NCBI GenBank assembly: GCA_963665115.1
Contig: OY762007.1
Coordinates: 1,184,001-1,248,000 of the forward strand
Direction of reading: 5' to 3'
Source of the DNA: an uncultured Rivularia sp.
GTDB taxonomy: Bacteria; Cyanobacteriota; Cyanobacteriia; Cyanobacteriales; Nostocaceae
DNA: 64,000 nucleotides
Shown here: in pieces, positions 1-64,000 of the stretch
How the letters are laid out: each line of letters begins with the position of its first letter
Position numbering within the stretch: position 1 is the first letter of the stretch
The notes under the pieces: generated by a model
Database searches by the model: none
Told to the model about the DNA's origin: nothing
What the model saw: the letters and a program-made list of their open reading frames with translations, nothing else
Made by a program: the position numbers and the translations under genes

Positions 1-1059
1 TGGATTACCATTCTTAGGGGCTTTTTCATAGTTGCTATACCAGCTATCTTGACACCATTCCCAGACATTTCCGTGCATATCGTATAATCCAAAAGCATTA
101 GGAGGGAATTTACCGACTGGGGCTATCTGGTTTCGGAATTCTCCTTGTGATTCGTTTAAATATGTATTGTTAGCTTTGTAATTAGCTAATTCGCTGGTTA
201 TTGTTTTTCCATAGTGGAACGGTGTTGTTGCTCCCGCTCTACAAGCGTATTCCCATTCTGCTTCGGAAGGTAATCCGTATTTTTTTCCGGTTGCTTTTGA
301 TAATCTCGAACAAAATTCTACAGCATCATGCCAGGTTATATCGCATACAGGACGATTTTTCCCACCAAAAAAACGAGAATCCGGGTCTAAATCTAGATTT
401 ATCTTAGGTAATATAGCTACTGCTCTCCATTGTGCTTGAGTAACTGGATATTTCCCCATGAAGAAGGGTTTTATTGTGACTCTATGTTGGGGACGTTCGT
501 TATTGCTGCTTAATTTCTCTCTTTTTGGTGAACCCATCATAAAAGTACCACCAGGAATGTAAGCCATTTCCAAGGTTTTATCATTACCCAAATCTTCAAC
601 AAAATATTTAGCGTTAGCTAATCGCTGCTTTCGATAAAGTTGACGTTGGATAATTTTAGCCAGATTTTCAGTGAAGTATTTAGCTAAACTCTGCTGACGT
701 TGAATTATCTCACCACTACGATTTACCGTCACAACTTCAATCAACTCTAATTTCATACTTAGAGGTTGAAATTCTTGTAATGCTTTTTTAACTTTAAGTT
801 CGTTTCGGGGAATTAATAGAGAATAAGCTTTTGCTTGTACTAGTGGTGATTCATCTTCCAAAGCTTTGATGATTAAATCTATTCCTGCTTCTTTGTAATT
901 TAAAGCTTGTTCAACTGCTACTATTCTTATTTCTGGATTCGGATTATTTAATTTTCCCTTTACCCCTTGTATTCCACCAAGTACTGCTGCATCTTTTGAA
1001 GGTTGATTTTGACCACCCAATACTACGTCGTATGGTTTCGGATTTTGATTATCTGACAT
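1..1059 (-). CDS. FGE-sulfatase (SUMF1/EgtB/PvdO, CLec-fold) domain protein with N-terminal HEAT-like region; 3' end runs off the window
   Basis: Manual translation from ATG at 1059: MSDNQNPKPYDVVLGG...IPGGTFMMGS...MGKYPVTQAQW...LPSEAEWEYACRAG...PNAFGLYDMHGNVWEWCQD. Open to position 1. Confidence 0.85.
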   Translation of the reverse strand, partial: MSDNQNPKPYDVVLGGQNQPSKDAAVLGGIQGVKGKLNNPNPEIRIVAVEQALNYKEAGIDLIIKALEDESPLVQAKAYSLLIPRNELKVKKALQEFQPLSMKLELIEVVTVNRSGEIIQRQQSLAKYFTENLAKIIQRQLYRKQRLANAKYFVEDLGNDKTLEMAYIPGGTFMMGSPKREKLSSNNERPQHRVTIKPFFMGKYPVTQAQWRAVAILPKINLDLDPDSRFFGGKNRPVCDITWHDAVEFCSRLSKATGKKYGLPSEAEWEYACRAGATTPFHYGKTITSELANYKANNTYLNESQGEFRNQIAPVGKFPPNAFGLYDMHGNVWEWCQDSWYSNYEKAPKNGNP

Positions 1060-1115
1060 CTGAAAAACGAGGAACTTCTTTATATTTATTGTTCCCAGTT
1101 GATTTTGAAAAAGAA

Positions 1116-1263
1116 TCATTTCAATTCACAGACAACTCGAAAACCTATATAGCCGAAGTCATTAAAAACATCACCACGATTTCCTCGGGAGCAACGATAA
1201 CGGTGTGCGGAACGACATAAATCGGAACCTTCAATCCAAGAACCACCCCGTAGAACTCTCATC
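1116..1263 (-). pseudogene. Orphan C-terminal fragment of an FGE-sulfatase domain gene
   Basis: RVLRGGSW...CRSAHR...GFRVVC* is the FGE C-terminal motif. The upstream coding part is replaced by a dispersed repeat (1271-1368). Confidence 0.7.
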
Positions 1264-1270
1264 CTATTGA

Positions 1271-1368
1271 TAAGCTGTAACGCACTTAATTTGTATAGTA
1301 CTAGCGGGCAAGATGCCCGCACTACAATAATTCCAATTTTTTTTAATACAACTTAGCTGCACATCAGT
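1271..1368. mobile_element. MITE-like dispersed repeat (TAAGCTG...CAG(C/T)T ends, internal GCGGGCAAGATGCCCGC hairpin)
   Basis: Aligns to the reverse complement of 41509-41645. Confidence 0.65.
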
Positions 1369-1393
1369 TCAAAAGGAGGAAATCTCAAATCAT

Positions 1394-3328
1394 CTATGCC
1401 GAAAAATCAAACCCAAATACAGCATCATTAAAATCATTATCGCTTTCACCAAGATTACTGGGAAGGTCTTCAAAACCGAAGATATTGTTTCCACGAGCTT
1501 GTAAATGTGAAGCTCCATCGGGATTGGCTCCAACAAACCCAAAATAAGCTACTGCATCATCGCGGAATTCAGCAGCATTATTAAATGTATTTCCTTCTCC
1601 ACCTTCGCTTTCTACAAATCCATCAAAACCTAAATCCCCACCGTTAGCAATAATAAACGGAGAATACAAGGTTCCTCCATTCAAAATTACACTTCCAAAT
1701 TCTTCAACTGAGGTGTTTTGATCTTCATCTCCCGAACCACCGGCTTCGATGACAAAATTATCAATTCGGTTTTCAATTGCTGCTAATGCATAACCTTCCT
1801 GTCCGGGGAGTATATCACCTATACCATCATCGTTTGTGTCTATTGCTCCGCTGGCATCTGCGATTTCGTAAAAGCCGACAAGGTTGTCAAATGCTGCATC
1901 AGTTCCCAAATCCAACATATCGTCAGTTAGTCTAGCAACGATATCGGTTCCCGCATTTGTGGGAGTTGTATCGAATATTAAACTGCTGATTGAATTATCT
2001 TCGGCTGCATCAAATACAACATTGACAATTTCACCAGTCCCTGAATCGGGTGTTGGTGTTGGTTCAGTTTGCGATGTATCTCCAACATTTATCTGTACCG
2101 TTGCGGGTTCGGATGTCGAGGTACCGTCGCTAACTGTATAGGTAAAACTATCTGTTCCGTTAAATCCTTCGAGGGGAGTATAGGTAAATGAACCGTCGCT
2201 AGTAAATGTATAACTACCATTTTTAGGATTCTCGACAACCGTAGCGCTTAATCTATTCCCTTCAGCATCCGTATCGTTTGCTAATACTCCGCTATTTACA
2301 TCTACATTTAAAGGCTCTCCAATATCCGTTGTGTAACTATCATTTTGAGCTACTGGAGCGGTATTGGTGAGGGTTCCAACATTTATCTGTACCGTTGCGG
2401 GTTCGGATGTCGAGGTACCATCCCTAACTGTATAGGTAAAACTATCTGTTCCGTTAAATCCTTCAAGGGGAGTATATGTAAATGAACCATCGCCGGTAAA
2501 TGTAAGACTACCGCTATCGGGAGCGTCGGCAATCGTAGCATTTAATGTATTTCCTTCTGCATCGGTATCGTTTGCCAATACCCCGGCATCTACAGCTACT
2601 TGCAAAGGTTGATTTGCAGCCACGGTGTAGCTATCGTCTTGAACTACTGGAGCAGTATTACTTCCTGCGGGTGGAGCTTCAACATTTATCTGTACCGTTG
2701 CAGGCTCGGAAGTTAATTGACCATCGCTAACTGTATAGGTAAAACTGTCTGTTCCGCTAAATCCGTCCAGGGGAGTATATGTAAATGAACCATCGCTGGT
2801 AAAGCTATAACCACCACTAACGGGATTATCGACAATCGTAGCGCTTAGGCGATCGCCCTCGGTATCGGTATCATTTGCCAATACTCCAGCATTTACATCT
2901 ACATTTAAAGGTTGTGCCGAAGCAACTGTGTAACTATCATTTTGAGCTACTGGAGCGGTGTTGTTTCCTGGTTCAACATTTATCTGTACCGTTGCAGGTT
3001 CGGAAGTTAATTGACCATCGCTAACTGTATAGGCAAAGCTATCGGTTCCACTAAATCCATCAAGGGAAGTGTATGTAAATGAACCGTCGCTGCTAAAGGT
3101 ATAGCTACCACTATCGGGATTATCGACAATGGTTGCACTTAATGTATTGCCCTCAGCATCCGTATCATTTGTCAATACTCCGGAAGCTACATCTACATTT
3201 AAAGGTTGACCGGAAGCGGCTGTGTAAGTATCGTTTTGAGCAATTGGAGGGCTGTTTTCTACTTGTTGGGGTACTGGTTGCAGTTCATTCTCTTGTTCTT
3301 CTGGATTATTAATGATTTCAGGTTCCAT
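1394..3328 (-). CDS. Ig-like/cadherin-like (tandem-95-type) repeat protein with DUF4114-like C-terminal domain
   Basis: Four ~99-aa repeats (APVAQNDSYT...GVLANDTD.EG...DGSFTYTP..GF.GTDSFTYTVSDG). C-terminal FGFEDLP...DNDFNDAV motif. Confidence 0.85.
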   Translation of the reverse strand: MEPEIINNPEEQENELQPVPQQVENSPPIAQNDTYTAASGQPLNVDVASGVLTNDTDAEGNTLSATIVDNPDSGSYTFSSDGSFTYTSLDGFSGTDSFAYTVSDGQLTSEPATVQINVEPGNNTAPVAQNDSYTVASAQPLNVDVNAGVLANDTDTEGDRLSATIVDNPVSGGYSFTSDGSFTYTPLDGFSGTDSFTYTVSDGQLTSEPATVQINVEAPPAGSNTAPVVQDDSYTVAANQPLQVAVDAGVLANDTDAEGNTLNATIADAPDSGSLTFTGDGSFTYTPLEGFNGTDSFTYTVRDGTSTSEPATVQINVGTLTNTAPVAQNDSYTTDIGEPLNVDVNSGVLANDTDAEGNRLSATVVENPKNGSYTFTSDGSFTYTPLEGFNGTDSFTYTVSDGTSTSEPATVQINVGDTSQTEPTPTPDSGTGEIVNVVFDAAEDNSISSLIFDTTPTNAGTDIVARLTDDMLDLGTDAAFDNLVGFYEIADASGAIDTNDDGIGDILPGQEGYALAAIENRIDNFVIEAGGSGDEDQNTSVEEFGSVILNGGTLYSPFIIANGGDLGFDGFVESEGGEGNTFNNAAEFRDDAVAYFGFVGANPDGASHLQARGNNIFGFEDLPSNLGESDNDFNDAVFGFDFSA

Positions 3329-3724
3329 ATTTCTATTGCTAAAACTACACTACAGTTCAAATCTTTAGGTCAATTGGTCATCTATTTTACAAAGGGTTAA
3401 TAGCCTTTATATAACTTCGATCAAGAATTGCAAATAATCCTAAAGGAATAGAACGGCAAATTAAAATTGCTTTAAGTGCATTAATAGCAGAACTATAGAT
3501 AATCCAAATATTTAACCCGGTAATGGTATACAGATATTTTATAATTGGAGATTGGGGGGATTTTTTTTATGCTGGTAGGTTGATGTGAGGAATTTCAAAG
3601 TTAAAAGATGATGAGTTTTTTGATGTCCGATTGATTTTTTCTAACAGATGTTCTTGTGGTGTTACGACTTCTGCTATTTTCTATGAGAAAAACCCCCGTA
3701 AATGGGGGAATATATCGGTTTTTG

Positions 3725-3934
3725 TTACTGCATTGCTGCTTCAGCAAGTGCTTCTAAATGAAAAGAAACGTTTTTGAGCGACATTTCAATTTCGTTACTG
3801 TAAGAAAGCTTTCTCCACATTCGAGTTGTAGCATTATCCAGAGCGGTTGAATCCAAGTATTGGGCAAAAATTACTAACCTTTCCGAATCTGTTTTTGCTT
3901 GTGCCAAACTTTCTAAAAATTCTTGAGGTGCCAT
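3725..3934 (-). CDS. small hypothetical protein (69 aa)
   Basis: GGAG RBS upstream of the ATG; hairpin with U-tract downstream (3688-3708). Confidence 0.55.
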   Translation of the reverse strand: MAPQEFLESLAQAKTDSERLVIFAQYLDSTALDNATTRMWRKLSYSNEIEMSLKNVSFHLEALAEAAMQ

Positions 3935-4167
3935 TGTTTACAACTCCATTGATGTTCGCTTTTTGAGTCTTTATATTTTTGCCACAACTGGATTTAAAAT
4001 TCTGATATCTGCTTACCTTGATTCAATAATTTTTGATTTTAATTAGTAGGATGTTTTACGCAATTAATTTGTATAGTACCCTTCGTGCAAGATGTATGTC
4101 CTGACGGACACACTGAGCCGCACTTCGTGAACGTTAACGCACTACAAATTAGATCGTGCCGTAACGC

Positions 4168-4417
4168 ACATCTTGCACCTTTGTTAGCTTTCACAATCGC
4201 CTTGGAATAAATTCCCAGGCTGATATACCAAGTCTGATAAATCAGATTGGGCATGGCTTTTAGTGCGTTTTAACGTACTTAGTATATTAGCCTTGAAATT
4301 GATTTCTCTGCGTTCACGCGGCTAGCGGAGCGTACCGTAGGTATTGCGTGCGGGCTAGAAAGCCTCCGGCTTACAAGGCGGGAAATCGGGCTTAACAATA
4401 ATGGTGCAAGATATCAG
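4168..4417. mobile_element. MITE with ACATCTTGCACC / GGTGCAAGATATC terminal inverted repeats and a nested small insert
   Basis: Homologous to 37577-37747 (shared CGCCTTGGAATAAATTCCCAGGCT core). GTAACGC flanks both sides. Confidence 0.7.
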
Positions 4418-4594
4418 GTAACGCACCATCAGCAATTAGAAATCTCCGCAAATAAAAAAGAACTGCATACAAACCTAATTCCAGGTTTATCTTCTTACAT
4501 CCATATGCCGGGTATTAATCCTGACACTGAAATATAATGCGAATATAATGTGATTAATAATATCAATTTTTGATTTACTCTTTAATCTACCGCA

Positions 4595-6824
4595 ATGGAT
4601 GATAATTCAATACAGCCATCTATCGCTGCTTTAAAAGAAAACATAACCCAGGCACAATTAGTAGCAGCTTCCTCGACTACCAACCCCGATTTATTGCGGG
4701 AATTAGCATTATTTAACGATGAAAAAACTCGCGAAGCAGTTGCGAGTAATGCGAATACTCCACCCGACGTGCTTGTACAGCTAGGAGAAGAATTTCCATC
4801 TCAATTGTTAGATAATCCCGTATTTCCACTATTGCTTTTAGAAAATCCTAATTTTATTAGAGAAATTCCTTTAACTACTTTGAGGAGTATTCTTCAACAG
4901 GAAAACGTTCCGGATTACATCTTGGAGCAAGCAGCAGATAAAGCAGATATGGGAGTGCAATTAGCGCTTGCTAATAATATTAAAACTAGTAGAAGTATTT
5001 TAAATCGGTTGAGTCAAAGCCGAAATTCCGAGGTTGTGGAAGCTGCGAATTTACACGTTAATCTTGTGGGGGAATTGACGGAGGGAGTTGAGGAGAAGAT
5101 TGAGGAGTTGGTTCAAAAAGTTATACCTTCTGGCTACCAAAATGATATTCGTAATCTTACATTTGTCCTTGCTCAAATCTGTTGTATTCCAAAATTTATT
5201 ATACAAGTTTGGGTTCAGGAAAAAACCTACATGATTATGTGTAGAGAGCTTGCTGAGTCTTTTGCTACTACTCCAAATATTCTTAAGTACTTAGCAAATC
5301 ATACCGATAGTTATACACGCATAAAATTAGCCATAAATCCTAATACCCCGACGGAAACTTTACATAAATTAGCAAATGAGCAACCTTCGTATATAGCTAG
5401 ATATGTAGCTATGAACCCTAGCACAACCAATGATTTATTAGAGATTTTGAGCAAACGTGAAGATAAAGAATTGGTTCTTCTTGTTGCTCAAAATGATAAT
5501 ACTCCCTTACCCGTGCTTCAAGAATTAACAAAAGATGTTGACAGAAGAATTGCACAAGCTGCCACCAAAAATTTAGGAGAGCAACAAGGAGAATACGAGG
5601 AGCAAGCAATTAGAAAAAAACCAGAAATTTCCACCGAAATTTTAGAAAAATTTGCACTAAAAGACCCCAAAAACTGTTGCTGAGCTACGGTATACACCCC
5701 CTAAATTGCTTTCCAAGTTATTCCAAAACGTTAATGAAAAACAAAAAAATGCTTTAGCCGTATATGAAAATATCGCTAGAAATCCAAATACACCAGTCAC
5801 AATTTTAGAACAGTTAGCTCACAATGAAAGTAGTTTTGTTAGACAGGCAGTTGCTATAAATTCTAGTACACCAACAAATATTTTATTTAAGCAGTTAGCA
5901 AGGGATGTACAAGTATACTGGAAAATTGCTGGGATGATGTCAACTGTAAAATCCAACGAGTACATTGAAGAAGACAATATATTAGATATTTTTGCGGAAG
6001 AAAGTACTAATTCTTTAGAAAACATTTTACAAAGATTAATACAAGAGGGAGGCTCATCTGCTCGTTTATTTTTAGCTCGTCGCTTTGATTTATCTACTGA
6101 TTTATTAGCAAAATTAGCTCAAACTTCGGAAGTTAGAGTCTGCGAAGCTGTAGCTCAGAATCCTAATACCTCTATTAGTACTTTGGATAAACTAGCCCAA
6201 TCACCAGAAACAGAAATTCGTCAAGCAGTTGCTCAAAATATTAATACATCAATCGAGAGTTTAGAAAAACTAACCCAATCACCAGAAACAGAAATTCGTC
6301 AAGTAGTTGCTCAAAATCCGAATACACCAATAAATCTTTTAGAAAAATTAGCTAAAGATAGAGACAGCAAAGTTCGGATGCATATTGCTTCAAATACTAA
6401 AGTGCCATCTAAAATTATAGATGAATTAGCGAATGACGAATCATTTGAAGTTTTCACACAAGCATTTAGGAATCCTTGCTTATCAACAAAAACTGTAGAA
6501 CGTATTCTTTGTAGTCAATATGCATCTTATTATATAAATTTTAATCCCGATTATCTCTCTTATCATCCGAACGTTAAGGCTTCAGTAATCAATCATTATG
6601 CTAATGTAGAACATTCTTCGATTTGGTTCAGTTTAATAATTTTAATTCAACCAGAAATTACCCAAGAATTACTACAGAAAAAAAGCATTTCTATTAGCTG
6701 GTTAGAACGTTTTGCTGTAGCTCAGAATCCACGAGCCGATAAAATTATCCTAAATAAGTTAGCTGAAGATTGTAACCAATTCGTTCGAGCAGCGGCAAAA
6801 GGTACAATTATATCCCTTGCATAA
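4595..6824 (+). CDS. Leucine-rich-variant/HEAT repeat protein (~742 aa), split by a +1 homopolymer frameshift at 5665-5673
   Basis: Repeats of VRxAVAxNPNTPxxxLxxLA in both ORFs. Removing one base gives continuous ...KDPKTVAELRYTPPKLLS... Confidence 0.8.
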
Positions 6825-6852
6825 TGAATTCCAACAAAAATAAATAATAACT

Positions 6853-8964
6853 ATGCTTCCAGAAAAACAAGATTCAAAAATAAAAAAAACAGATGCTTCT
6901 AAAGAATTCCAAGACATCAGAGGTGCTGAAGGATTACTAGCAGCATATCAAAAAGGAGAACGTAATTTTCCTAACATTGACTTAGAAAATGCTGATTTAA
7001 GTACGGCTAACTTAACAGGAATTAACTTGAAGGGAGCTAACCTGAAAAGAGCTAATTTAGTAAGAGTAGATTTCCAATGTGCAGACTTAAGTGAAGCTAA
7101 TCTAAGCAATGCAAACCTTGAAGAATCAAAGTTAGATGCTGCTAATTTAAAGAATGCAATTTTAATAGAAAGTAATCTTAATTATGCTTATATGGCTCGT
7201 GCTGAATTGGTAGGAGCACAACTTCAAGGAGCTAAGTTAAAAAATGCGGATTTAACAGCAGCTAATCTGCAAAAATGTGTTTTGAATAAAGCTAATTGCT
7301 CGGGAGTAAGATTACGAAAAGCTAAATTGCAAGAAGCTAGTTTAATACAAGCTTATTTACGAAAAGGTAAATTACAGTTAGCAAATTTTAGAAATGCTAA
7401 TTTACAAAAAGCTGATTTATCTGAAACTGAATTAAAAGGAGCAATATTAACAAAAACTGATCTAAGAGGAACAAATATAGCTCAAGCGAGACAGGGAAAT
7501 TTTGACTTAGCAATTTTAGGTAATCTAGCTAAAAAAATTGAAGAATCTCTACATCTGAGTGTCGAAATATGGAGATCAGATGGGTCATCTTTTGCCTTTA
7601 GTCCTGATAGTAAAATGCTTGCATACACTGCTTCTAGAGATGAACATATTATTTTGATTAATACTAATACTGGTAAACCAATTAATAAGATAAATATTCA
7701 ATCGGAACCAGTCGTCTCAGTTTTTTTTGGTACGAATGGAATAAATATCTACGAAAGTTTTTATGTTAATGAGTTGAAAGTGTGGAATCCAGTAACAGGG
7801 AATTTAATTCAAAATCTTAAAAACCATCCTGCTAATATTACTTCTAGCGTATTTGATGGTAATGGTGAAATTTTTGACGTGATAGGAACAGGGAAACCCT
7901 TGGAGCTATTTGATCTTGGTCATGAGACACGAACCTTAAAGGGTTATTCTAGTGAGATTTTAACTAAAGCACATAGCCCAGATGGACAATTTACAGCTAG
8001 AAGCGGATCGGATACAGATGGTCAAATCGAACTACTTGATAGAGAAACTGGTAAACGAATTTGCATTCTTACCGGACATAAAGATCCAGTACAGTCTTTA
8101 GCTTTTAGTCCCAATAGCAAAATATTAGCCAGCAAAAGTATTAAAGATTTTAAGTTATGGCAAATTGGAACCAACGAAGAAATATACAGTAAATACTTCT
8201 CATCAAGACGAACATTCTACCCTACCGTTGCTTTTACTCAGGCAAAAAATCAGTCACATCCAGTTTTAGTTAGTAGCGATTTTTGGGATGAATTGTATCA
8301 TCGAGATACTTTAACTGGTAACAATGATGGTAATAAGTGGAAGATAATAATTCGAGATTCAACAGATACTGCTGTTCATGCTTTAAGTACAGATGGAAAA
8401 ATATTAGCGAGACGCTATGGAAATCAACCAGTTCAATTATGGAATTTACAAACTAGAAAAGAATTAGGTGCTATAAATTTAGCTCAAGAATATTATAGAT
8501 TAGCACTTAGCTCAACTGGCGATATTCTTGCAGTATGGGATTATGAAAAAGAAATTGAGTTGTGGGATGTTAGAACTAATAAACTAATTAATAGTTTTAT
8601 GGCCGATCCTGACGAACACGGGCAAATTGCATTTAGCGCTGATGATAAAATGCTTGCTATCGGCATTAAGGACTACAAAATTAAACTGTGGAATTTATAT
8701 AAAAATTCTGAGATAACAACTTTTCAAGAATATTCTTTTATATATGCTTTAGCATTTAGTCCTTCAGAGCAAATTTTAGCTTCTGGTAACTCTGATGGTG
8801 TAATAAGATTATGGGATTTAGAAACAATGAAGGAAATTTACTATTTCAACCAAGGAAGACCTGACAACTATAATTTAGAATTAAAATTTAGCCCAAATGG
8901 AAAATTTTTAGCAAGTAATGATGGAAGCAAAATTAAATTATGGAAACTGAAACACTCATCATAA
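6853..8964 (+). CDS. Pentapeptide-repeat + WD40-repeat protein
   Basis: N-terminal A(D/N)LxxA(N/D)L repeats. C-terminal GH..V.SLAFSP and LASG..DG.IRLWD repeats. Confidence 0.9.
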   Translation: MLPEKQDSKIKKTDASKEFQDIRGAEGLLAAYQKGERNFPNIDLENADLSTANLTGINLKGANLKRANLVRVDFQCADLSEANLSNANLEESKLDAANLKNAILIESNLNYAYMARAELVGAQLQGAKLKNADLTAANLQKCVLNKANCSGVRLRKAKLQEASLIQAYLRKGKLQLANFRNANLQKADLSETELKGAILTKTDLRGTNIAQARQGNFDLAILGNLAKKIEESLHLSVEIWRSDGSSFAFSPDSKMLAYTASRDEHIILINTNTGKPINKINIQSEPVVSVFFGTNGINIYESFYVNELKVWNPVTGNLIQNLKNHPANITSSVFDGNGEIFDVIGTGKPLELFDLGHETRTLKGYSSEILTKAHSPDGQFTARSGSDTDGQIELLDRETGKRICILTGHKDPVQSLAFSPNSKILASKSIKDFKLWQIGTNEEIYSKYFSSRRTFYPTVAFTQAKNQSHPVLVSSDFWDELYHRDTLTGNNDGNKWKIIIRDSTDTAVHALSTDGKILARRYGNQPVQLWNLQTRKELGAINLAQEYYRLALSSTGDILAVWDYEKEIELWDVRTNKLINSFMADPDEHGQIAFSADDKMLAIGIKDYKIKLWNLYKNSEITTFQEYSFIYALAFSPSEQILASGNSDGVIRLWDLETMKEIYYFNQGRPDNYNLELKFSPNGKFLASNDGSKIKLWKLKHSS

Positions 8965-8970
8965 AATCCC

Positions 8971-10251
8971 TTAATCCGACAACAACCGTACCGCTTCCCC
9001 AAACGGAAACCCTTGCAACTCCAACCCCCCAGGAGTCACCACCCACAACACGGGTAATTGCGGTGCTGCATCCGGGAAAGTACCGTAGCCATCGGTCAAA
9101 TAAATACAGACACTTTGAGTATACCCATCCCAATTTTCTGCAACTTTCTCAAAAAAGGGTACAAATGAAGTTCCACCTCCTCCCTCTGGTTTCGGTAATG
9201 TCATATCAGGACTAAGTTCATAAGGGCCGTAAGCTTCTGCATCAGCATAATAAAGCTCGCATTTTAAATGTGGATATGAACTTAATATTCCCCCTACTTC
9301 GTTCAAAAACATTAATAATTGCTGGTTATCAACCGAACCGCTAGTATCTACAGCCAGATATACTTGGATACTTTCACCTTGCAGAGTTTCTAAATATAGT
9401 CCCCTGCCGATAAAACGACGGTCAAAACCGCTAAAATCAGTAGGTGTCTGCACTAAATAACGCCAAAGATAACTTCGCCAATTTATTTGAGCGGCGCTTA
9501 ATGCTCCTAATTCCCGTTCCATTCCTGCTGGAAGTGTACCTTGATTCACCGTCCGAGCAATTACGGAAGCTTGTTGTAATGCATTTCGCCAATGTTCTTC
9601 TAAAGCTGCTTTTCTTTTTACTGAAAGACTGTGTTTGCTTGTAAAATTTGTAGAATCTAAACGATTGTCACCTGTTTTTTCAACGCGAAGCCCCCCTTTT
9701 TTAAGGGGGGTTGGGGGGATCTGAATATTTGGGTTATTGTCGTTGTGTAAATCCCGTGAGTTACGAGAAGACGAAGCATCACTAGGAGCTTCAGTTAATA
9801 AATCGGGATTAACCAGCTTTAATGATTTAGAAGTATTATTCGTATTTTTCAACAGCAATTCATAAATTTCTTCTACACTCAAATCCTCCAATTTTTTATC
9901 TCTTAAACCTCCCGGAGGTAGTTCAAATACACCTTGTTTATAAATAATTCCATTCACAACAATATCTGCGGCAATATTCCATAATTCTGCTTCTCGCACA
10001 CCTTGACGCGGTACGTGGAGCAGTGCAGCGTGTAATACTTCATGTAATAAAAGTCCATCTTGTTGAGCGACGGGTAATGAATGTAAATATTCGGGATTGT
10101 AAAATATATCTTTGCCGTCAGTAGCAGCACTTGTTAATTGTTGCGATGGAATAAAGCGAGCAAATAAAGCCAAAATAGCGAAAAATGGCGATTTCATCCG
10201 CAAACGTAATAGGGATGCACTGATGATTCGGGAATTGGTTTGGGTGTTCAT
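8971..10251 (-). CDS. DUF2201-family putative metallopeptidase + vWA domain protein
   Basis: AATDG, HEVLH (HExxH), WNIAAD motifs; MIDAS AVDTSGS, GGGTSF, YLTDG. Confidence 0.85.
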   Translation of the reverse strand: MNTQTNSRIISASLLRLRMKSPFFAILALFARFIPSQQLTSAATDGKDIFYNPEYLHSLPVAQQDGLLLHEVLHAALLHVPRQGVREAELWNIAADIVVNGIIYKQGVFELPPGGLRDKKLEDLSVEEIYELLLKNTNNTSKSLKLVNPDLLTEAPSDASSSRNSRDLHNDNNPNIQIPPTPLKKGGLRVEKTGDNRLDSTNFTSKHSLSVKRKAALEEHWRNALQQASVIARTVNQGTLPAGMERELGALSAAQINWRSYLWRYLVQTPTDFSGFDRRFIGRGLYLETLQGESIQVYLAVDTSGSVDNQQLLMFLNEVGGILSSYPHLKCELYYADAEAYGPYELSPDMTLPKPEGGGGTSFVPFFEKVAENWDGYTQSVCIYLTDGYGTFPDAAPQLPVLWVVTPGGLELQGFPFGEAVRLLSD

Positions 10252-10447
10252 GGGGGGAGAGGGGACAAGGAGACAAGGGAGGGAATAATAAATCGAGTTT
10301 ATGATGATTCAAATATATGAATTAAAATGTGCTGAAATCTTTACCCAGTCCTATTCATAGGACTTTCGCTATTAGCTTGGGGTTTGCAACCCCAAGGGTG
10401 GGAATATTCACCAATCAATTTGATATAACCCAAGCGGGTGGGAATAT

Positions 10448-11449
10448 TCACAAGCCAATCAATTCCCGAAAATCTTTCATAAATTCTTGCAATTTCGCAT
10501 CTTTCTGAATCAATTGAGCCAAAACTGCCATTTGTCCTTTACTCCTCATGACTCGAAATAAATCAACTGCAAACAACTGTACCCATTCCGCTGTAGCTAC
10601 TCTACTCAACCAGGTGAAAGCGTTGTAAGCTTGATTTGCATTAACCGCACGCATTGTTAAACCAATGGTTGTTGCATACTTAATACTTGGCTCTGATGAC
10701 CAAGAAATATTTTCGCCTTTACCTTCTAAAATTGGCGTGAGATTGGGCAATGTGGTGTAAAGCTGAGTAAATGCTTGAAACTCGGCTGCTGTGGCAACTC
10801 CGACGGCTGGTGCAATATCTAATTGTGCTTCGTGTAGCTTACCTGCCATTTCCCAGGAGCGGGGGGAAGGCCAAGCCGGTTGTTGGGGGTCGATTTTGTG
10901 TAATATTGTGGGACGAAACGAAAGAAAGGCTAAGATTTGCTCGTGTAAGTTTCTTTCTAGAGCATAAGCTTTGAAACTATCAAAATCAGCTTGTACTTCT
11001 AGATGTAAAAACCGATTTGCTAGAGGTGAAGGCATATCAAATACGGCGGCTCTATCTTCTTTACGGTTGCCAGCAGCCCAGACAAACCAGCCGGTTGGTA
11101 CAACGTAAGAGCCAACTTTTCGATCTAAAATCAACTGTTGAGCAACTCCCTGCATCGCTGGTGGTGCCATATTTAATTCGTCTAAAAACAAAATACCTTT
11201 ACCCTTCCGAGGAAGGAATTCTGGCGGATACCATTTAGAGATACCATCTTCAGCGACGGGTAAACCGCGTAAATCGGTGGGTGCAAGTTGACTCAAACGC
11301 ACATCGATAAAATCAATTTTACATTCGCTCGCTAATTGTCCAACAATGCTTGATTTGCCAATACCGGGTGGTCCCCAAATCATCGTACTAATTTGCAAAT
11401 CTTTTTGAATAAGGTTGTTTAAATATGCTTTTAGTTCAGATGGAGTCAT
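10448..11449 (-). CDS. MoxR-like AAA+ ATPase
   Basis: Walker A GPPGIGKS, Walker B ILFLDELN, AAGNR, LANRF. Lies upstream of the vWA partner. Confidence 0.88.
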   Translation of the reverse strand: MTPSELKAYLNNLIQKDLQISTMIWGPPGIGKSSIVGQLASECKIDFIDVRLSQLAPTDLRGLPVAEDGISKWYPPEFLPRKGKGILFLDELNMAPPAMQGVAQQLILDRKVGSYVVPTGWFVWAAGNRKEDRAAVFDMPSPLANRFLHLEVQADFDSFKAYALERNLHEQILAFLSFRPTILHKIDPQQPAWPSPRSWEMAGKLHEAQLDIAPAVGVATAAEFQAFTQLYTTLPNLTPILEGKGENISWSSEPSIKYATTIGLTMRAVNANQAYNAFTWLSRVATAEWVQLFAVDLFRVMRSKGQMAVLAQLIQKDAKLQEFMKDFRELIGL

Positions 11450-11655
11450 TTTCTGATTATTAATTAATTAGATTTTTTTGTTGTTATAGTTAGTATTCCC
11501 AATTAATTTATCAATATTGCAATAATATTAAGTTCGGTAGGATTGGAATGATTAAAAAACCGTTGAGAGCGCTGAGAACGCAGAGGAAGAGGAAGAGAGA
11601 GGAAGTTTAAATAGTTCCGATACCTTCTGGGAAAAATATCGCTTGTATAGCACAC

Positions 11656-12729
11656 TTACCATAAAGACAACTGAACTATTTTCTCGGCAACATTATCAAG
11701 ATTTGACAGCGAAAGTCCTAATAATCGAATGCTGCGGTTGTTTAATTCGATAGTTTTAAATAATGCTTTTGCTTCGCTAAAAATCGGATTGAAATCGCTG
11801 GTTGGAATATTCAAAGTTCTGCTGCGGGTAATCTGCTGGTAATCGGAAAATTTTACTTTAAGTGTTATGGTTCTACCCGATGCTTGATGTTTATCGATAC
11901 GCTCTTTCAACGTAATCGCAATCTTTTCAAGTTCTTGTAATATCGATGATGTATCGCTTAAATCGATTGCAAAAGAATTTTCTGCCCCGATTGATTTACG
12001 AATGCGATTTGCTTCAACCGCTCGTTCATCTTTTGCCCTGGCAATATTGTAATAATAATAACCAGCTTTCCCAAACTGCCGTACTAAAAATTCGAGCGTT
12101 CGCCTTTTTAAATCTGCACCCGTGCGAATACCCAAATCGTTCATCTTAGCGGCTGTAACTCTACCAATACCGTGAAACTTTTTGATCGGTAAGGCTTCCA
12201 CAAATTCTTGCGCTTGTTCTGGTAAAATCACTGTCATGCCATTAGGCTTGTTTCTACCGGAAGCCATTTTTGCTAGAAACTTATTCATAGAAACCCCAGC
12301 GGATGCAGTCAAATTAGTTTCTTGAAATATTTCATTTCTAATTAACCGAGCAATAGTAGAAGCATAAGGAATATTTTGCTTGTTACTCGTCACATCGAGG
12401 TAAGCTTCATCTAGTGCGATGGGTTCGAGTAAATCGGTGTAACGTCTGAAAATAACCTGAATTTGGGATGATATGTTTCTGTATACTTCAAATCTAGGTT
12501 TTACAAAGATCAAATTCGGACATCTTGCAACTGCTATTTTTGACGGCATAGCAGAATGGATACCATATTTTCTTGCTTCATAACTCGCTGCTGCAACTAC
12601 ACCGCGTTGACTGGGTGAAGCACCGACTACCAATGGTTTACCTATATATTCTGGTTTATCCCGTTGCTCTACTGAAGCGTAGAAAGCATCCATATCAATG
12701 TGAATGATTTTTCGAGTTTGATTCGCCAT
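11656..12729 (-). CDS. dinB: DNA polymerase IV (Y family)
   Basis: IHIDMDAFYASVE, SYEARKYG, LDEAYLD motifs and a little-finger domain. Confidence 0.95.
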   Translation of the reverse strand: MANQTRKIIHIDMDAFYASVEQRDKPEYIGKPLVVGASPSQRGVVAAASYEARKYGIHSAMPSKIAVARCPNLIFVKPRFEVYRNISSQIQVIFRRYTDLLEPIALDEAYLDVTSNKQNIPYASTIARLIRNEIFQETNLTASAGVSMNKFLAKMASGRNKPNGMTVILPEQAQEFVEALPIKKFHGIGRVTAAKMNDLGIRTGADLKRRTLEFLVRQFGKAGYYYYNIARAKDERAVEANRIRKSIGAENSFAIDLSDTSSILQELEKIAITLKERIDKHQASGRTITLKVKFSDYQQITRSRTLNIPTSDFNPIFSEAKALFKTIELNNRSIRLLGLSLSNLDNVAEKIVQLSLW

Positions 12730-12813
12730 TACGCGAAAATAAAATTTTAACTATTTATGTACTAATACGGTATCTTCAAGGTTGATTATATACCTTAATT
12801 GTCATATTTTTAA

Positions 12814-13033
12814 TAGCAATTGCATTAAATTTAACGGGTTCGTTTTTGCGGGAAACGTCCGGAGACGTAGCACTGCTACGTCTCTACAACCCATTGGAAT
12901 TAATGAAATGTACTACTACTCCACCACATTAATCATGCCGGGTATTAGTTCAGTCCTATTTATAGGAATGCCAAACTCCTGTAGCGAACCATTGCACGAA
13001 ATGTTAAATTTACTTTGCACGGTAACTAACTAC
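12814..13033. repeat. Two abutting dispersed repeats: GAGACGTAGCACTGCTACGTCTC-hairpin element and ACTACTCCACCACAT-ended element
   Basis: Matches 15505-15721, 20158-20523 and 34629-34753. Confidence 0.65.
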
Positions 13034-13035
13034 AA

Positions 13036-15285
13036 TTAAGGTGCAGTAATCACGGCTACCGGACAATGGGCTTTTTTCAAAATCGCATCAACTCGATGGC
13101 CGAAGAAAACCCGCCCAGTTACCATGCGGATATTGCTACCAAGAATAATTAGGTCAAAGTTTTGATTTTCAGCATAGGTAAGAATTTCCATTTCTGCACT
13201 GGTTCCTTTAAGAATGCGGGTTTTGACATCAGCGCCAAAACTGCGACCAATTACAGCTTGTTGTTCGAGTAAATCGCTGGCAATATCTTTCATCGGGTTT
13301 AAGGTTCGCCTTTCATAAAGGATATACTCTATCGGCGGCAAGTTAATCACGTTGACGATTGTAATTATTGCCCCCGTCTGAGCAGCAATTGTACTCGCTA
13401 CCTCTACGGCATTTTTGCTGTATTCGGTTCCTACCGTGGGGACGAGAATGTTCTTTAACTGTTGTTGAGTGGTTCTAGAACTTTCTGCCTCGGCTTCACT
13501 TAAATGCGACTTGACCACCATTGTTGCACAAGGGGCTTCTTGAATTACCCGGTCAACTAATAAATTAAATAGTGAATCTTTGGAACGAGTTTTTTCGGAT
13601 GCTCCTAGCACAATTAAGTCATACCCTTTATTAGCTTCATTGATAATTGCTTCTACTTTATTAGATCCCAATTCTGTTTTTTTCTGAAGGGTGGCATCAG
13701 CAGGTAGCTGCATTACTTCAGAAGCAGCAGCAAAGGCTTCTTGAGCGACGGTATCTTTTACCGCTGTTGCTGCTTGACTTGCTTCAGCAGACTTTTCATT
13801 AGCATACAAAAGTGTTACTTCTGTATGATTTTGATGCGCCATATAGCCGACTAATTGCGCTGCAAGTTGGATGTTTGCACCACCGCGAGTGGGTATCAAA
13901 ACGCGATGTATCTGCTTAATAAAACTGCGGCTGGCGAGTTCTTCTTGCTCCAAACGTTGTGCTTCTTCTTCACCAATAGCCACTTTCGACAAAGACCAGC
14001 GCAATAGAGGTGGAGCCATCAGCGAAGTAATAATTGCCACCATTAAGATAATCGAATACATTTGGGGATTGAGAACACCCAAAGATAAACCAATTGTGGC
14101 TACGACAATTTCCATCGCTCCACGGGCATTCATCCCCGAACCCATCGCCATGCCTTCCCAATGGCTCAAACCGCCGACGCGAGAACCGAGGTAAGCTCCT
14201 GTAAATTTTCCTACACAGGCTACGGCAAGAACGAGCAGACCAAAGATGAAAGTTTGCGGAGCTAAAAGAGCCAGTAAATTAACTTTCAAGCCAGCTGAAG
14301 CGAAGAAAATCGGCGCGAGAAAAGCGGCGGTGAAAACTTCGAGGGTGCGACCGGCTTCACTATTGAAACGGCGCGATTGTCCGACGAGAATCCCCACCAC
14401 AAAAGCGCCCAAAGCGGCTTCTAAACCTAAGTACTGAGTAAAAGCTGCGGCCAGGAAGGATATAACCAGCAGCATCGATAAACTAGCGGTAACTCCGCCA
14501 ACTTTGTCATCTACCCAGCGGAATATTTGGTCTACAATTGTCCGTCCGATTGTGAAGGCGATCGCCAAAAATAAGATGGCGGCACTTACCGAACGAAAAA
14601 CAGTAGCGAAGTCAAATTTACCACTGCTAGCCAACCCGGAAACCACGGAAAGTAAAATCCAGCCGATGGTATCATCGGTCATTCCTGCTGCCAAAGTGAC
14701 TTGACCGATATCGCGGCGAATCAAATTCAAGTCCATCAGTACTTTGGCAATCACAGGCACCGCCGAAATACTCATCGCGGTGGCAATAAACAAGCTGAAA
14801 ACCAATCTCTTGCTGGGGTCTGCTAAAAAGTTCTCAGGTAAAAACCAGCCGAGTACGAATCCGGTAAGAAACGGAATCAAAATTCCACCGAGTGAAATCA
14901 GCAAAGCCGTTTTTCCCTTGCGGATAATCAACTTCAGGTCGGTTTCTAGCCCGGTGACAATCAGCAAACACAGCACGCCCAACCAAGAAACTACTGATAA
15001 TAGATCGGACTGTTGTTGGCTTTCGGGAAAAATCTGAACCTGTAAGCTGGGAAACAACAAGCCAAAGAATGAAGGGCCAAGCAGCACACCTGCAAGTAAT
15101 TCCCCGACAACAGGTGGGAAGTTAATTCGTCGCATTACCTCACCCAGTCCCCGCGAAACCAGCAGCAACAGCGATAGTTCTAACAGCACCAACAGCAACT
15201 GATGATGACCTAGCGGTTTAATTAAATGTCCGCCTGCCCCTTCGGGCGTTACAAGAAACTGAAGCATTAAGGACAGGTTTTCCAT
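13036..15285 (-). CDS. Cation:proton antiporter (CPA2) with two C-terminal USP domains
   Basis: GELLAGVLLGPS, GLETDL, TDDTIGWILL, ARGAMEI transmembrane region; two USP domains (DLIVLG, DLIILG...CPVAV). Confidence 0.9.
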   Translation of the reverse strand: MENLSLMLQFLVTPEGAGGHLIKPLGHHQLLLVLLELSLLLLVSRGLGEVMRRINFPPVVGELLAGVLLGPSFFGLLFPSLQVQIFPESQQQSDLLSVVSWLGVLCLLIVTGLETDLKLIIRKGKTALLISLGGILIPFLTGFVLGWFLPENFLADPSKRLVFSLFIATAMSISAVPVIAKVLMDLNLIRRDIGQVTLAAGMTDDTIGWILLSVVSGLASSGKFDFATVFRSVSAAILFLAIAFTIGRTIVDQIFRWVDDKVGGVTASLSMLLVISFLAAAFTQYLGLEAALGAFVVGILVGQSRRFNSEAGRTLEVFTAAFLAPIFFASAGLKVNLLALLAPQTFIFGLLVLAVACVGKFTGAYLGSRVGGLSHWEGMAMGSGMNARGAMEIVVATIGLSLGVLNPQMYSIILMVAIITSLMAPPLLRWSLSKVAIGEEEAQRLEQEELASRSFIKQIHRVLIPTRGGANIQLAAQLVGYMAHQNHTEVTLLYANEKSAEASQAATAVKDTVAQEAFAAASEVMQLPADATLQKKTELGSNKVEAIINEANKGYDLIVLGASEKTRSKDSLFNLLVDRVIQEAPCATMVVKSHLSEAEAESSRTTQQQLKNILVPTVGTEYSKNAVEVASTIAAQTGAIITIVNVINLPPIEYILYERRTLNPMKDIASDLLEQQAVIGRSFGADVKTRILKGTSAEMEILTYAENQNFDLIILGSNIRMVTGRVFFGHRVDAILKKAHCPVAVITAP

Positions 15286-15504
15286 ATAGTCGAACAGAAA
15301 TACTTGACGAATCTTGTCAAGCCGTTGGCTTAATTAAATACGGTGAAATTTAATTAAACATCAGTCGGAAGTCTTGACTTGAGATACCATTTATTGGGCT
15401 ACTAATAATTTCTTATGATAATTCTCAAACGACTGTTGATTTCTTACATTTTCCAAAGTGCGCTTGGAAATTGATGAAATGCCGTTCTTTTGATGCACTT
15501 GATT

Positions 15505-15721
15505 CTAGTAGTTCTTTTCATTAATTCTGAGGGGTTCGTTTTCGACCTAACGTCGGGAGACGTAGCACTGCTACGTCTCTACAACCCATCAAAACAAATG
15601 AAAAGGACTACTAGTAGTTGATTGCATAAATTCTGATGGGTACGTTTTCGACCTAACGTCGGGAGACGTAGCACTGCTACGTCTCTACAACCCATTAAAA
15701 CGGCTGGAAAAGGACTACTAG
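15505..15721. repeat. Two tandem ~110-bp MITE/REP units with CTAGTAGT/ACTACTAG ends
   Basis: Units 15505-15614 and 15611-15721 share a CTAG. Each holds the palindrome GAGACGTAGCACTGCTACGTCTC. Confidence 0.8.
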
Positions 15722-15847
15722 GAAGTTGTTAACATATGTGCAAAATCAAGCTGAATATTATTCGGCGAATAGAATTGGCAGCTACACAGGCAAAATCCAA
15801 ATGCGCGGATTTGAGATTTTCAAATCAATACCTGTAACTGGTAAAAG

Positions 15848-16616
15848 CTACCTATTTTCCCCAAGAATGGGTTTGTTCGATAAGTGTTGCAAGCCAACAT
15901 TATTTAATAGCTGCAACCAATCTCTAGCAAGAGTCTTATTCTGGGGATTTTCTCGACGAAGTTTGACTAATTCTGTTAAAGCTGAATACCAAATACCATT
16001 CTGAGCGTAAAAAGCAACTCGCTGACGGGGAGAAGCTACGCCACTTAATTGCTTTTGCTGGTTTGGTTGTAGGGCTACTCTTCGCACCCATCCGCGCACG
16101 TAAATAGGAGTAGTTGATTTATCGCGATCGCAATACAGTTTAAAATACCACTGGTAGGTTTTATCAATTTCTAAAGATTGCCCGGAAGCAAGACTAACAC
16201 CAACAATTCCTTCACCTTTATTTATCGGGAAATCGGGTCCGATATACATCATTATCAGCTTCATCTTGCAAGACAAATTCTCCTTTGGGTATCTTGCTCG
16301 ATTTATAAGGAATAAATAACCAAAATGTCGGATTAGATCCTACTACTTTACCAACTTGCTTTTCTGGAATTAAAGCAGTCAGCGGCATATCTGTAGCAGG
16401 ACAATCGTTACGGCTCCCCATTCCTCTTCTTTTCGTTGGTCTTCCTCGATTATCTCCACTTTGCTGCTTTTTTTTTTGCTGTATTTGGATTTTGGGAGCA
16501 TTTCTACTAATTTGGCTTTGTGATGCTGTTACTGGTTCATACCAACTTAAATTAGTCAACGTTAATAAGGGAATAATGCTAAATCTAGTTAGGTTTAATA
16601 TTTTATTTTTCATCAT
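15848..16616 (-). CDS. DUF928 domain protein with signal peptide (~255 aa), +1 frameshift at 16235-16237
   Basis: GSRNDC, LTALIP, PTFWLFIPY, YQWYF, NGIWY motifs across the two ORFs; removing one base fuses them. Confidence 0.8.
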
Positions 16617-16879
16617 AATTCTCCTTATCTTGAAAGTTTTATTTACATTTATTAAAAAAATTATTTTACATCAAATATTTTTGAATTGAATCATTGCAGA
16701 TAGCTTATCAAATTATCGATGAGGATTATAGAAAATAATTGTGTAACTTACGCATAACAATCCATAAGTTGTTTTATCTGTAAATATCTATTTAGTTGGA
16801 TTTTCTAAAATCTATGTTACTGTTTATTTTGTAGTTATTTCTGAAGAATATTGGAAATGAAATAAAAATAATTCGCTTA

Positions 16880-17092
16880 AGTCGGTTGGCACTAATAAAT
16901 CTAGCTATGTAACGAAAAGTAAAAATCTCAAACCCCTTGTGATGAGCCGCAGCTCAGACGCACCTCCGGTGAACGCTGAATGCTTCGTCGTGCCTCCATT
17001 CCCGCTTTTGGGAAGACTCCATGTTCAGCTTGCCTCACCGTTAGGGTAACGCAATGACAAATTATAGTTATGTTTATTTACACCCATCTACT
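16880..17092. mobile_element. Non-autonomous MITE related to the IS630 element in psaF2
   Basis: TA-flanked. Ends AGTCGGTTGGC / CCCATCTACT resemble AGTAGGTCGGC / GCCGACCTACT, and it shares CTATGTAACGAAAAGT with the IS end. Confidence 0.7.
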
Positions 17093-17293
17093 TATTTAGT
17101 TATTTAGTTATTTAGTTTACTTAAATGACTTTTTGGATAATATTCTGTTCTTTTAAAGGAAAAACTGCATAAATTTGTTTGAGGGGCACCTATATAGTGA
17201 GTAGAAGGATGGAGAAAGTTTTTTCATCTTCTGCAATTCAATTTTGCTGCAAAACAAAGTTCAAAAGTTTAGCGATTAGTAAGGATAAAAACC

Positions 17294-17647
17294 ATGAGCT
17301 TACAAGAAAATCAACCAAAATCAGAAACCACGGTTAATGAACAGTTAGAACAACTAAAAGATAAAATTGTTGATGCCCTCAGCAAGGCAATTAAAGATCC
17401 TGATATAGTCAATTCCATTGAGCAAGAGGATGGTTTACTAAAAAAATTAGTCAATGCTAAGTTTGTAATAGATTTGAATAAATTAAAGAAGAACGAAAAC
17501 TTAGAAATATGCTTACAAAATGAGCTTGATTTTAAGGAACCATCACCTAATGTACTCAACAATTGTGAATGTCAGTATATGGGAGAAACAGTAACATGTT
17601 GTGCATATAACAATCAGTTGTTCATCTTTATGTATGGAAAAAATTGA
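17294..17647 (+). CDS. Small protein with helical leader-like N-terminus and Cys-rich C-terminus
   Basis: AAGGA RBS; C-terminal CECQYMGETVTCCAY; followed by a terminator-like hairpin. Confidence 0.7.
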   Translation: MSLQENQPKSETTVNEQLEQLKDKIVDALSKAIKDPDIVNSIEQEDGLLKKLVNAKFVIDLNKLKKNENLEICLQNELDFKEPSPNVLNNCECQYMGETVTCCAYNNQLFIFMYGKN

Positions 17648-17707
17648 CATCATTTAACTGATTTTTGCTAACTTCATAACAAACATTTAACCGGACAGGA
17701 TATTTAC

Positions 17708-17744
17708 ATTCTCGGCTTTTCATTAGAAGTCGGGAATTTTTTTT
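17708..17744 (+). terminator. Rho-independent terminator
   Basis: ATTCTCGGCTT...AAGTCGGGAAT stem followed by a T-run. Confidence 0.6.
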
Positions 17745-17835
17745 ATGTTTGTATGTCTAATATTAAATACTGCATCCTACATCATGTTACCAAAACGATG
17801 GTATTTTGTTGAGAGGTTCAATATGGAAATAGATC

Positions 17836-20137
17836 GTGAAAATTTCGAGGCATTGCTTCCAAAAAATTGCAGTTGCAATATTTTCGATTATCGCATTCTA
17901 CCCTAATGCTAATGCTCAAATCGTTCCTGATACAACTTTACCGAATAATTCGAGCGTAACTTCACAAGATAACATCAAACTGATTGAAGGTGGAACTCAA
18001 GCACAAACTAATCTATTTCATAGTTTTGAAGAGTTTTCCGTGCCTACTAATTCAACAGCATATTTTAACAATACAGCAAATATTCAAAATATTATTACCC
18101 GCATTACAGGAAAGTCTATCTCTAATATTGATGGCAAACTTCGTGCTAACGGTACGGCAAATTTATTTTTAATTAATCCTAATGGAATTGTTTTTAGCGA
18201 GAATGCTGCTTTAGATATTGGTGGTTCGTTTTTCGCAACTACCGCAAGTACTATTAACTTTACTGACGGTACAAAATTTAGCGCTACACAACCCCAAACA
18301 AAACCACTTTTAACTATAAATGTTCCTGCTGGGTTGCAATTTGGCACAACATCTGCATCCATCCGCAATCAATCCAAAGCTACTATTGATAATGCAAATA
18401 ATACATTTATACGACCTACGGGTTTACAAGTATCTACAGGCAAAACTTTAGCGTTGATTGGCGGTGATGTAATATTAGAAGGTGGCAATTTGAGCGTAGA
18501 TTCAGGACTAATTGAATTAGCTGCTGTTGCTAGTAATAGTTTAGTGAATCTCAACTCAACTGATAAAGGTTGGTTTTTAGGGTATGAAGGTGTAGATAAT
18601 TTTAGGAATATTCAACTAATTCAACGTAATGCTGATGGTTCAAAGATACAATCTTCTATAGAAGTTCGTAACAACGTAAACAGTGGTAACATTCAAATAC
18701 GAGGTGCAAAAGTTGAATTAATTGGTTTTAATATTATAAACCTAATTAATCAAATCGATCGAGATATTATCGATAATGGTAATTTGAATATTGATGCAAA
18801 CAAATTAGTTGCCCGAGATGGGGCACAAATAAGAAGTTCTAATAATGGCAACAGTTTCGGGGCAAATATAACAGTAAATGCCTCCGATTCGGTAGAAATC
18901 ATTGGTGGTTTTATTAGTCCCATTGGTTATATTTCTACTGCTTTGACTAGTAATACTGTCGCAGTTGGGAAAGCAGGTAATATTAACATTAACACCAGCA
19001 GAATGTTAATCCAAGATGGAGCCACTATCGGCGCTAACTCTATTGGTAAGAAATCGCAAAACTCTCAATTTTTTGCAGCTACAGGAGTAGCAGGAAATTT
19101 AACAGTAAATGCTTCTGATTCGGTAGAATTAATTGGCAGCTTTGAAACATATCCGAGCAGTTTGACTGCAAGTTCATTAGGTTTCACAAATGCGGGAAAT
19201 TTAACTATTTCCACAAAGCAATTAATTGTTAGAGATCGATCTGAAATTAGTGTCAGTAGCTTATTCACCCAAATTCCACAAAATGTAACTGTCATCGGCA
19301 ATGTAAGTAATATAGGAAATGCAGGAGAAACTCAGAATCACTGCCGATTCTATACTTTTAGATCGCCAAGGCAAGATAATTTCTGAAACCGACTCAGCAA
19401 ACGGAGGCAATATCAATCTTCAGTTAAAAGATTTATTATTAATGCGTCGCAACAGTCGAATTTCTACTAATGCAGGGAAAGCAGAATTTCTAGGTGATGG
19501 TGGTAATATCAGTATTAATATTCCCAATGGTTTCATAGTTGCCATACCTGAAGAAAACAGCGATATCACTGCGAATGCTTTTACTGGTAATGGTGGAAAA
19601 GTTGATATTAATGCTGTTGGTATTTTCGGCATTCAACCCCGCAGTCGAGATGAATTAACAGAACTTTTATCTCCTCAAAACCCCAGCGAATTAAATCCCC
19701 AAGAACTTTTAACCAGCGATATTACAGCAATTTCTCAGCAAAATCCAAATTTAAACGGTGAATTAAATATTATTGCAACTGATGTGGAACCGACAAGACA
19801 ATTAGTGGAATTACCAGAGATACCAGTTGATACGAAAGTTTCTCAAGTTTGCAGATTTCGTAGAGGTAATCAAAGCGAATTTGTCTTTTCTAGACGTGGT
19901 GGTTTACCTCCTTTACCAAGTGAAGCTTTGAGGGAGGATTCTGCTTTGGGTGTTGGTTGGGTGGAGGGAGAGATGGGGAGAAGAATCCAAAATCTAAAAT
20001 CTAAAATCCAAAATAGAAGAATTCAAAATCCAATTGTTGAAGCTACAGGTTTGGTTAAAGATGAAAATGGCGATATCTTGTTTGTTGCCGAGCAACCTTC
20101 TAAAAGTAGCGATAATTTTAAGAGGTTTGGTTGTTAA
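17836..20137 (+). CDS. Filamentous haemagglutinin-family TpsA exoprotein (~766 aa), +1 frameshift at 19328-19330
   Basis: Signal peptide, NLFHSFEEF and NLFLINPNGI TPS motifs, G.AGNI.I beta-helix repeats, SDITANAF and GGLPP C-terminal motifs. Confidence 0.85.
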
Positions 20138-20157
20138 CGATGTAATTTTTTTCTCTC

Positions 20158-20523
20158 TACTACTACTCCTTTTCATTAATTTTAACGGGTTGTAGAGACG
20201 TTATACATAACGTCTCCCGAAGATTACGGGAAAAACGAACCCTTCAGAATTTATGCAATCAACTACTACTCCACCACATAAGTTTTGCGGGGTAATCAAA
20301 ATGTAGTGGGAGCGTCTCGCTCCCTCGTGACAACCAGCGAGCTTTCCGGCTCGCACTCCCAGAACCCTTCAGAATTTATGCAATCAACTACTACTCCACC
20401 ACATAAGTTTTGCGGGGTAATCAAAATGTAGTGGGAGCGTCTCGCTCCCTCGTGACAACCAGCGAGCTTTCCGGCTCGCACTCCCGAAACCCCGCAGAAT
20501 TATCGTGGTTAACTACTCCCTAC
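20158..20523. repeat. Composite dispersed-repeat cluster including a 125-bp tandem duplication (20237-20485)
   Basis: Direct sequence comparison; GTAG-type hairpins. Confidence 0.75.
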
Positions 20524-20595
20524 TCCCCCAATCTCAGAATAAAATGCTTAAATTCTAAGAGAAGACAGGAGAACCTGAAGGTGAATGGCTGTTAG

Positions 20596-22959
20596 TTAAA
20601 TTAGTTTTTTTAGTCTGTAGGTTGCAATGCTACCGCTACCAGCCATCAAAGCAAACACTGAAGGAATAAAGGGTATCCAACCACCTTGAATTAATATTGT
20701 ATAGCAAAGAAAATATAATACAATTTGGGTTAAGCCTAAAGTTAATGCTAATTGCAAGGATGATTTACTTTTCCAAGCTAGCATTCCGCCAACTATTGCC
20801 CAACAGTAAATCCAAAGTGCTTCTGTCCATTTTGACCATACCCATAATAATGGTCTATTATCAAGCACTGCGCTAAGAATTTGACTTACCATATGTGCGT
20901 GTATAACTACCCCCGAAGTTTTCTTTTGTGGAGATGTGGCAGCACTATAGGATGTTGACCAATAATTATTAAAGCTTTGGGCGGTTGTGCCAATAATCAC
21001 AATTTTATCTCGAACTAAATCGGGTTTAATTTTATTGTTAAGCACGTCTTGAAGGGTAACATGGGTTGCAACTTCCCTTGTAGAACGCCAATTTAACATT
21101 ATTTGATAGCCGAGACTATCGATATTACTGTAACTACCGCTATTATCTTCTAAATATGGCAGAACAAAATTATTACCTGATTTGGGGTTTTCTTCTGGAT
21201 TGAGTTTGAATTCTCTGTTTTCTTGAGCTAAGTAACGCTCTGCTAATTGAAAGCTAAAGGATTTGTCGGTATTGCAAGGTTGTGCCGGAGTCATCGCTAA
21301 TAAATGACGGCGTAGAATTCCGTCCGAATCTTCTACAACGTCAGTAAAACCCAAATTTTGTGGGGATTCTGGAGGTGATGGTACGCCGGGGTTTTCATCT
21401 CCTTCGCTGACTTGACAAACTCCAATAAATTTGGAACTTGTTTTCATCCATTTAGCTAAATTTGCATATTTGGGTTTAACGGGATTATCTCGATAAATAT
21501 TTAAACCGATGATGCGGGGGTTATATTTTTCTAATTTATCGATCAATTTTGCTAAAGCGCCATCGGAAATTGACGCAGCACCTCTTTCATCGGCATTCTG
21601 TGCCTGTACATCTGGCTCAGTAATTTTTACGATCAAAATGCGATTATCTTTGCCTTCATCGGGACGCGATCGCATCATACTGTCAAATGCTCTAAGCTCC
21701 CAATGCTCTAATAATCCGAAACTTCGCGCTCCCACAATTGCTGTTGCGATCGCCAAACCAGCGCTTAAAACTACAGGTATAATTTGACGCAGATTTACGT
21801 GATGATTATTAAGTGTTTGCGAGTATTGAATGGGATTAGACCAAACTAAAGGTGCTTCGGTAGGATTTTGACATATCACTGGCAACCAACTTGCACAGGG
21901 AAATTCTGCTTCTAAACCTTGCAATTTTTCCCCAGCTTCGCGTACTGCCCGATAAAATGATTTAGATTCGGAAAAACCTGATAGGAAAAACTGTAAAAAT
22001 CTTTGTGCGACTAAATCCGGTACGGGTTCGCGCATGACAATCATTTGCGGTATATGTAATGAAGTTAATTGCGTTGCTAATCCCAAACCATCGCAAGAAT
22101 TAAAGATTGCTAACCGTAACCCCCGCGATATTGCCGCTCTCAAACCGTTTTTTAATTGCTCGATTGTTAAACTATCATCTCTGTTAATATAAATTCGCCC
22201 ACTTTCTCCATTTCCTTGACTCGAACTATGTCCGGCAAAAAATAAGATATCCCATCCTCTTTCATCCCACAGCATCAAATCTAATTCTTGACGCTGAGCT
22301 TCTACTAAAAAAATTGTTTCCGCACCAGGTAAATTTTCTAATATTAATCTATCTTCTTGAATATCAATATTTTCGCTATGACCTAATATTGCTAATATTC
22401 TGATTTTATCTCTGAATGGTTTGTAGCTGCTTTCTAACCGTTCAAAATCCAATTTACTCAAACAGAAAACAGCATTTGGGTAATCATCAAAAAAGTCCCA
22501 TAAGTTCCAAGGTAATCGCCGTATCTCATCTAAATCTGTTTGAATAATTACCTGAATCTCTTCGCTAGGATTTAATTTTGTGCGTAATTTTTGTTCTAAA
22601 TTAACAAAAGTAGGGCAGTTGAGCCAAGTATTAAACTTATTTTTTAAATTTTCACATAAATTATGAAATTCAACCGATGAAATATTAGTTACATCTTCTG
22701 AATCAATTTCAATTTCATCATCCGATTCATATTGCTGTCGCCAAGTCAAATCAGGAATCAAAGAATCATAAAGCAAATTGTAAAGAATCTGCCAGCGTGT
22801 ATAAAGTTGGGTAAGCTCTGGTGCCGCAGGTAAACTTCCAGTAAACTGAATGGGGAAAAGATTTACGTCTCCATCGCGCTCGTAAATTTGAGCGATCGCA
22901 CTATCAAATCCCTCTTGTAAGCTACCTTTTCCCAGATTTAATACGACTAATTTACTCAT
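20596..22959 (-). CDS. CHAT protease - TM - CHASE2 sensor - 3TM protein
   Basis: ILFFAGHS (His) and LAIFNSCDG (Cys) dyad; CHASE2 motifs D.DGILRR, IVIIGTTA, SGVVIHAHMVSQI. Confidence 0.88.
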   Translation of the reverse strand: MSKLVVLNLGKGSLQEGFDSAIAQIYERDGDVNLFPIQFTGSLPAAPELTQLYTRWQILYNLLYDSLIPDLTWRQQYESDDEIEIDSEDVTNISSVEFHNLCENLKNKFNTWLNCPTFVNLEQKLRTKLNPSEEIQVIIQTDLDEIRRLPWNLWDFFDDYPNAVFCLSKLDFERLESSYKPFRDKIRILAILGHSENIDIQEDRLILENLPGAETIFLVEAQRQELDLMLWDERGWDILFFAGHSSSQGNGESGRIYINRDDSLTIEQLKNGLRAAISRGLRLAIFNSCDGLGLATQLTSLHIPQMIVMREPVPDLVAQRFLQFFLSGFSESKSFYRAVREAGEKLQGLEAEFPCASWLPVICQNPTEAPLVWSNPIQYSQTLNNHHVNLRQIIPVVLSAGLAIATAIVGARSFGLLEHWELRAFDSMMRSRPDEGKDNRILIVKITEPDVQAQNADERGAASISDGALAKLIDKLEKYNPRIIGLNIYRDNPVKPKYANLAKWMKTSSKFIGVCQVSEGDENPGVPSPPESPQNLGFTDVVEDSDGILRRHLLAMTPAQPCNTDKSFSFQLAERYLAQENREFKLNPEENPKSGNNFVLPYLEDNSGSYSNIDSLGYQIMLNWRSTREVATHVTLQDVLNNKIKPDLVRDKIVIIGTTAQSFNNYWSTSYSAATSPQKKTSGVVIHAHMVSQILSAVLDNRPLLWVWSKWTEALWIYCWAIVGGMLAWKSKSSLQLALTLGLTQIVLYFLCYTILIQGGWIPFIPSVFALMAGSGSIATYRLKKLI

Positions 22960-23136
22960 ATTTCCGAGCAGGTAAACCTTTCGAGTATAAAATTATATTT
23001 TATTTTGACATCTTTGGGGGCTACTTAAATATTAAACAATTCTGTTTTTATAGTACGACTCCTTGAGCAAATATAGAATCTGTACCAAAAAAATGCTACC
23101 CAAATTACTAGCTGAATCTACTTGTTACTCATGCTT

Positions 23137-24384
23137 CTAAGCAAGCCCCTCAATGACAAAATTCTCTTTGATTTTAATATCCTTGCAAGCTACTTGAATA
23201 CTAAAATATTTACCGAGGGGTAGTTTGAATCGTTTCAATTGAATGTAATTATCGTAACTTCTAGATTCGACAGATTGTAAAGCATTTCCAGATTCGGAAA
23301 GCAAAGTTAATTGCACGTTGTCTGGTAAATAACTTTCCCCGGAAGCTGGATAAAGCTGCACTCGGATACCGACTTTGTTATCAACTTGCGGTGATAAACC
23401 AATTAATAAAGCCACTGATTTACTCTCTAACTGCATCCCCAAATCAATAAGTTTGGCTCCTTTAACACAAACTTCATTTAAAACCGAATCGCTTCTGAAT
23501 TGAAAAGTTCTCGTATCAGTTAAGCCGAATAAATCATCAACAGAACGCCAACCTTCATGAAAAATATTTTCAAACCACGAACTCAAATTATGTACGACTT
23601 TTTGGCTGTTTTCCATAAAATTAACTTGTGAATTTTTTATCCTCTGGTTGTACAAAATAGTACGATATTTTTGCGCCGATAAGATTGCTCCCCATTCTGA
23701 AAATTTCATATATAAGCGAGGTGAATAAACAGTCGGCTTGCTTAATTTTTCTATAATTTGCTTTGCTTGAAACTCCGATAAACTTGGCAAAGTTTGCACT
23801 TGTGGTTGTTCGAGAGTACAAAGCTCCTGGGCAACCCACATAATATCAATATCCGCAATCAAATCGCGGTTGCTTACACAATAAGTTCTATCCATTGAAT
23901 CATATTGTGCTTTTTCACGAATTTGCTGATGGCTAATAAAACCCCAAATTCTTAACCAACCCTCCTCAACATTTAACTGTACCTTCATATAATAATTAGC
24001 AGCCCAATTAGGGATATCAACCCATTCTTGGGGAATGCGAAATTCAGTTGGATAGCTTTGTTCATTTGGAACTAAAACCAATCGAGAACGATCGAAGTTT
24101 AAATCAATTCCATTCACAAATTCACATTGCCGAAATGAATCTTCAGATAGCTCGGGTATCTGCAATTTTTCTAGTAAATCCGGTTCATTCTTTAACAATT
24201 TGACAAAAGTATTTAAACACAAGCGATTTACAAAAACCCTATTTACTTCGGCATCATTTCGATAGTTCTCTTTTACAGTTTGTTGCCATGCTATTTCTCG
24301 TTCTTTAGCTGAAAAATCTACCCATAAATATTCGTGGTAAATTTCTCTCAAATCATCAAATTGCAACATATGACTATTAATCAT
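23137..24384 (-). CDS. DUF1822 family protein
   Basis: VNGI, FRIPQEWVDIPNWAANYY, NLSSWFENIFHEGW, GAKLIDLG, YLPDNVQL motifs. Confidence 0.85.
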   Translation of the reverse strand: MINSHMLQFDDLREIYHEYLWVDFSAKEREIAWQQTVKENYRNDAEVNRVFVNRLCLNTFVKLLKNEPDLLEKLQIPELSEDSFRQCEFVNGIDLNFDRSRLVLVPNEQSYPTEFRIPQEWVDIPNWAANYYMKVQLNVEEGWLRIWGFISHQQIREKAQYDSMDRTYCVSNRDLIADIDIMWVAQELCTLEQPQVQTLPSLSEFQAKQIIEKLSKPTVYSPRLYMKFSEWGAILSAQKYRTILYNQRIKNSQVNFMENSQKVVHNLSSWFENIFHEGWRSVDDLFGLTDTRTFQFRSDSVLNEVCVKGAKLIDLGMQLESKSVALLIGLSPQVDNKVGIRVQLYPASGESYLPDNVQLTLLSESGNALQSVESRSYDNYIQLKRFKLPLGKYFSIQVACKDIKIKENFVIEGLA

Positions 24385-24393
24385 TTTAAAAAA

Positions 24394-25923
24394 TTATCCT
24401 TGTTTTAGCTGTATCCATCGATCTACCACATCAACTATTTTGGCATTTACCACAGATAGCGAATCTCTTTGTAAACACATAGTCCTTTCCACGTACTGTT
24501 TGAAACACTCTAAGAATCTAAGCTTTACCGCTGCTGATTCATTTAATTCTTTTAAATCATTATTATAATCTTTAACAATGAAGCTGTTTGGAGATTTAAT
24601 ACTAATAAATATACTTGTTTGTTCTTCATAACTAAACTGTTTAATAATTTCATCCAATATAGAAAAAATCAGTTGCTGGCAATAAAGCTGTAAGCATTTG
24701 TCCAAAGCAGATTTTATTCTTTCAATATCTTTTTCATTATTAAGATAGATATCTGGATTCGTTTTATTCCATTCCGAGGCAAACTCCTTTATAATAGTTC
24801 TACTATATTTTTTTAACTGACGGGCTACTTGATACTGCTTTTGTAAATCAGAATATTTATATTTAAGAAGATTGGCTATTTCAGTTTGAGTTAAATTTAA
24901 GCCCTGCCATAATTTGAAAATCATTTGACATAATTCTGGCATACTCGTAAATAATTTATCAAAAATCGTTTCTAGGTTTTGAAATTCTTCCTGCTGTATT
25001 AATACATCCCATCTAGAAGGTGCGGGATTTGATAAACCGTAATAATCTTCCTCAAAATATAAATATTCCTTGTTACGGTAATTTTTAGCTGCTTTTATAC
25101 AAGTTGAAAGCATTTCTAAAATTGCAATCTTTGTTGCAGGTGGAGAATTAATATTAAATTGATTGCATCGTTGATTATAATAACTAGCAATTTCCGTCAA
25201 TTCATCATGTGAAGGTTTTTGCGCCGAACCCGAACGGCTAGGTGTCATGTGAAAAAGTTCATTAAAACATTGCCAAGCTAAGCGATGTGAAACAACTTGT
25301 TGAGCCGGAATTTGCGCGACTAAAGCATCATTTAATTCTCCAGCACTTAAATCTTTCAATAAACCGTAACTTGAAAATCTTGTTCTTCTCGCTTCCAAAT
25401 CTTGTCGATAGATTTGGTTGCGAATAAATCTTTTAAAAGCAGTTATCGCGTATGCTTCTATATTTATTTGATTACGCTCAAAATTAAAATTATTAAAAAA
25501 CTTGCGTGGTGAATTTGCGGCGATATTTGCTATTTGAAAAAATTCTTCTAAAGAATATTTATGTTTGATATACTTAAATTCATGATGTATATCTTTTGCT
25601 GCTTTAAAACAGGCTTCTTGCAAATAAGCAGAAAAATGTTTTTTAGCCGTAGAGCAACAGCAATCTGGATTAAATTGACGTAAACTTTGATTATTCGACT
25701 GCTCTTGGATAAGTAAAGCTTTTAAAAAATATTGTGCCCAAAAACTTTCCTTAGCATCTGGATCTGCTTCTACTTTTGATCTCATATTTTTTTCAAGCGG
25801 TGCATCGTGCTTCCAACTCAATTGAATTTGAGAATTGTTGGCTGTAAAACAGATAAAGCTAGAAAACTTATCAACTAAATTCTTACGTTTTTTTACAAGC
25901 ATTGATTTTTCCAAAAACATCAA
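24394..25923 (-). CDS. Sigma-70-like / HTH transcriptional regulator
   Basis: Helical protein with region-4-like LNLTQTEIANLL...QYQVARQL; 9 bp upstream of DUF1822. Confidence 0.65.
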   Translation of the reverse strand: MMFLEKSMLVKKRKNLVDKFSSFICFTANNSQIQLSWKHDAPLEKNMRSKVEADPDAKESFWAQYFLKALLIQEQSNNQSLRQFNPDCCCSTAKKHFSAYLQEACFKAAKDIHHEFKYIKHKYSLEEFFQIANIAANSPRKFFNNFNFERNQINIEAYAITAFKRFIRNQIYRQDLEARRTRFSSYGLLKDLSAGELNDALVAQIPAQQVVSHRLAWQCFNELFHMTPSRSGSAQKPSHDELTEIASYYNQRCNQFNINSPPATKIAILEMLSTCIKAAKNYRNKEYLYFEEDYYGLSNPAPSRWDVLIQQEEFQNLETIFDKLFTSMPELCQMIFKLWQGLNLTQTEIANLLKYKYSDLQKQYQVARQLKKYSRTIIKEFASEWNKTNPDIYLNNEKDIERIKSALDKCLQLYCQQLIFSILDEIIKQFSYEEQTSIFISIKSPNSFIVKDYNNDLKELNESAAVKLRFLECFKQYVERTMCLQRDSLSVVNAKIVDVVDRWIQLKQG

Positions 25924-26247
25924 ACTTCACCATAGAGCCATTTAAATTTTTGCTTCTCCTATATTTATTGATATACAAAGCATCAAATTAACATTTAATT
26001 CATAGAAGTTAACAATTACTTACTGTACTTCGCACGCTCGCCAAGCGTTACATATATTTATGGGCACCCAGATAAATCGGTTATGCAGTTTTAAAGAATT
26101 TTTCTCAAAACAGATCGAATATCAAGCTAAAACTCCGTGCAACCATCGGTGTTTTTTTGAAATAACTGTAGTTAAGTAAAATTATTCGTCTCGATTTCTT
26201 TGATGCTGCCAAAGTTGCTAATTCTTTTAACCCGTCTGGTTTTGAAT

Positions 26248-26275
26248 AAAAAAACCGCTATCTGATGATAGCGGT
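26248..26275 (-). terminator. Rho-independent terminator
   Basis: ACCGCTATC/GATAGCGGT stem with a T-run on the minus strand. Confidence 0.65.
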
Positions 26276-26480
26276 AAAGGAGTTGTAAAAAAATTCAGTA
26301 ATTGTAAGTTGGGTTAGATACTTTTCTAATTTGAGGTTTTATTTCCGAATCCATATAGCGTTGTAACCTAACATCTTGCAGGTATATCCTAACGGTGGCG
26401 TTGGGTTACGACATCATGAGTAAAGATATTTGTAATAATCAAGATTGATTTTGGTGTCTAACTCAACCTACGAACTTTTT

Positions 26481-27308
26481 TTATTCTCCGTAATAGTCAA
26501 CCGAGCCGTAATCATACAGTACATCACCGAGAGTGCTATTCATGCTGCCTTCGATTGAAAGCTGAAGAGGTAATAATGCGTCACCCACAGCTGTATTTTG
26601 TGGAGTTTCTTTTTCAACAACTCCTAACCAACCAGTATCATCGTATTCAACATCAACTAATTCCCATCCTTGATTCGCGAATTTTTGTCGAAAATTTCCT
26701 ACAAGTTCATCAAAAGTATCTCCGCCGATTGCACCACTTGTAATACTAGAATCTTGTTGAAAAGTTCCAAACCAAATACCATCACCGTATTCAATATCAA
26801 TTAAGTCATATCCGTTATTCGACATATTTTGAATATCTTCTTTAAATTCACCATTACTACTAGCTGTTTCATAAGCATTAAGCCCAGGAACATCACTAAA
26901 AGTTCCAAACCAGATACCATCACCGTATTCAACATCAACTAATTCATATCCTTGATTCCATAACTGCGAAATATCTTGTGTAAGTTCGGTAAGACTATTT
27001 GCGATGCTATAGTTGTTAGCACCAGAATTTTCTTCAAAAGTTCCAAACCAGACACCATCATCGCCGTATTCAACGTCAGTTAAGCGATATCCTCCTACTT
27101 GCCACTGTTGTTGAACTATTTGTCCGAGTTCCGAAGCACTGCTTGCAGGGGCAAAACCAGTATTATTAGGTGTGTCTTGATACGATGCAATCCATTTACC
27201 GTCACCATATGTAGTACCGATTAAATCATATCCTTCACTCAAACTTACTAGTATTCCTTGTTGAAATTCCTCAAGATTTTCGCTGATAGAGTAAACATTA
27301 TTAGCCAT
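26481..27308 (-). CDS. Acidic protein of five ~49-aa repeats
   Basis: Five copies of GYxLxDVEYGDGxWFGTF. Confidence 0.8.
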   Translation of the reverse strand: MANNVYSISENLEEFQQGILVSLSEGYDLIGTTYGDGKWIASYQDTPNNTGFAPASSASELGQIVQQQWQVGGYRLTDVEYGDDGVWFGTFEENSGANNYSIANSLTELTQDISQLWNQGYELVDVEYGDGIWFGTFSDVPGLNAYETASSNGEFKEDIQNMSNNGYDLIDIEYGDGIWFGTFQQDSSITSGAIGGDTFDELVGNFRQKFANQGWELVDVEYDDTGWLGVVEKETPQNTAVGDALLPLQLSIEGSMNSTLGDVLYDYGSVDYYGE

Positions 27309-27583
27309 AATTTTGATCCTATATTTTGAAGTTTTAAAGATTAGCTCAAACCAAGCGACGAACTAGCACTCAGTCTTTTCGCTGTTGATAATATACACTT
27401 TAGATCGAGTTCAAATATTAAGCATTACACTTTTATGCATACTGGAGTGTAGTTTTGGGAAAAGAGCGATCGCACCATTGCACAAAACTATATTGCAATT
27501 GTTACCTTATGTAAGATTTGATTTATCTATCAGGCTATGTTAAGTATCATAAAATATATTTTGATCGGTATATAAGCGTAGCT

Positions 27584-30500
27584 ATGTGCATAAAAAGCAG
27601 GTTTTATAAGGGTTTGCGGTTAGGTTTAACAGGAATTACTAGCTGTGTAAGTGTACTTTTAATTACAAATCAAACCCTGGCACAGCAAAGTAATATTGTT
27701 CCCGACAACACTTTGGGTGTAGAAAATTCTCGTTTAAACCGCGATGTTTTGATTAATGGGATTAATGCAGACACTATTGATGGTGGAGCAACACGGAATA
27801 GCAATCTTTTTCACAGTTTCAACGAGTTTAATATTAACAATGGGCAAACAGTATATTTTCTTAACCCTGCTGGTATCGAGAATATCTTGACACGGGTAAC
27901 TGGTGGGAATGCATCGAATATTTTTGGCACTTTGGGAGTTGATGGTGCTGCGAATTTGTTTTTGATTAATCCCAACGGAATTGTATTTGGAGAAAATGCC
28001 AGTTTAGATTTACAAGGCTCGTTTGTGGGAACAACTGCTTCGGGATTGCAGTTTGGTGAACAAGGTAATTTTAGCGCTACAAATCCGGAAGTACCTGGTA
28101 GTTTAACCATTAATCCTTCGGCTTTATTTTTCAATCAAGTAGAAGCGAGTGGGGGAATTATTAATAATTCTCAAGCATTCGCAGAGATAAATCCCTATGG
28201 ATTTGAAACTACAGGATTAAGAGTTCCTAATGGTAAAAGTTTATTGTTAGTGGGTGGTGAGATTAATTTAGATGGTGGAAATTTAACAGCTGACGAAGGA
28301 AATATTGAATTAGCTTCTGTAGCTGCACCGGGAAAGGTAGGATTAAATATTTCAGGTGATACTTTTAGTTTAAATATTCCGAAAGATGTGGATTATGGAG
28401 ATATTTCTTTAGCGAATGAATCTTATTTAAGTGTTTTTGGTGCAGGTGGGGGAAATATTGAAATAAATGCTGGTAATTTAGAGATTTCCGATTCAATTAT
28501 ATTAGCTGGACTGAGCGAAGATTCAATAAATCCTAATGTGAAAACTGGAGAGATTAATATTAATGCAACTGGTTCAATTGAACTTAAAAATGATGCTTTG
28601 ATTAATAATGCTATTCAAGGTAAAGGAAATGCTGGTGATATAAATATTAATGCTGGTGAAAGTATTTCCTTAAATGGAAATGGTACTGTATTTTTAAATA
28701 GTGTAAACGATGATTTAATTACTGGCATCATTAGTTTTGTTGCAGACGAAGCTGTAGGTAATGCAAGTAATATTCAATTAACTACAGGTACTCTTTCTGT
28801 TAATAATGGGGCTTTTATTAGTACCCGTATTTTTGGTAAAGGAAACGCAGGTAATATTACTATTAATGCTCGCGACGCTGTTAGATTTGACAAATATGGT
28901 AATGCTGGTACTGATACTTTGCTTAATGCAGTTGGTAAAGGCGGAGATATTCGGGTTTTTACCGGAACTTTATCGTTGACTGAGGGAGGTCAATTAACTA
29001 CCAACGCATTTGGAAAAGGAAATGCAGGTAATATTTATATAGAAGCTCGCGATAGCGTTAATTTGGATGGTTTTTTATTAATTTCAAATATAACGGGAAT
29101 AGATACTAGTATATTTGATATAGGTGGTGTTCCTGTTTTGAGCGGTATTCAAAGTAATTTATTAATAGGTACGGGTAAAAGTGGAGATATTCAAATCAAC
29201 ACGGGTTCTCTTTTAGTAAACAATTTGGCGGGTATATTAGCTAGTACAAATGGAAATGGAAATGCTGGCAATATCACTATAAATGCTCGCGATACTGTTA
29301 CCTTTAGCGAATTAGGAAATGCTCAAAGTATATCTAGTATTAATGCGACTGGGAATGGTGCTGATATACGTATTACCGCAGGTGAATTGTTATTAAAAGA
29401 CGGTGGTTTTTTTCAAACAGCTAGTATTGAAAAAGGAAATGCAGGTAATATCTTTCTGGATGTCCGAGACACAATTACTGTGGATGGTTTTTCACGAAAT
29501 CGAATAGCACCAAGTGCAGTCAATGCTTATGCAAATAATGGTAATGCAGGAAATATTGATGTAAAAACTGGTTCGCTATTTTTAACTGACGGTGGTTTCA
29601 TGGCTGCTTTTCTAATCGGTAAAAATAACGATGAAAACATTGCAAACGCCGGTAATATCACAATTAATGCTCGCGATAAAGTTAAGATAGATGGTGAAGT
29701 AAGCAGTTTACAAAGTAGTTTAGTTAGTGGATTTGGGAAAGCAGGTAATATCCAAATTACAGCAGATTCGTTTTCTATTAGTAATAATGGTGAAATTAAT
29801 AGCACTACGAGTGGAGAGGGTAACGCTGGAAATATTACATTTAACGCGAATGTTTTTGAAGCTGTTAACGGTGGACGAATTACTACCACTACCTTGAGTA
29901 ACGGTGATGCTGGTACTATCAACCTCAATATTAAAGATAAAATTACTTTGTCTGGAAGCGAATTGCCGACGGGTTTATTTGCCAGTACTGCTCCTAACTC
30001 TGGCGGAAAAGGCGGTTCCATTAATATCGATCCGCGCTTAGTAATTATAGAAAACGGAGCAGCGGTATCGGTTGGTAGCGATGGAAGCGGAGATGCAGGG
30101 AATATCACATTACAAGCAGGAACTCTGCAATTAAATAACGGTTTTATCACTGCTCAAACAGCAAGCACCCAAGGTGGTGATATCAACTTACAAATAAGCG
30201 ACTTATTATTACTCCGCAACGAAAGCCAAATCACCACTACAGCAGGAACAGCACAAGCTGGGGGAGATGGTGGAAACATCGATATCAATTCTAAATTTAT
30301 CGTCGCACCACAAAACGAAAACAGCGATATCACCGCAAATGCTTTCACTGGTAATGGTGGTAAAGTTAATATCAATAGTAGCGGTATTTTTGGTATTGAA
30401 AGACAGCAAGATGTAACCGGAAAAAGCGATATTACTGCAAGTTCTCGACTTGGTATTTCTGGTGAAACAAATATCAACGCAGACGATACAAGTTCAATTC

Positions 30501-30793
30501 AAAATAGCTTTACCGAACTTCCTCCAAACATCGACACCGACGCAATAATTGCTAATAGCTGTATAGCAAGAAGTAGTCAAAAACAAGAAAACTCTTTTAC
30601 GAATACGGGTACTGGTGGTTTAGCTAGCAATCGTCCCCCCGGTAACGTTTTGGTTTCTAATTACGCAACTGGTGAAGTTAGGAATATTGACGCTAAAAAT
30701 CAAGATTGGAAAAAAGGGGATGCGATTGTTGAACCCCAAGGGTTGTATCGGATGGAAAATGGGGAATTATTATTAAGTCGGGAGTGTAATTAA
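27584..30793 (+). CDS. Filamentous haemagglutinin-family TpsA exoprotein
   Basis: Signal peptide ending TLAQQ, NLFHSFNEF, NLFLINPNGI, many GNAGNITINA repeats, IVEPQGLYR C-terminus. ATG at 27584 is in frame with the track ORF. Confidence 0.9.
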   Translation: MCIKSRFYKGLRLGLTGITSCVSVLLITNQTLAQQSNIVPDNTLGVENSRLNRDVLINGINADTIDGGATRNSNLFHSFNEFNINNGQTVYFLNPAGIENILTRVTGGNASNIFGTLGVDGAANLFLINPNGIVFGENASLDLQGSFVGTTASGLQFGEQGNFSATNPEVPGSLTINPSALFFNQVEASGGIINNSQAFAEINPYGFETTGLRVPNGKSLLLVGGEINLDGGNLTADEGNIELASVAAPGKVGLNISGDTFSLNIPKDVDYGDISLANESYLSVFGAGGGNIEINAGNLEISDSIILAGLSEDSINPNVKTGEININATGSIELKNDALINNAIQGKGNAGDININAGESISLNGNGTVFLNSVNDDLITGIISFVADEAVGNASNIQLTTGTLSVNNGAFISTRIFGKGNAGNITINARDAVRFDKYGNAGTDTLLNAVGKGGDIRVFTGTLSLTEGGQLTTNAFGKGNAGNIYIEARDSVNLDGFLLISNITGIDTSIFDIGGVPVLSGIQSNLLIGTGKSGDIQINTGSLLVNNLAGILASTNGNGNAGNITINARDTVTFSELGNAQSISSINATGNGADIRITAGELLLKDGGFFQTASIEKGNAGNIFLDVRDTITVDGFSRNRIAPSAVNAYANNGNAGNIDVKTGSLFLTDGGFMAAFLIGKNNDENIANAGNITINARDKVKIDGEVSSLQSSLVSGFGKAGNIQITADSFSISNNGEINSTTSGEGNAGNITFNANVFEAVNGGRITTTTLSNGDAGTINLNIKDKITLSGSELPTGLFASTAPNSGGKGGSINIDPRLVIIENGAAVSVGSDGSGDAGNITLQAGTLQLNNGFITAQTASTQGGDINLQISDLLLLRNESQITTTAGTAQAGGDGGNIDINSKFIVAPQNENSDITANAFTGNGGKVNINSSGIFGIERQQDVTGKSDITASSRLGISGETNINADDTSSIQNSFTELPPNIDTDAIIANSCIARSSQKQENSFTNTGTGGLASNRPPGNVLVSNYATGEVRNIDAKNQDWKKGDAIVEPQGLYRMENGELLLSRECN

Positions 30794-30943
30794 AGGTTCG
30801 TTCGTAGTTGCGCTTTAGCGCCAAATGTGTACAACGAAGACAGCGCAACTACGAACATATTTTTATTAATAGATAATGCGTTACGGCATAATTTAATTAA
30901 TAACTTTGCATTAAATTTATTCAACCCGTAACACACCCTATAA

Positions 30944-33164
30944 CCCACATTCCGCACCCTAAGTTTCAGAGGTAGGCGAAAACAGATTATTTAGTACTTT
31001 GATACTACTAGTTACAAGTTTTAAAAAGGAACTATTAATAATAAATTGCATTAGTGTTGATACATAGTTACTAAAAAGATTTTGAGGATAAATGCTTTCT
31101 TGAAGTTACATGAAAGAGTAAAAATAATTTATAACGAACAAAAAATGTCAAAATGAAAGCAGAAATCTCCCCCCGCCAGTTCTGTCTGCCATGTTTGATA
31201 TTAAAGACGTTGAAATAAAGAACATAGACCATTTGGGTATAGTAGCAGGGATAATAGATTCGATTGGGTTAGTAGAAATAATTAACGAGTCCATCGGTGT
31301 AAATGAAAACGAAAAAGTTAATGCTGGACAAGTTGTAAAAGCAATGATTTTAAATGGCTTAGGATTTGTTTCTAAGCCTTTATATATGTTTCCCAAATAC
31401 TTTGAGTCAATCCCTTGCGAGCATTTAATAGGTTCTGGAGTAAAAGCAGAATACTTAAATGACGATAAACTCGGTAGAGTAATGGATAAATTATTTATTA
31501 AAGGGCTTGATTCAATATTTTTGTCAATTACTTTAAATGTCATTAAAAAATTCAAAATATCTTTATCGACATCACATTTAGACTCATCATCTATGCACTT
31601 ACATGGAGAACATAATTCAAGCTTACCTGAAGTAGTATTTGATTCTCAAAAGGTAGAAAATAACGATCTGGAAGAAGAACTAAAAACTAAATCATTACAA
31701 CCAATAAATATTACATACGGATACTCTCGCGACCATAGACCAGATTTGAAGCAATTTTTAATAGAACTAATATGTAGTGATGATGGAGATATACCAATAT
31801 TCTTGAAATCAGCATCTGGTAATATTGTTGATTCTTCATGTTTTGGTCAAATTTTAGTTGATTATAAAAAACAACTACAAGTTGATAGTTTAATGGTTGC
31901 TGATTGTGCGCTATATACAGAACAAAATATCAAATTAATGTCAGAGATGAAGTGGCTATGTCGAGTACCTTTGAGTATTAAAGAAGCAAAGTTATTAACA
32001 TCAACGTTACCCTTGGCAGAATTTATTAAAAGTAAGTTATCGGGATATTCATATGTTGCGAAAAAAATTACTTATGCAGGTATAGAGCAACGATGGTTAG
32101 TTGTACAGAGCCAAGAAAGAAGGAAATCTGACTTACAGAAATTATCACAGAAACTGTATAAGAATGAAGAAAAAATTAAAAGTGAGTTAAAAAAGTTATC
32201 GAAAGAAAAATTCGCTTGTGAGGCTGATGCAATTAAAGAATTATCGAAATTATCTAAAAAGTTCAAATATCATCAAATAAATAAAATTTCTGTAATTGAA
32301 CATACACAAAATTCGGGAAAACAAGAAAAGTTTTATCAAGTATCAGCAACAATTATAGAGGATAAAGATAAAATTAATCCCTCAATCTTGAGCGCAGGAA
32401 GATTTATAATTGCGACGAATATCTTAGAAGAAGCTGAACTTGATAATACTTCTATGATTTACAAGTATAAAGCACAGCAATCTTGTGAGCGTGGATTTAG
32501 CTTTCTTAAAGACCCACTATTTTTTGCTGATAGTATTTACTTAAAAACACCTGAAAGAATTGAAGCATTGGCAATGATAATGGGTTTATGCTTACTAGTT
32601 TATAAGCTTGCACAAAGGCAATTAAGGCTTGCTTTGTATGAGTCGCATTTAAAAATCAAAAATCAGTTAGGTAAACCCACAGATTCTCCAACATTAAAAT
32701 GGATATTTCAATGTTTTCAATCAATTCATGTTGTTGAATTTAATAATCAAAAGCAAGTTTCTAATTGGAACGAAGAAAGAGATTTTATTCTGAAATTATT
32801 ACCTAACCATTGTCTATCTTATTATAGTTTTATTACATAAAAATAAAATAATTTTTACAATTTTATAGCCATACAAGTTATTTCCATGTTTTGTTGATAG
32901 CTTATTGATAGTCATGTCTCATTTTATCTTTGAAATCCAGATATATAAGTTATTACCTTGCCAAATACAATTTAATATAGATTTTTATCTATCAGACTCA
33001 AAGATAGATGTTTTTCATCACTATTGTTTGTTATTGAGAATTACTATGATGCCTTTTTCTCAAGATATTCGTGCTATTAAACGACGACAAGTGATTTTTT
33101 ATTCTTTATAGATAGATTTATCTCAGTAATTACCGATTACGACAACTTGGGTGCGGAATGTGGG
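30944..33164 (+). mobile_element. IS1634-family insertion sequence, intact
   Basis: 16-bp perfect TIR CCCACATTCCGCACCC; 6-bp target duplication CTATAA (30938-30943 and 33165-33170). Confidence 0.9.
31191..32840 (+). CDS. IS1634-family DDE transposase
   Basis: DHLGIVAG, LNDDKLGR, HLDSSS, GYSRDHRPDLKQ, VADCALY, YKAQQSCERGFSFLK motifs. Confidence 0.92.
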   Translation: MFDIKDVEIKNIDHLGIVAGIIDSIGLVEIINESIGVNENEKVNAGQVVKAMILNGLGFVSKPLYMFPKYFESIPCEHLIGSGVKAEYLNDDKLGRVMDKLFIKGLDSIFLSITLNVIKKFKISLSTSHLDSSSMHLHGEHNSSLPEVVFDSQKVENNDLEEELKTKSLQPINITYGYSRDHRPDLKQFLIELICSDDGDIPIFLKSASGNIVDSSCFGQILVDYKKQLQVDSLMVADCALYTEQNIKLMSEMKWLCRVPLSIKEAKLLTSTLPLAEFIKSKLSGYSYVAKKITYAGIEQRWLVVQSQERRKSDLQKLSQKLYKNEEKIKSELKKLSKEKFACEADAIKELSKLSKKFKYHQINKISVIEHTQNSGKQEKFYQVSATIIEDKDKINPSILSAGRFIIATNILEEAELDNTSMIYKYKAQQSCERGFSFLKDPLFFADSIYLKTPERIEALAMIMGLCLLVYKLAQRQLRLALYESHLKIKNQLGKPTDSPTLKWIFQCFQSIHVVEFNNQKQVSNWNEERDFILKLLPNHCLSYYSFIT

Positions 33165-33248
33165 CTATAAGATAGTATGAATTACCAATTACCAATTACC
33201 AATTACCAATTATTAATTAAATATTTGGTGCTAAAGCGCAACTACGAA

Positions 33249-34348
33249 TTAGAATGGCTGATATCTAATTGAAAAGTTAAACCCATTTTCGGATAAAGAA
33301 TTACCATTTTCTCCTCTGCCTACTAATGGAATACCGTAGTCTGCACGCAATCCTAAACCTCTCAAAGGTTGCCATTGCAAGCCTAATCCTAAACTAGCAA
33401 GTGTTTGTGGATCTGGGTTGTCGCTGCGATTGTTCCAACCCGTACCAATATCAAAAAATGGGATTAATTGTAAGGTTTCTACTTCCGATAACAAGGGAAT
33501 TCTCGCTTCTATTCCTCCAACTATGCCGCTGTCGGTAACGATTTGATTTTGACGATAACCGCGTACTGTATCTACTCCGCCGATGCTGATTTTTTCTGCG
33601 GAAAGTAAGGAATCACCTGTAAGTTGAGTGTTAACTTTGGCGAGCATTATAATACGCGGAGATAATCTTTGCACCCATTGGAATTGCCCCACCCAAGCGA
33701 AAAAAAGTCCATCTGTTCCGCTGTCATTGACTGTGGCATCGAAGGCATCGATACCGACACTGAATTGCGATCGCGCTGCTAAAACGCTTTTGGTGTTACG
33801 TCTCAACCAATCTTGGGAAAAGCGAATGACGCTGAGTTTTGATTGTAATTCCTTCGAGTTTCGCCTTCTACAACTTGGATGGTTACAATACCGTCGGCAA
33901 CATTTTGATTGTTGGGAATAAATGCACCGCTGCTGATATAGCCATTTTCAGCGTAGAGTTGGGTGATTTGAGAGCGTAATTGTAATAACTGTTCAAATGC
34001 GATTTTTTTGTTTTCTAAAGGTTGTTTTAACTGGTTAATTTCAGCTTCTAAAATAGAGTTTCCTTTGATTTGAATTTCTTTGACAAAGAAAGTTGTACCG
34101 CTAGGAAAGGTTGTCTCTGGTAAATTTTCCTGTGGTGGTGATGGCAGTATGGGGACAGTTTCCGTAGGTGGTGTAGCTGGTGAAGTTGGTGATGGTTGGG
34201 GAATGGTTTCTTCAACTTTACCGGGTGTACCTAGGGGAATTGTCACTCCCGGTGGAGGTGTCGATTGGGCAAATACGGTTAATGGAGCGATGTTGATGCA
34301 GGAAAGGAATATGATAAAAAAGTTTTGAAATCGTAAGTAAGAATTCAT
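33249..34348 (-). pseudogene. ShlB/FhaC/HecB (TpsB) secretion protein with an internal deletion and frameshift
   Basis: N-terminal POTRA (GYISSGAF..Q...GIVTIQVVEG) joined out of frame to barrel C-terminus (IRFSQDW, IGGVDTVRGYRQ, FSIRYQPF); only ~360 codons in total. Confidence 0.8.
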
Positions 34349-34628
34349 TTTGTATGTATGATATGTATGAAAACTATGTCAAAAAATATGATTTTAGATA
34401 TTATTACTCAATGAAAATATCATAATTAGTTTTTTTGGTGATTGCCGAAAACTGCAAAGTTTAACAGAAATGCTGTTGTAGGTGTTTATTTCTGCTAAAT
34501 TTAAATTAAATTTTAAATTATCTATCAAACGCACATCTAATGTATTTTAAATTACTTTTATTCTTTGTCGGGTGTATTACTGCACTAATATGTTGAATAT
34601 TCAATTAGCAATTAACTAAGGCAACATT

Positions 34629-34753
34629 AGTACCAGATTAATTTTAAAGGGTTCGTAGTAGCGCTTCAGCGCCTCCGAATCCTGATTTATGAGGCGCTAA
34701 AGCGCTACTACAAACCTTGATTACCCCGCAAAACTAATGTGGTGGAGTACTAG
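34629..34753. repeat. REPIN-like inverted GTAG pair inside a dispersed element
   Basis: GTAGTAGCGCTTCAGCGCCTC...GAGGCGCTAAAGCGCTACTAC; end matches the ACTACTCCACCACAT family. Confidence 0.65.
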
Positions 34754-34776
34754 ATGGATGAATTAAAGACTTTTCT

Positions 34777-37468
34777 ATGAAAACCAAAAATAAGCATTTC
34801 AAATTTTTACAAATTCTATTCTTCGCAACTTTGATAATTTGTATATCTTTTGGACAGGTTGTTACGGCGCAAAATCCTAATATCAATTTATTAGTTGAGA
34901 GGGGAATTAAAGATTACAATACAGGCAATTTTCTTAGTGCAGTTGAAAACTGGCAACAAGCATTAACTGAGTATAAAAATCAAAAGAATCCTTCTGCAAC
35001 GGCTGTCATAAATGAAAATTTAGGACGTGCTTATCAAAAATTAGGAGAAAATCAAGCTGCAATTACATCGCTTTCGGCGGCAATTCGCGACTATCAAGCG
35101 GTTAAAAATGTGCCGCAAGTGGGAAGAATGCGGACGGAATTAGCTCAAGTTTATAGTAATTTGGGACAACCTCAAAAAGCGATCGCTCTATTGTGTGGCA
35201 AAGGGGGGGAAGGCATTGAGCTTGAATGCATTCGGGAAAGTGCCGTACAAATTGCCAGTAAATATAATGACAAAGACGGTAAAGTTGCAGCTTTTGGGGT
35301 TTTGGGTGAAGTATATCGGTTAATCGGAAATTACGATCGAGCAATCGCTTATTTACAAGCAGCCCAAAAGGAAATTCCAGATAACTTTTTAGTTTTAAAT
35401 AGCCTGGGTAATGCTCACATAAATCGCGCTCAATTACGAGAATTGCAGGCAAAATCGGCTGCTAAAATTGGACTTGATGACAAAGAAACCGAATTTAATC
35501 GAAAGTCATCGGCAGATTTTAATCAAGCTAGCGAATATTTTCAGAGTAGTATCAAATTTGCTCGCGATGCAAAACAAAGTTTAGCAGAGATGCGCGGATT
35601 TTTGAATTTAATTAAGTTGGCTTCTCATACAGATAAAACGAAAATTATCGATGATGCGGCGTTTAATAATGCTGTTGGAAATGCTTTAAAGCTGCTCGAA
35701 AATTTACCAGATTCAGAAACAAAGGTTTATGGAGCTATCGATTTAGCATATTTACAACGGAATTCTCCTTTCAATTCACCCTTTACCAATTGTCCCAACT
35801 CAATTAGTTTTACCAGAAAAAGCATTAAGTTTGCTGCAAAAATCTGTTTTAACTAGCAATAATTTAAAAGATAATCGCTTGCAATCCTATGCTAACGGTG
35901 CTTTAGGACATTTTTGGGAATGCCGTCAAAATAGCCAGAAAGCGTTAACGTATACCCAAAATGCAATTGTGGCAGCAGATAGCAAGTTGAGTGCAAAAGA
36001 TAGTTTGTATTTGTGGGAGTGGCAAGCCGGAAGAATTTTAGACGAGCAAAAGCAGAAGAAACAAGCGATAGAATCCTATCAAAGAGCATTTGAAACTTTA
36101 GAAGATATCCGCCAAGATATTTTGACAGCGAAACGAGATGTACAGTTTGACTTCCGCGATGTTGTCCGACCATTGTATCGCACCTTAGCAAAATCACGAT
36201 TGGAATTATTGCAAGCTGGAGCAATTGCAAACAAGCAACGTGACGAAGAATTATCGAAAGTTGTAAAAACCATCGATGCTTTGAAACTGGCAGAATTGCA
36301 AAATTATTTTGGTAACGACTGCGTTTTAAGCGGGTTGAATCCTAAACAGGTGGACGAACTTTTGCAAGATAAAGATAATAGTGCGAAGTTTAAAAATACG
36401 GTGTTTTTAAGTTCAATAATTTTGGATGGCAAAACCGGAATACTATTACAATCAGCCGATAAAGCAACCAAGTTTAAGTGGATTGAAGATTCCCAACAAC
36501 AAGGTACAGATAAAATAGTTAGCAGCAAAAAGTTAGAAATAAAAATTGCCGAATTTCGCCAAGGGTTAGTTAACGGAAGAGTTGCACTTAACTACGATAC
36601 AACAACCGCAGCACAACTTTATGATTGGATAATTCGTCCCTTTGCTGAAGACATCAAAGCAGAGGAAGTTAAAACTTTGGTGTTTATCCAAGATGGATTT
36701 TTACGTAGCGTGCCAATGGCAGCACTTTACGACAGTCAGCAACAAAAATATTTAGTTGAAACCTACGCAATTGCCACAACTCCCAGCTTACGATTGACAG
36801 TTACTAAACCAAACCGCAGCAAACACAAAGCATTAATTTTAGGTTTAACAGAAAAATCGACAATCGACGGAAAGATTTTTCCCGAGCTTGCTTCAGTTGA
36901 AAATGAAATTAGCGCAGTTAAAAAACAACTTCCCAATCATACCGAATTAATCAACGAGAATTTTCTCCCCGAAAACTTCCAGCAAAAACTTCAGCAAACA
37001 ACATATCCCATCGTACACATTGCCAGTCACGCTCAATTCGGAATTATTCCCGAAGACACCTTCATAGTCACGGGTAAAAACAAAAAACTCACCATCAGTC
37101 AATTAGAAAACTCATTGCAAAACCTTAAAAATCGATCGGATAGCGTTGATTTGCTCGCACTTACAGCTTGTCAAACCGCCCTTGGTGACGAGCGAGCCAC
37201 CTTGGGATTAGCTGGAGTAGCATTACAAGTCGGAGTTAAAAGTGCAGTTGCATCGTTATGGAATATCCAAGATATATCAACATCCAAACTGGTAGAAGAA
37301 TTTTACAAAAACTACCGCGAAGGGGGAATGAGTATTGCTCAAGCATTGCAAAAAGCCCAAAGAAAAATGATTAACGCCAAAAAATTACCACCATCAGAAG
37401 ACATTGAAATCAATTATGATAATCCCGCACATTGGGCACCGATGATTGTGATTGGTAATTGGTTGTAA
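34777..37468 (+). CDS. Secreted/membrane TPR-CHAT protease (~896 aa), +1 frameshift at 35794-35796
   Basis: Signal peptide, TPR helices, WEWQAGR, LAELQNYFG, IVHIASHA (His), LTACQTA (Cys), PAHWAPMIVIGNWL. Confidence 0.85.
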
Positions 37469-37576
37469 TTGTAGGTTGGGGGCAACAAAAATCGGTTTTA
37501 ATTCAATATTAAACTTTGCCTCGTAACCCAACATCTCGATTATCGGAATTTTATTTATTAATGTTGGGTTAAATTT

Positions 37577-37747
37577 ACATCTTGCACCATTCTCAACAAC
37601 CGCCTTGGAATAAATTCCCAGGCTCATAAGCAAAGTCGTCTGAAGACGACTAGATAAGACTTTTAGCGCGTTTTAACTTTGTATATTAACCTTGAAATTC
37701 CCAACCGAGGCGGGTATTTGGGCTAATCGCGAATGGTGCAAGATATC
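37577..37747. mobile_element. MITE (same family as 4168-4417)
   Basis: ACATCTTGCACC / GGTGCAAGATATC terminal inverted repeats. Confidence 0.7.
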
Positions 37748-37767
37748 ATGCTATTAATTACAATTAT

Positions 37768-38496
37768 CTACAAACTATCCCGCGAAATCTTCTCAAGATA
37801 TTCAACTCGTTGTTTAATAATTATGTTACTACTTTCACTTTCTGTCGGCATTTCTGACTCTGCTAATTCTTGCACTAAAACTGACCCAATTTTACCCAAA
37901 TTACCATTTTCTTCTATTTTTAATGCTTCTTCAAGTGCTTCATACCACAATTCATTTTCAGCATAATAATTAACGCTTTCAGGAATGGTAGTAAATTTAT
38001 TTTTCGCCAGCGATTGAGGATTAATAACTGTAAATTCTGCACGCTTGACAATAGGATAGCTTCCGCAGTTAAGTGAAATTTGCCATAAGTATGTTTTACC
38101 CACCGAAAGCTCGGCGTAATCGGTAGGAAGTTTTAATTTATTGATTCCTACTACCGATGGTATTTCTTTAAATTCACCGATTTGTTTAACTTGCGTGGCT
38201 GATTCAAATTCAAAAAGTCGAAATTGCACATTTTTAGTACTCGATGAATACCAAGCCAACATTGGACGTAATGAAGCAGTTTTTCCGATAAATGGTTTAG
38301 GTGCAAGCAGCGTCAAAGGAATACTACCATTACTACCACATCCACGGGAGCCACCACCACGAGAATATCCACTCGCAGGTTTGCGATTCTTCGGCTTATA
38401 TTTAGCGTAGGCTGGAACTGCGGTAATCAAGAAAAGCATTCCAATAATTAAGCTGGCAATGCGACGATTCCGCCAAAACGTTGATTGATTGTTCAC
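37768..38496 (-). CDS. DUF928 domain protein
   Basis: Signal peptide, GGSRGC, LTLLAP, YLWQISL, YAENELWYEAL. Confidence 0.85.
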   Translation of the reverse strand: MNNQSTFWRNRRIASLIIGMLFLITAVPAYAKYKPKNRKPASGYSRGGGSRGCGSNGSIPLTLLAPKPFIGKTASLRPMLAWYSSSTKNVQFRLFEFESATQVKQIGEFKEIPSVVGINKLKLPTDYAELSVGKTYLWQISLNCGSYPIVKRAEFTVINPQSLAKNKFTTIPESVNYYAENELWYEALEEALKIEENGNLGKIGSVLVQELAESEMPTESESSNIIIKQRVEYLEKISRDSL

Positions 38497-38608
38497 AATA
38501 ATTACTGTTTACTATATAGCTTTCAAGAAATAGACAAGAAAAATATAGTACAGGTTACAAAAATTTATAAATCTTTAAGAATAGTTTTAATATTTAGGAT
38601 ATCTTAAA

Positions 38609-40481
38609 TTATTTTATCGGTGTCCAACTAAGTTCGCATATTGTGCCTTTCGGGGAAATAGATTCTCGTTTAAACTCTCCTCCTAACTGTTTGGCAAGAA
38701 TTTTACAGTTTTTTGTACCTTTATTTTCCTGCGTAGATTTAATTCCAGTTTCCGTTATCTTTCACCCACAATTTATATTTATGCGGAGAATATTCACCCG
38801 ATGCTTGAACCCGCTTTACCCCTTCGGCGTGTTTGCCAACGTTACACAATGCCTCTTCCAAAAACAAACAGATGCTGCGTTTTTTTTCTCTGTTTAAATA
38901 TTTATCATCAATTGGATCGAAGTTGCGAATTTTAACTCTTAATGTTTGAAAATATTCAAAATCGTTACGTTCCAAAGTACTTGAATAAACTTCGTATAAT
39001 AAATCGTGAAGCGGGCGATTCAAATCTAAAATTAATCCACTTCCCAAACGTAAAACTTCTTCATTTGCTAATGCTTCTAGCTGAAGAAAATCGCCGATGG
39101 CTCTAATTTCTTTGTCAAGCTTTTCAAATTGCTCGACTAGTTTGTCTTGAGGAATATCTTGAGCGCGGATATGCTTTAATCCATAAGCAAGGGTTTGCAA
39201 AGGACCATTATGAATTACAGTGAAAGTATATTTAATCGTGCTGAGACGTTCGTTAATTTGCGAACGCAAAAATTTATCGTGCTGGTAAAATGCAAAAGCA
39301 CTCAAGCTAACTCCATTTAATATCAGTAAATTTGGTACTATGGGAATCCATATACCCCACCACCACAGCATTAGATAACCGAAGCTAAACAAACCAATTC
39401 CTGCTACAGCAACACTAAGTAAATTTGTCCAGACAGATTGGGTAAGTCTTCCCAGGAGAATCGGCACAAAACCCCACATAACAATCCATATGTACTCGCT
39501 TGCATCTCCCCAACTACTTAACATTGGGCGACTATCGATGACAGCACTGAGAATTTCGCTAACGGCATGAGCGTGATAGTCAACTCCATAAATTTGACCT
39601 TTTATTCCTGATATTGGCAAAGCAAATGTATAAAAAATATCGCCAGCGCTCATATTCCGATTGCCTATTAAGATAATGCGATCGCGCAACAATTTCGCAT
39701 CGACTTTATTATTCAAAACATCCCGCAGCGACACAACATGAAAAGGTTTGCGACTGTTGCGAAAGTTGATTAAAGTTGACAATCCACCGTCATCAATATC
39801 AATATATCCGCCAAAATTTTTAGTAATTTGCGGTAATTCCTTTCCACGAATCATGATAGCGTTAGGATCTTTTATTCCGGTTTCCAAATCAGTTCCTTCC
39901 GCACCAAAATACTGAATAACTAATTGCAACCCCAAAGAGAATTTATCTGACTCGATATTTTTCGGGTTAGATGTATACAACAAATAGCGGCGATTTTTAC
40001 TATCCCCATCAATACGTAAATCGGCAAATCCAATTTGTTCGGGTGATAAACTTTTATGCGGAGGAATTTCTCCTGGTGGTAAAATTTTTTCAATACCAAT
40101 AATGTTAGTATTTTTCTTTAATACCCGCGCTAGTTGTTCGCTACCGGGTTCAACCGGAACATTTTTGAACAAATCCAAACCAATTGCTCGCGGTTGATAA
40201 GTTTCCAGCTTGTTGAGTAACTCTGCAATCTTGCCATCGGGAATCGGATATTTACCAACAAATTCAATATCCTGTTCGTCAATTCCCACAATTATTACAC
40301 GCTCATCAACCTTTTCTACCGGACGTAAACGCAACATTGTATCCAAGAGCATCCATTCCAAAGGCTGCATTCCTCCGGTTATGCGGATTAACATCACCAC
40401 AATCAGCACCATCATTCCTGGAGGTGCAGCCCGCAACCATAACTCTAATTCTTTACTAATGCGACTCCAAATTCTCCTCAT
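38609..40481 (-). CDS. CHASE2 sensor histidine kinase (~623 aa), +1 frameshift at 38749-38751
   Basis: CHASE2 + 3 TM, IHNGPLQ His-box, EEALCNVGKHA. The corrected frame restores VKDNGTG...GT...LGG HATPase motifs. Confidence 0.82.
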
Positions 40482-40501
40482 CTTGCCGATTAATCCCCGT
40501 A

Positions 40502-41230
40502 TTAATCAATTAAACCTTCTTCGCGGGCACGAATTTCGGTTTGGATTCGCAGATTCTTACCACTTTGCTTGCAGTCTTCAGGGTATACCTCTAAAACATC
40601 CTGAATCTTTGTCCAGTAAGTCCGTACTGCCCGTTCCGATTTATACATTCTTTTGGCAATTTCCTTATCAGTCAAACCTTCTTCAAAAGCGAATCGTAAA
40701 ACATCCACCCATTCCGGTTTTAATTCGATTCCCGTTTTAATATCTTTTGTATGAGTCGCACCGCCAAGCGTCAAATTAACTCGCATTAACATTTCATCTT
40801 CAGGTAATCCTTTGTCTGCGATGGCAAATCCACCTTGATGATTATCAATCTCGTGCTTAATGCGGATTAACGCTTTGACATAACTGGTTTGCACAATAAA
40901 ATTTTGATGGGGATATTCTGCAAGCAAAGTTTGTAAAAGTTGAATTCCCGTTTCAATTTCTGCTCTCTCGCCCAAAGTATTAGGAATCGACAAATCCATT
41001 ACAACTAAATCTAAATAAGAAGATTGAATTAAAGATAATGTCTCCTGTTTTGTTTGAGCCTTAACAATATCCGCTTCCGGATACTTTCGACGTAACACAT
41101 CCAGAGTACCAGTTAAAATTAATTGATGGTCGTCCACAACAAGAATGCCTAGTTTTTTTTCCACTGGCAAGCTCCCATAAACTTGGTGTTCTTTGAAATT
41201 ATAAATTACCATAACTTTATTCTCATTCAT
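40502..41230 (-). CDS. NarL/LuxR-type response regulator
   Basis: VVDDH, VMDL receiver; GLTDKEIAKRMYKSERAVR HTH. Confidence 0.88.
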   Translation of the reverse strand: MNENKVMVIYNFKEHQVYGSLPVEKKLGILVVDDHQLILTGTLDVLRRKYPEADIVKAQTKQETLSLIQSSYLDLVVMDLSIPNTLGERAEIETGIQLLQTLLAEYPHQNFIVQTSYVKALIRIKHEIDNHQGGFAIADKGLPEDEMLMRVNLTLGGATHTKDIKTGIELKPEWVDVLRFAFEEGLTDKEIAKRMYKSERAVRTYWTKIQDVLEVYPEDCKQSGKNLRIQTEIRAREEGLID

Positions 41231-41508
41231 TAAAAATAAAAACGATGTTTAACTTTTAGCAATCAGCGCTCTCAATACCTATTACATAACAATCTGGTTC
41301 TTCAGTTCTAAGTATGCTGAAAATTACACAAAAATTATTATTACCCTTGCCATTTAAGGGTTAATGCATTTTTAAAACAACATTATATAATATTAACTTC
41401 TTTTTCTTCCGTTCCCTTTTTTCAAATGTTTAATTAGCATAGTAAGTACGATTGAACTAATAATTTTATGCTCTACTATTAACCTTTTTTCACTATTCCC
41501 CCTTGTAA

Positions 41509-41645
41509 TAAGCTGATGTGCAGCTAAATTGAATAATTCGTTAGCGTTCACGCTCCGCGTGCGGCTCAGCGTGTCCGTAGGACATAAATAGTAGTGCGAG
41601 CATCTTGCTCGCTAGTACTATACAAATCAAATGCATAGCAGCTTA
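41509..41645. mobile_element. MITE (TAAGCTG/CAGCTTA ends) with nested short dispersed repeat
   Basis: Inverted homologue of 1271-1368. The insert resembles 4095-4138. Confidence 0.65.
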
Positions 41646-41941
41646 CTATTTTAATTAACGTGAAATTATGCGGCTATAGCCATAATTTTTTGTACTTTCA
41701 TTTTAATTGCAAGTTTAGATTAAGCCTATGCATAAAAGTGCAAACAGTAGCATCTTCCCTTTTAGATCCTTACCGCCAGGGCAGTTGGATAAGTCCCCAT
41801 CGAACAAATAATTCGGGCGGATGACGACTAACGCCACATCCGCCCGAATTATAAATTACAAATTGTACGTAGCGCTTGACTGTTCCTTAACTATCTAAGA
41901 CAAAATAATTCCGAGTTTAGCCTCCAACTGTAACGATCAAT

Positions 41942-42091
41942 TTATTGAGGTAAAGGATGGAAAAAAGTCCCGTATTGCAATCCAGGGAAAATGTAATTCA
42001 ATCCAACGAAAATTACAAACAGAATAATTACTGCTAAAGTCGCAACAACGGGAACGCTGGAAAGATATTTAAACAAATAACGTGATTCCAC
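41942..42091 (-). CDS. psaJ2: Photosystem I subunit IX, far-red paralog (not in the ORF track)
   Basis: AAGGAG RBS + GTG; MESRYLFKYLSSVPVVATLAVIILFVIFVGLNYIFPGLQYGTFFHPLPQ; downstream of psaF. Confidence 0.85.
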   Translation of the reverse strand: MESRYLFKYLSSVPVVATLAVIILFVIFVGLNYIFPGLQYGTFFHPLPQ

Positions 42092-42467
42092 GATCAAATT
42101 CTCCTTGTTAAATGATTGGTTTATTTACACCGTACTGTACTAGCGAATAGAAATCGGAATTTCATCATCTTTAGCAACTAATTCCCCACTTAATAATTCT
42201 TTGACAGCTAAAAGTGGCCACATTAAAGCCTTGAGCATACAACTGACGAAAAGTGCTACATCAATAAACAATTCCTTTTCTTCTCCTGCACCTTCTTTTC
42301 TAATTGCTATTAGATAAGAACGTCCGCTCCAACCTATCCAACCTGCAATATATAAGAACATCGTAATCGGAGCCATTACATCAAATGCAAGGTTCAAACG
42401 ATCGAGAACTAAATGTGGTAAACCATCCTCACCACAAAGTAACTGAGAATAAGCCTGAAATGGCTTA

Positions 42468-43639
42468 AGTAGGTCGGCATGAAAAAACCAAAGTATGTAA
42501 AGATAAGTAAATACGGAAAATGCATCTACCGAGGTTATTGAAATATGGGCGCTCGTTTAAGGGTGTTTCTGACTCGTGAGCAAGACAAAGACTTGCTAAA
42601 CCTAAGAACAAAAGACGTACCAAACAAAGTAAAAGACCGAGCAGAAGTAATTAGATTAAATGCACATGGTTGGTATGTTGAAAAAATAGCAGATCATTTC
42701 GGGTGGACTGCACAAACAGTAAGAGACATTTTACATAAATGGCAGAAAGAAGGATATAGCGGACTTTGGGATAAACCCGGCAGGGGAGGTAAGACGAAGT
42801 ATAAAGAAGAAGACATTATATATCTGGAAGAATGCCTCAAAAAAGAACCACGCACATACAATAGTCTTCAATTAGCCCAAAAATTAGAAGGCGATCGCCA
42901 GGTTAAGTTGAGTCCCGATAGATTAAGAAGGGTACTCAAAAAAAGGGGGTCATTTGGAAAAGAACAAGAAAAAGCCACAAAGAAAAGCAAGACCCAATCT
43001 TCAAAGAAATCAAGCAAGCAGACCTAGATATGTTAGAACTATCTGCGGCTGCTGGGGAAATAGATTTAAAGTATTTAGATGAATCTGGTTTCTGTATGTG
43101 GAGTGAACCAAACTACACATATTACCAGATCGGTGAACAGAAGCGCTTAGAGCAAACTAAGCGTCGTGGTCGTAGATTAAGTATTATAGGGCTTTTACAA
43201 CCCCTAGTTAGCTTTGTATATGGTTTAGTTATTGGTGGTGTTAATCGCTTTTCTTACATCCATATGATGGAACAAGAAGCGGCTGAGGCTCAAAGAAGCG
43301 GACGCATGAGAGTTATAGTACAGGACAACGGTCCAATACACCGATGCAAGGAAGTTCAGCAGTTATGGTCTAAGTGGGAAAGTCAAGGTTTGTATATCTT
43401 CTTTTTGCCTAAATATTGTTCTGAGATGAACCCAATTGAATTGGAATGGCAGCATCTCAAGAAAGATGAACTTTCTGGACAAATGTTTGATGACGAATTA
43501 GACCTTGCTTATGCCGTAATAGATGGAGTTCAAGTTAGAGGAGAAAGAGGTAACTACAAGACACAGCGTGTTAGATTTAACTCCAACACGACATCTTAAC
43601 TTTTCGTTACATAGTTATAAATTTCCCCGCCGACCTACT
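42468..43639 (+). mobile_element. IS630-family insertion sequence (1172 bp)
   Basis: TIR AGTAGGTCGGC / GCCGACCTACT; TA duplication at 42466-42467 and 43640-43641. Confidence 0.92.
42545..43599 (+). CDS. IS630 transposase, two ORFs joined by a probable programmed -1 frameshift
   Basis: HTH ORF, A7G5 slippery run at ~42938-42948, then [30 protein letters not shown] motifs. Confidence 0.88.
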
Positions 43640-43824
43640 TAGTAGTGTAATAACTATCAGGCGCATTTTGCATCCGTTCTATAAATGCCGGAGAATCTTT
43701 ACAAGGTACCAGTGTAGTGTTCTCTGCCAATGCAGTAGGAATAAAATTAATCCAGAAAAAGCTTGCAAGTAGTAGTGCGAAAAATATTCTTTTCATAGTT
43801 TTATCCTTTGTTATTAATTGTCAA

Positions 43825-44094
43825 TTTATTTTGGATTTTAGATTTTGCGGAAAGTTGGGGGTTTCGGTTTCCGGAGCCACTGCGTTGCGCGGGTTCCCAA
43901 GGCAGCGCGGTCTTGGGGGTTTCCCCCATGAGCGACTGCCGCCGCGTTGTAGCAAGTGGCGTTCCCCCAAACTTTCCAAGACAGATTTTGGATTGTCTCC
44001 AAGAATAAATTCCCAATTCCCAATTCCCCATTCCCCATTCCCAATTCCCAATTCCCTACTCCCTACTCCCTACTTTCTACTCCCTACTCCCTCT
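43825..44094. repeat. Nested short dispersed repeats plus heptamer STRR arrays
   Basis: GATTTTG/A, ATTCCCA and ACTCCCT tandem heptamers; GC-rich palindromic insert. Confidence 0.7.
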
Positions 44095-44097
44095 TAA

Positions 44098-45627
44098 TTA
44101 AACTGTCTGCTTTTTACGAGTACTCATGTCGCCCACTTTCTGGAACACACCAAACTCAACTTGTTCCTCTATATCAGCGTCAATTCCAGCAAAGACATCT
44201 CGGTATAAGGTGCGTGAACCATGCCAGATATGTCCGAAGAACCACAGCAAGCCCCAAACAGTATGAGCAAAAGCAAACCATCCACGGGTACTTGTACGAA
44301 ATATCCCATCGGAATTGAGAGTTTCACTATCAAATTCAAAAATTTCACCCAGTTGAGCGCGACGAGCAAATGGTTTTACATCAATTGGATCTGTAAAAGT
44401 TTGACCGTTAAGTTCGCCACCGTAGAAGCTAACAGTTGTACCAGTCTGCTCAAAGCTGAATTTGGATTCTGCTCGTCGGAAAGGTATATCTGCACGTACA
44501 ACATCATCTTTATCAGTCAACACTACAGGAAAGGTTTCAAAGAAGTTAGGCATCCGTCGTACCGTCAATTCTCTACCTTCTCCGTCTTTAAATACTGGAT
44601 GACCGGACCAACCTTGAGCAATACCATCTCCATTGTTCATTGCTCCTACTCGGAATAAACCACCCTTAGCTGGACTATTACCAACATAGTCGTAAAAAGC
44701 TAACTTATCTGGAATAGTTGACCAAGCTTGTGAAAGTGTTTTACCACTAGCCAAACTGGTTTGCACTTGTCGATTAATCGCATTTTGGAAATAACCGTTG
44801 TCCCATTGGTAACGAGTCGGGCCAAACAGTTCAATCGGAGTTGTGGCGCTACCGTACCACATTGTCCCAGAAACAATAAAAGCTGCAAAAAAGAATGTTG
44901 CTAAAGCGCTGCCAAGAACAGTTTCGATATTACCCATTCTTAAAGCCCTGTAGAGTACCTCCGGAGGACGAAAAGCTATATGGAAAATACCGCCGATAAT
45001 ACCAACAATCCCCGCAGCAATGTGGTGAGCTACAACACCACCAGGATTAAACGGATTAAAACCTTCGGCTCCCCATACAGGAGCCACACCCTGGACATGA
45101 CCAGTTAATCCGTAGGGATCAGAAACCCACATCCCCGGACCAAATACACCTGTTAAATGGAAAGCACCAAAACCAAAACAAAGAAGACCTGCACAGAACA
45201 AATGAATCCCGAATATTCTTGGTAAATCGAGAACTGGTTGATTATTTTTGCTATCTTGAAATAAATCCAAATCCCAATAAACCCAGTGCCAACAAGCTGC
45301 TAAAAATAACAAACCTGACAAAATAATATGAGCAGCCGCGACACTTTCAAAAGTCCACAAGCTAAAATCTGTTACAGGTGCGCCCGTAATACTCCAACCA
45401 CGCCAAGATTCCGTAACACCCAATCGAGCCATGAAAGGCAATACATACATACCCTGTCGCCACATCGGGTCGAAAACTGGGTCGCTAGGGTCAAACTTAG
45501 CTAATTCGTATAAAACCATTGACCCAGCCCAGCCAGCGGTAAGCGCCGTATGCATCAGGTGGACAGCAATAAGCCTTCCTGGGTCATTCAAAACAACTGT
45601 GTGGACGCGATACCAAGGTAGTCCCAT
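44098..45627 (-). CDS. psbB2: Photosystem II CP47, far-red paralog
   Basis: [18 protein letters not shown]; divergent CP47 in FaRLiP context. Confidence 0.93.
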
Positions 45628-45721
45628 AAAATCATGTTCCTTATCAAAAAGTTATGAATTGTAGAGACGTAGCATTGCTACGTCTTTATGGCAGTTATGA
45701 ATTTTTGAGTTTCCTCAATTT

Positions 45722-45901
45722 TTAGAAAAAAAGTTGCAAATATGTGCCTGATATAGAATCAGGAAAAAATCTTTTTAAAAACATCACGGTGACAGAGAAA
45801 AAGGCGATCGCAATATAGCCAATTACAGGAGCAATGATGTGTTCGAGTAAAAAATCCTGAATTCGTACAACCTGAAAATTTTTACGAAACGTAAGAAGCA
45901 T
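45722..45901 (-). CDS. Unannotated 59-aa single-TM protein, PsbF (cytochrome b559 beta)-like
   Basis: GAGGG RBS + ATG; MLLTFRKNFQVVRIQDFLLEHIIAPVIGYIAIAFFSVTVMFLKRFFPDSISGTYLQLFF; co-oriented within the psbC2-psbB2 operon. Confidence 0.6.
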   Translation of the reverse strand: MLLTFRKNFQVVRIQDFLLEHIIAPVIGYIAIAFFSVTVMFLKRFFPDSISGTYLQLFF

Positions 45902-45983
45902 AAACTAAAACCCTCGCAAAAGAGTAAGAATTTACCAGCTACCAGCAATGATTATTCACTGATAACTGATAATTGTTCACCGA

Positions 45984-47381
45984 TCAATCCAATGGTTTCA
46001 TCGATAACACTGGTTCATCTTCCCGTTCGATACCTCTTTCAAAACCCGCAGCAGCAGCTCTTGCGCGACCAGCGTGCCAAAGATGACCGACAAGAAACAG
46101 TAGTGAAAAAATAAAGTGAGCAGAAGCCAGCCAGGTACGAGGCCCAACAAAGTTGAAGGCATTAAGTTCAGTTGCTAGACCACCAACTGAATTTATAGAG
46201 CCGATGGGAGAATGAGTCATGTATTCGGCCGCCCGACGCTTTTGCCAAGGTTGAATATCATTCTTGAGCTTATCTATATCTAGTCCATTAGTTCCTCGTA
46301 ACGGTTCTAACCAAGGAGCTTTGACATCCCAAAAGCGCATTGTTTCAGCCCCAAAGATGATTTCTCCTGTTGGCGATCGCTGTAAATATTTACCTAAACC
46401 AGTCGGACCTTGGGATGTAGATATATTCGCTCCTAAAGCTTGGTCGCGCACTATAAAGTTGAATACTTGAGAATTGGCAGCCTCTGCAACTGTCGGGCCA
46501 TAAAACTCGCTCGGATAAGCAGTATTGTTAAACCAGATAAACATCGCAGCAATAAAAGCTTGTCCGGCTACATTACCCAAACTTTGAGAAAGATAGGCTT
46601 CACCAGACCAAATAAATACTCTATCGGTCCACTTAAAAGGTTTAGTGATAATGTGCCAAATACCACCAAGTATTAGTAAACCACCTACCCAAATATGACC
46701 GCCAACTAAATCCTCTAAGTTATCAACGCTAACAATATTACCAGCACCCCCCGTAAACGGACTAAATATGTAACCAAAAATTATTCTTGGGTCAAGAGTT
46801 GGGCTGGTAACAAGGCGCACATCACCGCCACCCGGTACCCAAGTATCATATAAACCACCCCAAAACATAGCTTTACCGACAAGTACGTAAGCCGCTAGAC
46901 CAAGGGCAATCAAATGATATCCCAGAATACTAGTAACTTTGTCCTTGTCGCTCCAATCAAAATTGAAGAAACCTGCTAGCTTTTCGGGACCTCTAATTGA
47001 GTGATAAATCCCACCAAAACCTAAAACAGCAGAGCCTATTAAATGCGTTACCGCAATAGCAAAAAATGGGAAAGTGTCTACAATTTCACCCCCATATCCT
47101 ACACCAATGCCGAGAGTGGCAATATGAGGCATTAAAATTAAGCCCTGCTCGTACATCGGCTTTTCTGGTATATAGTGAGCAACTTCAAACAACAGCATTG
47201 CTCCAGCCCAGAACGCAATTACTCCAGCATGAGCAACATGAGCGCCTAAAAAGCGACCGGATAAATTGATAAAACGGGCATTACCAGCCCACCATGCATA
47301 TCCAGTAGATGCCTCATCACGACCTTCTCTCTTTTCAGAGTTAACAGTCGTCGTGCTTGATTTTTCAAAAGGTGTTTCCAT
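45984..47381 (-). CDS. psbC2: Photosystem II CP43, far-red paralog
   Basis: [34 protein letters not shown]. Confidence 0.93.
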
Positions 47382-47498
47382 TATTTATTAATTGTTTTGT
47401 ATTGTTTATTTTTGGGGATTGGGGATTGGGCATAGGGCATAGGGCATAGGTAATTTTTAACAACTAACAACCAACAACTAACCACTAACCACTAACCC

Positions 47499-48557
47499 TT
47501 AAAGAGCATTCCCACGAGGTAATACTTCTGGGGGAAATTGGAAGTGTTGATGCGGCTGATCTTCCTGTGCCATCCAAGCTCTAGCTCCTTCATTCAGGAG
47601 AATATTCTTGGTGTAAAAAGTTTCAAATTCGGGGTCTTCGGCTGCTCGTAATTCTTGAGAAACAAAATCATATGCTCGCAAGTTAAAGGCTAAACCCGCC
47701 ATTCCAATTGCACTCATCCACAAGCCAGTTACTGGTACAAACAACATGAAAAAGTGCAACCACCGTTTGTTAGAAAAGGCTACCCCGAAAATCTGCGACC
47801 AAAAGCGATTCGCTGTCACAAAGGAATAGGTTTCTTCTGCTTGAGTTGCGCTAAATGCTCCAAAAGTATTGAAATTCTTACCATCTTTGAACAGAGTATT
47901 TTCTACAGTTGCACCGTGAATAGCACACAGTAAAGCACCACCCAATACACCAGCGACTCCCATCATATGGAAAGGATTGAGCGTATAGTTGTGGAAAGCT
48001 TGGAAGAATAGTAGAAAACGGAAAATAGCAGCTACTCCAAAGCTAGCAGCAAAAAACCAGCTTGATTGACCTAAAGGATAAATCAAGAATACAGAAACAA
48101 AAACAGCAATAGGCGCAGAAAAAGCAATAGCATTATACGGACGAAGACCTACAAGTCGAGCAACTTCAAGTTGCCGGAGCATGAAGCCTATTAATCCGAA
48201 AACACCATGAAAAGCCACAAAATTCCATAAACCTCCAATCTGAAACCAACGGATAAAGTCTCCCTGTGCTTCAGGTCCCCATAATAATAGTAAAGAGTGA
48301 CCCATACTATTGGCGGGAGTGGAAACAGCCGCTGTCAGGAAGTTACAGCCTTCAATGTAAGAACTGACCACACCGTGGGTATACCAAGAAGTTACAAAAG
48401 TTGTCCCAGTAAACCAACCTCCAATAGCCATATAGGCACAGGGGAACAGTAAAAGACCAGACCAACCGATAAAAACAAAGCGATCGCGCTTCAACCAGTC
48501 ATCAAGAACCGTAAACCATTCCCAGCCTGTCCGGCTGCGTTTGATTGCTATAGTCAT
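47499..48557 (-). CDS. psbD3: Photosystem II D2, far-red paralog
   Basis: [34 protein letters not shown]; divergent from standard D2. Confidence 0.93.
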
Positions 48558-48648
48558 AGTATTTTTCCTTTTTATTTGTTGGTAGTAAGGGCTTTAGCCC
48601 TCATAAGCAAGGACTAAAGTCCTTACTACGAACTTCAAGTAATAGATT

Positions 48649-49170
48649 TTACCAATCCGAATTCCCATCATTAATAAAGTAAGGAGTCCCCGGTAAAGCA
48701 AGAGCTTGAATGATTTGGTCAAAATAAGGAGTAACCAAAGCTGCATCCTGCGAGCCAAGAGTTACTTCAGCTTGTTCTTTGATGCAGTTTAATGCTTCTA
48801 CCCAATTTGCTAAGGGTATACCCAAAGATTGGTACATTTCTTTCATACCGACGATACCAATTTCTGTTAATGGCTGGTCGTTTCCTGCTAAAACACAGTA
48901 AGCAACTAACCGGATATACCAACCTTGGTCGCGCTGACATGAAGATGTCTTTCGCATATTCCCGCTATTGCTGGGGGTGTTAGGACACCGCTTCCAGAAT
49001 TTATCGCTGGAGATTTCGACTAACCGTCTTTCATTCTTCGCTAAAGTTGTAGCAACCCGAATCCGCTGCGTCCCCGTATGACAAAAGTTTTTAATCATCC
49101 GGATTTCTCCGGGGGTAGGATAACGCAGTTCTTCGTCGGCATTAAGAATCACTTGCTTGACTATACTCAT
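48649..49170 (-). CDS. apcD3: Far-red allophycocyanin alpha-type subunit
   Basis: FWKRCPNTPSNSG...CQRDQGWY; C-terminal extension; lies after apcE2. Confidence 0.85.
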   Translation of the reverse strand: MSIVKQVILNADEELRYPTPGEIRMIKNFCHTGTQRIRVATTLAKNERRLVEISSDKFWKRCPNTPSNSGNMRKTSSCQRDQGWYIRLVAYCVLAGNDQPLTEIGIVGMKEMYQSLGIPLANWVEALNCIKEQAEVTLGSQDAALVTPYFDQIIQALALPGTPYFINDGNSDW

Positions 49171-51476
49171 AATTCTCCTCTGTTTGAGTTTCAGTCACTG
49201 GTTCTTGTAACTGCGTCACTGTTTCTACAATTGGCTCTGCTGAATTTGAGTTGTTCAATTCATCTTCAGAGTTTTGCTGTTGTGTATGAGCAAGTTCTGA
49301 CCAGAAAAGCTGTTTTTGCACGTTGCGCTGTTTGGGAATAAACGCATCCAGTTCGGATGGTGATGAAATTGAGGATTTAGCTCTTAAATTTACACCTTCT
49401 ACCGATGCAGAACGGCGCATGGCGAAACCTCTGGGTGTAATATAACGCTCATAAGGAACCGTATTTTCTCCGAAAGCTTCTATGTATTCGGAACTATCAA
49501 TTATTTCGTCAATCAGAGCGTAAAATCCCTTAGTGGCGGAAATATCGTAGTAGCGATTCATTTCTTCCCGTCCATAAGTCGGACGACCTAACAAACGCCG
49601 ATGAATGTATTCAATGGCTTTAGTAATGTAGAGTTTTTCCCAATACATCCTGCGAAACCAATTAGATTTCCCTAATTGACGGATAAACTCCCGCATCGTA
49701 ATTTCGCCACCTTTGAGTTTGATTTCTGGGGTTGTTAAACGTTGACCTTGTAAAAGCTCGCGTCCAAATACCTGTCGATAAGCTCCGTTAATAACTGCTT
49801 CGGGAGAGTGTTTCGCTAAACTTATACTAAGTTCTTGTTGCTTTTTCCCATTCTTCTTTCCATTTGTGCTTTGACCATTTTGCACAGATGTATCAAATTT
49901 CTCTACATGGTCTAGCTTGATGACACCAACCGCAGAACCGCGAACTTGATAATCGCTAGCTTCAGCATGAATCAAAATCCGGCGAGTATCTTTGTTGAAA
50001 AATGCAGGTTCGGGATGAGGATTGCGGGTGTCTTGAGGAAAAACTGCACCAAACTGAATTTCTAATGGGGTCGTTTCCGCAACCGTAAGGATGTTGATTG
50101 GGTAGAGGTTTTTCATATTTACCAAACAGGGTTACAAACTGAGGAACTTTGCGAACGGGAGCGCTATATTTGAATAAATCAATTTGCGGACCCCAGTTGC
50201 GACATTCCTGAGCTTCTTGACCCAAACCGCGCAAATACGGTACTGTTTCCTCACCAAAGTAATCGGAGTATTCCTGAGAATCCACTAAAGTATCTACTAA
50301 TTTAGGTAAACCACCTTTAGTAATAACCGCAAAATATTCTTGGAACTCCGATAAAGAACTCAAACCGCGACCTAGAAAGTGACGCATCGCCAATTCTATA
50401 ACGCGAGCGATTGAATAAGGCTCATAAAAAAGCGTCAGGTAGAGCCGAGATTTACCCAACCTGCGGACAAACTCCTTCATCGAGATTTGTCCACCCTTGA
50501 GCTTCGATTCTATTTCAGTACCGGGAAAAGCATATATTGCAGTAATATCGCGTTCAAAAACTTGACGATAAGCAGCTTTAATTGCGTCTCGCTTTTCTGT
50601 TTCCGATAGCACCGACTTCATCATGAATTTTGGTCGATTTTCGGCCGCGATCGCATAACTCTGAGGTAGCACCAAACCCTGTTGCTCGTTGGAAACCCCA
50701 ATTCTCAGTCTGTCTGAGGGCTTTTCTTCTAAATACTCAGAAATCAATATATCAAAATAATACTTGACAATATTGCTTGCTTCAGTATTATCTTGCAAAA
50801 AGCTCGCCGATTGTCTTCGCATTTCTTTGAGCGCAACAACGGTAGCTTCCGTGACATCTTCTGGAATAACTCCGCGCAATCCTCGGACGTTAACTGTGAG
50901 AATACTAGCATCACCAGCAACAACTGCATAAGTAATATAGCGCAAGAACCAGGATAAGTCCCGCATAGACCTTTTCATTCTTTTTGGTCCGTAGCGAGAG
51001 ATATTGATGAAACGAAAACCTCCCGGAAGTGGATCTCTATCGCTATAAAGGGTTCGGATTTGTTGCCACCAAGCTTTAAAAGGAGCAGAAATCTTAGGAG
51101 CTTGTATTGATTCGAGACGCTCCTTAACAGCAACAACGCGATTTCTTCTTGCCGCAGTCAGATAATCTTCACCAACAAAATATCCCGAACCCGGTAATCC
51201 TAGCAGTTCTTTGGGCTTTTCCAGATAATCCATTGGCGAACCACCAACGAAAATACGGTTTGCTCCAGCAGAGACAATTTCCGAGGCCTTATTAGTTAAA
51301 GTTATTGCAATTTCTAACCGCAACTCACCAGAACTAAAAAACGATCCTAGTTGTTGAAGTTCAGTGTTTCTCAAATAACGGTCTTGTTGTTCCGTCTGAG
51401 AAATAACTGAGGTAGGTAAACTTTGATATTGTTGTGGACGGATAACTGGACTACCACCACTTACTTTTACACTCAT
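49142..51476 (-). CDS. apcE2: Far-red core-membrane linker (~777 aa, two REP domains), +1 frameshift at 50067-50070
   Basis: VIPEDV motif in place of the Cys-containing ENACS; two AYRQVF linker repeats. The corrected frame reads GNDPLEIQFGA. Confidence 0.9.
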
Positions 51477-51520
51477 ATATTTTATCCTTTGTTACTTATT
51501 CCTCAATGCCTAATGCCCAT

Positions 51521-52000
51521 TCAAGGCATTAATGATTGAATCAAATAATCAAAATAAGGTGCGACTTCAGTAGCATCTTTTGAGGAAAAAAGCTCTAAAG
51601 AAACTTCTTTGAGACAGCGAATAGCTTCCACTAAATTCGGTAGGGGAATTTCCAAAGATTCATACATCTCCTTCACCCCGACAGTGCCAATTTCTGCGAG
51701 AGGTTCTATATCTCCCACCACAAGGGAATAGGTAATTAGACGAACATACCAACCTTGGTCGCGCAAACATGAAGCCCGATAGGTTCTGTTACCACTATTA
51801 CTGGGTGTATCGGGACACCGTTCCCAAAACCTCAAACTAGCTTTTTGGACAATTTTTTGTTCGTTTTCCGCGAGAACTGTCGCCAGCGAGAGCCGAGAAA
51901 CTCCACCTTGATAAAAGTCCCCGATCGTAATTAATTCTCCCGCATTTAGATAACGGGCTTCTCTATCGGCTTGAGCAATTGTTTTTGTAATGATGCTCAT
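51521..52000 (-). CDS. apcD2: Far-red allophycocyanin alpha-type subunit
   Basis: FWERCPDTPSNSG, CLRDQGWY; position between apcB2 and apcE2. Confidence 0.85.
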   Translation of the reverse strand: MSIITKTIAQADREARYLNAGELITIGDFYQGGVSRLSLATVLAENEQKIVQKASLRFWERCPDTPSNSGNRTYRASCLRDQGWYVRLITYSLVVGDIEPLAEIGTVGVKEMYESLEIPLPNLVEAIRCLKEVSLELFSSKDATEVAPYFDYLIQSLMP

Positions 52001-52172
52001 AAAGATCCTGTTTTTGATTGTTAATTAGAACCTCTCTCTTGCAAGGAGAGAGGCTGTTATCTTACTCCTCTTCCCGATGCTCGGAAGGGGCTAGGGGTTA
52101 GCTCTGTATTGGTATTAACCGTGAACTATTAACTGTTACAAACCAATATTTATCAATGAATTAAAACACCTT

Positions 52173-52658
52173 TCAACTTAAACCAGCAGCAATGTGATCA
52201 AAGTAAACACCCATTTCCCTACCTGATTCGTTACCGAGCATACTAGTAACAACTTCCTTCATGGCTTGTACTGCTCGGATAGTTCCACCAATGGGAACTC
52301 CCAATGAATTATAAGTTTCTCTTAAACCATTCAAAATACGCTCATCTAAAATTGAAGCGTCACCAGCTAACATCGCATAAGTTGCATAGCGGAGAAAATA
52401 ATCCAAGTCGCGCACGCAAGCGGCATAGCGACGACAAGTATACATATTGCCACCAGGAGCGGTAATATCTGTGTAAAGTAAAGACTTGGCAACAGTTTGA
52501 GTGACGATATTTTTGGCATTAGCACTTACAGCAGTAGCAGCTTTTGCTCGCATATCGCCGCTATGAAAGTAAGTTTCTAATCTGTCTAAGAAAGTATTAT
52601 CTAGATATTTGCCTTGAACATCAGAGGAATTAATCAAGGCAGTAATTACATCTTGCAT
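52173..52658 (-). CDS. apcB2: Far-red allophycocyanin beta subunit
   Basis: [37 protein letters not shown]. Confidence 0.9.
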
Positions 52659-52866
52659 GATTCAAAGTTTCCTTAAGCTAAGTTTTTATTTTTTGAGTTA
52701 AAGATTAGAATTCATTCGATTTTGGATTTTGCGGAACATCCCCAAGCAGAGGAACTGGCGTTGGGGTGTAGATTCTCTTCCGCCAAAACTAAGCATCGAC
52801 AGATTTTAGATTTTGGATTGATATTGATGTATATTACAATCCTAAAAAACCTGAATCCCGCCATTG

Positions 52867-53343
52867 TTAAGAAAGTGCCTGAATGATGTAGTCGAAATAG
52901 GGCCCGACTTCAACTGCATCTTCTTCACTCATCATAGATACAGCTTCTTCTTTGACGCAGCGCATAGCTTCAACTAAGTTTCTCAATGGAATCTCTAAAT
53001 TGTTGTACATTTCTTTAATGCCAAGAGTGCCAATTTCTTCTAGAGGCTTTTCACTACCAGCCAAAATAGAATAAGCAATTAAGCGCACATACCAACCCTG
53101 ATCGCGTTGACAAGAAGCTGTCTTACGGTCAATACCGCTATTACTTGGGGTATTCGGACAGCGTTCCCAAAATCTCATGCTGCCATTTTGGACGATTTGT
53201 TGCTCATTTTCTGCCAATGTTTTGGCAATGCGAATTCTCTGATCTCCTGTTTTTAGAAAATCTTGAAATATTCTTAATTCTTTAGGAGCAGGATATCTAG
53301 CTTCACTATCAGCGCTAAGAATCAATTCTGTTACAACACTCAT
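52867..53343 (-). CDS. apcD5: Far-red allophycocyanin alpha-type subunit (ApcD5/ApcA2 position)
   Basis: ADSEARYPAPKE, FWERCPNTPSNSG, CQRDQGWY; first apc gene of the operon. Confidence 0.8.
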   Translation of the reverse strand: MSVVTELILSADSEARYPAPKELRIFQDFLKTGDQRIRIAKTLAENEQQIVQNGSMRFWERCPNTPSNSGIDRKTASCQRDQGWYVRLIAYSILAGSEKPLEEIGTLGIKEMYNNLEIPLRNLVEAMRCVKEEAVSMMSEEDAVEVGPYFDYIIQALS

Positions 53344-53435
53344 TTATTTCTCCTAGTTATTTGTCATCAACGCTCCACGAGGGAAAGTAATAATTGAAAC
53401 CCTCGCTACAAATGGAATAAACAAATTTTTGTCTT

Positions 53436-53495
53436 CCCCATTCCCCATTCCCAATTCCCAATTCCCAATTCCCAATTCCCAATTCCCCGTCCCCA
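53436..53495. repeat. STRR heptamer array (ATTCCCA/C)
   Basis: About 8 tandem heptamers; similar arrays at 33179-33215 and 47414-47497. Confidence 0.85.
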
Positions 53496-53553
53496 ATATT
53501 TATTAGGAGTCATTAGTCAGTAACCTCCGACTAATGACTTTAGGTAATCATCC

Positions 53554-54639
53554 TCAAGCAGCTAATGCTGGAGCTTTCAGCGAAATTACCGGAACCGATT
53601 CACCAGATGCAAGATCCAATGGAAAATTGTGAGCATTCCGTTCGTGCATGACTTCAAAACCAAGATTGGCTCGATTTAATACATCTGCCCAGCTAGGAAG
53701 TACCCGACCTTGAGAATCAAGGATGGAATTATTAAAGTTGAATCCGTTGAGGTTAAATGCCATCGTACTAATACCTATGGCCGTACCCCAAATACAAATT
53801 ACAGGCCAAGCTGCAAGGAAGAAATGTAACGAGCGACTATTATTAAAGCTGGCATACTGGAATATTAACCGACCAAAATAACCGTGCGCTGCAACTATGT
53901 TGTATGTCTCTTGTTCTTGCCCAAATTTATAGCCGTAATTCTGAGATTCAGATTCAGTTGTTTCCCGTACAAGACTCGACGTTACTAAAGAACCGTGCAT
54001 GGCACAGAATAAAGAACCTCCAAGGACTCCAGCCACCCCTATCATATGAAAGGGATTCATTAGGATGTTATGTTCGGCTTGGAACACAAACATAAAATTA
54101 AAGGTGCCGCTGATACCCATTGGTAAACCGTCAGAGAAGCTACCTTGTCCGATGGGGTAAATCAAGAATACAGATGTTGTCGCAGCCAGAGGAGCGCTGT
54201 AAGCAACTGCAATCCAAGGACGCATACCCAAACGGTAAGAAAGTTCCCATTCACGTCCCATGTAGCAACAAAGGGCTGGGATGTAGTGGAACGCAATCAT
54301 CTGGTAAGGTCCACCGTTATACAGCCACTCATCTATAGAAGCTGCTTCCCAAATGGGATAGAAGTGCAGCCCAATAGCATTGGAACTGGGGACGACGGCA
54401 GCAGAAATGATATTGTTGCCATAAAGTAATGAACCTGCTATCGGTTCGCGGATGCCGTCAATATCTACGGGTGGAGCCGCGATAAAGGCAATTATAAAGA
54501 CGCAGGTGGAGACTCCTAATAAAGGAATCATTAGAAAACCAAACCAGCCGATATACAGACGGTTTTCGGTACTAGTAATCCAATCGCAGAACCTATCCCA
54601 TAAGGGAAAGCGGGTAGGTTGTTGTGAAACTATAGTCAT
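53554..54639 (-). CDS. psbA3: Photosystem II D1, far-red form
   Basis: Mn-cluster ligands retained ([21 protein letters not shown]); far-red-type substitutions [21 protein letters not shown]. Confidence 0.92.
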
Positions 54640-54769
54640 AAGCTCGATAGTGCTATGAAGGTTAGTTACTAAAAGATGTGAAAAAAGTTAAATTGCCGTT
54701 TGCGGCTCTAGAATACCTGAAAACTGGCTTATTTCGCTCGACATTAACTGTTAGCTATGAGCTGCAACT

Positions 54770-54881
54770 ACTAGTACCGCTGCGCGGAAGTAAAAAGTCA
54801 AAAGTAAGAAGTAAAAAGTATTATATGATAAGGCTTTCAAACTTTTTAAATGGGTGCTTTATTTACGCCGTACTGTACTAG
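54770..54881. mobile_element. MITE-like element (CTAGTAC...GTACTAG ends) in the psbA3 upstream region
   Basis: Terminal inverted repeat with internal AAAAGT(C/A) heptamers; its right end recurs at ~42107-42143. Confidence 0.6.
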
Positions 54882-55017
54882 GTAGGTTTTTTTGTTAAAG
54901 AACCCCCTCATCGCTATCGCTGCTGTAAAAGCATATGCGATGAGGTGGTAACGGCGAGCTAACAAAGATGCAGTTCTCAGAGCTCTTAAGTCGATAAAAG
55001 TACAATAAAAAATAAAA

Positions 55018-55034
55018 ATGAAGAACTAATGAAG
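55018..55034 (-). promoter_or_regulatory. Candidate winged-helix regulator site: CTTCAT-N5-CTTCAT direct repeat
   Basis: ATGAAG at 55018 and 55029 (11-bp period) in the psbA3/rfpB divergent region. Confidence 0.4.
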
Positions 55035-55398
55035 TATCTTCTTATCTTTACAAAACTTAATAACTGTCTGAAGCACAGATGCGAGAATTTATTTATATTG
55101 AATTTAGAATAAATACTTACTAAATATAAATAAAAGTAAAGAAAATTATTTTTTATTGAAGCTAAGTAACTTTTAGGTAAGAAACTCGTTAATAATTATG
55201 TTGAATAAAAGTGTTTTTGCGGATATTTTTATTTCTAATCTATATAAAGAAATTAGATTTAGATATGGATGTTCGTGCTTGTCAACTGTTAGCATTTATA
55301 TAGAGCAAAAATAATAATTTGTGTGAAAAAAATAGTTCAATTTTTTAGTTAATTAATGTGAAAAAAACTTAGTTTCCAAGTTTAAGAGGTGATTTTAA

Positions 55399-56685
55399 AT
55401 GAGGATTTTAGTAGTTGAGGATGACAAGTGTATTACCAAAGCTTTGGAAAATATTCTTAGCAATCAACACTATGTCGTGGATATTGCCGAGAATGGTTTG
55501 CTTGGCTGGGAGTTTGTGGAGGCTTTCACCTATGACTTAATTTTGTTAGATGTAATTTTACCCGAACTTGATGGCATTGAATTTTGCCAGAAGTTACGAG
55601 AACATAACTATCAAATGCCCGTTTTATTATTAACAGCCCAAAACTCTAGCAATGATAAAGTGTTGGGATTAGATGCTGGAGCGGATGATTATGTTGTTAA
55701 ACCTTTTGAAGTCACTGAATTGTTAGCTCGAATTCGAGTTTTACTGCGTCGGAAAAATACACCAATACAAGCAGTTTTGCAATGGGAGAACCTGCGGCTG
55801 AATCCTGGTAGCACGGAAGTGACTTATAACAGTGATTTACTAAACCTGACTCCCAAGGAGTATCGTTTACTTGAACTTTTTCTTCGTAATAGCAATATTG
55901 TTTTTAGTAGAAGTGAGATTTTAGATCATTTGTGGTCTATGGAAGAAGCACCCAAAGAAGATACAGTTACAGCCCATATTAAAGGTTTACGGCACAAGCT
56001 GACGAGAGCGGGGGCACCGAGCGATTTAATTGAAACTGTTTATGGTTTGGGTTATCGTCTTAAAGAAATTGATCGCGCTAAAGTAAAATCCTCTGAGGAA
56101 AAACCTCGCAAGAAACTAAATAATAAACAAAGTAACAAACAGCAGCAGGCGAAGGAAGCATTGATTAAAACGTGGGAAAAGCTAAAAGCACTAAATATTG
56201 AACGCATCACTATTTTAGAGCAAGCTGTTAGCGCATTGTTAAAGAATAATAAAAGCGAAGAATTAATAGAAAAGGCGCAAAATGTAGCGCACCAATTTGC
56301 TGGAGGGTTAGGCATCTTTGGTTTTACTGAAGGTTCGCATCTAGCCAGAGAAATAGAGCAAATTTTTAAATCGAGAGTTAATTTAGACAGAACTCAAGGA
56401 CTTCATTTGAGAGAATTGGTAAAACTTTTACAGCGGGAAATACAACAGCCTGCGTTTAACAGCGATTGCAAACCCGTACAATGCGATAAATATTCTGTAA
56501 TGCTGGTAATTAATGATGATGTAAAACTAGCGAGGAACATAGTTAAATCTGCTATTGCATCGGGAATACATATAGAATCAGTACAAAATTTATTCGCAGC
56601 AAAAGAAGCATTAAACAAGCCTCAAGTTGATGCAGTATTGGTCAATCCTTCCCTTGATAAGACAACTGAAGAGGTTAAAGGTTAA
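55399..56685 (+). CDS. rfpB: FaRLiP response regulator REC-wHTH-Hpt-(truncated REC)
   Basis: MRILVVEDD, LTPKEY, TVYGLGYRL, Hpt AHQFAGGLG. The last REC breaks off at a heptamer array. Confidence 0.82.
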   Translation: MRILVVEDDKCITKALENILSNQHYVVDIAENGLLGWEFVEAFTYDLILLDVILPELDGIEFCQKLREHNYQMPVLLLTAQNSSNDKVLGLDAGADDYVVKPFEVTELLARIRVLLRRKNTPIQAVLQWENLRLNPGSTEVTYNSDLLNLTPKEYRLLELFLRNSNIVFSRSEILDHLWSMEEAPKEDTVTAHIKGLRHKLTRAGAPSDLIETVYGLGYRLKEIDRAKVKSSEEKPRKKLNNKQSNKQQQAKEALIKTWEKLKALNIERITILEQAVSALLKNNKSEELIEKAQNVAHQFAGGLGIFGFTEGSHLAREIEQIFKSRVNLDRTQGLHLRELVKLLQREIQQPAFNSDCKPVQCDKYSVMLVINDDVKLARNIVKSAIASGIHIESVQNLFAAKEALNKPQVDAVLVNPSLDKTTEEVKG

Positions 56686-56741
56686 AGGTCAAAGGTTAAA
56701 GGTCAAAGGTTAAAGGTCAAAGGTTAAAGGTCAAAGGTTAA
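56672..56741. repeat. Heptamer array AGGT(T/C)AA, ~10 copies
   Basis: Direct reading; supplies the rfpB stop codon. Confidence 0.9.
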
Positions 56742-56796
56742 TAAGGCTTGTTTTTAATCTAAAACAAAAATATCCGTTGTTAAAACCCAAAATAGA

Positions 56797-59362
56797 ATGA
56801 CTCAGTTTAATAACCCACATCCGCAAATATCAAATAATTCCTCTATCAATGATGAAAAGCCAATTGCTTCTGTGGAGGTACTTTTACACCGGATGATGAA
56901 TCGGATTCGGCAATCCCTGGAATTACCTGCAATTCTCACCGGAAACTGTGGCAGAAGTCCGTACTTTCTTGGAGACAGACAGAGTTAAGGTTTATCGTTT
57001 TGATGCAGATGGCAGTGGAGAAGTGGTTGCTGAATCTGTTGTCAAAGAGCGCTTACCATCTCTTTTAGGACAACATTTTCCCGCAGAAGATATTCCACCC
57101 GAAGCACGCGAATTATTTATCAAAGCACGTCAGCGTTCAATTGTGAATTTAGCTACACAACAAATTGGCGTGAGTCCTTTGGATTGTCCGGAAACTGGAG
57201 AGTCTTTAGCACAAGATGATATTCGGTTTCGTCCTGTAGATGAATGTCATATCGAATATCTCACCTCAATGGGGGTACAGTCGTCATTAGTGGTGCCGAT
57301 TTTACATCACGACCAACTATGGGGATTATTGGTATCTCATCACAGTTTGCCACGTCAGGTAACAGAGCGAGAATTGCAGATTGTTCAGCTAGTTGCAGAC
57401 CAATTATCAATTGCGATCGCACAAAGTACTTTACTCGAACAAACCCGTGCCCGAGCAGCACAGGAAACTACAATTAATCGAGTCGCCAAGCTGTTGCATT
57501 CGATGACGGAGATGCAGTTACAGCAAGCATTGGAATTAACTGTATCTGGATTGCAAGGGGCGGGTGGTAGAGTTTACATTTTTCCGCAAAATCTCCAAGA
57601 GGAAGCACAATTGTTTGTTTCTGGAGAGTGGGTTAATAAAGATGAAGAAAAATTTGAGGAACATCCGACTTGGCAAGAGTGGTTGGGAAAGCAAGCAACT
57701 GTTGGGAATGGAATTAAAGCTTGGATAATTCCAGATTTGCATCAAGTTGCGCTGCCAGAATATTTAGAATCGGTTTTTTCAAACAGTAATATTCGCAGCT
57801 TGCTAGTTATCGAACTAAAATCTCGTCAGCAGAGCTTAGGTTATTTGAGTATATTTCGTCATGAAATTGAAATTGAAACTTTGTGGGCAAGAAGAGCCGA
57901 TCGCAATGATTCGCGACAACAGCGTCCAATAATATCTTTTGAAACATGGCGAGAATTAAAGCAAGGTCAAGTACAATCATGGATTGAGGCAGAAATTGAA
58001 CTTGCTTTGGCTTTAGGAAGTCACTTTGCCACAGCAATTCATCAATATGAACTGTATCAGCAAGTATACGCTCTCAATATTGACTTAGAACAAGATATCG
58101 AAGAGCGTAAGCAAGCAGAATTCAAAATATCTGCCTTAAATGCCCAATTAGAACAGCGAGTGCAGGAACGAACAGTAGAATTACGACGAGAAATTAACGA
58201 ACGCGAGCAAGCAAAAGCCTCACTCGAACGCCTTAGTCGGCAAAGCGGGTTAATCTTGAACTCCGCAGGAGAGGGAATTTGTGGTTTAAATGCTCAAGGT
58301 AAACTCACTTTTATCAACCCAGCAGCAGCGAGAATGTTGGGATATCGAGTAGAAGAATTGATTGTTTCAATCGCTAATAAGGATTCAGATTCGTACCCAA
58401 AATACATTCTCTCTGAATTTCCGCATCAGTCTGGAGAAAGATTTATGCACGTTATATTAAACCACTCCCAACCAGACGGAAGTCCTTACCCTTGGGAAGA
58501 AAATCCTATTTATGCCACCTTAAAAACTGGAGCAGTGCAACATATTACTGACGATATATTTTACCGTCGAAATAAAACAAAATTTCCTGTAGAGTATGTT
58601 AGTACACCAATTTTAGAAAAGAGTAAGATTGTAGGTGCTGTTGTCATTTTCAAGGATATTACCGAACGACAAATAATAGAGCGAATGAAAAATGAGTTTG
58701 TCTCAGTTGTCAGTCACGAACTGCGGACACCTTTAACTTCAATTCGCAGTGCTTTAGGTTTACTTTCAAAGGGTTCGTTGAATAATCAACCCGCTAAAAG
58801 TCAGCGGATGATGGAAATTGCCTTTGATAATACCAACCGCTTGGTGCGTTTAATTAATGACATTCTTGATATTGAACGCATCAATTCCGGCAAAGTGACG
58901 ATGGAAAAACAACATTGCAATGCTGGACAATTGACGATCCAAGCAGTAGATGAAATGCGAGCAATGGCTGAGAAAGCAGAAATTAAACTTGCTTTGAAAC
59001 CTGTTGAAATCCAATTATGGGCAGATCCAGATAGAATCGTTCAAACATTAACCAATTTACTCAGTAATGCAATTAAATTTTCGCCAGCAAATAGTACAGT
59101 TTCCCTTAGTGGAAAGCTGCAAGATTCTCAAATATTATTTCAAGTAAAAGATCGAGGTAGAGGAATTCCTGAAGATAAACTAGAAACCATTTTTGACCGC
59201 TTTCAACAAGTTGATGCTTCTAATTCTCGAAATCAAGGAGGTACGGGTTTAGGGTTAGCAATTTGTCGCAGCATTGTACAACAGCATGGTGGTAATATTT
59301 GGGTTGAAAGTACTTTGGATCGTGGTAGTACTTTTTACTTTACGTTACCTATTAGTAATTAG
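56797..59362 (+). CDS. rfpA: Knotless phytochrome histidine kinase GAF-PHY-PAS-HisKA-HATPase (~854 aa), +1 frameshift at 56939-56942
   Basis: EDIP motif, bilin Cys in VDECHIEYL, PIISFETW tongue, SHELRTPL, GGTGLGL. Confidence 0.88.
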
Positions 59363-59386
59363 CGATTATTTATTAGAAAAAAACAA

Positions 59387-59759
59387 ATGAGCAAACGCAT
59401 TTTAATAATTGATGACGATAAAGATATCCGAGAAGCCACTCAAATGTGTCTAGAAATTTTAGGCTCATGGGAAGTATTGAGTGCTGGTTTCAGGTAAAGA
59501 AGGTTTAGTTACAGCAGCAGCCGAGGTACCCGATGCTATTCTTTTAGATGTAATGATGCCTGAGATGGACGGTTTGACAACTTTTGAGAAGCTACAAGAG
59601 AATCCTGTTACTAAAAATATTCCTGTGATTTTACTAACAGCAAAAGCTCAACCTGCCGAAAAGCGTCATTTTACTCAACTTCGTGTAGCGGGGGTAATTA
59701 CTAAGCCTTACGATCCGTTTACTTTGGCTGATGAAATTACACAGGTTTTGAAGCGATAG
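59387..59759 (+). CDS. rfpC: CheY-like response regulator (~123 aa), +1 frameshift at 59488-59490
   Basis: MSKRILIIDDD...SAGSGKEG (after correction)...LLDVMMPEMDG...LTAK...KP. Confidence 0.85.
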
Positions 59760-59857
59760 TTTTAGCCCGTTAATACTTGTTGTATCGTTTATGTAGAGTA
59801 AGCGATCGCGGTAATAGGAACTAAATGGTACTAATAGCCCGAAAGCATTCGTGACAA

Positions 59858-60901
59858 TTACAAGACAAACTCTTCCGTAACCACAGCATCTTGATAAATG
59901 GCTTCCACTTTAAACTGTTTACCAGCAGCTTCGCTAAATGCTAACTGAATAATTTGGTCGGATTCTCTAGCAATCGCCGATTCACTTTCTGGTTCATCAG
60001 TATTATAATTCAGCGTTACTTTCAGTTGCAAACCTTGTGGTAAACAATATTCATTTTGAGAACGAATTTGTGCAAGTACACCTATCTCTTGATTTTCTTC
60101 AAGTCTCATATTAATTGTTAATGCAAAGCGCTGATTATTTAGTAATAATCCAAAGTCAAATAATTTACCCCTTCTAACTGCAAAATCAGATGACTGAGTA
60201 TTTCTTCTGGTTGCACTTGCATAACTAAGATTAGGCATTTGTGGTGTTAAAATATTTTCAATAGATTGCCAACTTTCTTCAAATAATCCACTCCACCATT
60301 GAGAAAGATTAACAAGGGATTGAGTAACTTTGTGAGGAATATTTTCTGCTGATTTAGGTAAAGGAATAGCTTCTATTTCCAGAAAGCGAATATATAAGAA
60401 TAAATTGTTCACTTCACTATCAAAGCTAGAAAGCGGAATTTTACAAATCTCAGAGTTTTGACTTGGAGATAATTCATCATGTCGTATTATTCCATGAATT
60501 GTTAACTGTTCGGCTTCTTCTAAAATTTCAACTAATACATAGAAGTGAGCAGCAAGTTGTGGTGATATGATATTTTCTTGATGAATAGAAACTAAATTGT
60601 CATAAAGACTATCTACAGTAATTAGTTGAACCTTAAATTCACCAACTTGTAAATTAACGTTCTTCTGTTGAGAATCTGCATCGAGTTGCTTAACTTCGAT
60701 ATCTGGGATTTGTTCTTGTAACCATTCTTCAAAACCGAATAAAGCTAGTTGATTTAAATAAACTCTCCATTGATTTTTCTCACCATCAATATTTTGACTA
60801 ATATTGATAGCTTTCTCATAATGTTCTGGTTCTAAACAAGCAATCCTTGGTTTAATTCGTTGGCTAAAATCTTGTTCTGCTTGTAAGGATAATCTAGTCA
60901 T
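59858..60901 (-). CDS. DUF1822 family protein
   Basis: AAHFYVLVE, NLSQWWSGLFEESW, RGKLFDFG, LPQGLQL motifs; homologous to 23137-24384. Confidence 0.82.
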   Translation of the reverse strand: MTRLSLQAEQDFSQRIKPRIACLEPEHYEKAINISQNIDGEKNQWRVYLNQLALFGFEEWLQEQIPDIEVKQLDADSQQKNVNLQVGEFKVQLITVDSLYDNLVSIHQENIISPQLAAHFYVLVEILEEAEQLTIHGIIRHDELSPSQNSEICKIPLSSFDSEVNNLFLYIRFLEIEAIPLPKSAENIPHKVTQSLVNLSQWWSGLFEESWQSIENILTPQMPNLSYASATRRNTQSSDFAVRRGKLFDFGLLLNNQRFALTINMRLEENQEIGVLAQIRSQNEYCLPQGLQLKVTLNYNTDEPESESAIARESDQIIQLAFSEAAGKQFKVEAIYQDAVVTEEFVL

Positions 60902-60924
60902 GGTGTTTTTATATATGATTATTT

Positions 60925-62496
60925 TTATGCTGCGTTTCTTTTCTGATTGATATACTCTCGCAATCTTTGAGCAAATAAGCTATTTTTATAAAGGCTCCTT
61001 GATGCTGTAATTTCTGCATAAGCTTCTTTAAATGCTATTTCATACAAAAAATTTCTTACCTGTTGTGCTATATCTCGTAAATTATTCGGGTTGCAAGATA
61101 CTTCCTCCGTAAAAAATTTGCTAGCTTTTTCTTGAATTTGTTCTATGAAACTCTTCTCGGAAAAAGACTGAACATTTTCAATTAGTTCGCTCAATTGAAA
61201 TATACGTCTGGCTTTTGCCCAATTTGTTTTCCATAATTGTGCAATTTCTTTCAAACTCAAAGGATTATTTGTTTGGTAATAGAGTTGTAATCCTTGGATA
61301 AATTTTGGAGCATAGGCAGAATAATTCTTTTTTTTAGATAAAAATACCACTCGTTGAGGAATGATTGATGAAATTGCGTTAAATAATATTTTATTTGGTA
61401 ATTTATTCAAAAGTTCTCGTAATTCAATCTCTTCTATATATTCGCAGTTAAGATTTTTAATATAAGACGCATTCGGATTAAAATCAGAATTATTATTATC
61501 TTTATCTATAGAACCAGCTTTAGGACTTCCTATCCTGGTAGAATACTCATCTTGACGTAATATTTCTGCAATTTTTTGAAAACTTTGAATCAACTCATGA
61601 ACAGAACTAAGTATAATGTCTTTATCCTGTAATAAATCAAGCATTTCTTCTAACTGTGGGTGTGTTGGTTCGGAACACCTACCCCTTTGATGAAATTTTC
61701 GTCTATCTCTTCTATAAACTGCATGAAAAACTTTTATTAATTGATGTTCCTTATTAGTGAAATGAGTATCGAGCGATTGAGGGACTTCTCTACATAATAA
61801 AGACCAATCGCTAGAAATCCAAATTCCAAGCTCTAATAAAAATATTTGTAAGTTCTTATTTTGTCTAATACATCTGATACACCAATTATCTAAACTTTCA
61901 CTATTCTTGTTACTAGATAAATTTGGATTGTAAGTTCTTAAAATATCGACACTAAAAAAATTTCCTTCTCTAGGTATTGATTGAGTAGAACCATTTTTAT
62001 TAAAAATTAGTTGAGTTTTATCATCGCAGTCCATAACAATGAAGGTACTACCGTCATCGTTGAGAACGTATGATAACAAGTCTGGTAATAATGTATAATT
62101 ATTGGGACTTTTGTTCGCGAGTATTTGACAACCTTTAATAATAGCGTGAGATAAATAGCATCTTAAACAAAGCCCTGCCTCAGCACGTTTTTTACCATCA
62201 AGATTAACATCATGGAATATTTTCCACAGATGTACTTGAACATATTGATTTTCTGCCTTAGATAAATTTGTTTGACTACTTAATTGTGGTAATTCATCTC
62301 TAAAAAACTCTTTTGCTAAAGTTGATTGTTTCTCTCTATAACAAGAAGTCAGTTTACCATCTTTATCAAAAGGATTAGCGATAATGCACATTGTCCAATA
62401 TCTTGATGTATTTGTATCCATATTTTTGTTGTTCATCGGAATTAGTTCATAAGTTCTCATATTGAGATTTGCGATAAAAACGGGATTGGTAAACAA
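60925..62496 (-). CDS. Sigma-like / HTH helical regulator paired with DUF1822 (start uncertain)
   Basis: CLRCYLSH, FHAVYRRDR, LSLKEIAQLW...KARR HTH-like segment; same layout as 24394-25923. Confidence 0.6.
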   Translation of the reverse strand: MFTNPVFIANLNMRTYELIPMNNKNMDTNTSRYWTMCIIANPFDKDGKLTSCYREKQSTLAKEFFRDELPQLSSQTNLSKAENQYVQVHLWKIFHDVNLDGKKRAEAGLCLRCYLSHAIIKGCQILANKSPNNYTLLPDLLSYVLNDDGSTFIVMDCDDKTQLIFNKNGSTQSIPREGNFFSVDILRTYNPNLSSNKNSESLDNWCIRCIRQNKNLQIFLLELGIWISSDWSLLCREVPQSLDTHFTNKEHQLIKVFHAVYRRDRRKFHQRGRCSEPTHPQLEEMLDLLQDKDIILSSVHELIQSFQKIAEILRQDEYSTRIGSPKAGSIDKDNNNSDFNPNASYIKNLNCEYIEEIELRELLNKLPNKILFNAISSIIPQRVVFLSKKKNYSAYAPKFIQGLQLYYQTNNPLSLKEIAQLWKTNWAKARRIFQLSELIENVQSFSEKSFIEQIQEKASKFFTEEVSCNPNNLRDIAQQVRNFLYEIAFKEAYAEITASRSLYKNSLFAQRLREYINQKRNAA

Positions 62497-62733
62497 AATC
62501 TGTCATGCTTTGTCCAGTCGAGCTTACATCTATATATAGATTGGGGATTTTTTACCTATACATTTTTCTTGGAATCTCCTTGTCATCTATCTAATGGTTG
62601 ATTATTTAACAAAAACTTTCACATAACATTAGGTAACATTTTTTACACAAAAAGTAATATTTTTATGGCACATCAAATAACATCATATAGTCAATAAGGA
62701 TACACAGGATATTACAACCATAAGGAACTGATA

Positions 62734-64000
62734 ATGCAGGTACTGGTGAATCTAAGGTTTCATGATGGTGATTTTCAGCATGGATTTGAGAAAACTACCC
62801 TTAGTGGGATTGTAACTGGTAGTCAAAATTCTACAGAACTAGAAACTCGACTACCCCCTGCACCTTTAATCCCTGGTTTGTATCAAAGTTGGCAGGAGAA
62901 ATACTGTGAGTTAGTGGAAACTCGCGTCAGAAAAATTGTACCCAAAGAACTGATAACCACAAGAGGTTTTAGTAAACAACAATCTACTAATTTCTCTTAT
63001 TACGAGTGTCAGCAGAATTGCAATCAATATGCTGAAGATTTGCGTACTCAAATTAATCAATGGCTGGCTGCAATTAAGTCACAATTAGAAACTGATTTTA
63101 AGTTAGATACAAATTCAGAAATTTTATTAACTATCAATACTGAAAATATTACATCCCAATTTACAAAGGATATTTTACATCGTTTACCTTGGCGGGAATG
63201 GGATTATTTTAATCGTTGTTCTGGTTTTGAAATCGCTTTGTGCTTGAGCAAATTTCAGTCAAATTCCACCAAAATTGTTGACGATGGGATATTTAGAAGA
63301 GTTAGGATTACTAGTATATTTGGTGATAGCACAGATATCGATATTGCTGGCGATCGCCAATTAATCGCAAAACTCCAAAAGCGGGGAGCAGAATTAATAA
63401 ATCTTGAGCAACCACAACGTCAAGATTTTATTAAATTATGGGATGAACCTTGCGATATTTTATTTTATAGCGGTCATAGTGAAAGTAGTATTGATGGTAC
63501 TCTTGGTTCGCTACAAATTAGTAGTACGGAAAGTTTAAGTTTACAGGAAATTAGAAATACTTTTCAAGAAGCTATTAGAAAAGGTTTAAAGTTAGCGATA
63601 TTTAATTCCTGCGATGGTTTGGGTTTAGCTAAGCAATTAGCAGATTTACATTTGCCTTATATTATAGTTTGGCGCGAACCCGTACCAGATAAAATAGCTC
63701 AAAAGTTTCTGGAGTATTTTCTCAGTTCTTATGCTGAAGGTAAATCTTTATTTAACTCGGTGCGAGATGCCAGAATTAAGCTGGTTGAATTAACAAATAG
63801 TGCTGAAAAAGAAAATCTTATTCCGGGATTGGAATGGTTGCCGATTATCTGTAAAAATACAACTGATGCTCCTCCGACTTGGGAAGATTTGGGAGGACTT
63901 ACGGGTAAACTTCCTGACTGCCCTTATCAGGGTTTATCCGCATTTAGGGAAGAAGATAAGGAATTCTTTTTTGGTCGGGATGATGTAATTGCAGACTTAG
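62734..64000 (+). CDS. CHAT protease fused to a probable STAND (nSTAND1-like) NTPase; partial, not in the ORF track
   Basis: Manual translation MQVLVNLRF...LPPAP...LPWREW...ILFYSGHS...LAIFNSCDG...CPYQGLSAF..EDKEFFFGR; open to the window end. Confidence 0.85.
   Translation, partial: MQVLVNLRFHDGDFQHGFEKTTLSGIVTGSQNSTELETRLPPAPLIPGLYQSWQEKYCELVETRVRKIVPKELITTRGFSKQQSTNFSYYECQQNCNQYAEDLRTQINQWLAAIKSQLETDFKLDTNSEILLTINTENITSQFTKDILHRLPWREWDYFNRCSGFEIALCLSKFQSNSTKIVDDGIFRRVRITSIFGDSTDIDIAGDRQLIAKLQKRGAELINLEQPQRQDFIKLWDEPCDILFYSGHSESSIDGTLGSLQISSTESLSLQEIRNTFQEAIRKGLKLAIFNSCDGLGLAKQLADLHLPYIIVWREPVPDKIAQKFLEYFLSSYAEGKSLFNSVRDARIKLVELTNSAEKENLIPGLEWLPIICKNTTDAPPTWEDLGGLTGKLPDCPYQGLSAFREEDKEFFFGRDDVIADL

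Follow-up and report, generated by a model that had tools for sequence, protein, structure and literature searches.

On balance, we think that three neighbouring genes of a cyanobacterial genome form a transcriptional switch, in which a sigma factor would be held by an inhibitory DUF1822 protein and set free when a CHASE2-controlled receptor protease cuts DUF1822 after Arg297. The genes are co-oriented on the minus strand of the window, by which we mean the whole stretch of 64,000 nucleotides that was analysed. They encode proteins of 509 (sigma-like), 415 (DUF1822) and 787 (receptor protease) amino acids, with gaps of 9 bp between the first two genes and 177 bp between the last two. Runs X1 and X3 each have one contig that covers the whole trio with 0 differences, and across the trio run X4 shows 48 substitutions and is gapless. 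The presence of three intact co-oriented genes, with DUF1822 9 bp downstream of the sigma-like gene as an earlier note on this DNA had described it, is confirmed by the ORF coordinates and these independent contigs. That note had also presented the module as something new, which cannot be upheld, since the gene set was catalogued computationally in 2021 (Kaur et al., 2021; PMC8195603). Hence, new here are the predicted cut site, the division of labour within DUF1822 and a candidate target promoter, which together render the system testable.

The receptor combines a caspase-fold protease with a CHASE2 sensor

20596..22959, minus strand: receptor protease, EACC2-CHAT-TM-CHASE2-3TM, without C-terminal output domain (domain matches and hydropathy)
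22435..22959, minus strand: EACC2-type N-terminal domain, aa 1-175, constant ahead of this caspase clade (name from PMC8195603)
21835..22434, minus strand: CHAT/caspase-fold domain (His244 codon 22228-22230, Cys289 codon 22093-22095)
21718..21792, minus strand: first transmembrane segment, aa 390-414, joining protease to sensor (hydropathy scan)
20785..21747, minus strand: CHASE2 extracytoplasmic sensor region, aa 405-725 (domain match)

Pfam matches in the receptor are CHAT (PF12770, above the cut-off, E 8e-13) and CHASE2 (E 1.9e-68), and hydrophobic segments lie at aa 390-414 and aa 734-773. The claim that a CHAT domain with an intact His/Cys dyad is joined by a transmembrane segment to CHASE2 therefore holds; the AGHS and NSCDG motifs correspond to H244 and C289, and the dyad is invariant in 70/70 homologues. 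Compared by hhalign, the receptor CHAT matches the HetF of the same genome with probability 99 and E 4.6e-18. About 175 conserved residues ahead of CHAT, left unnamed in the earlier note, constitute a separate domain, labelled EACC2 here because the architecture agrees with the description of Kaur et al. (2021), not on the basis of their alignment. Residues 1-375 (EACC2 and caspase) are kept as a unit in paralogues with differing C-termini, and PBP, STAND-WD40 (nSTAND1), CHASE2 and CVNH sensors are found fused to it. We know of no ligand for CHASE2 domains.

Such a variety of sensors fits a protease that is activated by signals. The opposite sign of control, which we consider quite unlikely, would be a constitutively active protease that maintains DUF1822 at a low level. 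This protease would be dampened by CHASE2 occupancy, by localisation or by DUF928, and the signal would then switch the sigma off or just adjust its activity. The present data are compatible with either sign. Moreover, PatU3 is undetectable in wild-type Anabaena, where HetF pressure is constant, and a soluble HetF-CHAT without transmembrane and periplasmic parts complements the mutant (PMC9457339). Besides the sensor variety, an apparently autoregulated promoter (see below) speaks against default activity, as it fits an inducible positive loop.

The first gene encodes a sigma-70-family protein

24394..25923, minus strand: sigma-70-family factor with insertions (profile and model evidence; probable start ATG 25902)

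The probable true start of this gene, the ATG at 25902, agrees with the orthologue L044. The protein comprises an N-terminal extension, sigma2 (about aa 91-182), a helical insert, sigma4 (about aa 312-385) and a C-terminal extension. A profile of 46 relatives matches sigma2 and sigma4 of SigF (1l0o, E 2.9e-8), with FliA also matched, and the paralogue in L014 clears TIGR02937 at 101 bits. This places the protein, previously called sigma-like, in the sigma-70 family. Three findings count against the switch: the helix-turn-helix turn of sigma4 is interrupted by a 6-aa insertion, the TIGR02937 score of 39.5 bits is below the cut-off of 42.9, and Foldseek with the structure model reached sigma factors at E 0.1 or worse only. 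The Foldseek check against sigma2/sigma4 foreseen in the earlier note thus gave a weak result. No match was obtained for the sigma-like protein in a Pfam scan, and PDB searches with the single sequences of all three proteins gave nothing significant. The protein is predicted to form a holoenzyme and to initiate transcription. Membership in the HetZ family was considered and rejected: NF037963 had four matches in the genome, all away from this gene, and comparison with the HetZ profile gave probability 36, restricted to sigma4 and its tail. The PDB copy searched yielded no HetZ chain.

DUF1822 probably has two faces, with a conserved arginine between them

23137..24384, minus strand: DUF1822 protein, predicted anti-sigma/adaptor (domain match and structure model)
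23494..23496, minus strand: Arg297 codon (F-R/S), predicted P1 residue (conservation and disordered linker)

The DUF1822 protein (Pfam E 1.5e-80) is modelled as an alpha/beta N-domain (aa 20-188), a helical part (aa 204-285) and an Ig-like beta-sandwich (aa 307-410), and the linker at aa 288-299 is of low confidence in the model (pLDDT <50). Of 301 genomes sampled from the phylum, 211 have a match to DUF1822; about half of these matches are weak, cover the N-domain only and come from one family with small genomes. The source genome carries 12 copies. A survey of 80 DUF1822 loci bears out the conserved linkage of the three families on which the reading in the earlier note depended: a caspase-fold protease from one of three clades is nearby in 63 (EACC2-caspase in 50, C14 metacaspase in 8 and other CHAT in 5, all within 5 kb), and in 64 the upstream gene belongs to one of three clusters tested as sigma-like. 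As background, 5% of random 11-kb windows of the source genome contain a CHAT match. The remaining 17 loci, which lack a caspase-fold gene at this distance, count against the model. Fusions of DUF1822 parts to protease or sigma were not found in the fetched loci or in the genome itself.

The N-part of DUF1822 co-varies with the sigma and its C-terminal beta-sandwich with the protease. Among the 12 paralogous cassettes of the genome, sigma similarity tracks the DUF1822 N-part with rho 0.65 (permutation p 2e-4, not kinship-corrected; co-duplication of adjacent genes can yield a correlation of this kind without contact), and rho is -0.10 for the last 110 aa. In 39 triplets, the sigma correlates with the N-part at rho 0.79 and with the C-part at 0.27, the caspase with the C-part given N at 0.28 (p 0.005, again not kinship-corrected) and with the N-part given sigma at -0.05, and EACC2 with the C-part at 0.49 and with the N-part at 0.21. 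Across five orthologues, CHAT (92-97%) and the DUF1822 beta-sandwich (89-97%) are among the best-conserved parts.

That the beta-domain tracks the protease and not the sigma is at odds with a conflict or cell-death system, in which the protease would act as an effector on host or invader proteins and the sigma-DUF1822 pair would be co-regulated and mechanistically separate. Paralogues of the EACC2-caspase fused to STAND exist, 4 of 16 EACC2-caspase-type matches (L024, L025, L026, L027) are without DUF1822 in the fetched regions, and such systems are framed as counter-invader in PMC8195603. Nevertheless, most genes behind the candidate promoter code for proteins that are secreted or at the surface and are not known defence genes, and we regard this explanation as very unlikely.

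Within the linker, Arg occupies the R297 column in 86 of 100 DUF1822 homologues, with a conservation of 0.85 compared to 0.48 for the runner-up linker column. In a global profile alignment, R297 is in register with the invariant R188 of PatU. The preceding residue (P2) is Phe in 36/53 EACC2-linked and Ala in 9/9 metacaspase-linked DUF1822 proteins, a pattern confounded with clade. We predict a cut after R297, before S298, and co-variation together with the conserved linker Arg lends indirect support to DUF1822 being a cleavable anti-sigma. The aligned Arg is absent in 14 of the 100 proteins, 12 of which are EACC2-linked, and this counts against the model. It would fit autoproteolysis, by which sensing leads to self-cleavage of the receptor and an uncut DUF1822 adaptor or scaffold relays the signal to the sigma. 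Autopeptidase activation was proposed in section 9 of PMC8195603 and accounts for the two-faced co-variation as well. However, it leaves unexplained why a single Arg is conserved in a disordered linker that varies elsewhere, and why DUF1822 is also paired with metacaspases, which are unrelated, and with EACC2-free TPR-CHAT proteases. It is also opposed by HetF, homologous to the receptor CHAT, which cuts its partner in trans (PMC9457339). Hence, autoproteolysis appears unlikely to us.

Homology of DUF1822 and PatU is suggestive and not significant. The hhalign probabilities are 0.4-7% (one comparison at probability 1% with E 0.056, not significant), and the DUF1822 HMM did not recover PatU (best E >4). 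The beta-domain alone scores 19.4 against PatU, above all 64 decoys (best decoy 17.5). As a lead only, the first non-DUF1822 cluster in the Atlas is a 'putative PatU' at 0.81. A functional test of the family was not found in the two papers retrieved that name DUF1822.

A spaced motif marks a candidate promoter

26059..26088, minus strand: candidate autoregulated promoter CTGCATAA-N16-CCCATA, upstream of the sigma gene (conserved block, spacing-specific)
17165..17194, plus strand: second motif copy, before a 117-aa Cys-tailed ORF and a TPS exoprotein gene, candidate targets (genome motif scan)
15848..16616, minus strand: DUF928 gene, candidate accessory partner of CHASE2 (domain match; split in the assembly by a one-base error)

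A spaced motif, YTGCATAA-N15/16-CCYATA, lies ahead of the sigma gene and of genes near it, and the block upstream of the sigma gene is kept in 8/8 aligned upstream regions. The source genome has 15 sites at spacing 15-16 and at most 1 at each other spacing between 5 and 34. Seven of the 15, one being the site from which the motif was derived, are within 7 kb of a DUF1822 gene, a space that amounts to 1.9% of the genome. In genomes of the family 120 sites occur in 32/41, compared to 8 sites in 7/41 at the control spacing. Genes below the candidate promoter mostly encode secreted or surface proteins. Counting against the model, the strict motif is found in 0 of the 80 survey loci, the relaxed motif in 4/40, 0/26 and 3/9 upstream regions of the three sigma clusters, and 23 of 29 first sites in other genomes have no module gene within 1.5 kb. 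Scans for sigma-70 consensus promoters and terminators gave chance level, and, judged by titles and abstract openings, none of the publications listed bears on TGCATAA as a cyanobacterial sigma promoter. The Cys-tailed peptide was rejected as a general part of the module, its profile matching only 2 of 151 genomes of the order and comparable small ORFs not being enriched at CHASE2-type loci.

A proposed mechanism and its implications

In the switch that we favour, the N-domain and helical part of DUF1822 would hold the sigma, while its beta-sandwich would dock on EACC2-CHAT and present the linker. A periplasmic cue, possibly via DUF928, might then be relayed through the first transmembrane segment to the protease. 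After the cut, general proteolysis would probably set in, as has been suggested for PatU3 and Csx30, and the sigma would be released to transcribe from YTGCATAA-N15/16-CCYATA promoters, its own and those of nearby genes for secreted proteins. All of these steps are inferred, the weakest being the path from cue to protease, above all gating by a CHASE2 ligand, and the use of the promoter.

If the model is true, caspase-like receptors are a large transmembrane route to transcription in multicellular cyanobacteria that needs no phosphotransfer, and the heterocyst switch is one of many related systems. The R297/S298 cut that we predict, a C289A exchange, the domain split and the promoter suit the E. 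coli system of PMC13342950, which uses RNA polymerase from cyanobacteria and in which a reporter could also help to find CHASE2 ligands. A wider reading, to be taken as one joint claim, is possible and in our view doubtful. It holds that DUF1822 and PatU share a common origin as anti-sigma adaptors that caspases can cleave, and that HetF-PatU3-HetZ is one specialised offshoot of a cyanobacteria-wide plug-and-play family. In this family, sensor-caspases from three protease clades would be interchangeable, each cleaving a tagged anti-sigma behind a conserved Arg, and a single genome would contain as many as twelve cassettes. The version with CHASE2 and DUF928 would respond to a secreted cue by switching on a regulon under YTGCATAA-N15/16-CCYATA control, made up of exoproteins and a hypervariable Cys-tailed peptide that might itself be the signal.

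Comparison with known systems

Kaur et al. (2021; eLife, PMC8195603) describe EACC2-caspase genes that lie next to genes for an ECF sigma and DUF1822 and whose products have a constant N-terminal EACC2 and caspase followed by a variable C-terminal sensor, including TM-CHASE2; EACC2+CASPASE+CHASE2+TM architectures are listed in the source data of their Figure 3. The trio agrees in its EACC2-caspase unit, its variable TM-CHASE2-TMs sensor and its neighbouring sigma and DUF1822 genes. DUF1822 is called a TPR protein there, whereas our model has an alpha/beta domain, helices and a beta-sandwich and no TPRs. The term anti-sigma has 0 occurrences in the paper, and a cut site, anti-sigma role or promoter was not found in the passages considered.

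The type III-E system Csx29-Csx30-CASP-sigma likewise has a CHAT protease, a two-part anti-sigma (predicted for the trio) and promoter motifs in the locus. Csx29 cuts the anti-sigma Csx30, which it recognises via the C-terminal domain of Csx30, while the N-part binds the sigma, and the promoter motifs are autoregulated; Csx30 has no essential P1 residue and the trigger is target RNA via Cas7-11 (PMC10028731). Membership in this system was rejected, as no cas family occurs among 29 window ORFs scanned, and similarity of DUF1822 to Csx30 was seen neither among the Foldseek matches listed nor in the PDB profile search.

The experimentally studied HetF-PatU3-HetZ system differs in that the source genome carries its own hetZ, patU and hetF elsewhere, and its hetF-like gene is unlinked and has a TM and TPR-type tail, while the protease of the trio is adjacent and has EACC2 and CHASE2. 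In that system HetF cuts PatU3 between R117 and S118 (PMC9457339) and PatU3 inhibits the insertion-bearing sigma HetZ (PMC13342950). The likeness extends to a membrane-bound CHAT protease that reaches into the periplasm and has a homologous CHAT domain, to a cytoplasmic inhibitor cut between Arg and Ser, both role and cut being predicted for DUF1822, and to a sigma with insertions whose gene immediately precedes that of the known or presumed inhibitor.

Results

The trio lies where the earlier note had placed it, on the minus strand with gaps of 9 bp and 177 bp, and Pfam finds the domains it had named, DUF1822 in the middle gene and CHAT and CHASE2 in the last.

24394-25923, minus strand: sigma-like gene
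23137-24384, minus strand: DUF1822 gene
20596-22959, minus strand: receptor protease gene, encoding EACC2 (a conserved domain of about 175 residues), CHAT, a transmembrane segment and CHASE2
26059-26088, minus strand: founding copy of the motif YTGCATAA-N15/16-CCYATA
26481-27308, minus strand: acidic protein of 275 aa in which 'DVEYGDGxWF' units recur, immediately 5' of the sigma gene; a family search gave no significant match
26254-26275: terminator-like hairpin following the gene of the 275-aa protein

Contigs of two sequencing runs (X1 and X3) cover the three genes and their upstream region with zero differences, and a contig of a third (X4) shows 48 substitutions, gap-free; 22 of the 34 listed X4 substitutions falling within the genes are synonymous. 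Scanning a single genome for each species gave eight close orthologous loci, Rivularia and Calothrix among them. Seven retain the gene order, two of these with frameshifts, and the eighth holds only DUF1822 and a CHASE2 remnant. Nearby, frameshifts at 16235 and 19328 split a DUF928 gene (15848-16616) and a TPS gene (17836-20137); both are one-base assembly errors, since the base is absent there from contigs of three and two runs, respectively. Further split genes of this genome may be assembly errors too.

The first gene has no Pfam match and a TIGR02937 match below cut-off. A profile of 46 relatives nevertheless retrieves sigma2 and sigma4 of SigF (1l0o, E 2.9e-8) as well as FliA, which bears out its description as sigma-like, and one paralogue clears the TIGR02937 cut-off with 101 bits. 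The AlphaFold model (pLDDT 80, pTM 0.47) is largely helical and predicts additional segments in three places: ahead of sigma2, behind sigma4 and in the stretch separating the two. The proposed Foldseek check was borne out in rank, sigma factors scoring high, but not in significance (E 0.1 or worse). The clade also has a six-residue insertion within the sigma4 helix-turn-helix. This layout recalls the three insertions described for HetZ in PMC13342950, but the profiles align over sigma4 and the tail only (probability 36), and the true hetZ of the genome sits at another locus with patU behind it. The protein is therefore not HetZ and, as judged from its sequence, is a member of the sigma-70 family.

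The genome encodes 12 DUF1822 genes, each preceded by a co-oriented gene; three clusters take in 11 of these upstream genes, and the remaining one is a singleton that ends in an HTH. TIGR02937 directly matches four of the 11 other than that of the window, and cluster 2 connects to cluster 0 at probability 98. A caspase-fold gene lies within about 5 kb of 11 of the 12. Linkage of the three families is also conserved beyond this genome. We surveyed 80 loci from the best-scoring 146 extra-genome DUF1822 matches, dropping 16 close to a contig start and sampling the remainder evenly, with 298 weaker matches outside the sample. The upstream gene belonged to the three clusters in 64/80, to small other clusters in six and was a 900-aa gene in five (these 11 being outside the clusters tested as sigma-like), with none in five. 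Within 5 kb we found an EACC2-caspase in 50/80 (31 with CHASE2), a C14 metacaspase in eight, another CHAT protein in five and none in 17, compared with a CHAT hit in 5% of random 11-kb stretches of this genome. One sigma-DUF1822 clade adjoins C14 metacaspases, not CHAT (L013:11267-13408, L081, L084, L086-L088, L099, L102, L104), with His and Cys motifs both present in 8/9. A second sigma and DUF1822 cassette (cluster 2) lies at 59858-62496 on the minus strand, divergent from an EACC2-CHAT-nSTAND1 gene just past the window end.

Paralogues of the protease share residues 1-375 as one conserved block, whether their C-terminal part is CHASE2, a periplasmic binding domain, STAND or CVNH. The catalytic dyad is intact as claimed, His244 and Cys289 being invariant in 70/70 homologues, and CHAT aligns at probability 99 with a hetF-like protein of the same genome, named from its CHAT match, length, transmembrane segment and HetF-like N-terminus rather than from a HetF model. 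One hydrophobic segment joins CHAT to CHASE2, as the note had stated; this topology would place CHAT on the cytoplasmic side. Further hydrophobic segments follow CHASE2, with no additional output domain at the C-terminus. A DUF928 gene stands immediately 3' of 20/28 CHASE2-type protease genes vs 0/17 of other types, and DUF928 thus goes with the sensor. The same island holds, at 34777-41230, a two-piece TPR-CHAT gene, DUF928, a CHASE2 protein and a response regulator, close to a transposase-like DUF4277 gene (31191-32840).

In the DUF1822 model (pLDDT 87) an alpha/beta domain and a helical part are followed by a disordered linker and then a beta-sandwich; with this model Foldseek returned nothing beyond generic Ig-like folds. 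By its model DUF1822 is no TPR protein, though a short helical insert occurs in some members. Across the 12 cassettes, similarity among the sigmas follows that of the N-part (rho 0.65), and the final 110 residues show no such relation (rho -0.10). Among 39 adjacent triplets, a set from which the eight close orthologues were excluded, sigma correlates with N at 0.79 and with C at 0.27, caspase with C given N at 0.28 (p 0.005) and with N given sigma at -0.05, and EACC2 with C at 0.49; these statistics ignore kinship, and the contrast between halves of one gene is their informative part. The source data of Kaur et al. (2021) list 21 TRADD-N-bearing proteins annotated as DUF1822 (188-511 aa), several adjoining EACC2-caspases. 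Together with a locus (L142) whose beta-domain is attached to a different N-terminus, they would fit a constant protease-facing tag. Five small-genome relatives of the same phylum (L037-L041; G252, G158, G274, G172, G258) have the N-domain only, starting long acidic proteins; neither a sigma nor a protease was apparent in the two 3-kb loci examined. In L037 an HxxxCxxC motif, the zinc anti-sigma signature, and a transmembrane segment follow.

Arg297 stands out in the linker: 86/100 homologues have it, and the best other column reaches at most 0.48. The preceding residue is Phe in 36/53 EACC2-linked and Ala in 9/9 metacaspase-linked proteins, but clade confounds this difference. PatU has a similar linker with an invariant Arg (R188, 30/30) ahead of its own beta-rich end; judged by its motif and how far it lies from the C-terminal end, R188 would correspond to R117, the HetF site of PatU3. 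The global alignment sets Arg297 and R188 in register, and the beta-domain score against PatU beats 64/64 decoys, at an overall profile probability of 1-7% that leaves homology unproven. The Atlas gives PatU as the first other cluster for DUF1822 (0.81), a lead. We lean modestly towards cleavage-controlled release of an anti-sigma, activated through the sensor, as the earlier note had proposed. Autoproteolysis with the adaptor uncut seems unlikely; the identical cut under opposite or constitutive control appears somewhat less probable again, and a separate effector role would be quite surprising.

Upstream of the sigma ORF, a block about 135 bp away is conserved in 8/8 aligned regions. The motif derived from it is real: the genome holds 15 copies, 14 intergenic, any other spacing giving at most one, and 7/15 have a DUF1822 gene no more than 7 kb away (6/14 with the founding site removed). 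Summed over per-genome tables for 41 family genomes, the motif has 120 sites, spread over 32 of these genomes; the reversed pattern has 13 sites and a control spacing 8. Among 29 first sites elsewhere, four are at a same-cluster sigma gene, one before a metacaspase and one before a TPS gene; 23 adjoin none of the module's genes. The strict motif occurs at 0/80 survey loci and a relaxed form in 4/40, 0/26 and 3/9 upstream regions of the three sigma clusters, which counts against its generality. This genome has seven long sigmas of clusters 0 and 2, any of which may read it. In one family genome (G501) the count rises to 26, with several copies in pairs spaced by about 250 bp and five sharing a contig; this suggests that the regulon has grown considerably or that the motif is associated with a mobile element. 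A 117-aa ORF (17294-17647, plus strand) stands behind a motif copy, immediately 5' of the TPS exoprotein gene, in seven relatives and L161. Neither Pfam nor NCBIfam gives a family for it; with a conserved acidic helical body and a hypervariable Cys-rich C-terminus, it resembles a peptide precursor.

Discussion

The locus belongs to the EACC2-caspase/sigma/DUF1822 systems, which are widespread and already catalogued, with experimental analogues; what is new here are the specific predictions. In the literature found, functional tests of this system are absent. One analogue is the Csx29-Csx30-sigma cascade, shown by Strecker et al. (2022, PMC10028731). Kaur et al. (PMC8195603) described the gene set and proposed autopeptidase activation with sigma output, while PMC9679502 mentions DUF1822 solely in a variant table. 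In the heterocyst system, HetF cuts PatU3 after R117 (Xing et al., 2022, PMC9457339), and HetZ is a sigma factor inhibited by PatU3 (Hu et al., 2026). The locus most likely works like HetF-PatU3-HetZ, of which it is not the orthologue.

Follow-up and report, generated by a model that had tools for sequence, protein, structure and literature searches.

We conclude from gene content and order that this Rivularia genome probably carries a complete Rivularia-type FaRLiP cluster, split by a 14.3-kb insertion after rfpC, which likely still drives chlorophyll f synthesis and far-red photosystems. The window, i.e., the whole 64,000-nucleotide stretch analysed, holds rfpB-rfpA-rfpC on the plus strand and psbA3, five apc genes, psbD3, psbC2, psbB2, psaF2 and psaJ2 on the minus strand, with unrelated genes on both flanks, exactly the inventory given by the initial annotation. 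That annotation also reported chlF and psaA2/B2/L2/I2 as missing. A genome search located these five genes at G000:C1:1258741-1265914, with the start of chlF 10,741 bp beyond the last base of the window.

Gene content and division of the cluster

All 19 FaRLiP core genes (rfpABC, chlF, psbA3/B2/C2/D3, apcB2/D2/D3/D5/E2 and psaA2/B2/L2/I2/F2/J2) were present in the genome, and rfpD was also found, beyond the window with the second block. The insert and this block comprise:

59760..64000, no strand: first 4.2 kb of the insert, non-photosynthetic (DUF1822, CHAT-nSTAND1-WD40 and AAA_35 genes)
G000:C1 1258065-1258451, outside the window: rfpD
G000:C1 1258741-1259832, outside the window: chlF
G000:C1 1260033-1262404, outside the window: psaA2
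G000:C1 1262626-1264848, outside the window: psaB2
G000:C1 1265141-1265653, outside the window: psaL2
G000:C1 about 1265717-1265914, outside the window: psaI2, assigned by position and congener homologues

The search for psaI2 in Pfam gave no match. A split cluster had been among the possibilities raised initially, to be recognized by the missing genes lying elsewhere under Rfp control; this proved right, since those genes turned up further along the genome and have the FaRLiP promoter motif. The absence of psbH2 given in the initial annotation was confirmed, the whole genome having a single psbH; this absence is lineage-wide and is published for Calothrix NIES-3974.

Read contigs from four runs (X1 to X4, X4 being a sister-strain run) were used to check the assembly. 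Both insert junctions were bridged by read contigs; the insert middle (L001 6746-8236) was spanned by none of the read contigs listed. ChlF and psaA2/B2/L2/I2 were covered by same-organism read contigs, with no substitutions in the X1 and X3 pieces listed. Among the 23 sequencing runs listed, none was an RNA run of this organism. Synteny with relatives, a comparison proposed at the outset, revealed the same gene order in six congener clusters, all without the large insert. Split FaRLiP clusters are already published, and the reduction reported initially is an effect of the window edge; the genus shows repeated FaRLiP splitting and loss.

Regulators

55399..56685, plus strand: rfpB, short form, 428 aa, with receiver, winged helix and Hpt; C-terminal receivers lost
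56672..56741, no strand: array of ten AGGTTAA/AGGTCAA heptamers at the rfpB deletion point
56797..59362, plus strand: rfpA, knotless phytochrome kinase, 854 aa, chromophore Cys-His present; extra base at 56943 an assembly error
59387..59759, plus strand: rfpC, 123 aa; extra base at 59488 an assembly error

RfpA showed the GAF-PHY-PAS-HK architecture, RfpB a winged helix and RfpC a receiver. The rfpB frame ends at 428 aa inside the heptamer array. We rejected the idea that the short RfpB is a lesion: it is the normal heterocystous form, similarly short in relatives (361-395 aa in Fischerella, Chlorogloeopsis and Calothrix NIES-3974), and a short RfpB is described in PMC4390838.

Photosystem II, antenna and promoter motif

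43797..44097, no strand: psbB2-psaF2 spacer, heptamer arrays at 44008-44092, no psbH2
44098..45627, minus strand: psbB2 (CP47), best PDB match 9t5u_B
45984..47381, minus strand: psbC2 (CP43)
47499..48557, minus strand: psbD3 (D2)
48649..49170, minus strand: apcD3, named by position
49142..51476, minus strand: apcE2 with VIPEDV motif, 777 aa, matching the read contigs; extra base at 50067 an assembly error
51521..52000, minus strand: apcD2, named by position
52173..52658, minus strand: apcB2
52867..53343, minus strand: apcD5, named by position
53554..54639, minus strand: psbA3 (far-red D1), six of six checked manganese-site ligands and far-red residues present
55019..55053, minus strand: FaRLiP promoter motif 5′ of psbA3, TTGTAAA-N10-14-CTTCAT..GTTCTTCA

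In ApcE2, VIPEDV replaces the chromophore Cys motif. With L107/F268/T447, PsbB2 belongs to a type that is described from Calothrix NIES-3974 and that lacks two chlorophyll f sites. Both intergenic features pointed out initially were confirmed: the psbB2-psaF2 gap is 301 bp long and rich in repeats, and the psbA3-rfpB gap (759 bp) has no convincing CDS. An Rfam scan returned IsrR, inside psbC2, as its sole match. The ApcD2 alignment excludes locus L017, whose coordinates contain a stop.

The promoter motif, derived here from congener alignments and not from the published logo, precedes psbA3, rfpD and chlF. Across 8.7 Mb its long form matched twice and its short form three times, all within the cluster. 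Motifs of this class are described in bioRxiv 10.1101/2024.05.15.594131.

ChlF

ChlF has seven of the eight published ChlF residues (L117, Q127, D128, S144, L145, F147 and S285; list from PMC10535343) and keeps H252. Together with the manganese-site changes D170E, H332N and A344S, it thus combines the QD motif with an eroded manganese site. In a phylogenetic tree ChlF grouped with QD proteins (SH-aLRT 99 on the split); a smaller tree left its placement unresolved. It falls in a distinct subclade and retains D1-type H252, E189, E333, H337 and D342. We found no literature report of chlorophyll f measurement for organisms of this subclade, and, in the sections of PMC7608106 consulted, none for Calothrix parasitica NIES-267. 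A PDB search with ChlF returned D1 chains only, with no ChlF-specific match.

A small PsaJ2-like gene before psbB2

45722..45901, minus strand: ORF59, PsaJ2-like predicted small membrane protein, 59 codons, between psbC2 and psbB2

ORF59 may be a new item of this cluster; no description of it was found in the literature text searched. In a draw of 401 genomes it was present in 13/13 that bear apcE2, ApcE2 being told from ApcE1 by a gap between scores, by the length of the open frame and by the context of the locus, and in one partial cluster. The homologues, which often start about 13 codons downstream of the annotated start, also occur in the clusters of two model strains, F. thermalis PCC 7521 and C. 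fritschii. UYEDRAFT_01170, which the tables for C. fritschii PCC 9212 place between psbC2 and psbB2, is the IsrR match, so that these tables hold no expression value for ORF59.

Profiles built without PsaJ2 established homology to that subunit (hhalign 78%, E 1.8e-5). The top PDB matches were far-red PsaJ2 chains 7S3D_J, 6PNJ_J and 9EYS_J (E 5e-6, 9e-5 and 2e-3), and in other orders the profile retrieved PsaJ2 only. ORF59 shares with PsaJ2 (far-red PSI subunit IX) a core of ∼46 residues in which a single hydrophobic stretch is followed by FP-x4-GT[YF], but identity is ∼24% in the profile alignment, a Ser replaces the chlorophyll f-binding Tyr, and the gene sits before psbB2, additional to an intact psaJ2. 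Identification of ORF59 as PsbF2 was rejected, with no Pfam or PDB support.

We lean towards reading ORF59 as a twentieth FaRLiP gene that has escaped notice, a psaJ2 duplicate that diverged and was kept before psbB2 in heterocystous, Chroococcidiopsis-like and Pleurocapsa-like clusters, which would be translated into a far-red accessory membrane subunit or assembly factor and would have been missed by annotation and by far-red transcriptome tables. A serious possibility is that it works outside PSI, as a PSII-side accessory helix or CP47 (PsbB2) assembly factor, or is an untranslated remnant of the psaJ2 duplication. Consistent with this, its homologue lies directly 5′ of psbB2 in 12 of the 13 non-self genomes examined, even with psbC2/psbD3 rearranged; the Tyr that in PsaJ2 binds chlorophyll f B30 is lost; the PDB search returned PsaJ chains only and no chain of the ORF59 family; and the match to PF01701 (20.8 bits, E 5.5e-4) falls below the gathering score of 22.4, with 6/14 family members matching at E≤1. 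A remnant is, however, argued against by a dN/dS of 0.15-0.33 and by conservation of the open frame, the C-terminal FP-S--GTYL motif and the stop position in lineages that amount to three orders. G363, whose reduced cluster keeps ORF59 beside psaF2-psaJ2 with the PSII genes gone on both sides, leans towards PSI. The FaRLiP cluster is among the best-studied in photosynthesis, and if ORF59 is translated as a twentieth gene product, the parts list for engineering far-red photosynthesis changes; its role is easily testable in genetically tractable strains.

Apparent frameshifts

Frameshifts were apparent in apcE2, rfpA and rfpC, in the window, and in psaA2 outside it. X1, X2 and X4 lacked, at full depth, the extra base of each of the three window genes, and X3 lacked that of rfpC as well. 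We therefore rejected pseudogenisation of apcE2, rfpA and rfpC; these frameshifts are assembly errors. That of psaA2 is probably one as well: its 2-base insertion, near G000:C1:1261872, was missing at full depth in X1 and X4 and retained in one of the four runs (X3), and the same +2 change in GGCCC context strikes chlH and mlaE in this assembly. Comparison with G003 gave a background of 33 frame changes, spread over 27 of 186 CDS pairs, including chlH, polA and infB, some of which may be true differences or G003 faults; psaA1/psaB1 are broken too. The cluster has 4 frameshifts vs 3.5 expected from this background (P 0.45), a matching rate.

psaF2 and the IS630 element

41942..42091, minus strand: psaJ2, 49 aa, far-red type with FPGLQYGTFF (PF01701, E 7e-9)
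42140..42467, minus strand: psaF2 3′ part, after the IS (PF02507, E 2e-25)
42468..43639, plus strand: IS630-family element, 1,172 bp; terminal inverted repeats of 11 bp, perfect; TA duplication
43640..43796, minus strand: psaF2 5′ part

Not all core genes are intact, psaF2 being interrupted by IS630 and psaA2 being intact in X1 and X4 and not in X3. The IS630 insertion, whose junctions were bridged by X1 and X2 contigs, is the sole real lesion of the cluster. The initial annotation mentioned neither this element nor ORF59, the apparent frameshifts in the window or the end of rfpB in a heptamer array. Joined without the element, the psaF2 parts encode 160 aa, matching congener G041. The element has two ORFs (42545-43027 and 43030-43599) and its −1 frame is open through an A-run, which makes programmed frameshifting likely. 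One identical copy and two more at 77-79% likeness occur in the genome. The element appears missing from X4. The isolate is therefore an insertion mutant in psaF2 made by nature, and its near-identical sister strain offers a ready comparison for the contribution of PsaF2/PsaJ2.

These features bear on the possibility that gene content is complete and that the cluster was recently switched off in the isolate, decay having begun with the IS in psaF2, the large insert and possibly a real psaA2 frameshift. The bridged psaF2 lesion does hint at relaxed selection in the isolate, X3 retains the psaA2 insertion, and loss is common in the genus, apcE2 being found in only 7/24 congeners and congener G010 lacking chlF and the psaA2 5′ part. 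We nevertheless consider such a switch-off unlikely, given the psaA2 and background evidence above, the intact promoter motifs, and the peripheral position of PsaF2 and PsaJ2, which had ∼30% occupancy in one structure (PMC8689207). Decay, one of the options in the initial annotation, is for the most part unsupported: dN/dS of cluster genes was 0.04-0.19 against one congener, indicating purifying selection, although very recent relaxation is invisible to dN/dS against distant congeners, and 15 of 17 psbB2 differences from the sister strain, among those listed, were synonymous.

Proposed working of the cluster

By analogy with characterised FaRLiP strains, far-red light would be relayed by RfpA and RfpC to the short RfpB. 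The latter would bind the promoter motif and switch on both blocks independently, and therefore it would make no difference how far apart they lie. In far-red PSII the white-light PsbH would be used and, as Calothrix NIES-3974 shows, just two chlorophyll f and one chlorophyll d would be bound; a single PSII emission near 740 nm is predicted. PsaF2 would be missing from far-red PSI, which might recruit PsaF1; PsaJ2 might be lost through polarity of the psaF2 insertion, and the peripheral B30 chlorophyll f would likely be lost or shifted. ORF59, predicted to be co-transcribed, would supply a PsaJ2-derived single-helix accessory protein.

Comparison with known FaRLiP systems

Group I (Nostocales) clusters (Antonaru et al., bioRxiv 10.1101/2024.05.15.594131) share with this one the 19 core genes, the psbA3-apc-psbD/C/B order, psaF2/J2 at the end opposite the other PSI genes, an optional rfpD and a T-rich motif that precedes chlF and psbA3; they too can be split, or carry insertions, downstream of rfp. 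Unlike them, this cluster has the 14.3-kb insert and IS630 in psaF2. Here chlF lies between rfpC/rfpD and psaA2, a position common to congeners and Mastigocoleus, whereas in Fischerella and Chlorogloeopsis chlF adjoins psbA3.

Calothrix sp. NIES-3974 (PMC13396731, PDB 9T5U) likewise has no psbH2, PsbB2 L107/F268/T447, a short RfpB, an ORF59 homologue before psbB2 and PSI genes away from the main block (split noted in PMC9386421). There, however, chlF is beside psbA3 and only psaA2/B2/L2/I2 have moved, whereas here chlF and rfpD moved with the PSI genes and only 14 kb separate the blocks. The cluster of Calothrix parasitica NIES-267 (locus L053) shares gene order and proteins 83-96% identical, with an RfpB of 423 aa, but is contiguous from rfpC to chlF and has an uninterrupted psaF2.

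The reduced far-red cluster, with PSII and antenna only, that the initial annotation proposed has a real counterpart in Chroococcidiopsis sp. CCMEE 010 (PMC9386421, PMC11424453), a functional cluster also lacking psbH2 and without psaA2/B2/L2/I2, although chlF is kept there; here it is wrong with near certainty, an artefact that arose because the window, in which alone chlF and the PSI core genes are missing, ended before the chlF/PSI block, all five genes being present 10.7 kb away.

A split, gene-complete FaRLiP cluster

The source genome (G000) is a single contig of 8.69 Mb, of which the window is G000:C1:1184001-1248000. The host is a Rivularia-type heterocystous cyanobacterium, because among titled records its ApcD2 is closest (86-88%) to those of Rivularia, Richelia, Plectonema and Calothrix parasitica genomes. 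All far-red photosynthesis (FaRLiP) genes named by the initial annotation were found in the window, and the psbA3-rfpB and psbB2-psaF2 gaps were confirmed at 759 and 301 bp, respectively. Its headline of a reduced cluster was refuted by genome search: chlF and psaA2/B2/L2/I2, reported missing, all lie in G000, starting 10,741 bp beyond the window end, where a PsbA3 query gave a 59% match and rfpD, chlF, psaA2, psaB2, psaL2 and psaI2 are consecutive genes. This is the split-cluster option of that annotation, and the finding of the missing genes removes its far-red antenna/PSII-only variant. The absence of psbH2 did hold: searches with PF00737 and with PsbH2 of Fischerella both led to a single psbH, elsewhere in G000. 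We conclude that this FaRLiP cluster, of a type already known, is split and gene-complete, with lineage-wide loss of psbH2 and one peripheral gene disrupted by an IS. The part consulted of 10.1101/2024.05.15.594131 places most large insertions and splits downstream of rfp and treats psbH2 and rfpD as optional; split clusters are also noted in the available part of PMC9386421. In Mastigocoleus testarum BC008, two contigs (loci L054 and L055) show one and the same FaRLiP layout at matching offsets.

The rfpC-rfpD interval spans 14,305 bp of DUF1822, CHAT-nSTAND1-WD40 and AAA_35 genes, with a GC content of 0.35 versus 0.41-0.42 in both FaRLiP blocks. Since read contigs cross both junctions of this insert (left, runs X1 and X2; right, X1 and X3), the split is not a misassembly. 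Within the WD40-repeat part, one 1.5-kb stretch has read depth and no spanning piece among the contigs listed. The rfpC to chlF distance is at most 1.5 kb in 6 of the 9 congener clusters read; the other three comprise one with ∼1.9 kb extra, one without chlF and one whose contig ends early. In the sister strain (run X4, about 1-2% different), a different sequence follows rfpC. In the insert, the CHAT-nSTAND1 and WD40 ORFs at L001:3734-9803 (L001 being the stretch with insert and distal block) resemble a single split gene, and two AAA_35 pieces at L001:13260-14616 fuse to 451 aa in the X1 version. The left flank (window 35831-41230), a CHAT, DUF928, CHASE2 and LuxR-type regulator module, resembles the insert in kind.

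The distal block

Alignment of upstream regions from five congeneric genomes revealed an element, TTGTAAA...CTTCAT..GTTCTTCA, conserved 5′ of chlF and psbA3. The distal block thus has a far-red promoter element of its own, because the long and short patterns (2 and 3 occurrences in 8.7 Mb) are found solely before chlF, psbA3 and rfpD. RfpB is its predicted binder.

PsaB2 has 6PNJ and 9EYS as top PDB matches. ChlF (L001:15741-16832) carries 7 of 8 ChlF-specific residues listed in the part seen of PMC10535343, QD among them, together with D170E, H332N and A344S. A quick tree of 69 sequences split all 22 QD-bearing proteins from 47 other D1 proteins at 99 SH-aLRT, Rivularia-type ChlFs, together with that of Calothrix PCC 7716, forming their own subclade inside the QD-bearing set; a smaller tree left the position of ChlF open. 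Rivularia-type ChlF retains E189, H252, E333, H337 and D342, has a D1-like C-terminus (FPLDL), and may be early-branching or partly gene-converted.

In congener G010 (99% complete), no full chlF was found in the genome; at C61, about 17,830-19,400 (L015/L016), the sequence behind the chlF promoter motif jumps into psaA2 near codon 403. Either G010 truly has a cluster without chlF whose other genes are open, or the contig is misassembled there.

Frameshifts and the single firm lesion

Relative to congeners, G000 has +1 frameshifts in apcE2, rfpA and rfpC and +2 in psaA2. The single extra bases are absent from X1, X2 and X4 at full depth (for rfpC, also from X3). The two in psaA2 are absent from X1 and X4 and kept in X3, presumably a shared platform error; X5 is not among the runs listed as omitting them. 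Read-version proteins measure 777 (apcE2), 854 (rfpA), 123 (rfpC) and 789 aa (psaA2), agreeing with congener G041 where compared. The G000 assembly is noisy throughout: compared with a 202-kb sample from G003, its frame changes number 33 and fall in 27 of the 186 CDS pairs, mainly in short homopolymers near GG/CC motifs and affecting chlH, polA and infB; this background predicts 3.5 changes in the cluster, against 4 observed (P 0.45). Coding sequence in this assembly contains about one indel error every 6-10 kb, near such motifs, psaA1 and psaB1 also being affected; pseudogene calls in G000 need read checks. Congener G020:C196 (L009, L010) shows apparent frameshifts in psaA2, rfpC and psbC2, which may be errors or decay.

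Across 11 core genes or gene parts, dN/dS versus G041 was 0.04-0.19, similar to other pairs. Together with the absence of the apcE2, rfpA and rfpC bases from reads, this argues against the suggested decaying cluster; in its favor stands the only firm lesion, a 1,172-bp IS630 element inside psaF2, bridged by X1 and X2 contigs. It is apparently missing from X4, where a single contig depth covers both flanks and drops within the element. The insertion likely trims far-red PSI but does not abolish it, because PsaF2 and PsaJ2 shape site B30 (PMC10694217, in part) and are loosely attached (PMC8689207, in part).

PsbB2 shares L107, F268 and T447 with Calothrix NIES-3974, where the accessible part of PMC13396731 connects them with missing chlorophyll f at sites B608 and B617 and with the use of white-light PsbH. 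Among 21 titled psbB2 loci, whose kin are non-independent, F268/T447 occurs in 14/14 without psbH2 and W268/N447 in 7/7 with it.

RfpB length

RfpB of G000 ends at 428 aa inside a heptamer array, a stop backed by X1, X2 and X4 contigs; most congeners have 618-622 aa. We rejected this as a lesion: G041, whose cluster is otherwise intact, has the identical deletion, dN/dS in the receiver and DNA-binding domains is 0.04-0.05, and RfpB measures 361-395 aa in F. thermalis PCC 7521, C. fritschii PCC 6912 and Calothrix NIES-3974. PMC4390838, in the part seen, reports that these sections have lost the C-terminal receiver and proposes a single loss, whereas our comparison points to repeated losses in heterocystous lineages, because long RfpB (618-622 aa) survives in most Rivularia-type genomes and Mastigocoleus (L045-L055).

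A PsaJ2-like ORF before psbB2

The main source of interest in this cluster is what seems, from its sequence, to be an overlooked PsaJ2-like gene, ORF59:

45722-45901, minus strand: ORF59, 59 codons, between psbC2 and psbB2; conserved in congeners, dN/dS 0.15-0.33

By a profile built from six congeneric rows, ORF59 occupies this interval in 20 of the 21 titled loci covering it (two being copies from one organism), L066 lacking it. An order-level draw of 401 genomes gave 14 matches, G000 included. Reading each of the 13 other loci, one of them identical to a profile row, placed 12 immediately before psbB2 and one, in a reduced cluster, beside psaF2. G000 and those 12 are exactly the 13 ApcE2-type genomes of the draw; these genome counts and those from titled loci overlap and are not additive. 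In the reduced cluster, L071 (G363:C27:51000-61000), rfpA, rfpB, chlF, psaF2, psaJ2 and the ORF59 homologue remain, together with a fragment of apcD5; the locus has no PSII or other apc genes, and the genome gave no ApcE2-type match. Outside the order, a 401-genome class draw yielded no orthologues, all 9 matches being PsaJ2 itself.

Profiles without PsaJ2 rows had far-red PsaJ2 as top PDB matches; hhalign against PsaJ2 gave 78%, and the Pfam score is slightly below cut-off. Homologues are labelled hypothetical in databases, and no protein gene appears at this position in the tables for C. fritschii PCC 9212 (supplements of PMC6424891 and PMC4658448). No description was found in the openly accessible article text searched; a 'conserved hypothetical protein' drawn in Figure 1 of PMC4390838 may or may not be ORF59.

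We slightly favor a role in PSI, because ORF59 is homologous to PsaJ2 and retained with psaF2/J2. The fixed position before psbB2 and the loss of the B30 Tyr speak for the alternative, that it is not a PSI part.

Antisense to psbC2, window 46769-46955 matches Rfam IsrR at 141 bits, probably due to the sequence likeness of psbC and isiA.

Follow-up and report, generated by a model that had tools for sequence, protein, structure and literature searches.

The closest described relatives of the locus analysed here are cyanobacterial gene neighbourhoods catalogued computationally by Kaur, Iyer, Burroughs, and Aravind (2021, eLife; PMC8195603), in which an EACC2-caspase with a CHASE2 or STAND tail is encoded beside an ECF σ-factor and a DUF1822 protein. 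The Figure 2 source data of that study include cyanobacterial EACC2+CASPASE+nSTAND1+BetaPropeller proteins of 1548–1758 aa, and the idea of a modular system is already in print there. In Anabaena PCC 7120, HetF cuts PatU3 after Arg117, and sequestration of HetZ by PatU3 has been proposed (Xing et al. 2022, PNAS; PMC9457339); this pathway resembles the one proposed here in having a membrane CHAT protease, an inhibitor cut after Arg, and a regulator encoded just upstream of the inhibitor, although HetF carries its TPRs in the periplasm and lacks a STAND module. In the TPR-CHAT (Csx29)–Csx30–CASP-σ and CalpL–CalpT–CalpS modules, an activated protease likewise cuts a σ-binding protein and σ is released, but the trigger is CRISPR effectors or cyclic oligoadenylate and not a STAND-WD40 receptor (bioRxiv 10.1101/2023.06.23.546230). 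Avs STAND proteins and fungal HET-type WD40 NLRs (see also PMC10907252) share an effector–STAND–repeat layout and a rapidly diversifying repeat sensor, whereas in the present locus a membrane helix probably precedes the repeats and the output is predicted to be transcriptional in place of direct killing. A literature search, with subscription journals mostly outside its coverage, returned no experimental study of the EACC2-caspase/DUF1822/σ triad.

On sequence evidence, the present locus is a member of this known cyanobacterial system, and, the gene set having been catalogued, its existence is no surprise to a specialist. It lies at 59858..64000, at the end of the window (the whole 64,000-nucleotide stretch of uncultured Rivularia sp. 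DNA that was analysed), where a DUF1822 gene and a regulator gene stand divergent to a CHAT gene. The ORF positions given in the preliminary description are confirmed, and the features are as follows.

59858..60901, minus strand: DUF1822 protein, 347 aa, predicted anti-σ factor (Pfam PF08852, E 2.9e-46)
60203..60208, minus strand: Arg232-Arg233, inferred candidate CHAT cleavage site in the disordered linker of DUF1822
60925..62496, minus strand: diverged σ70/ECF-like regulator, 523 aa from a TTG start
62530..62565, minus strand: bipartite promoter-like motif AAATGTATAGGT-N15-TATATA, aimed at the σ/DUF1822 operon (footprint and matrix)
62734..63915, plus strand: CHAT protease domain (Pfam CHAT, E 2.9e-7) preceded by an EACC2-like N-terminal region
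63475-63477 and 63610-63612, plus strand: catalytic His248 and Cys293, the CHAT domain dyad
63922..64000, plus strand: start of the nSTAND1 NTPase, with its first 26 positions inside the window and the ORF running past the window end
20596..25923, minus strand: paralogous triad from another clade of this system (CHAT-CHASE2, 20596-22959; DUF1822, 23137-24384; ECF-like σ, 24394-25923)

The caspase-superfamily (CHAT) domain with its dyad, the variable C-terminal sensor, and the adjoining DUF1822 gene of the system are all present at the locus; the adjoining ECF-like σ gene is counted as present by transitive homology, its direct matches being weak. The N-terminal ~200 aa of the receptor align with the CHAT-CHASE2 paralog and across the family, and its architecture and length fit rows in PMC8195603. 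The CHAT motifs quoted in the preliminary description (LPPAP, SGHS, REPVPD, and others) all occur in the translation of the ORF from 62734, and the assignment of this protease to the subfamily of 20596-22959 is borne out by 37% identity over 399 columns (E 3e-68). The picture of a modular protease with swappable sensors also holds, with nSTAND1-WD40 here and CHASE2, a periplasmic binding domain, or nSTAND1 in paralogs. The locus is not simply a "second copy" of the triad, since DUF1822 loci number 12 across the genome, this one included, and the proposed "constant output" does not survive comparison between the copies: the two regulators in the window have no BLAST similarity (best E 1.4), the DUF1822 proteins are 23% identical, and the promoter motif of the present clade is absent among strong sites before the 20596..25923 triad. 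The neighbourhoods of Kaur et al. (PMC8195603) share with this locus a constant N-terminal module and caspase-like domain, a variable C-terminus, and neighbouring σ and DUF1822 genes. There, however, DUF1822 is called a TPR protein and autopeptidase activation is proposed (section 9), whereas models predicted here suggest a nuclease-like fold, a linker, and an Ig-like domain in a protein that is likely both substrate and anti-σ factor. The present analysis adds a candidate for the substrate and its cut site, a prediction of the binding surface, a promoter checked on held-out loci, and a two-site regulon in the genome; the cleavage site, promoter, regulon, and clade pairing that we propose are not given in the portions of Kaur et al. 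covered here.

We assign a probability of about two in three to a model in which the locus works as a protease-gated transcription switch composed of a STAND-WD40 receptor, its CHAT domain, a DUF1822 anti-σ factor, and a dedicated σ-like factor. Specifically, WD40 propellers would bind a ligand outside the cytoplasm, leading to NTPase-dependent oligomerization of the probably membrane-spanning STAND receptor, which would activate its own CHAT protease. CHAT would cut DUF1822, the predicted anti-σ factor, after linker Arg232/233, freeing the σ-like factor to transcribe the operon that encodes it and a small cassette nearby (in this genome an AAA_35 NTPase gene), most likely as a defensive or competitive response. 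If true, the switch would extend HetF–PatU3 logic to a large receptor family and would place STAND NTPases in transmembrane signalling with transcriptional output, and the natural in-frame and frameshifted alleles, together with the predicted parts, offer a direct route to testing it. A bolder version, which we put forward tentatively, is a transmembrane immune receptor with a fast-diversifying, swappable external WD40 sensor, whose STAND-caspase would cut a nuclease-derived anti-σ factor and thereby induce a dedicated set of secreted antagonistic enzymes while the cell stays alive. Under this version the paralogous triads would form separate, insulated channels, each with a protease–substrate code and a promoter not shared with the others, and on/off alleles in the population would arise through reversible frameshifting at an inserted repeat.

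The proposed protease-gated switch depends on a receptor most of which lies beyond the window. A P-loop had been anticipated downstream of CHAT, and extension of the contig places GASGSGKS at position 436 of the protein, some 40 bp beyond the end of the window; this Walker A motif is followed by Walker B, the remainder of nSTAND1 (E 4e-63), a probable TM helix, ~16 WD40 repeats, and a 55-aa repeat tail. The gene extends to G000:C1:1252803 and would encode about 2,020 aa if in frame. The His-Cys dyad is present in 113 of 113 family rows, and an effector, a STAND NTPase with Walker A and B, and C-terminal repeats are found together in the in-frame allele and in orthologs. In a comparison with the two closest relatives, values were 86–90% for CHAT, 89–91% for the C-terminal half of STAND, 74–80% for its N-terminal part, and 45–49% for WD40; everything after the hydrophobic helix diverges fast, and the sensor is swapped in one ortholog. 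Such an effector–STAND–repeat layout would also fit a cytoplasmic NLR/Avs-like sensor, in which the helix is no anchor, the WD40 region detects phage or other intracellular proteins, and CHAT brings about σ release or cell death. Consistent with this alternative, the fast-diverging WD40 repeats are internally similar (72–95% DNA matches), close orthologs of the locus are patchy (6 of 24 same-genus genomes), and the helix is weak in this copy, with a Kyte–Doolittle value of 1.24 against a cut-off of 1.6. We nevertheless consider it unlikely, and the "intracellular NLR-like" reading in the preliminary description doubtful: by hydropathy, 45 of 49 STAND-repeat rows, some of them duplicates, have a hydrophobic helix of at least 1.6 with Lys/Arg on its N-terminal side between the NTPase and the repeats, and sister receptors carry periplasmic CHASE2 or binding-protein domains. 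In addition, the Kaur tables (PMC8195603) give nSTAND1+TM+BetaPropeller labels to related proteins, though not to EACC2 rows among the matches listed, and PADLOC found no defence-system model here beyond a WD40 match to an unrelated model. On hydropathy, the WD40 sensor of the proposed switch probably lies outside the cytoplasm.

At the output end, the preliminary description had noted a diverged HTH regulator; a diverged regulator is indeed encoded at 60925-62496, but it is best read, from profile and fold comparisons, as a diverged σ-factor and not just as an HTH protein. An ATG start at 62436 or 62421 is likelier than the TTG because orthologs begin near MDTNTSRYW. The regulator has no Pfam or NCBIfam match; HHalign against the class bearing Sigma70_r2/r4 and TIGR02937 matches gives 98.5% (E 1.7e-15, 299 columns), and the first 21 rows of a Foldseek search with its model are chains of RNA polymerase–σ complexes, all weak (E at least 0.039). 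Since the short-σ class does not align to other σ classes (HHalign 4–5%), classes were compared by label in place of a joint σ tree. The DUF1822 model (pLDDT 80) comprises a PD-(D/E)xK-like fold at ~20-180, a disordered linker at 222-237, and an Ig-like β-sandwich at 240-347. Its N-domain matches I-Ssp6803I at Z 8.3, near the level that can reflect only a common arrangement, and Hjc at 7.9, the top five rows all being PD-(D/E)xK nucleases; no Foldseek match reached E ≤ 0.001 for either the DUF1822 or the regulator model, and PDB sequence searches run from the two alignments returned no match below E 0.01. The identification of DUF1822 as a TPR protein was rejected on the basis of its predicted model, which has no TPR array; a helical insert in the linker of some paralogs may explain the label. 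For the DUF1822–regulator complex the predicted score was 0.79, against 0.00 for the best of three controls, with runs agreeing in at least 73% of contacts and a partner pLDDT of at least 75; of 157 solved complexes, 116 attained the mark for this score, as did 2 of 215 mismatches, and these figures apply only approximately here. The DUF1822 N-domain is thus predicted to bind the regulator, through a confident interface (residues 17-179) that lies entirely N-terminal of the linker Arg.

The Arg232 column holds Arg in 66% and a gap in 27% of 162 DUF1822 rows, and 156 of 161 linkers contain an Arg, compared with about 60% expected by chance in a crude window test. By analogy with the HetF site in PatU3, we infer that Arg232-Arg233 is a candidate CHAT cut site. 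A second alternative, which we judge quite improbable, holds that the protease cuts itself or another substrate, and that DUF1822 binds the regulator but is not cleaved or that the regulator is no σ-factor but a dimeric protein that binds DNA at the half-palindromic motif. The proposal of autopeptidase activation would accord with it, as would the resemblance of the DUF1822 N-domain to DNA-binding nucleases and the finding that 8 of the 162 DUF1822 genes have no upstream σ gene and 37 have no CHAT of this type within 6 kb. However, the Arg is kept in an otherwise variable, disordered linker and is mostly followed by Ser, Asn, or Gly, as in PatU3, and an active nuclease is rejected, the DUF1822 alignment having no conserved acidic/Lys motif as judged from strand register only.

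The motif upstream of the σ gene bears on the same alternative. It has a footprint across eight orthologous loci, and the site at 62530..62565, the top site of the 8.7-Mb genome for a matrix trained without this locus, is predicted to be the autoregulatory promoter of the σ/DUF1822 operon. Because the earlier pattern had been set after some test loci were known, the matrix was retrained on 7 loci only; the held-out test then found the motif 87 times, in 32 of 40 clade loci; 86 of these sites were intergenic, 83 had a spacer of 15 or 16, and a site was aimed at the σ gene in 29 of the 40. The matrix is not exclusive: with the lower threshold it also picks out 50 sites among 119 other loci, 36 of which have at least one, although per base this rate is five times lower. 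Part of the motif forms a palindrome (TATAGGT...ACCTATA), a dyad symmetry that also fits a dimeric regulator, but it has two spacer lengths and strand-biased flanks, which are typical of σ promoters. The predicted target bearing the motif here is the AAA_35 NTPase gene, while in relatives the targets are secreted proteins, glycan hydrolases, and more receptors; as a group they are heterogeneous and mostly without family matches.

Co-phylogeny of the paralogs, suggested earlier as a check, supports cognate pairing, with joint inheritance of the three genes, at the clade level: 33 DUF1822 rows form one clade (support 99), its counterpart in the CHAT tree is a single clade (99, 1 change) with nSTAND1 in every row but one fragment, and IQ-TREE confirmed the pairing on a subset. 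It does not extend to the deep branching of the DUF1822 and CHAT trees, which is incongruent, and within-genome paralog distances, which for adjoining genes co-vary by linkage alone, correlate (p<0.05) in five of eight genomes and not significantly in three. No CHAT-nSTAND gene was found in the examined flank at 16 of 48 clade loci, many of them on short contigs. Complete genomes of filamentous cyanobacteria contain 6–19 DUF1822 matches each.

The HetF–PatU3–HetZ pathway, with the same protease clan and the same logic, suggests a third alternative, a parallel developmental switch governing cell differentiation or division. PatU is not DUF1822 by Pfam, but its C-terminus is weakly similar (HHalign 6.5%, E 0.0056, 50 C-terminal columns). 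Such a role is highly improbable: the genome has its own hetZ–patU pair, PatU was found as a single copy in 34 of 61 genomes from the order, in contrast to the patchy presence of this clade, strong motif sites number just two genome-wide, both at this locus, and no developmental gene is found among the predicted motif targets. HetZ and the present regulator align in the HTH only (HHalign 9%), and a search of the genome with NF037963 (HetZ family) found three other loci and not this regulator. In this genome hetF does not adjoin hetZ–patU; the protein at C1:7497039-7499546, a HetF candidate by its architecture, matches the receptor CHAT family profile at E 4e-18, well short of the scores of true members.

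Between Walker A and Walker B, the receptor gene contains a ~88-bp dispersed repeat, named in no paper found in the literature search, that carries a +1 frameshift at C1:1248368 (L001:6368). This one extra base splits the gene in the assembly and truncates the receptor before Walker B, so the copy in the sequenced allele is probably off or deregulated. Among three sequencing runs near-identical over the locus, the X1 contig has the extra base at a depth of 182, and X2 and X3 are in frame; X1 may be the source sample and hence not independent of the assembly, and contigs hide minor alleles. Assembly error is not favoured as the cause, given the X1 contig. In a run from a related strain (X4), coverage of the WD40 region at 90% likeness was low or absent; such a gap being uninformative, this run was left out of the comparison. 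That the locus is a decaying remnant without current function in this genome is barely credible, for although the frameshift occurs in both the assembly and X1 and receptor genes are also split at loci L013 and L040, X2 and X3 are in frame, and the locus retains intact σ and DUF1822 genes, dyad, and Walker motifs, as well as its two promoter sites in intact form. In-frame orthologs of the receptor are 1787, 1792, and 1735 aa long, and the 1735-aa protein has the same dispersed repeat in frame.

The system at this locus is real and known in kind. Kaur et al. 2021 (PMC8195603) describe it, with either a CHASE2 or a STAND tail and with an ECF σ factor and DUF1822 as neighbors, and list EACC2+CASPASE+nSTAND1+BetaPropeller proteins; the literature searched held no experimental study of the CHAT/DUF1822/σ triad. 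HetF–PatU3–HetZ has a similar working logic, yet is a separate system. Translation of the window (G000:C1:1184001–1248000) recovered all three ORFs of the second triad where the preliminary description had placed them:

59858–60901 (−), DUF1822 protein (Pfam DUF1822, E 2.9e-46)
60925–62496 (−), regulator (no match in a Pfam search)
62734 onward (+), divergent receptor, with Pfam CHAT and the beginning of nSTAND1 in 62734–64000

The first triad (CHAT–CHASE2, DUF1822, and σ) was likewise as described.

Extension of the contig brought out the anticipated P-loop, a Walker A at residue 436 of a 557-aa CHAT ORF that then meets a stop; in the +1 frame lie Walker B, the remainder of nSTAND1, and, after ~16 WD40 repeats, a 55-aa repeat tail. 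The frameshift lies at the end of an ~88-bp dispersed repeat between Walker A and Walker B (G000:C1:1248283–1248370 in the contig, L001:6283–6370 in the locus extended past the window), which has 23 genome matches of at least 70 nt, its own copy counted, and is missing from most orthologs examined and from run X4, of a related strain. In frame comparison with three sequencing runs covering 97% of the locus, X1 has the assembly sequence at L001:6368, and X2 and X3 have one base fewer, which restores the frame. Because X2 and X3 are in frame, the receptor orthologs are intact (1787 and 1792 aa), and a relative (L039) carries the same repeat in frame inside a 1735-aa ORF, the receptor gene is normally in frame, and the allele in this assembly is a frameshifted one. 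At L001:10363, in the repeat tail of the receptor, X2 and X3 are shorter by a further three bases, so that near-identical samples are polymorphic at two places in the locus. Ten of the 23 repeat matches fall within long ORFs.

The two triads of the window are 37% identical in CHAT and 23% in DUF1822, and BLAST found no similarity between their regulators. The genome has 12 DUF1822 loci, each downstream of a σ-like gene, with partners that include CHAT–CHASE2, CHAT–periplasmic binding domain, TPR–CHAT, and the following:

L013:6198–10944 (G000:C1:8062198–8066944), second CHAT–nSTAND1–WD40 triad, with a short σ factor
L006:6053–11407 (G000:C1:1169053–1174407), DUF1822/σ pair with a divergent Peptidase_C14 caspase replacing CHAT

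The L013 receptor gene is split into two overlapping ORFs, as it is in genome G007 (L160), and the L006 σ gene is split in this assembly. The Peptidase_C14 layout recurs in L116, L123, L143, L155, L167, and L180. At five other loci (L036, L038, L039, L040, and L077) one σ/DUF1822 pair is surrounded by several CHAT receptors with differing tails (nSTAND1–WD40, nSTAND1–pentapeptide, or pentapeptide–CHAT), an arrangement that suggests many sensors feeding one switch.

Our sample combined this genome with 80 loci retrieved by means of the regulator alignment and 80 regions from complete genomes, omitting L015–L034 and two duplicates. In this set, enriched for the clade of this locus by design, a σ-like gene lies upstream of DUF1822 in 154/162 cases and this CHAT type within 6 kb of it in 125/162. 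A tree built from 113 complete triads places this DUF1822 in a clade of 33 rows (support 99), and the CHATs adjoining those rows form exactly one clade (support 99), cross-checked by IQ-TREE on 47 rows, with nSTAND1 in all but one fragment; the supposed cognate pairing thus holds at clade level. Gene order within the clade is divergent, tandem, or convergent, a variety that speaks against passive linkage as the whole explanation. DUF1822 and CHAT tree distances correlate by rank at 0.48 overall, 0.76 in the clade, and 0.07–0.79 among same-genome paralogs (p<0.05 in 5 of 8 genomes); such correlations can arise from linkage alone and are no proof of specificity. The deep branches of the two trees disagree and STAND tails occur in at least three CHAT groups, pointing to past re-pairing of partners.

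We read the regulator as a diverged ECF-like σ factor on transitive evidence from profiles and a structure model. HHalign relates its class to one with Sigma70_r2 and r4 matches (98.5%, E 1.7e-15, 299 columns), and its confident model (pLDDT 86) retrieved RNA polymerase–σ complex chains in the first 21 Foldseek rows (best E 0.039). The DUF1822 model (pLDDT 80) has two domains joined by a disordered linker (residues 222–237): the N-domain has PD-(D/E)xK nucleases as its top five structure matches (Z 7.2–8.3) and the C-domain resembles Ig-like sandwiches. No conserved nuclease motif was found in the DUF1822 alignment. A predicted DUF1822–regulator complex scored 0.79, versus 0.00 for the best of three controls, with contact agreement of at least 73%, partner pLDDT of at least 75, and an interface on DUF1822 residues 17–179; the score mark was reached by 116/157 solved complexes and 2/215 mismatches, counts only roughly valid here.

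An Arg is kept in the linker of 156/161 DUF1822 proteins, versus ~60% by chance, usually preceded by hydrophobic residues and most often followed by Ser, Asn, or Gly. HetF, a related CHAT protease, cleaves PatU3 at Arg117–Ser118 (PMC9457339); in this DUF1822, Arg232 or Arg233 would be the candidate cut site. An alignment of 30 PatU homologs (L195–L224) mostly retains the cleavage-site Arg, a hydrophobic stretch before it, and Ser or Gly after it, a context resembling the linker motif. Eight DUF1822 proteins (L012, L119, L132, L133, L145, L158, L173, and L184) have a long helical linker insert; they mostly adjoin CHAT–periplasmic-binding-protein receptors, and several are without the usual Arg.

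Footprinting of eight orthologous intergenic regions yielded a promoter-like motif, AA(G/C)TGTATAGGT-N15/16-TAT(A/T)xA, whose strict pattern gave 40 sites in 26/48 clade loci versus one site in 119 other loci. With a matrix trained on seven loci, 32 of the 40 held-out clade loci yielded 87 sites (86 intergenic, 83 with a spacer of 15 or 16), and 29 of the 40 had a site aimed at the σ gene; the other loci, with three times as much sequence, yielded 50. The top two sites in this genome, at window position 62565 (30.8 bits) and C1:1253062 (27.0), exceed the best shuffled score (23.4); the C1:1253062 site precedes an AAA_35 gene just beyond the receptor. Thirty-one proteins, mostly downstream of motif sites in relatives, were scanned for families: 17 had no family match, several looked secreted by eye, and the matches included alpha-1,3-glucanase, polysaccharide deacetylase, C39-like peptidase, CAP domain, dynamin-like, HlyD, and pentapeptide proteins. 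These matches and the secreted look tentatively suggest a small, variable, local regulon for which conflict is likelier than development. A variant motif, AAGTG(A/C)ATAAGTTG...CTAT, possibly the promoter of a sister σ clade, occurs at five intergenic positions, some ahead of small secreted-looking proteins and one ahead of another CHAT gene:

G000:C1:247636
G000:C1:8149844
G000:C1:2748212
G000:C1:4734118
G000:C1:1037897

In 45/49 rows, which include some duplicates and some nonclade members, nSTAND1 is followed by a hydrophobic helix with Lys/Arg ahead of it; the helix scores 1.24 in this copy versus 1.87–1.93 in the closest orthologs. By the positive-inside rule for membrane orientation, the WD40 repeats would be extracytoplasmic. 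Identity to the two closest relatives is 86–90% in CHAT, 89–91% in the C-terminal half of STAND and 74–80% in its N-terminal part, and only 45–49% in WD40, whose units within the receptor are 72–95% alike in DNA. L038 has a 91% identical CHAT, yet pentapeptides in place of WD40 repeats.

Several neighbors, a TPS-domain protein (17836–20137), a kinase N terminus (56797–59362), and an AAA_35 gene (L001:14260–15616), are seemingly split into overlapping or adjacent ORFs, reflecting either real alleles or assembly errors. Two further features of the window were tentatively identified:

53554–54639, divergent psbA copy
55399–59759, phytochrome-like kinase with response regulators

Past the locus, L001:16741–19928 presumably holds another divergent psbA-like gene and a psaA-like gene, and together with 49142–59362 we take this cluster to resemble a far-red or low-light acclimation island.
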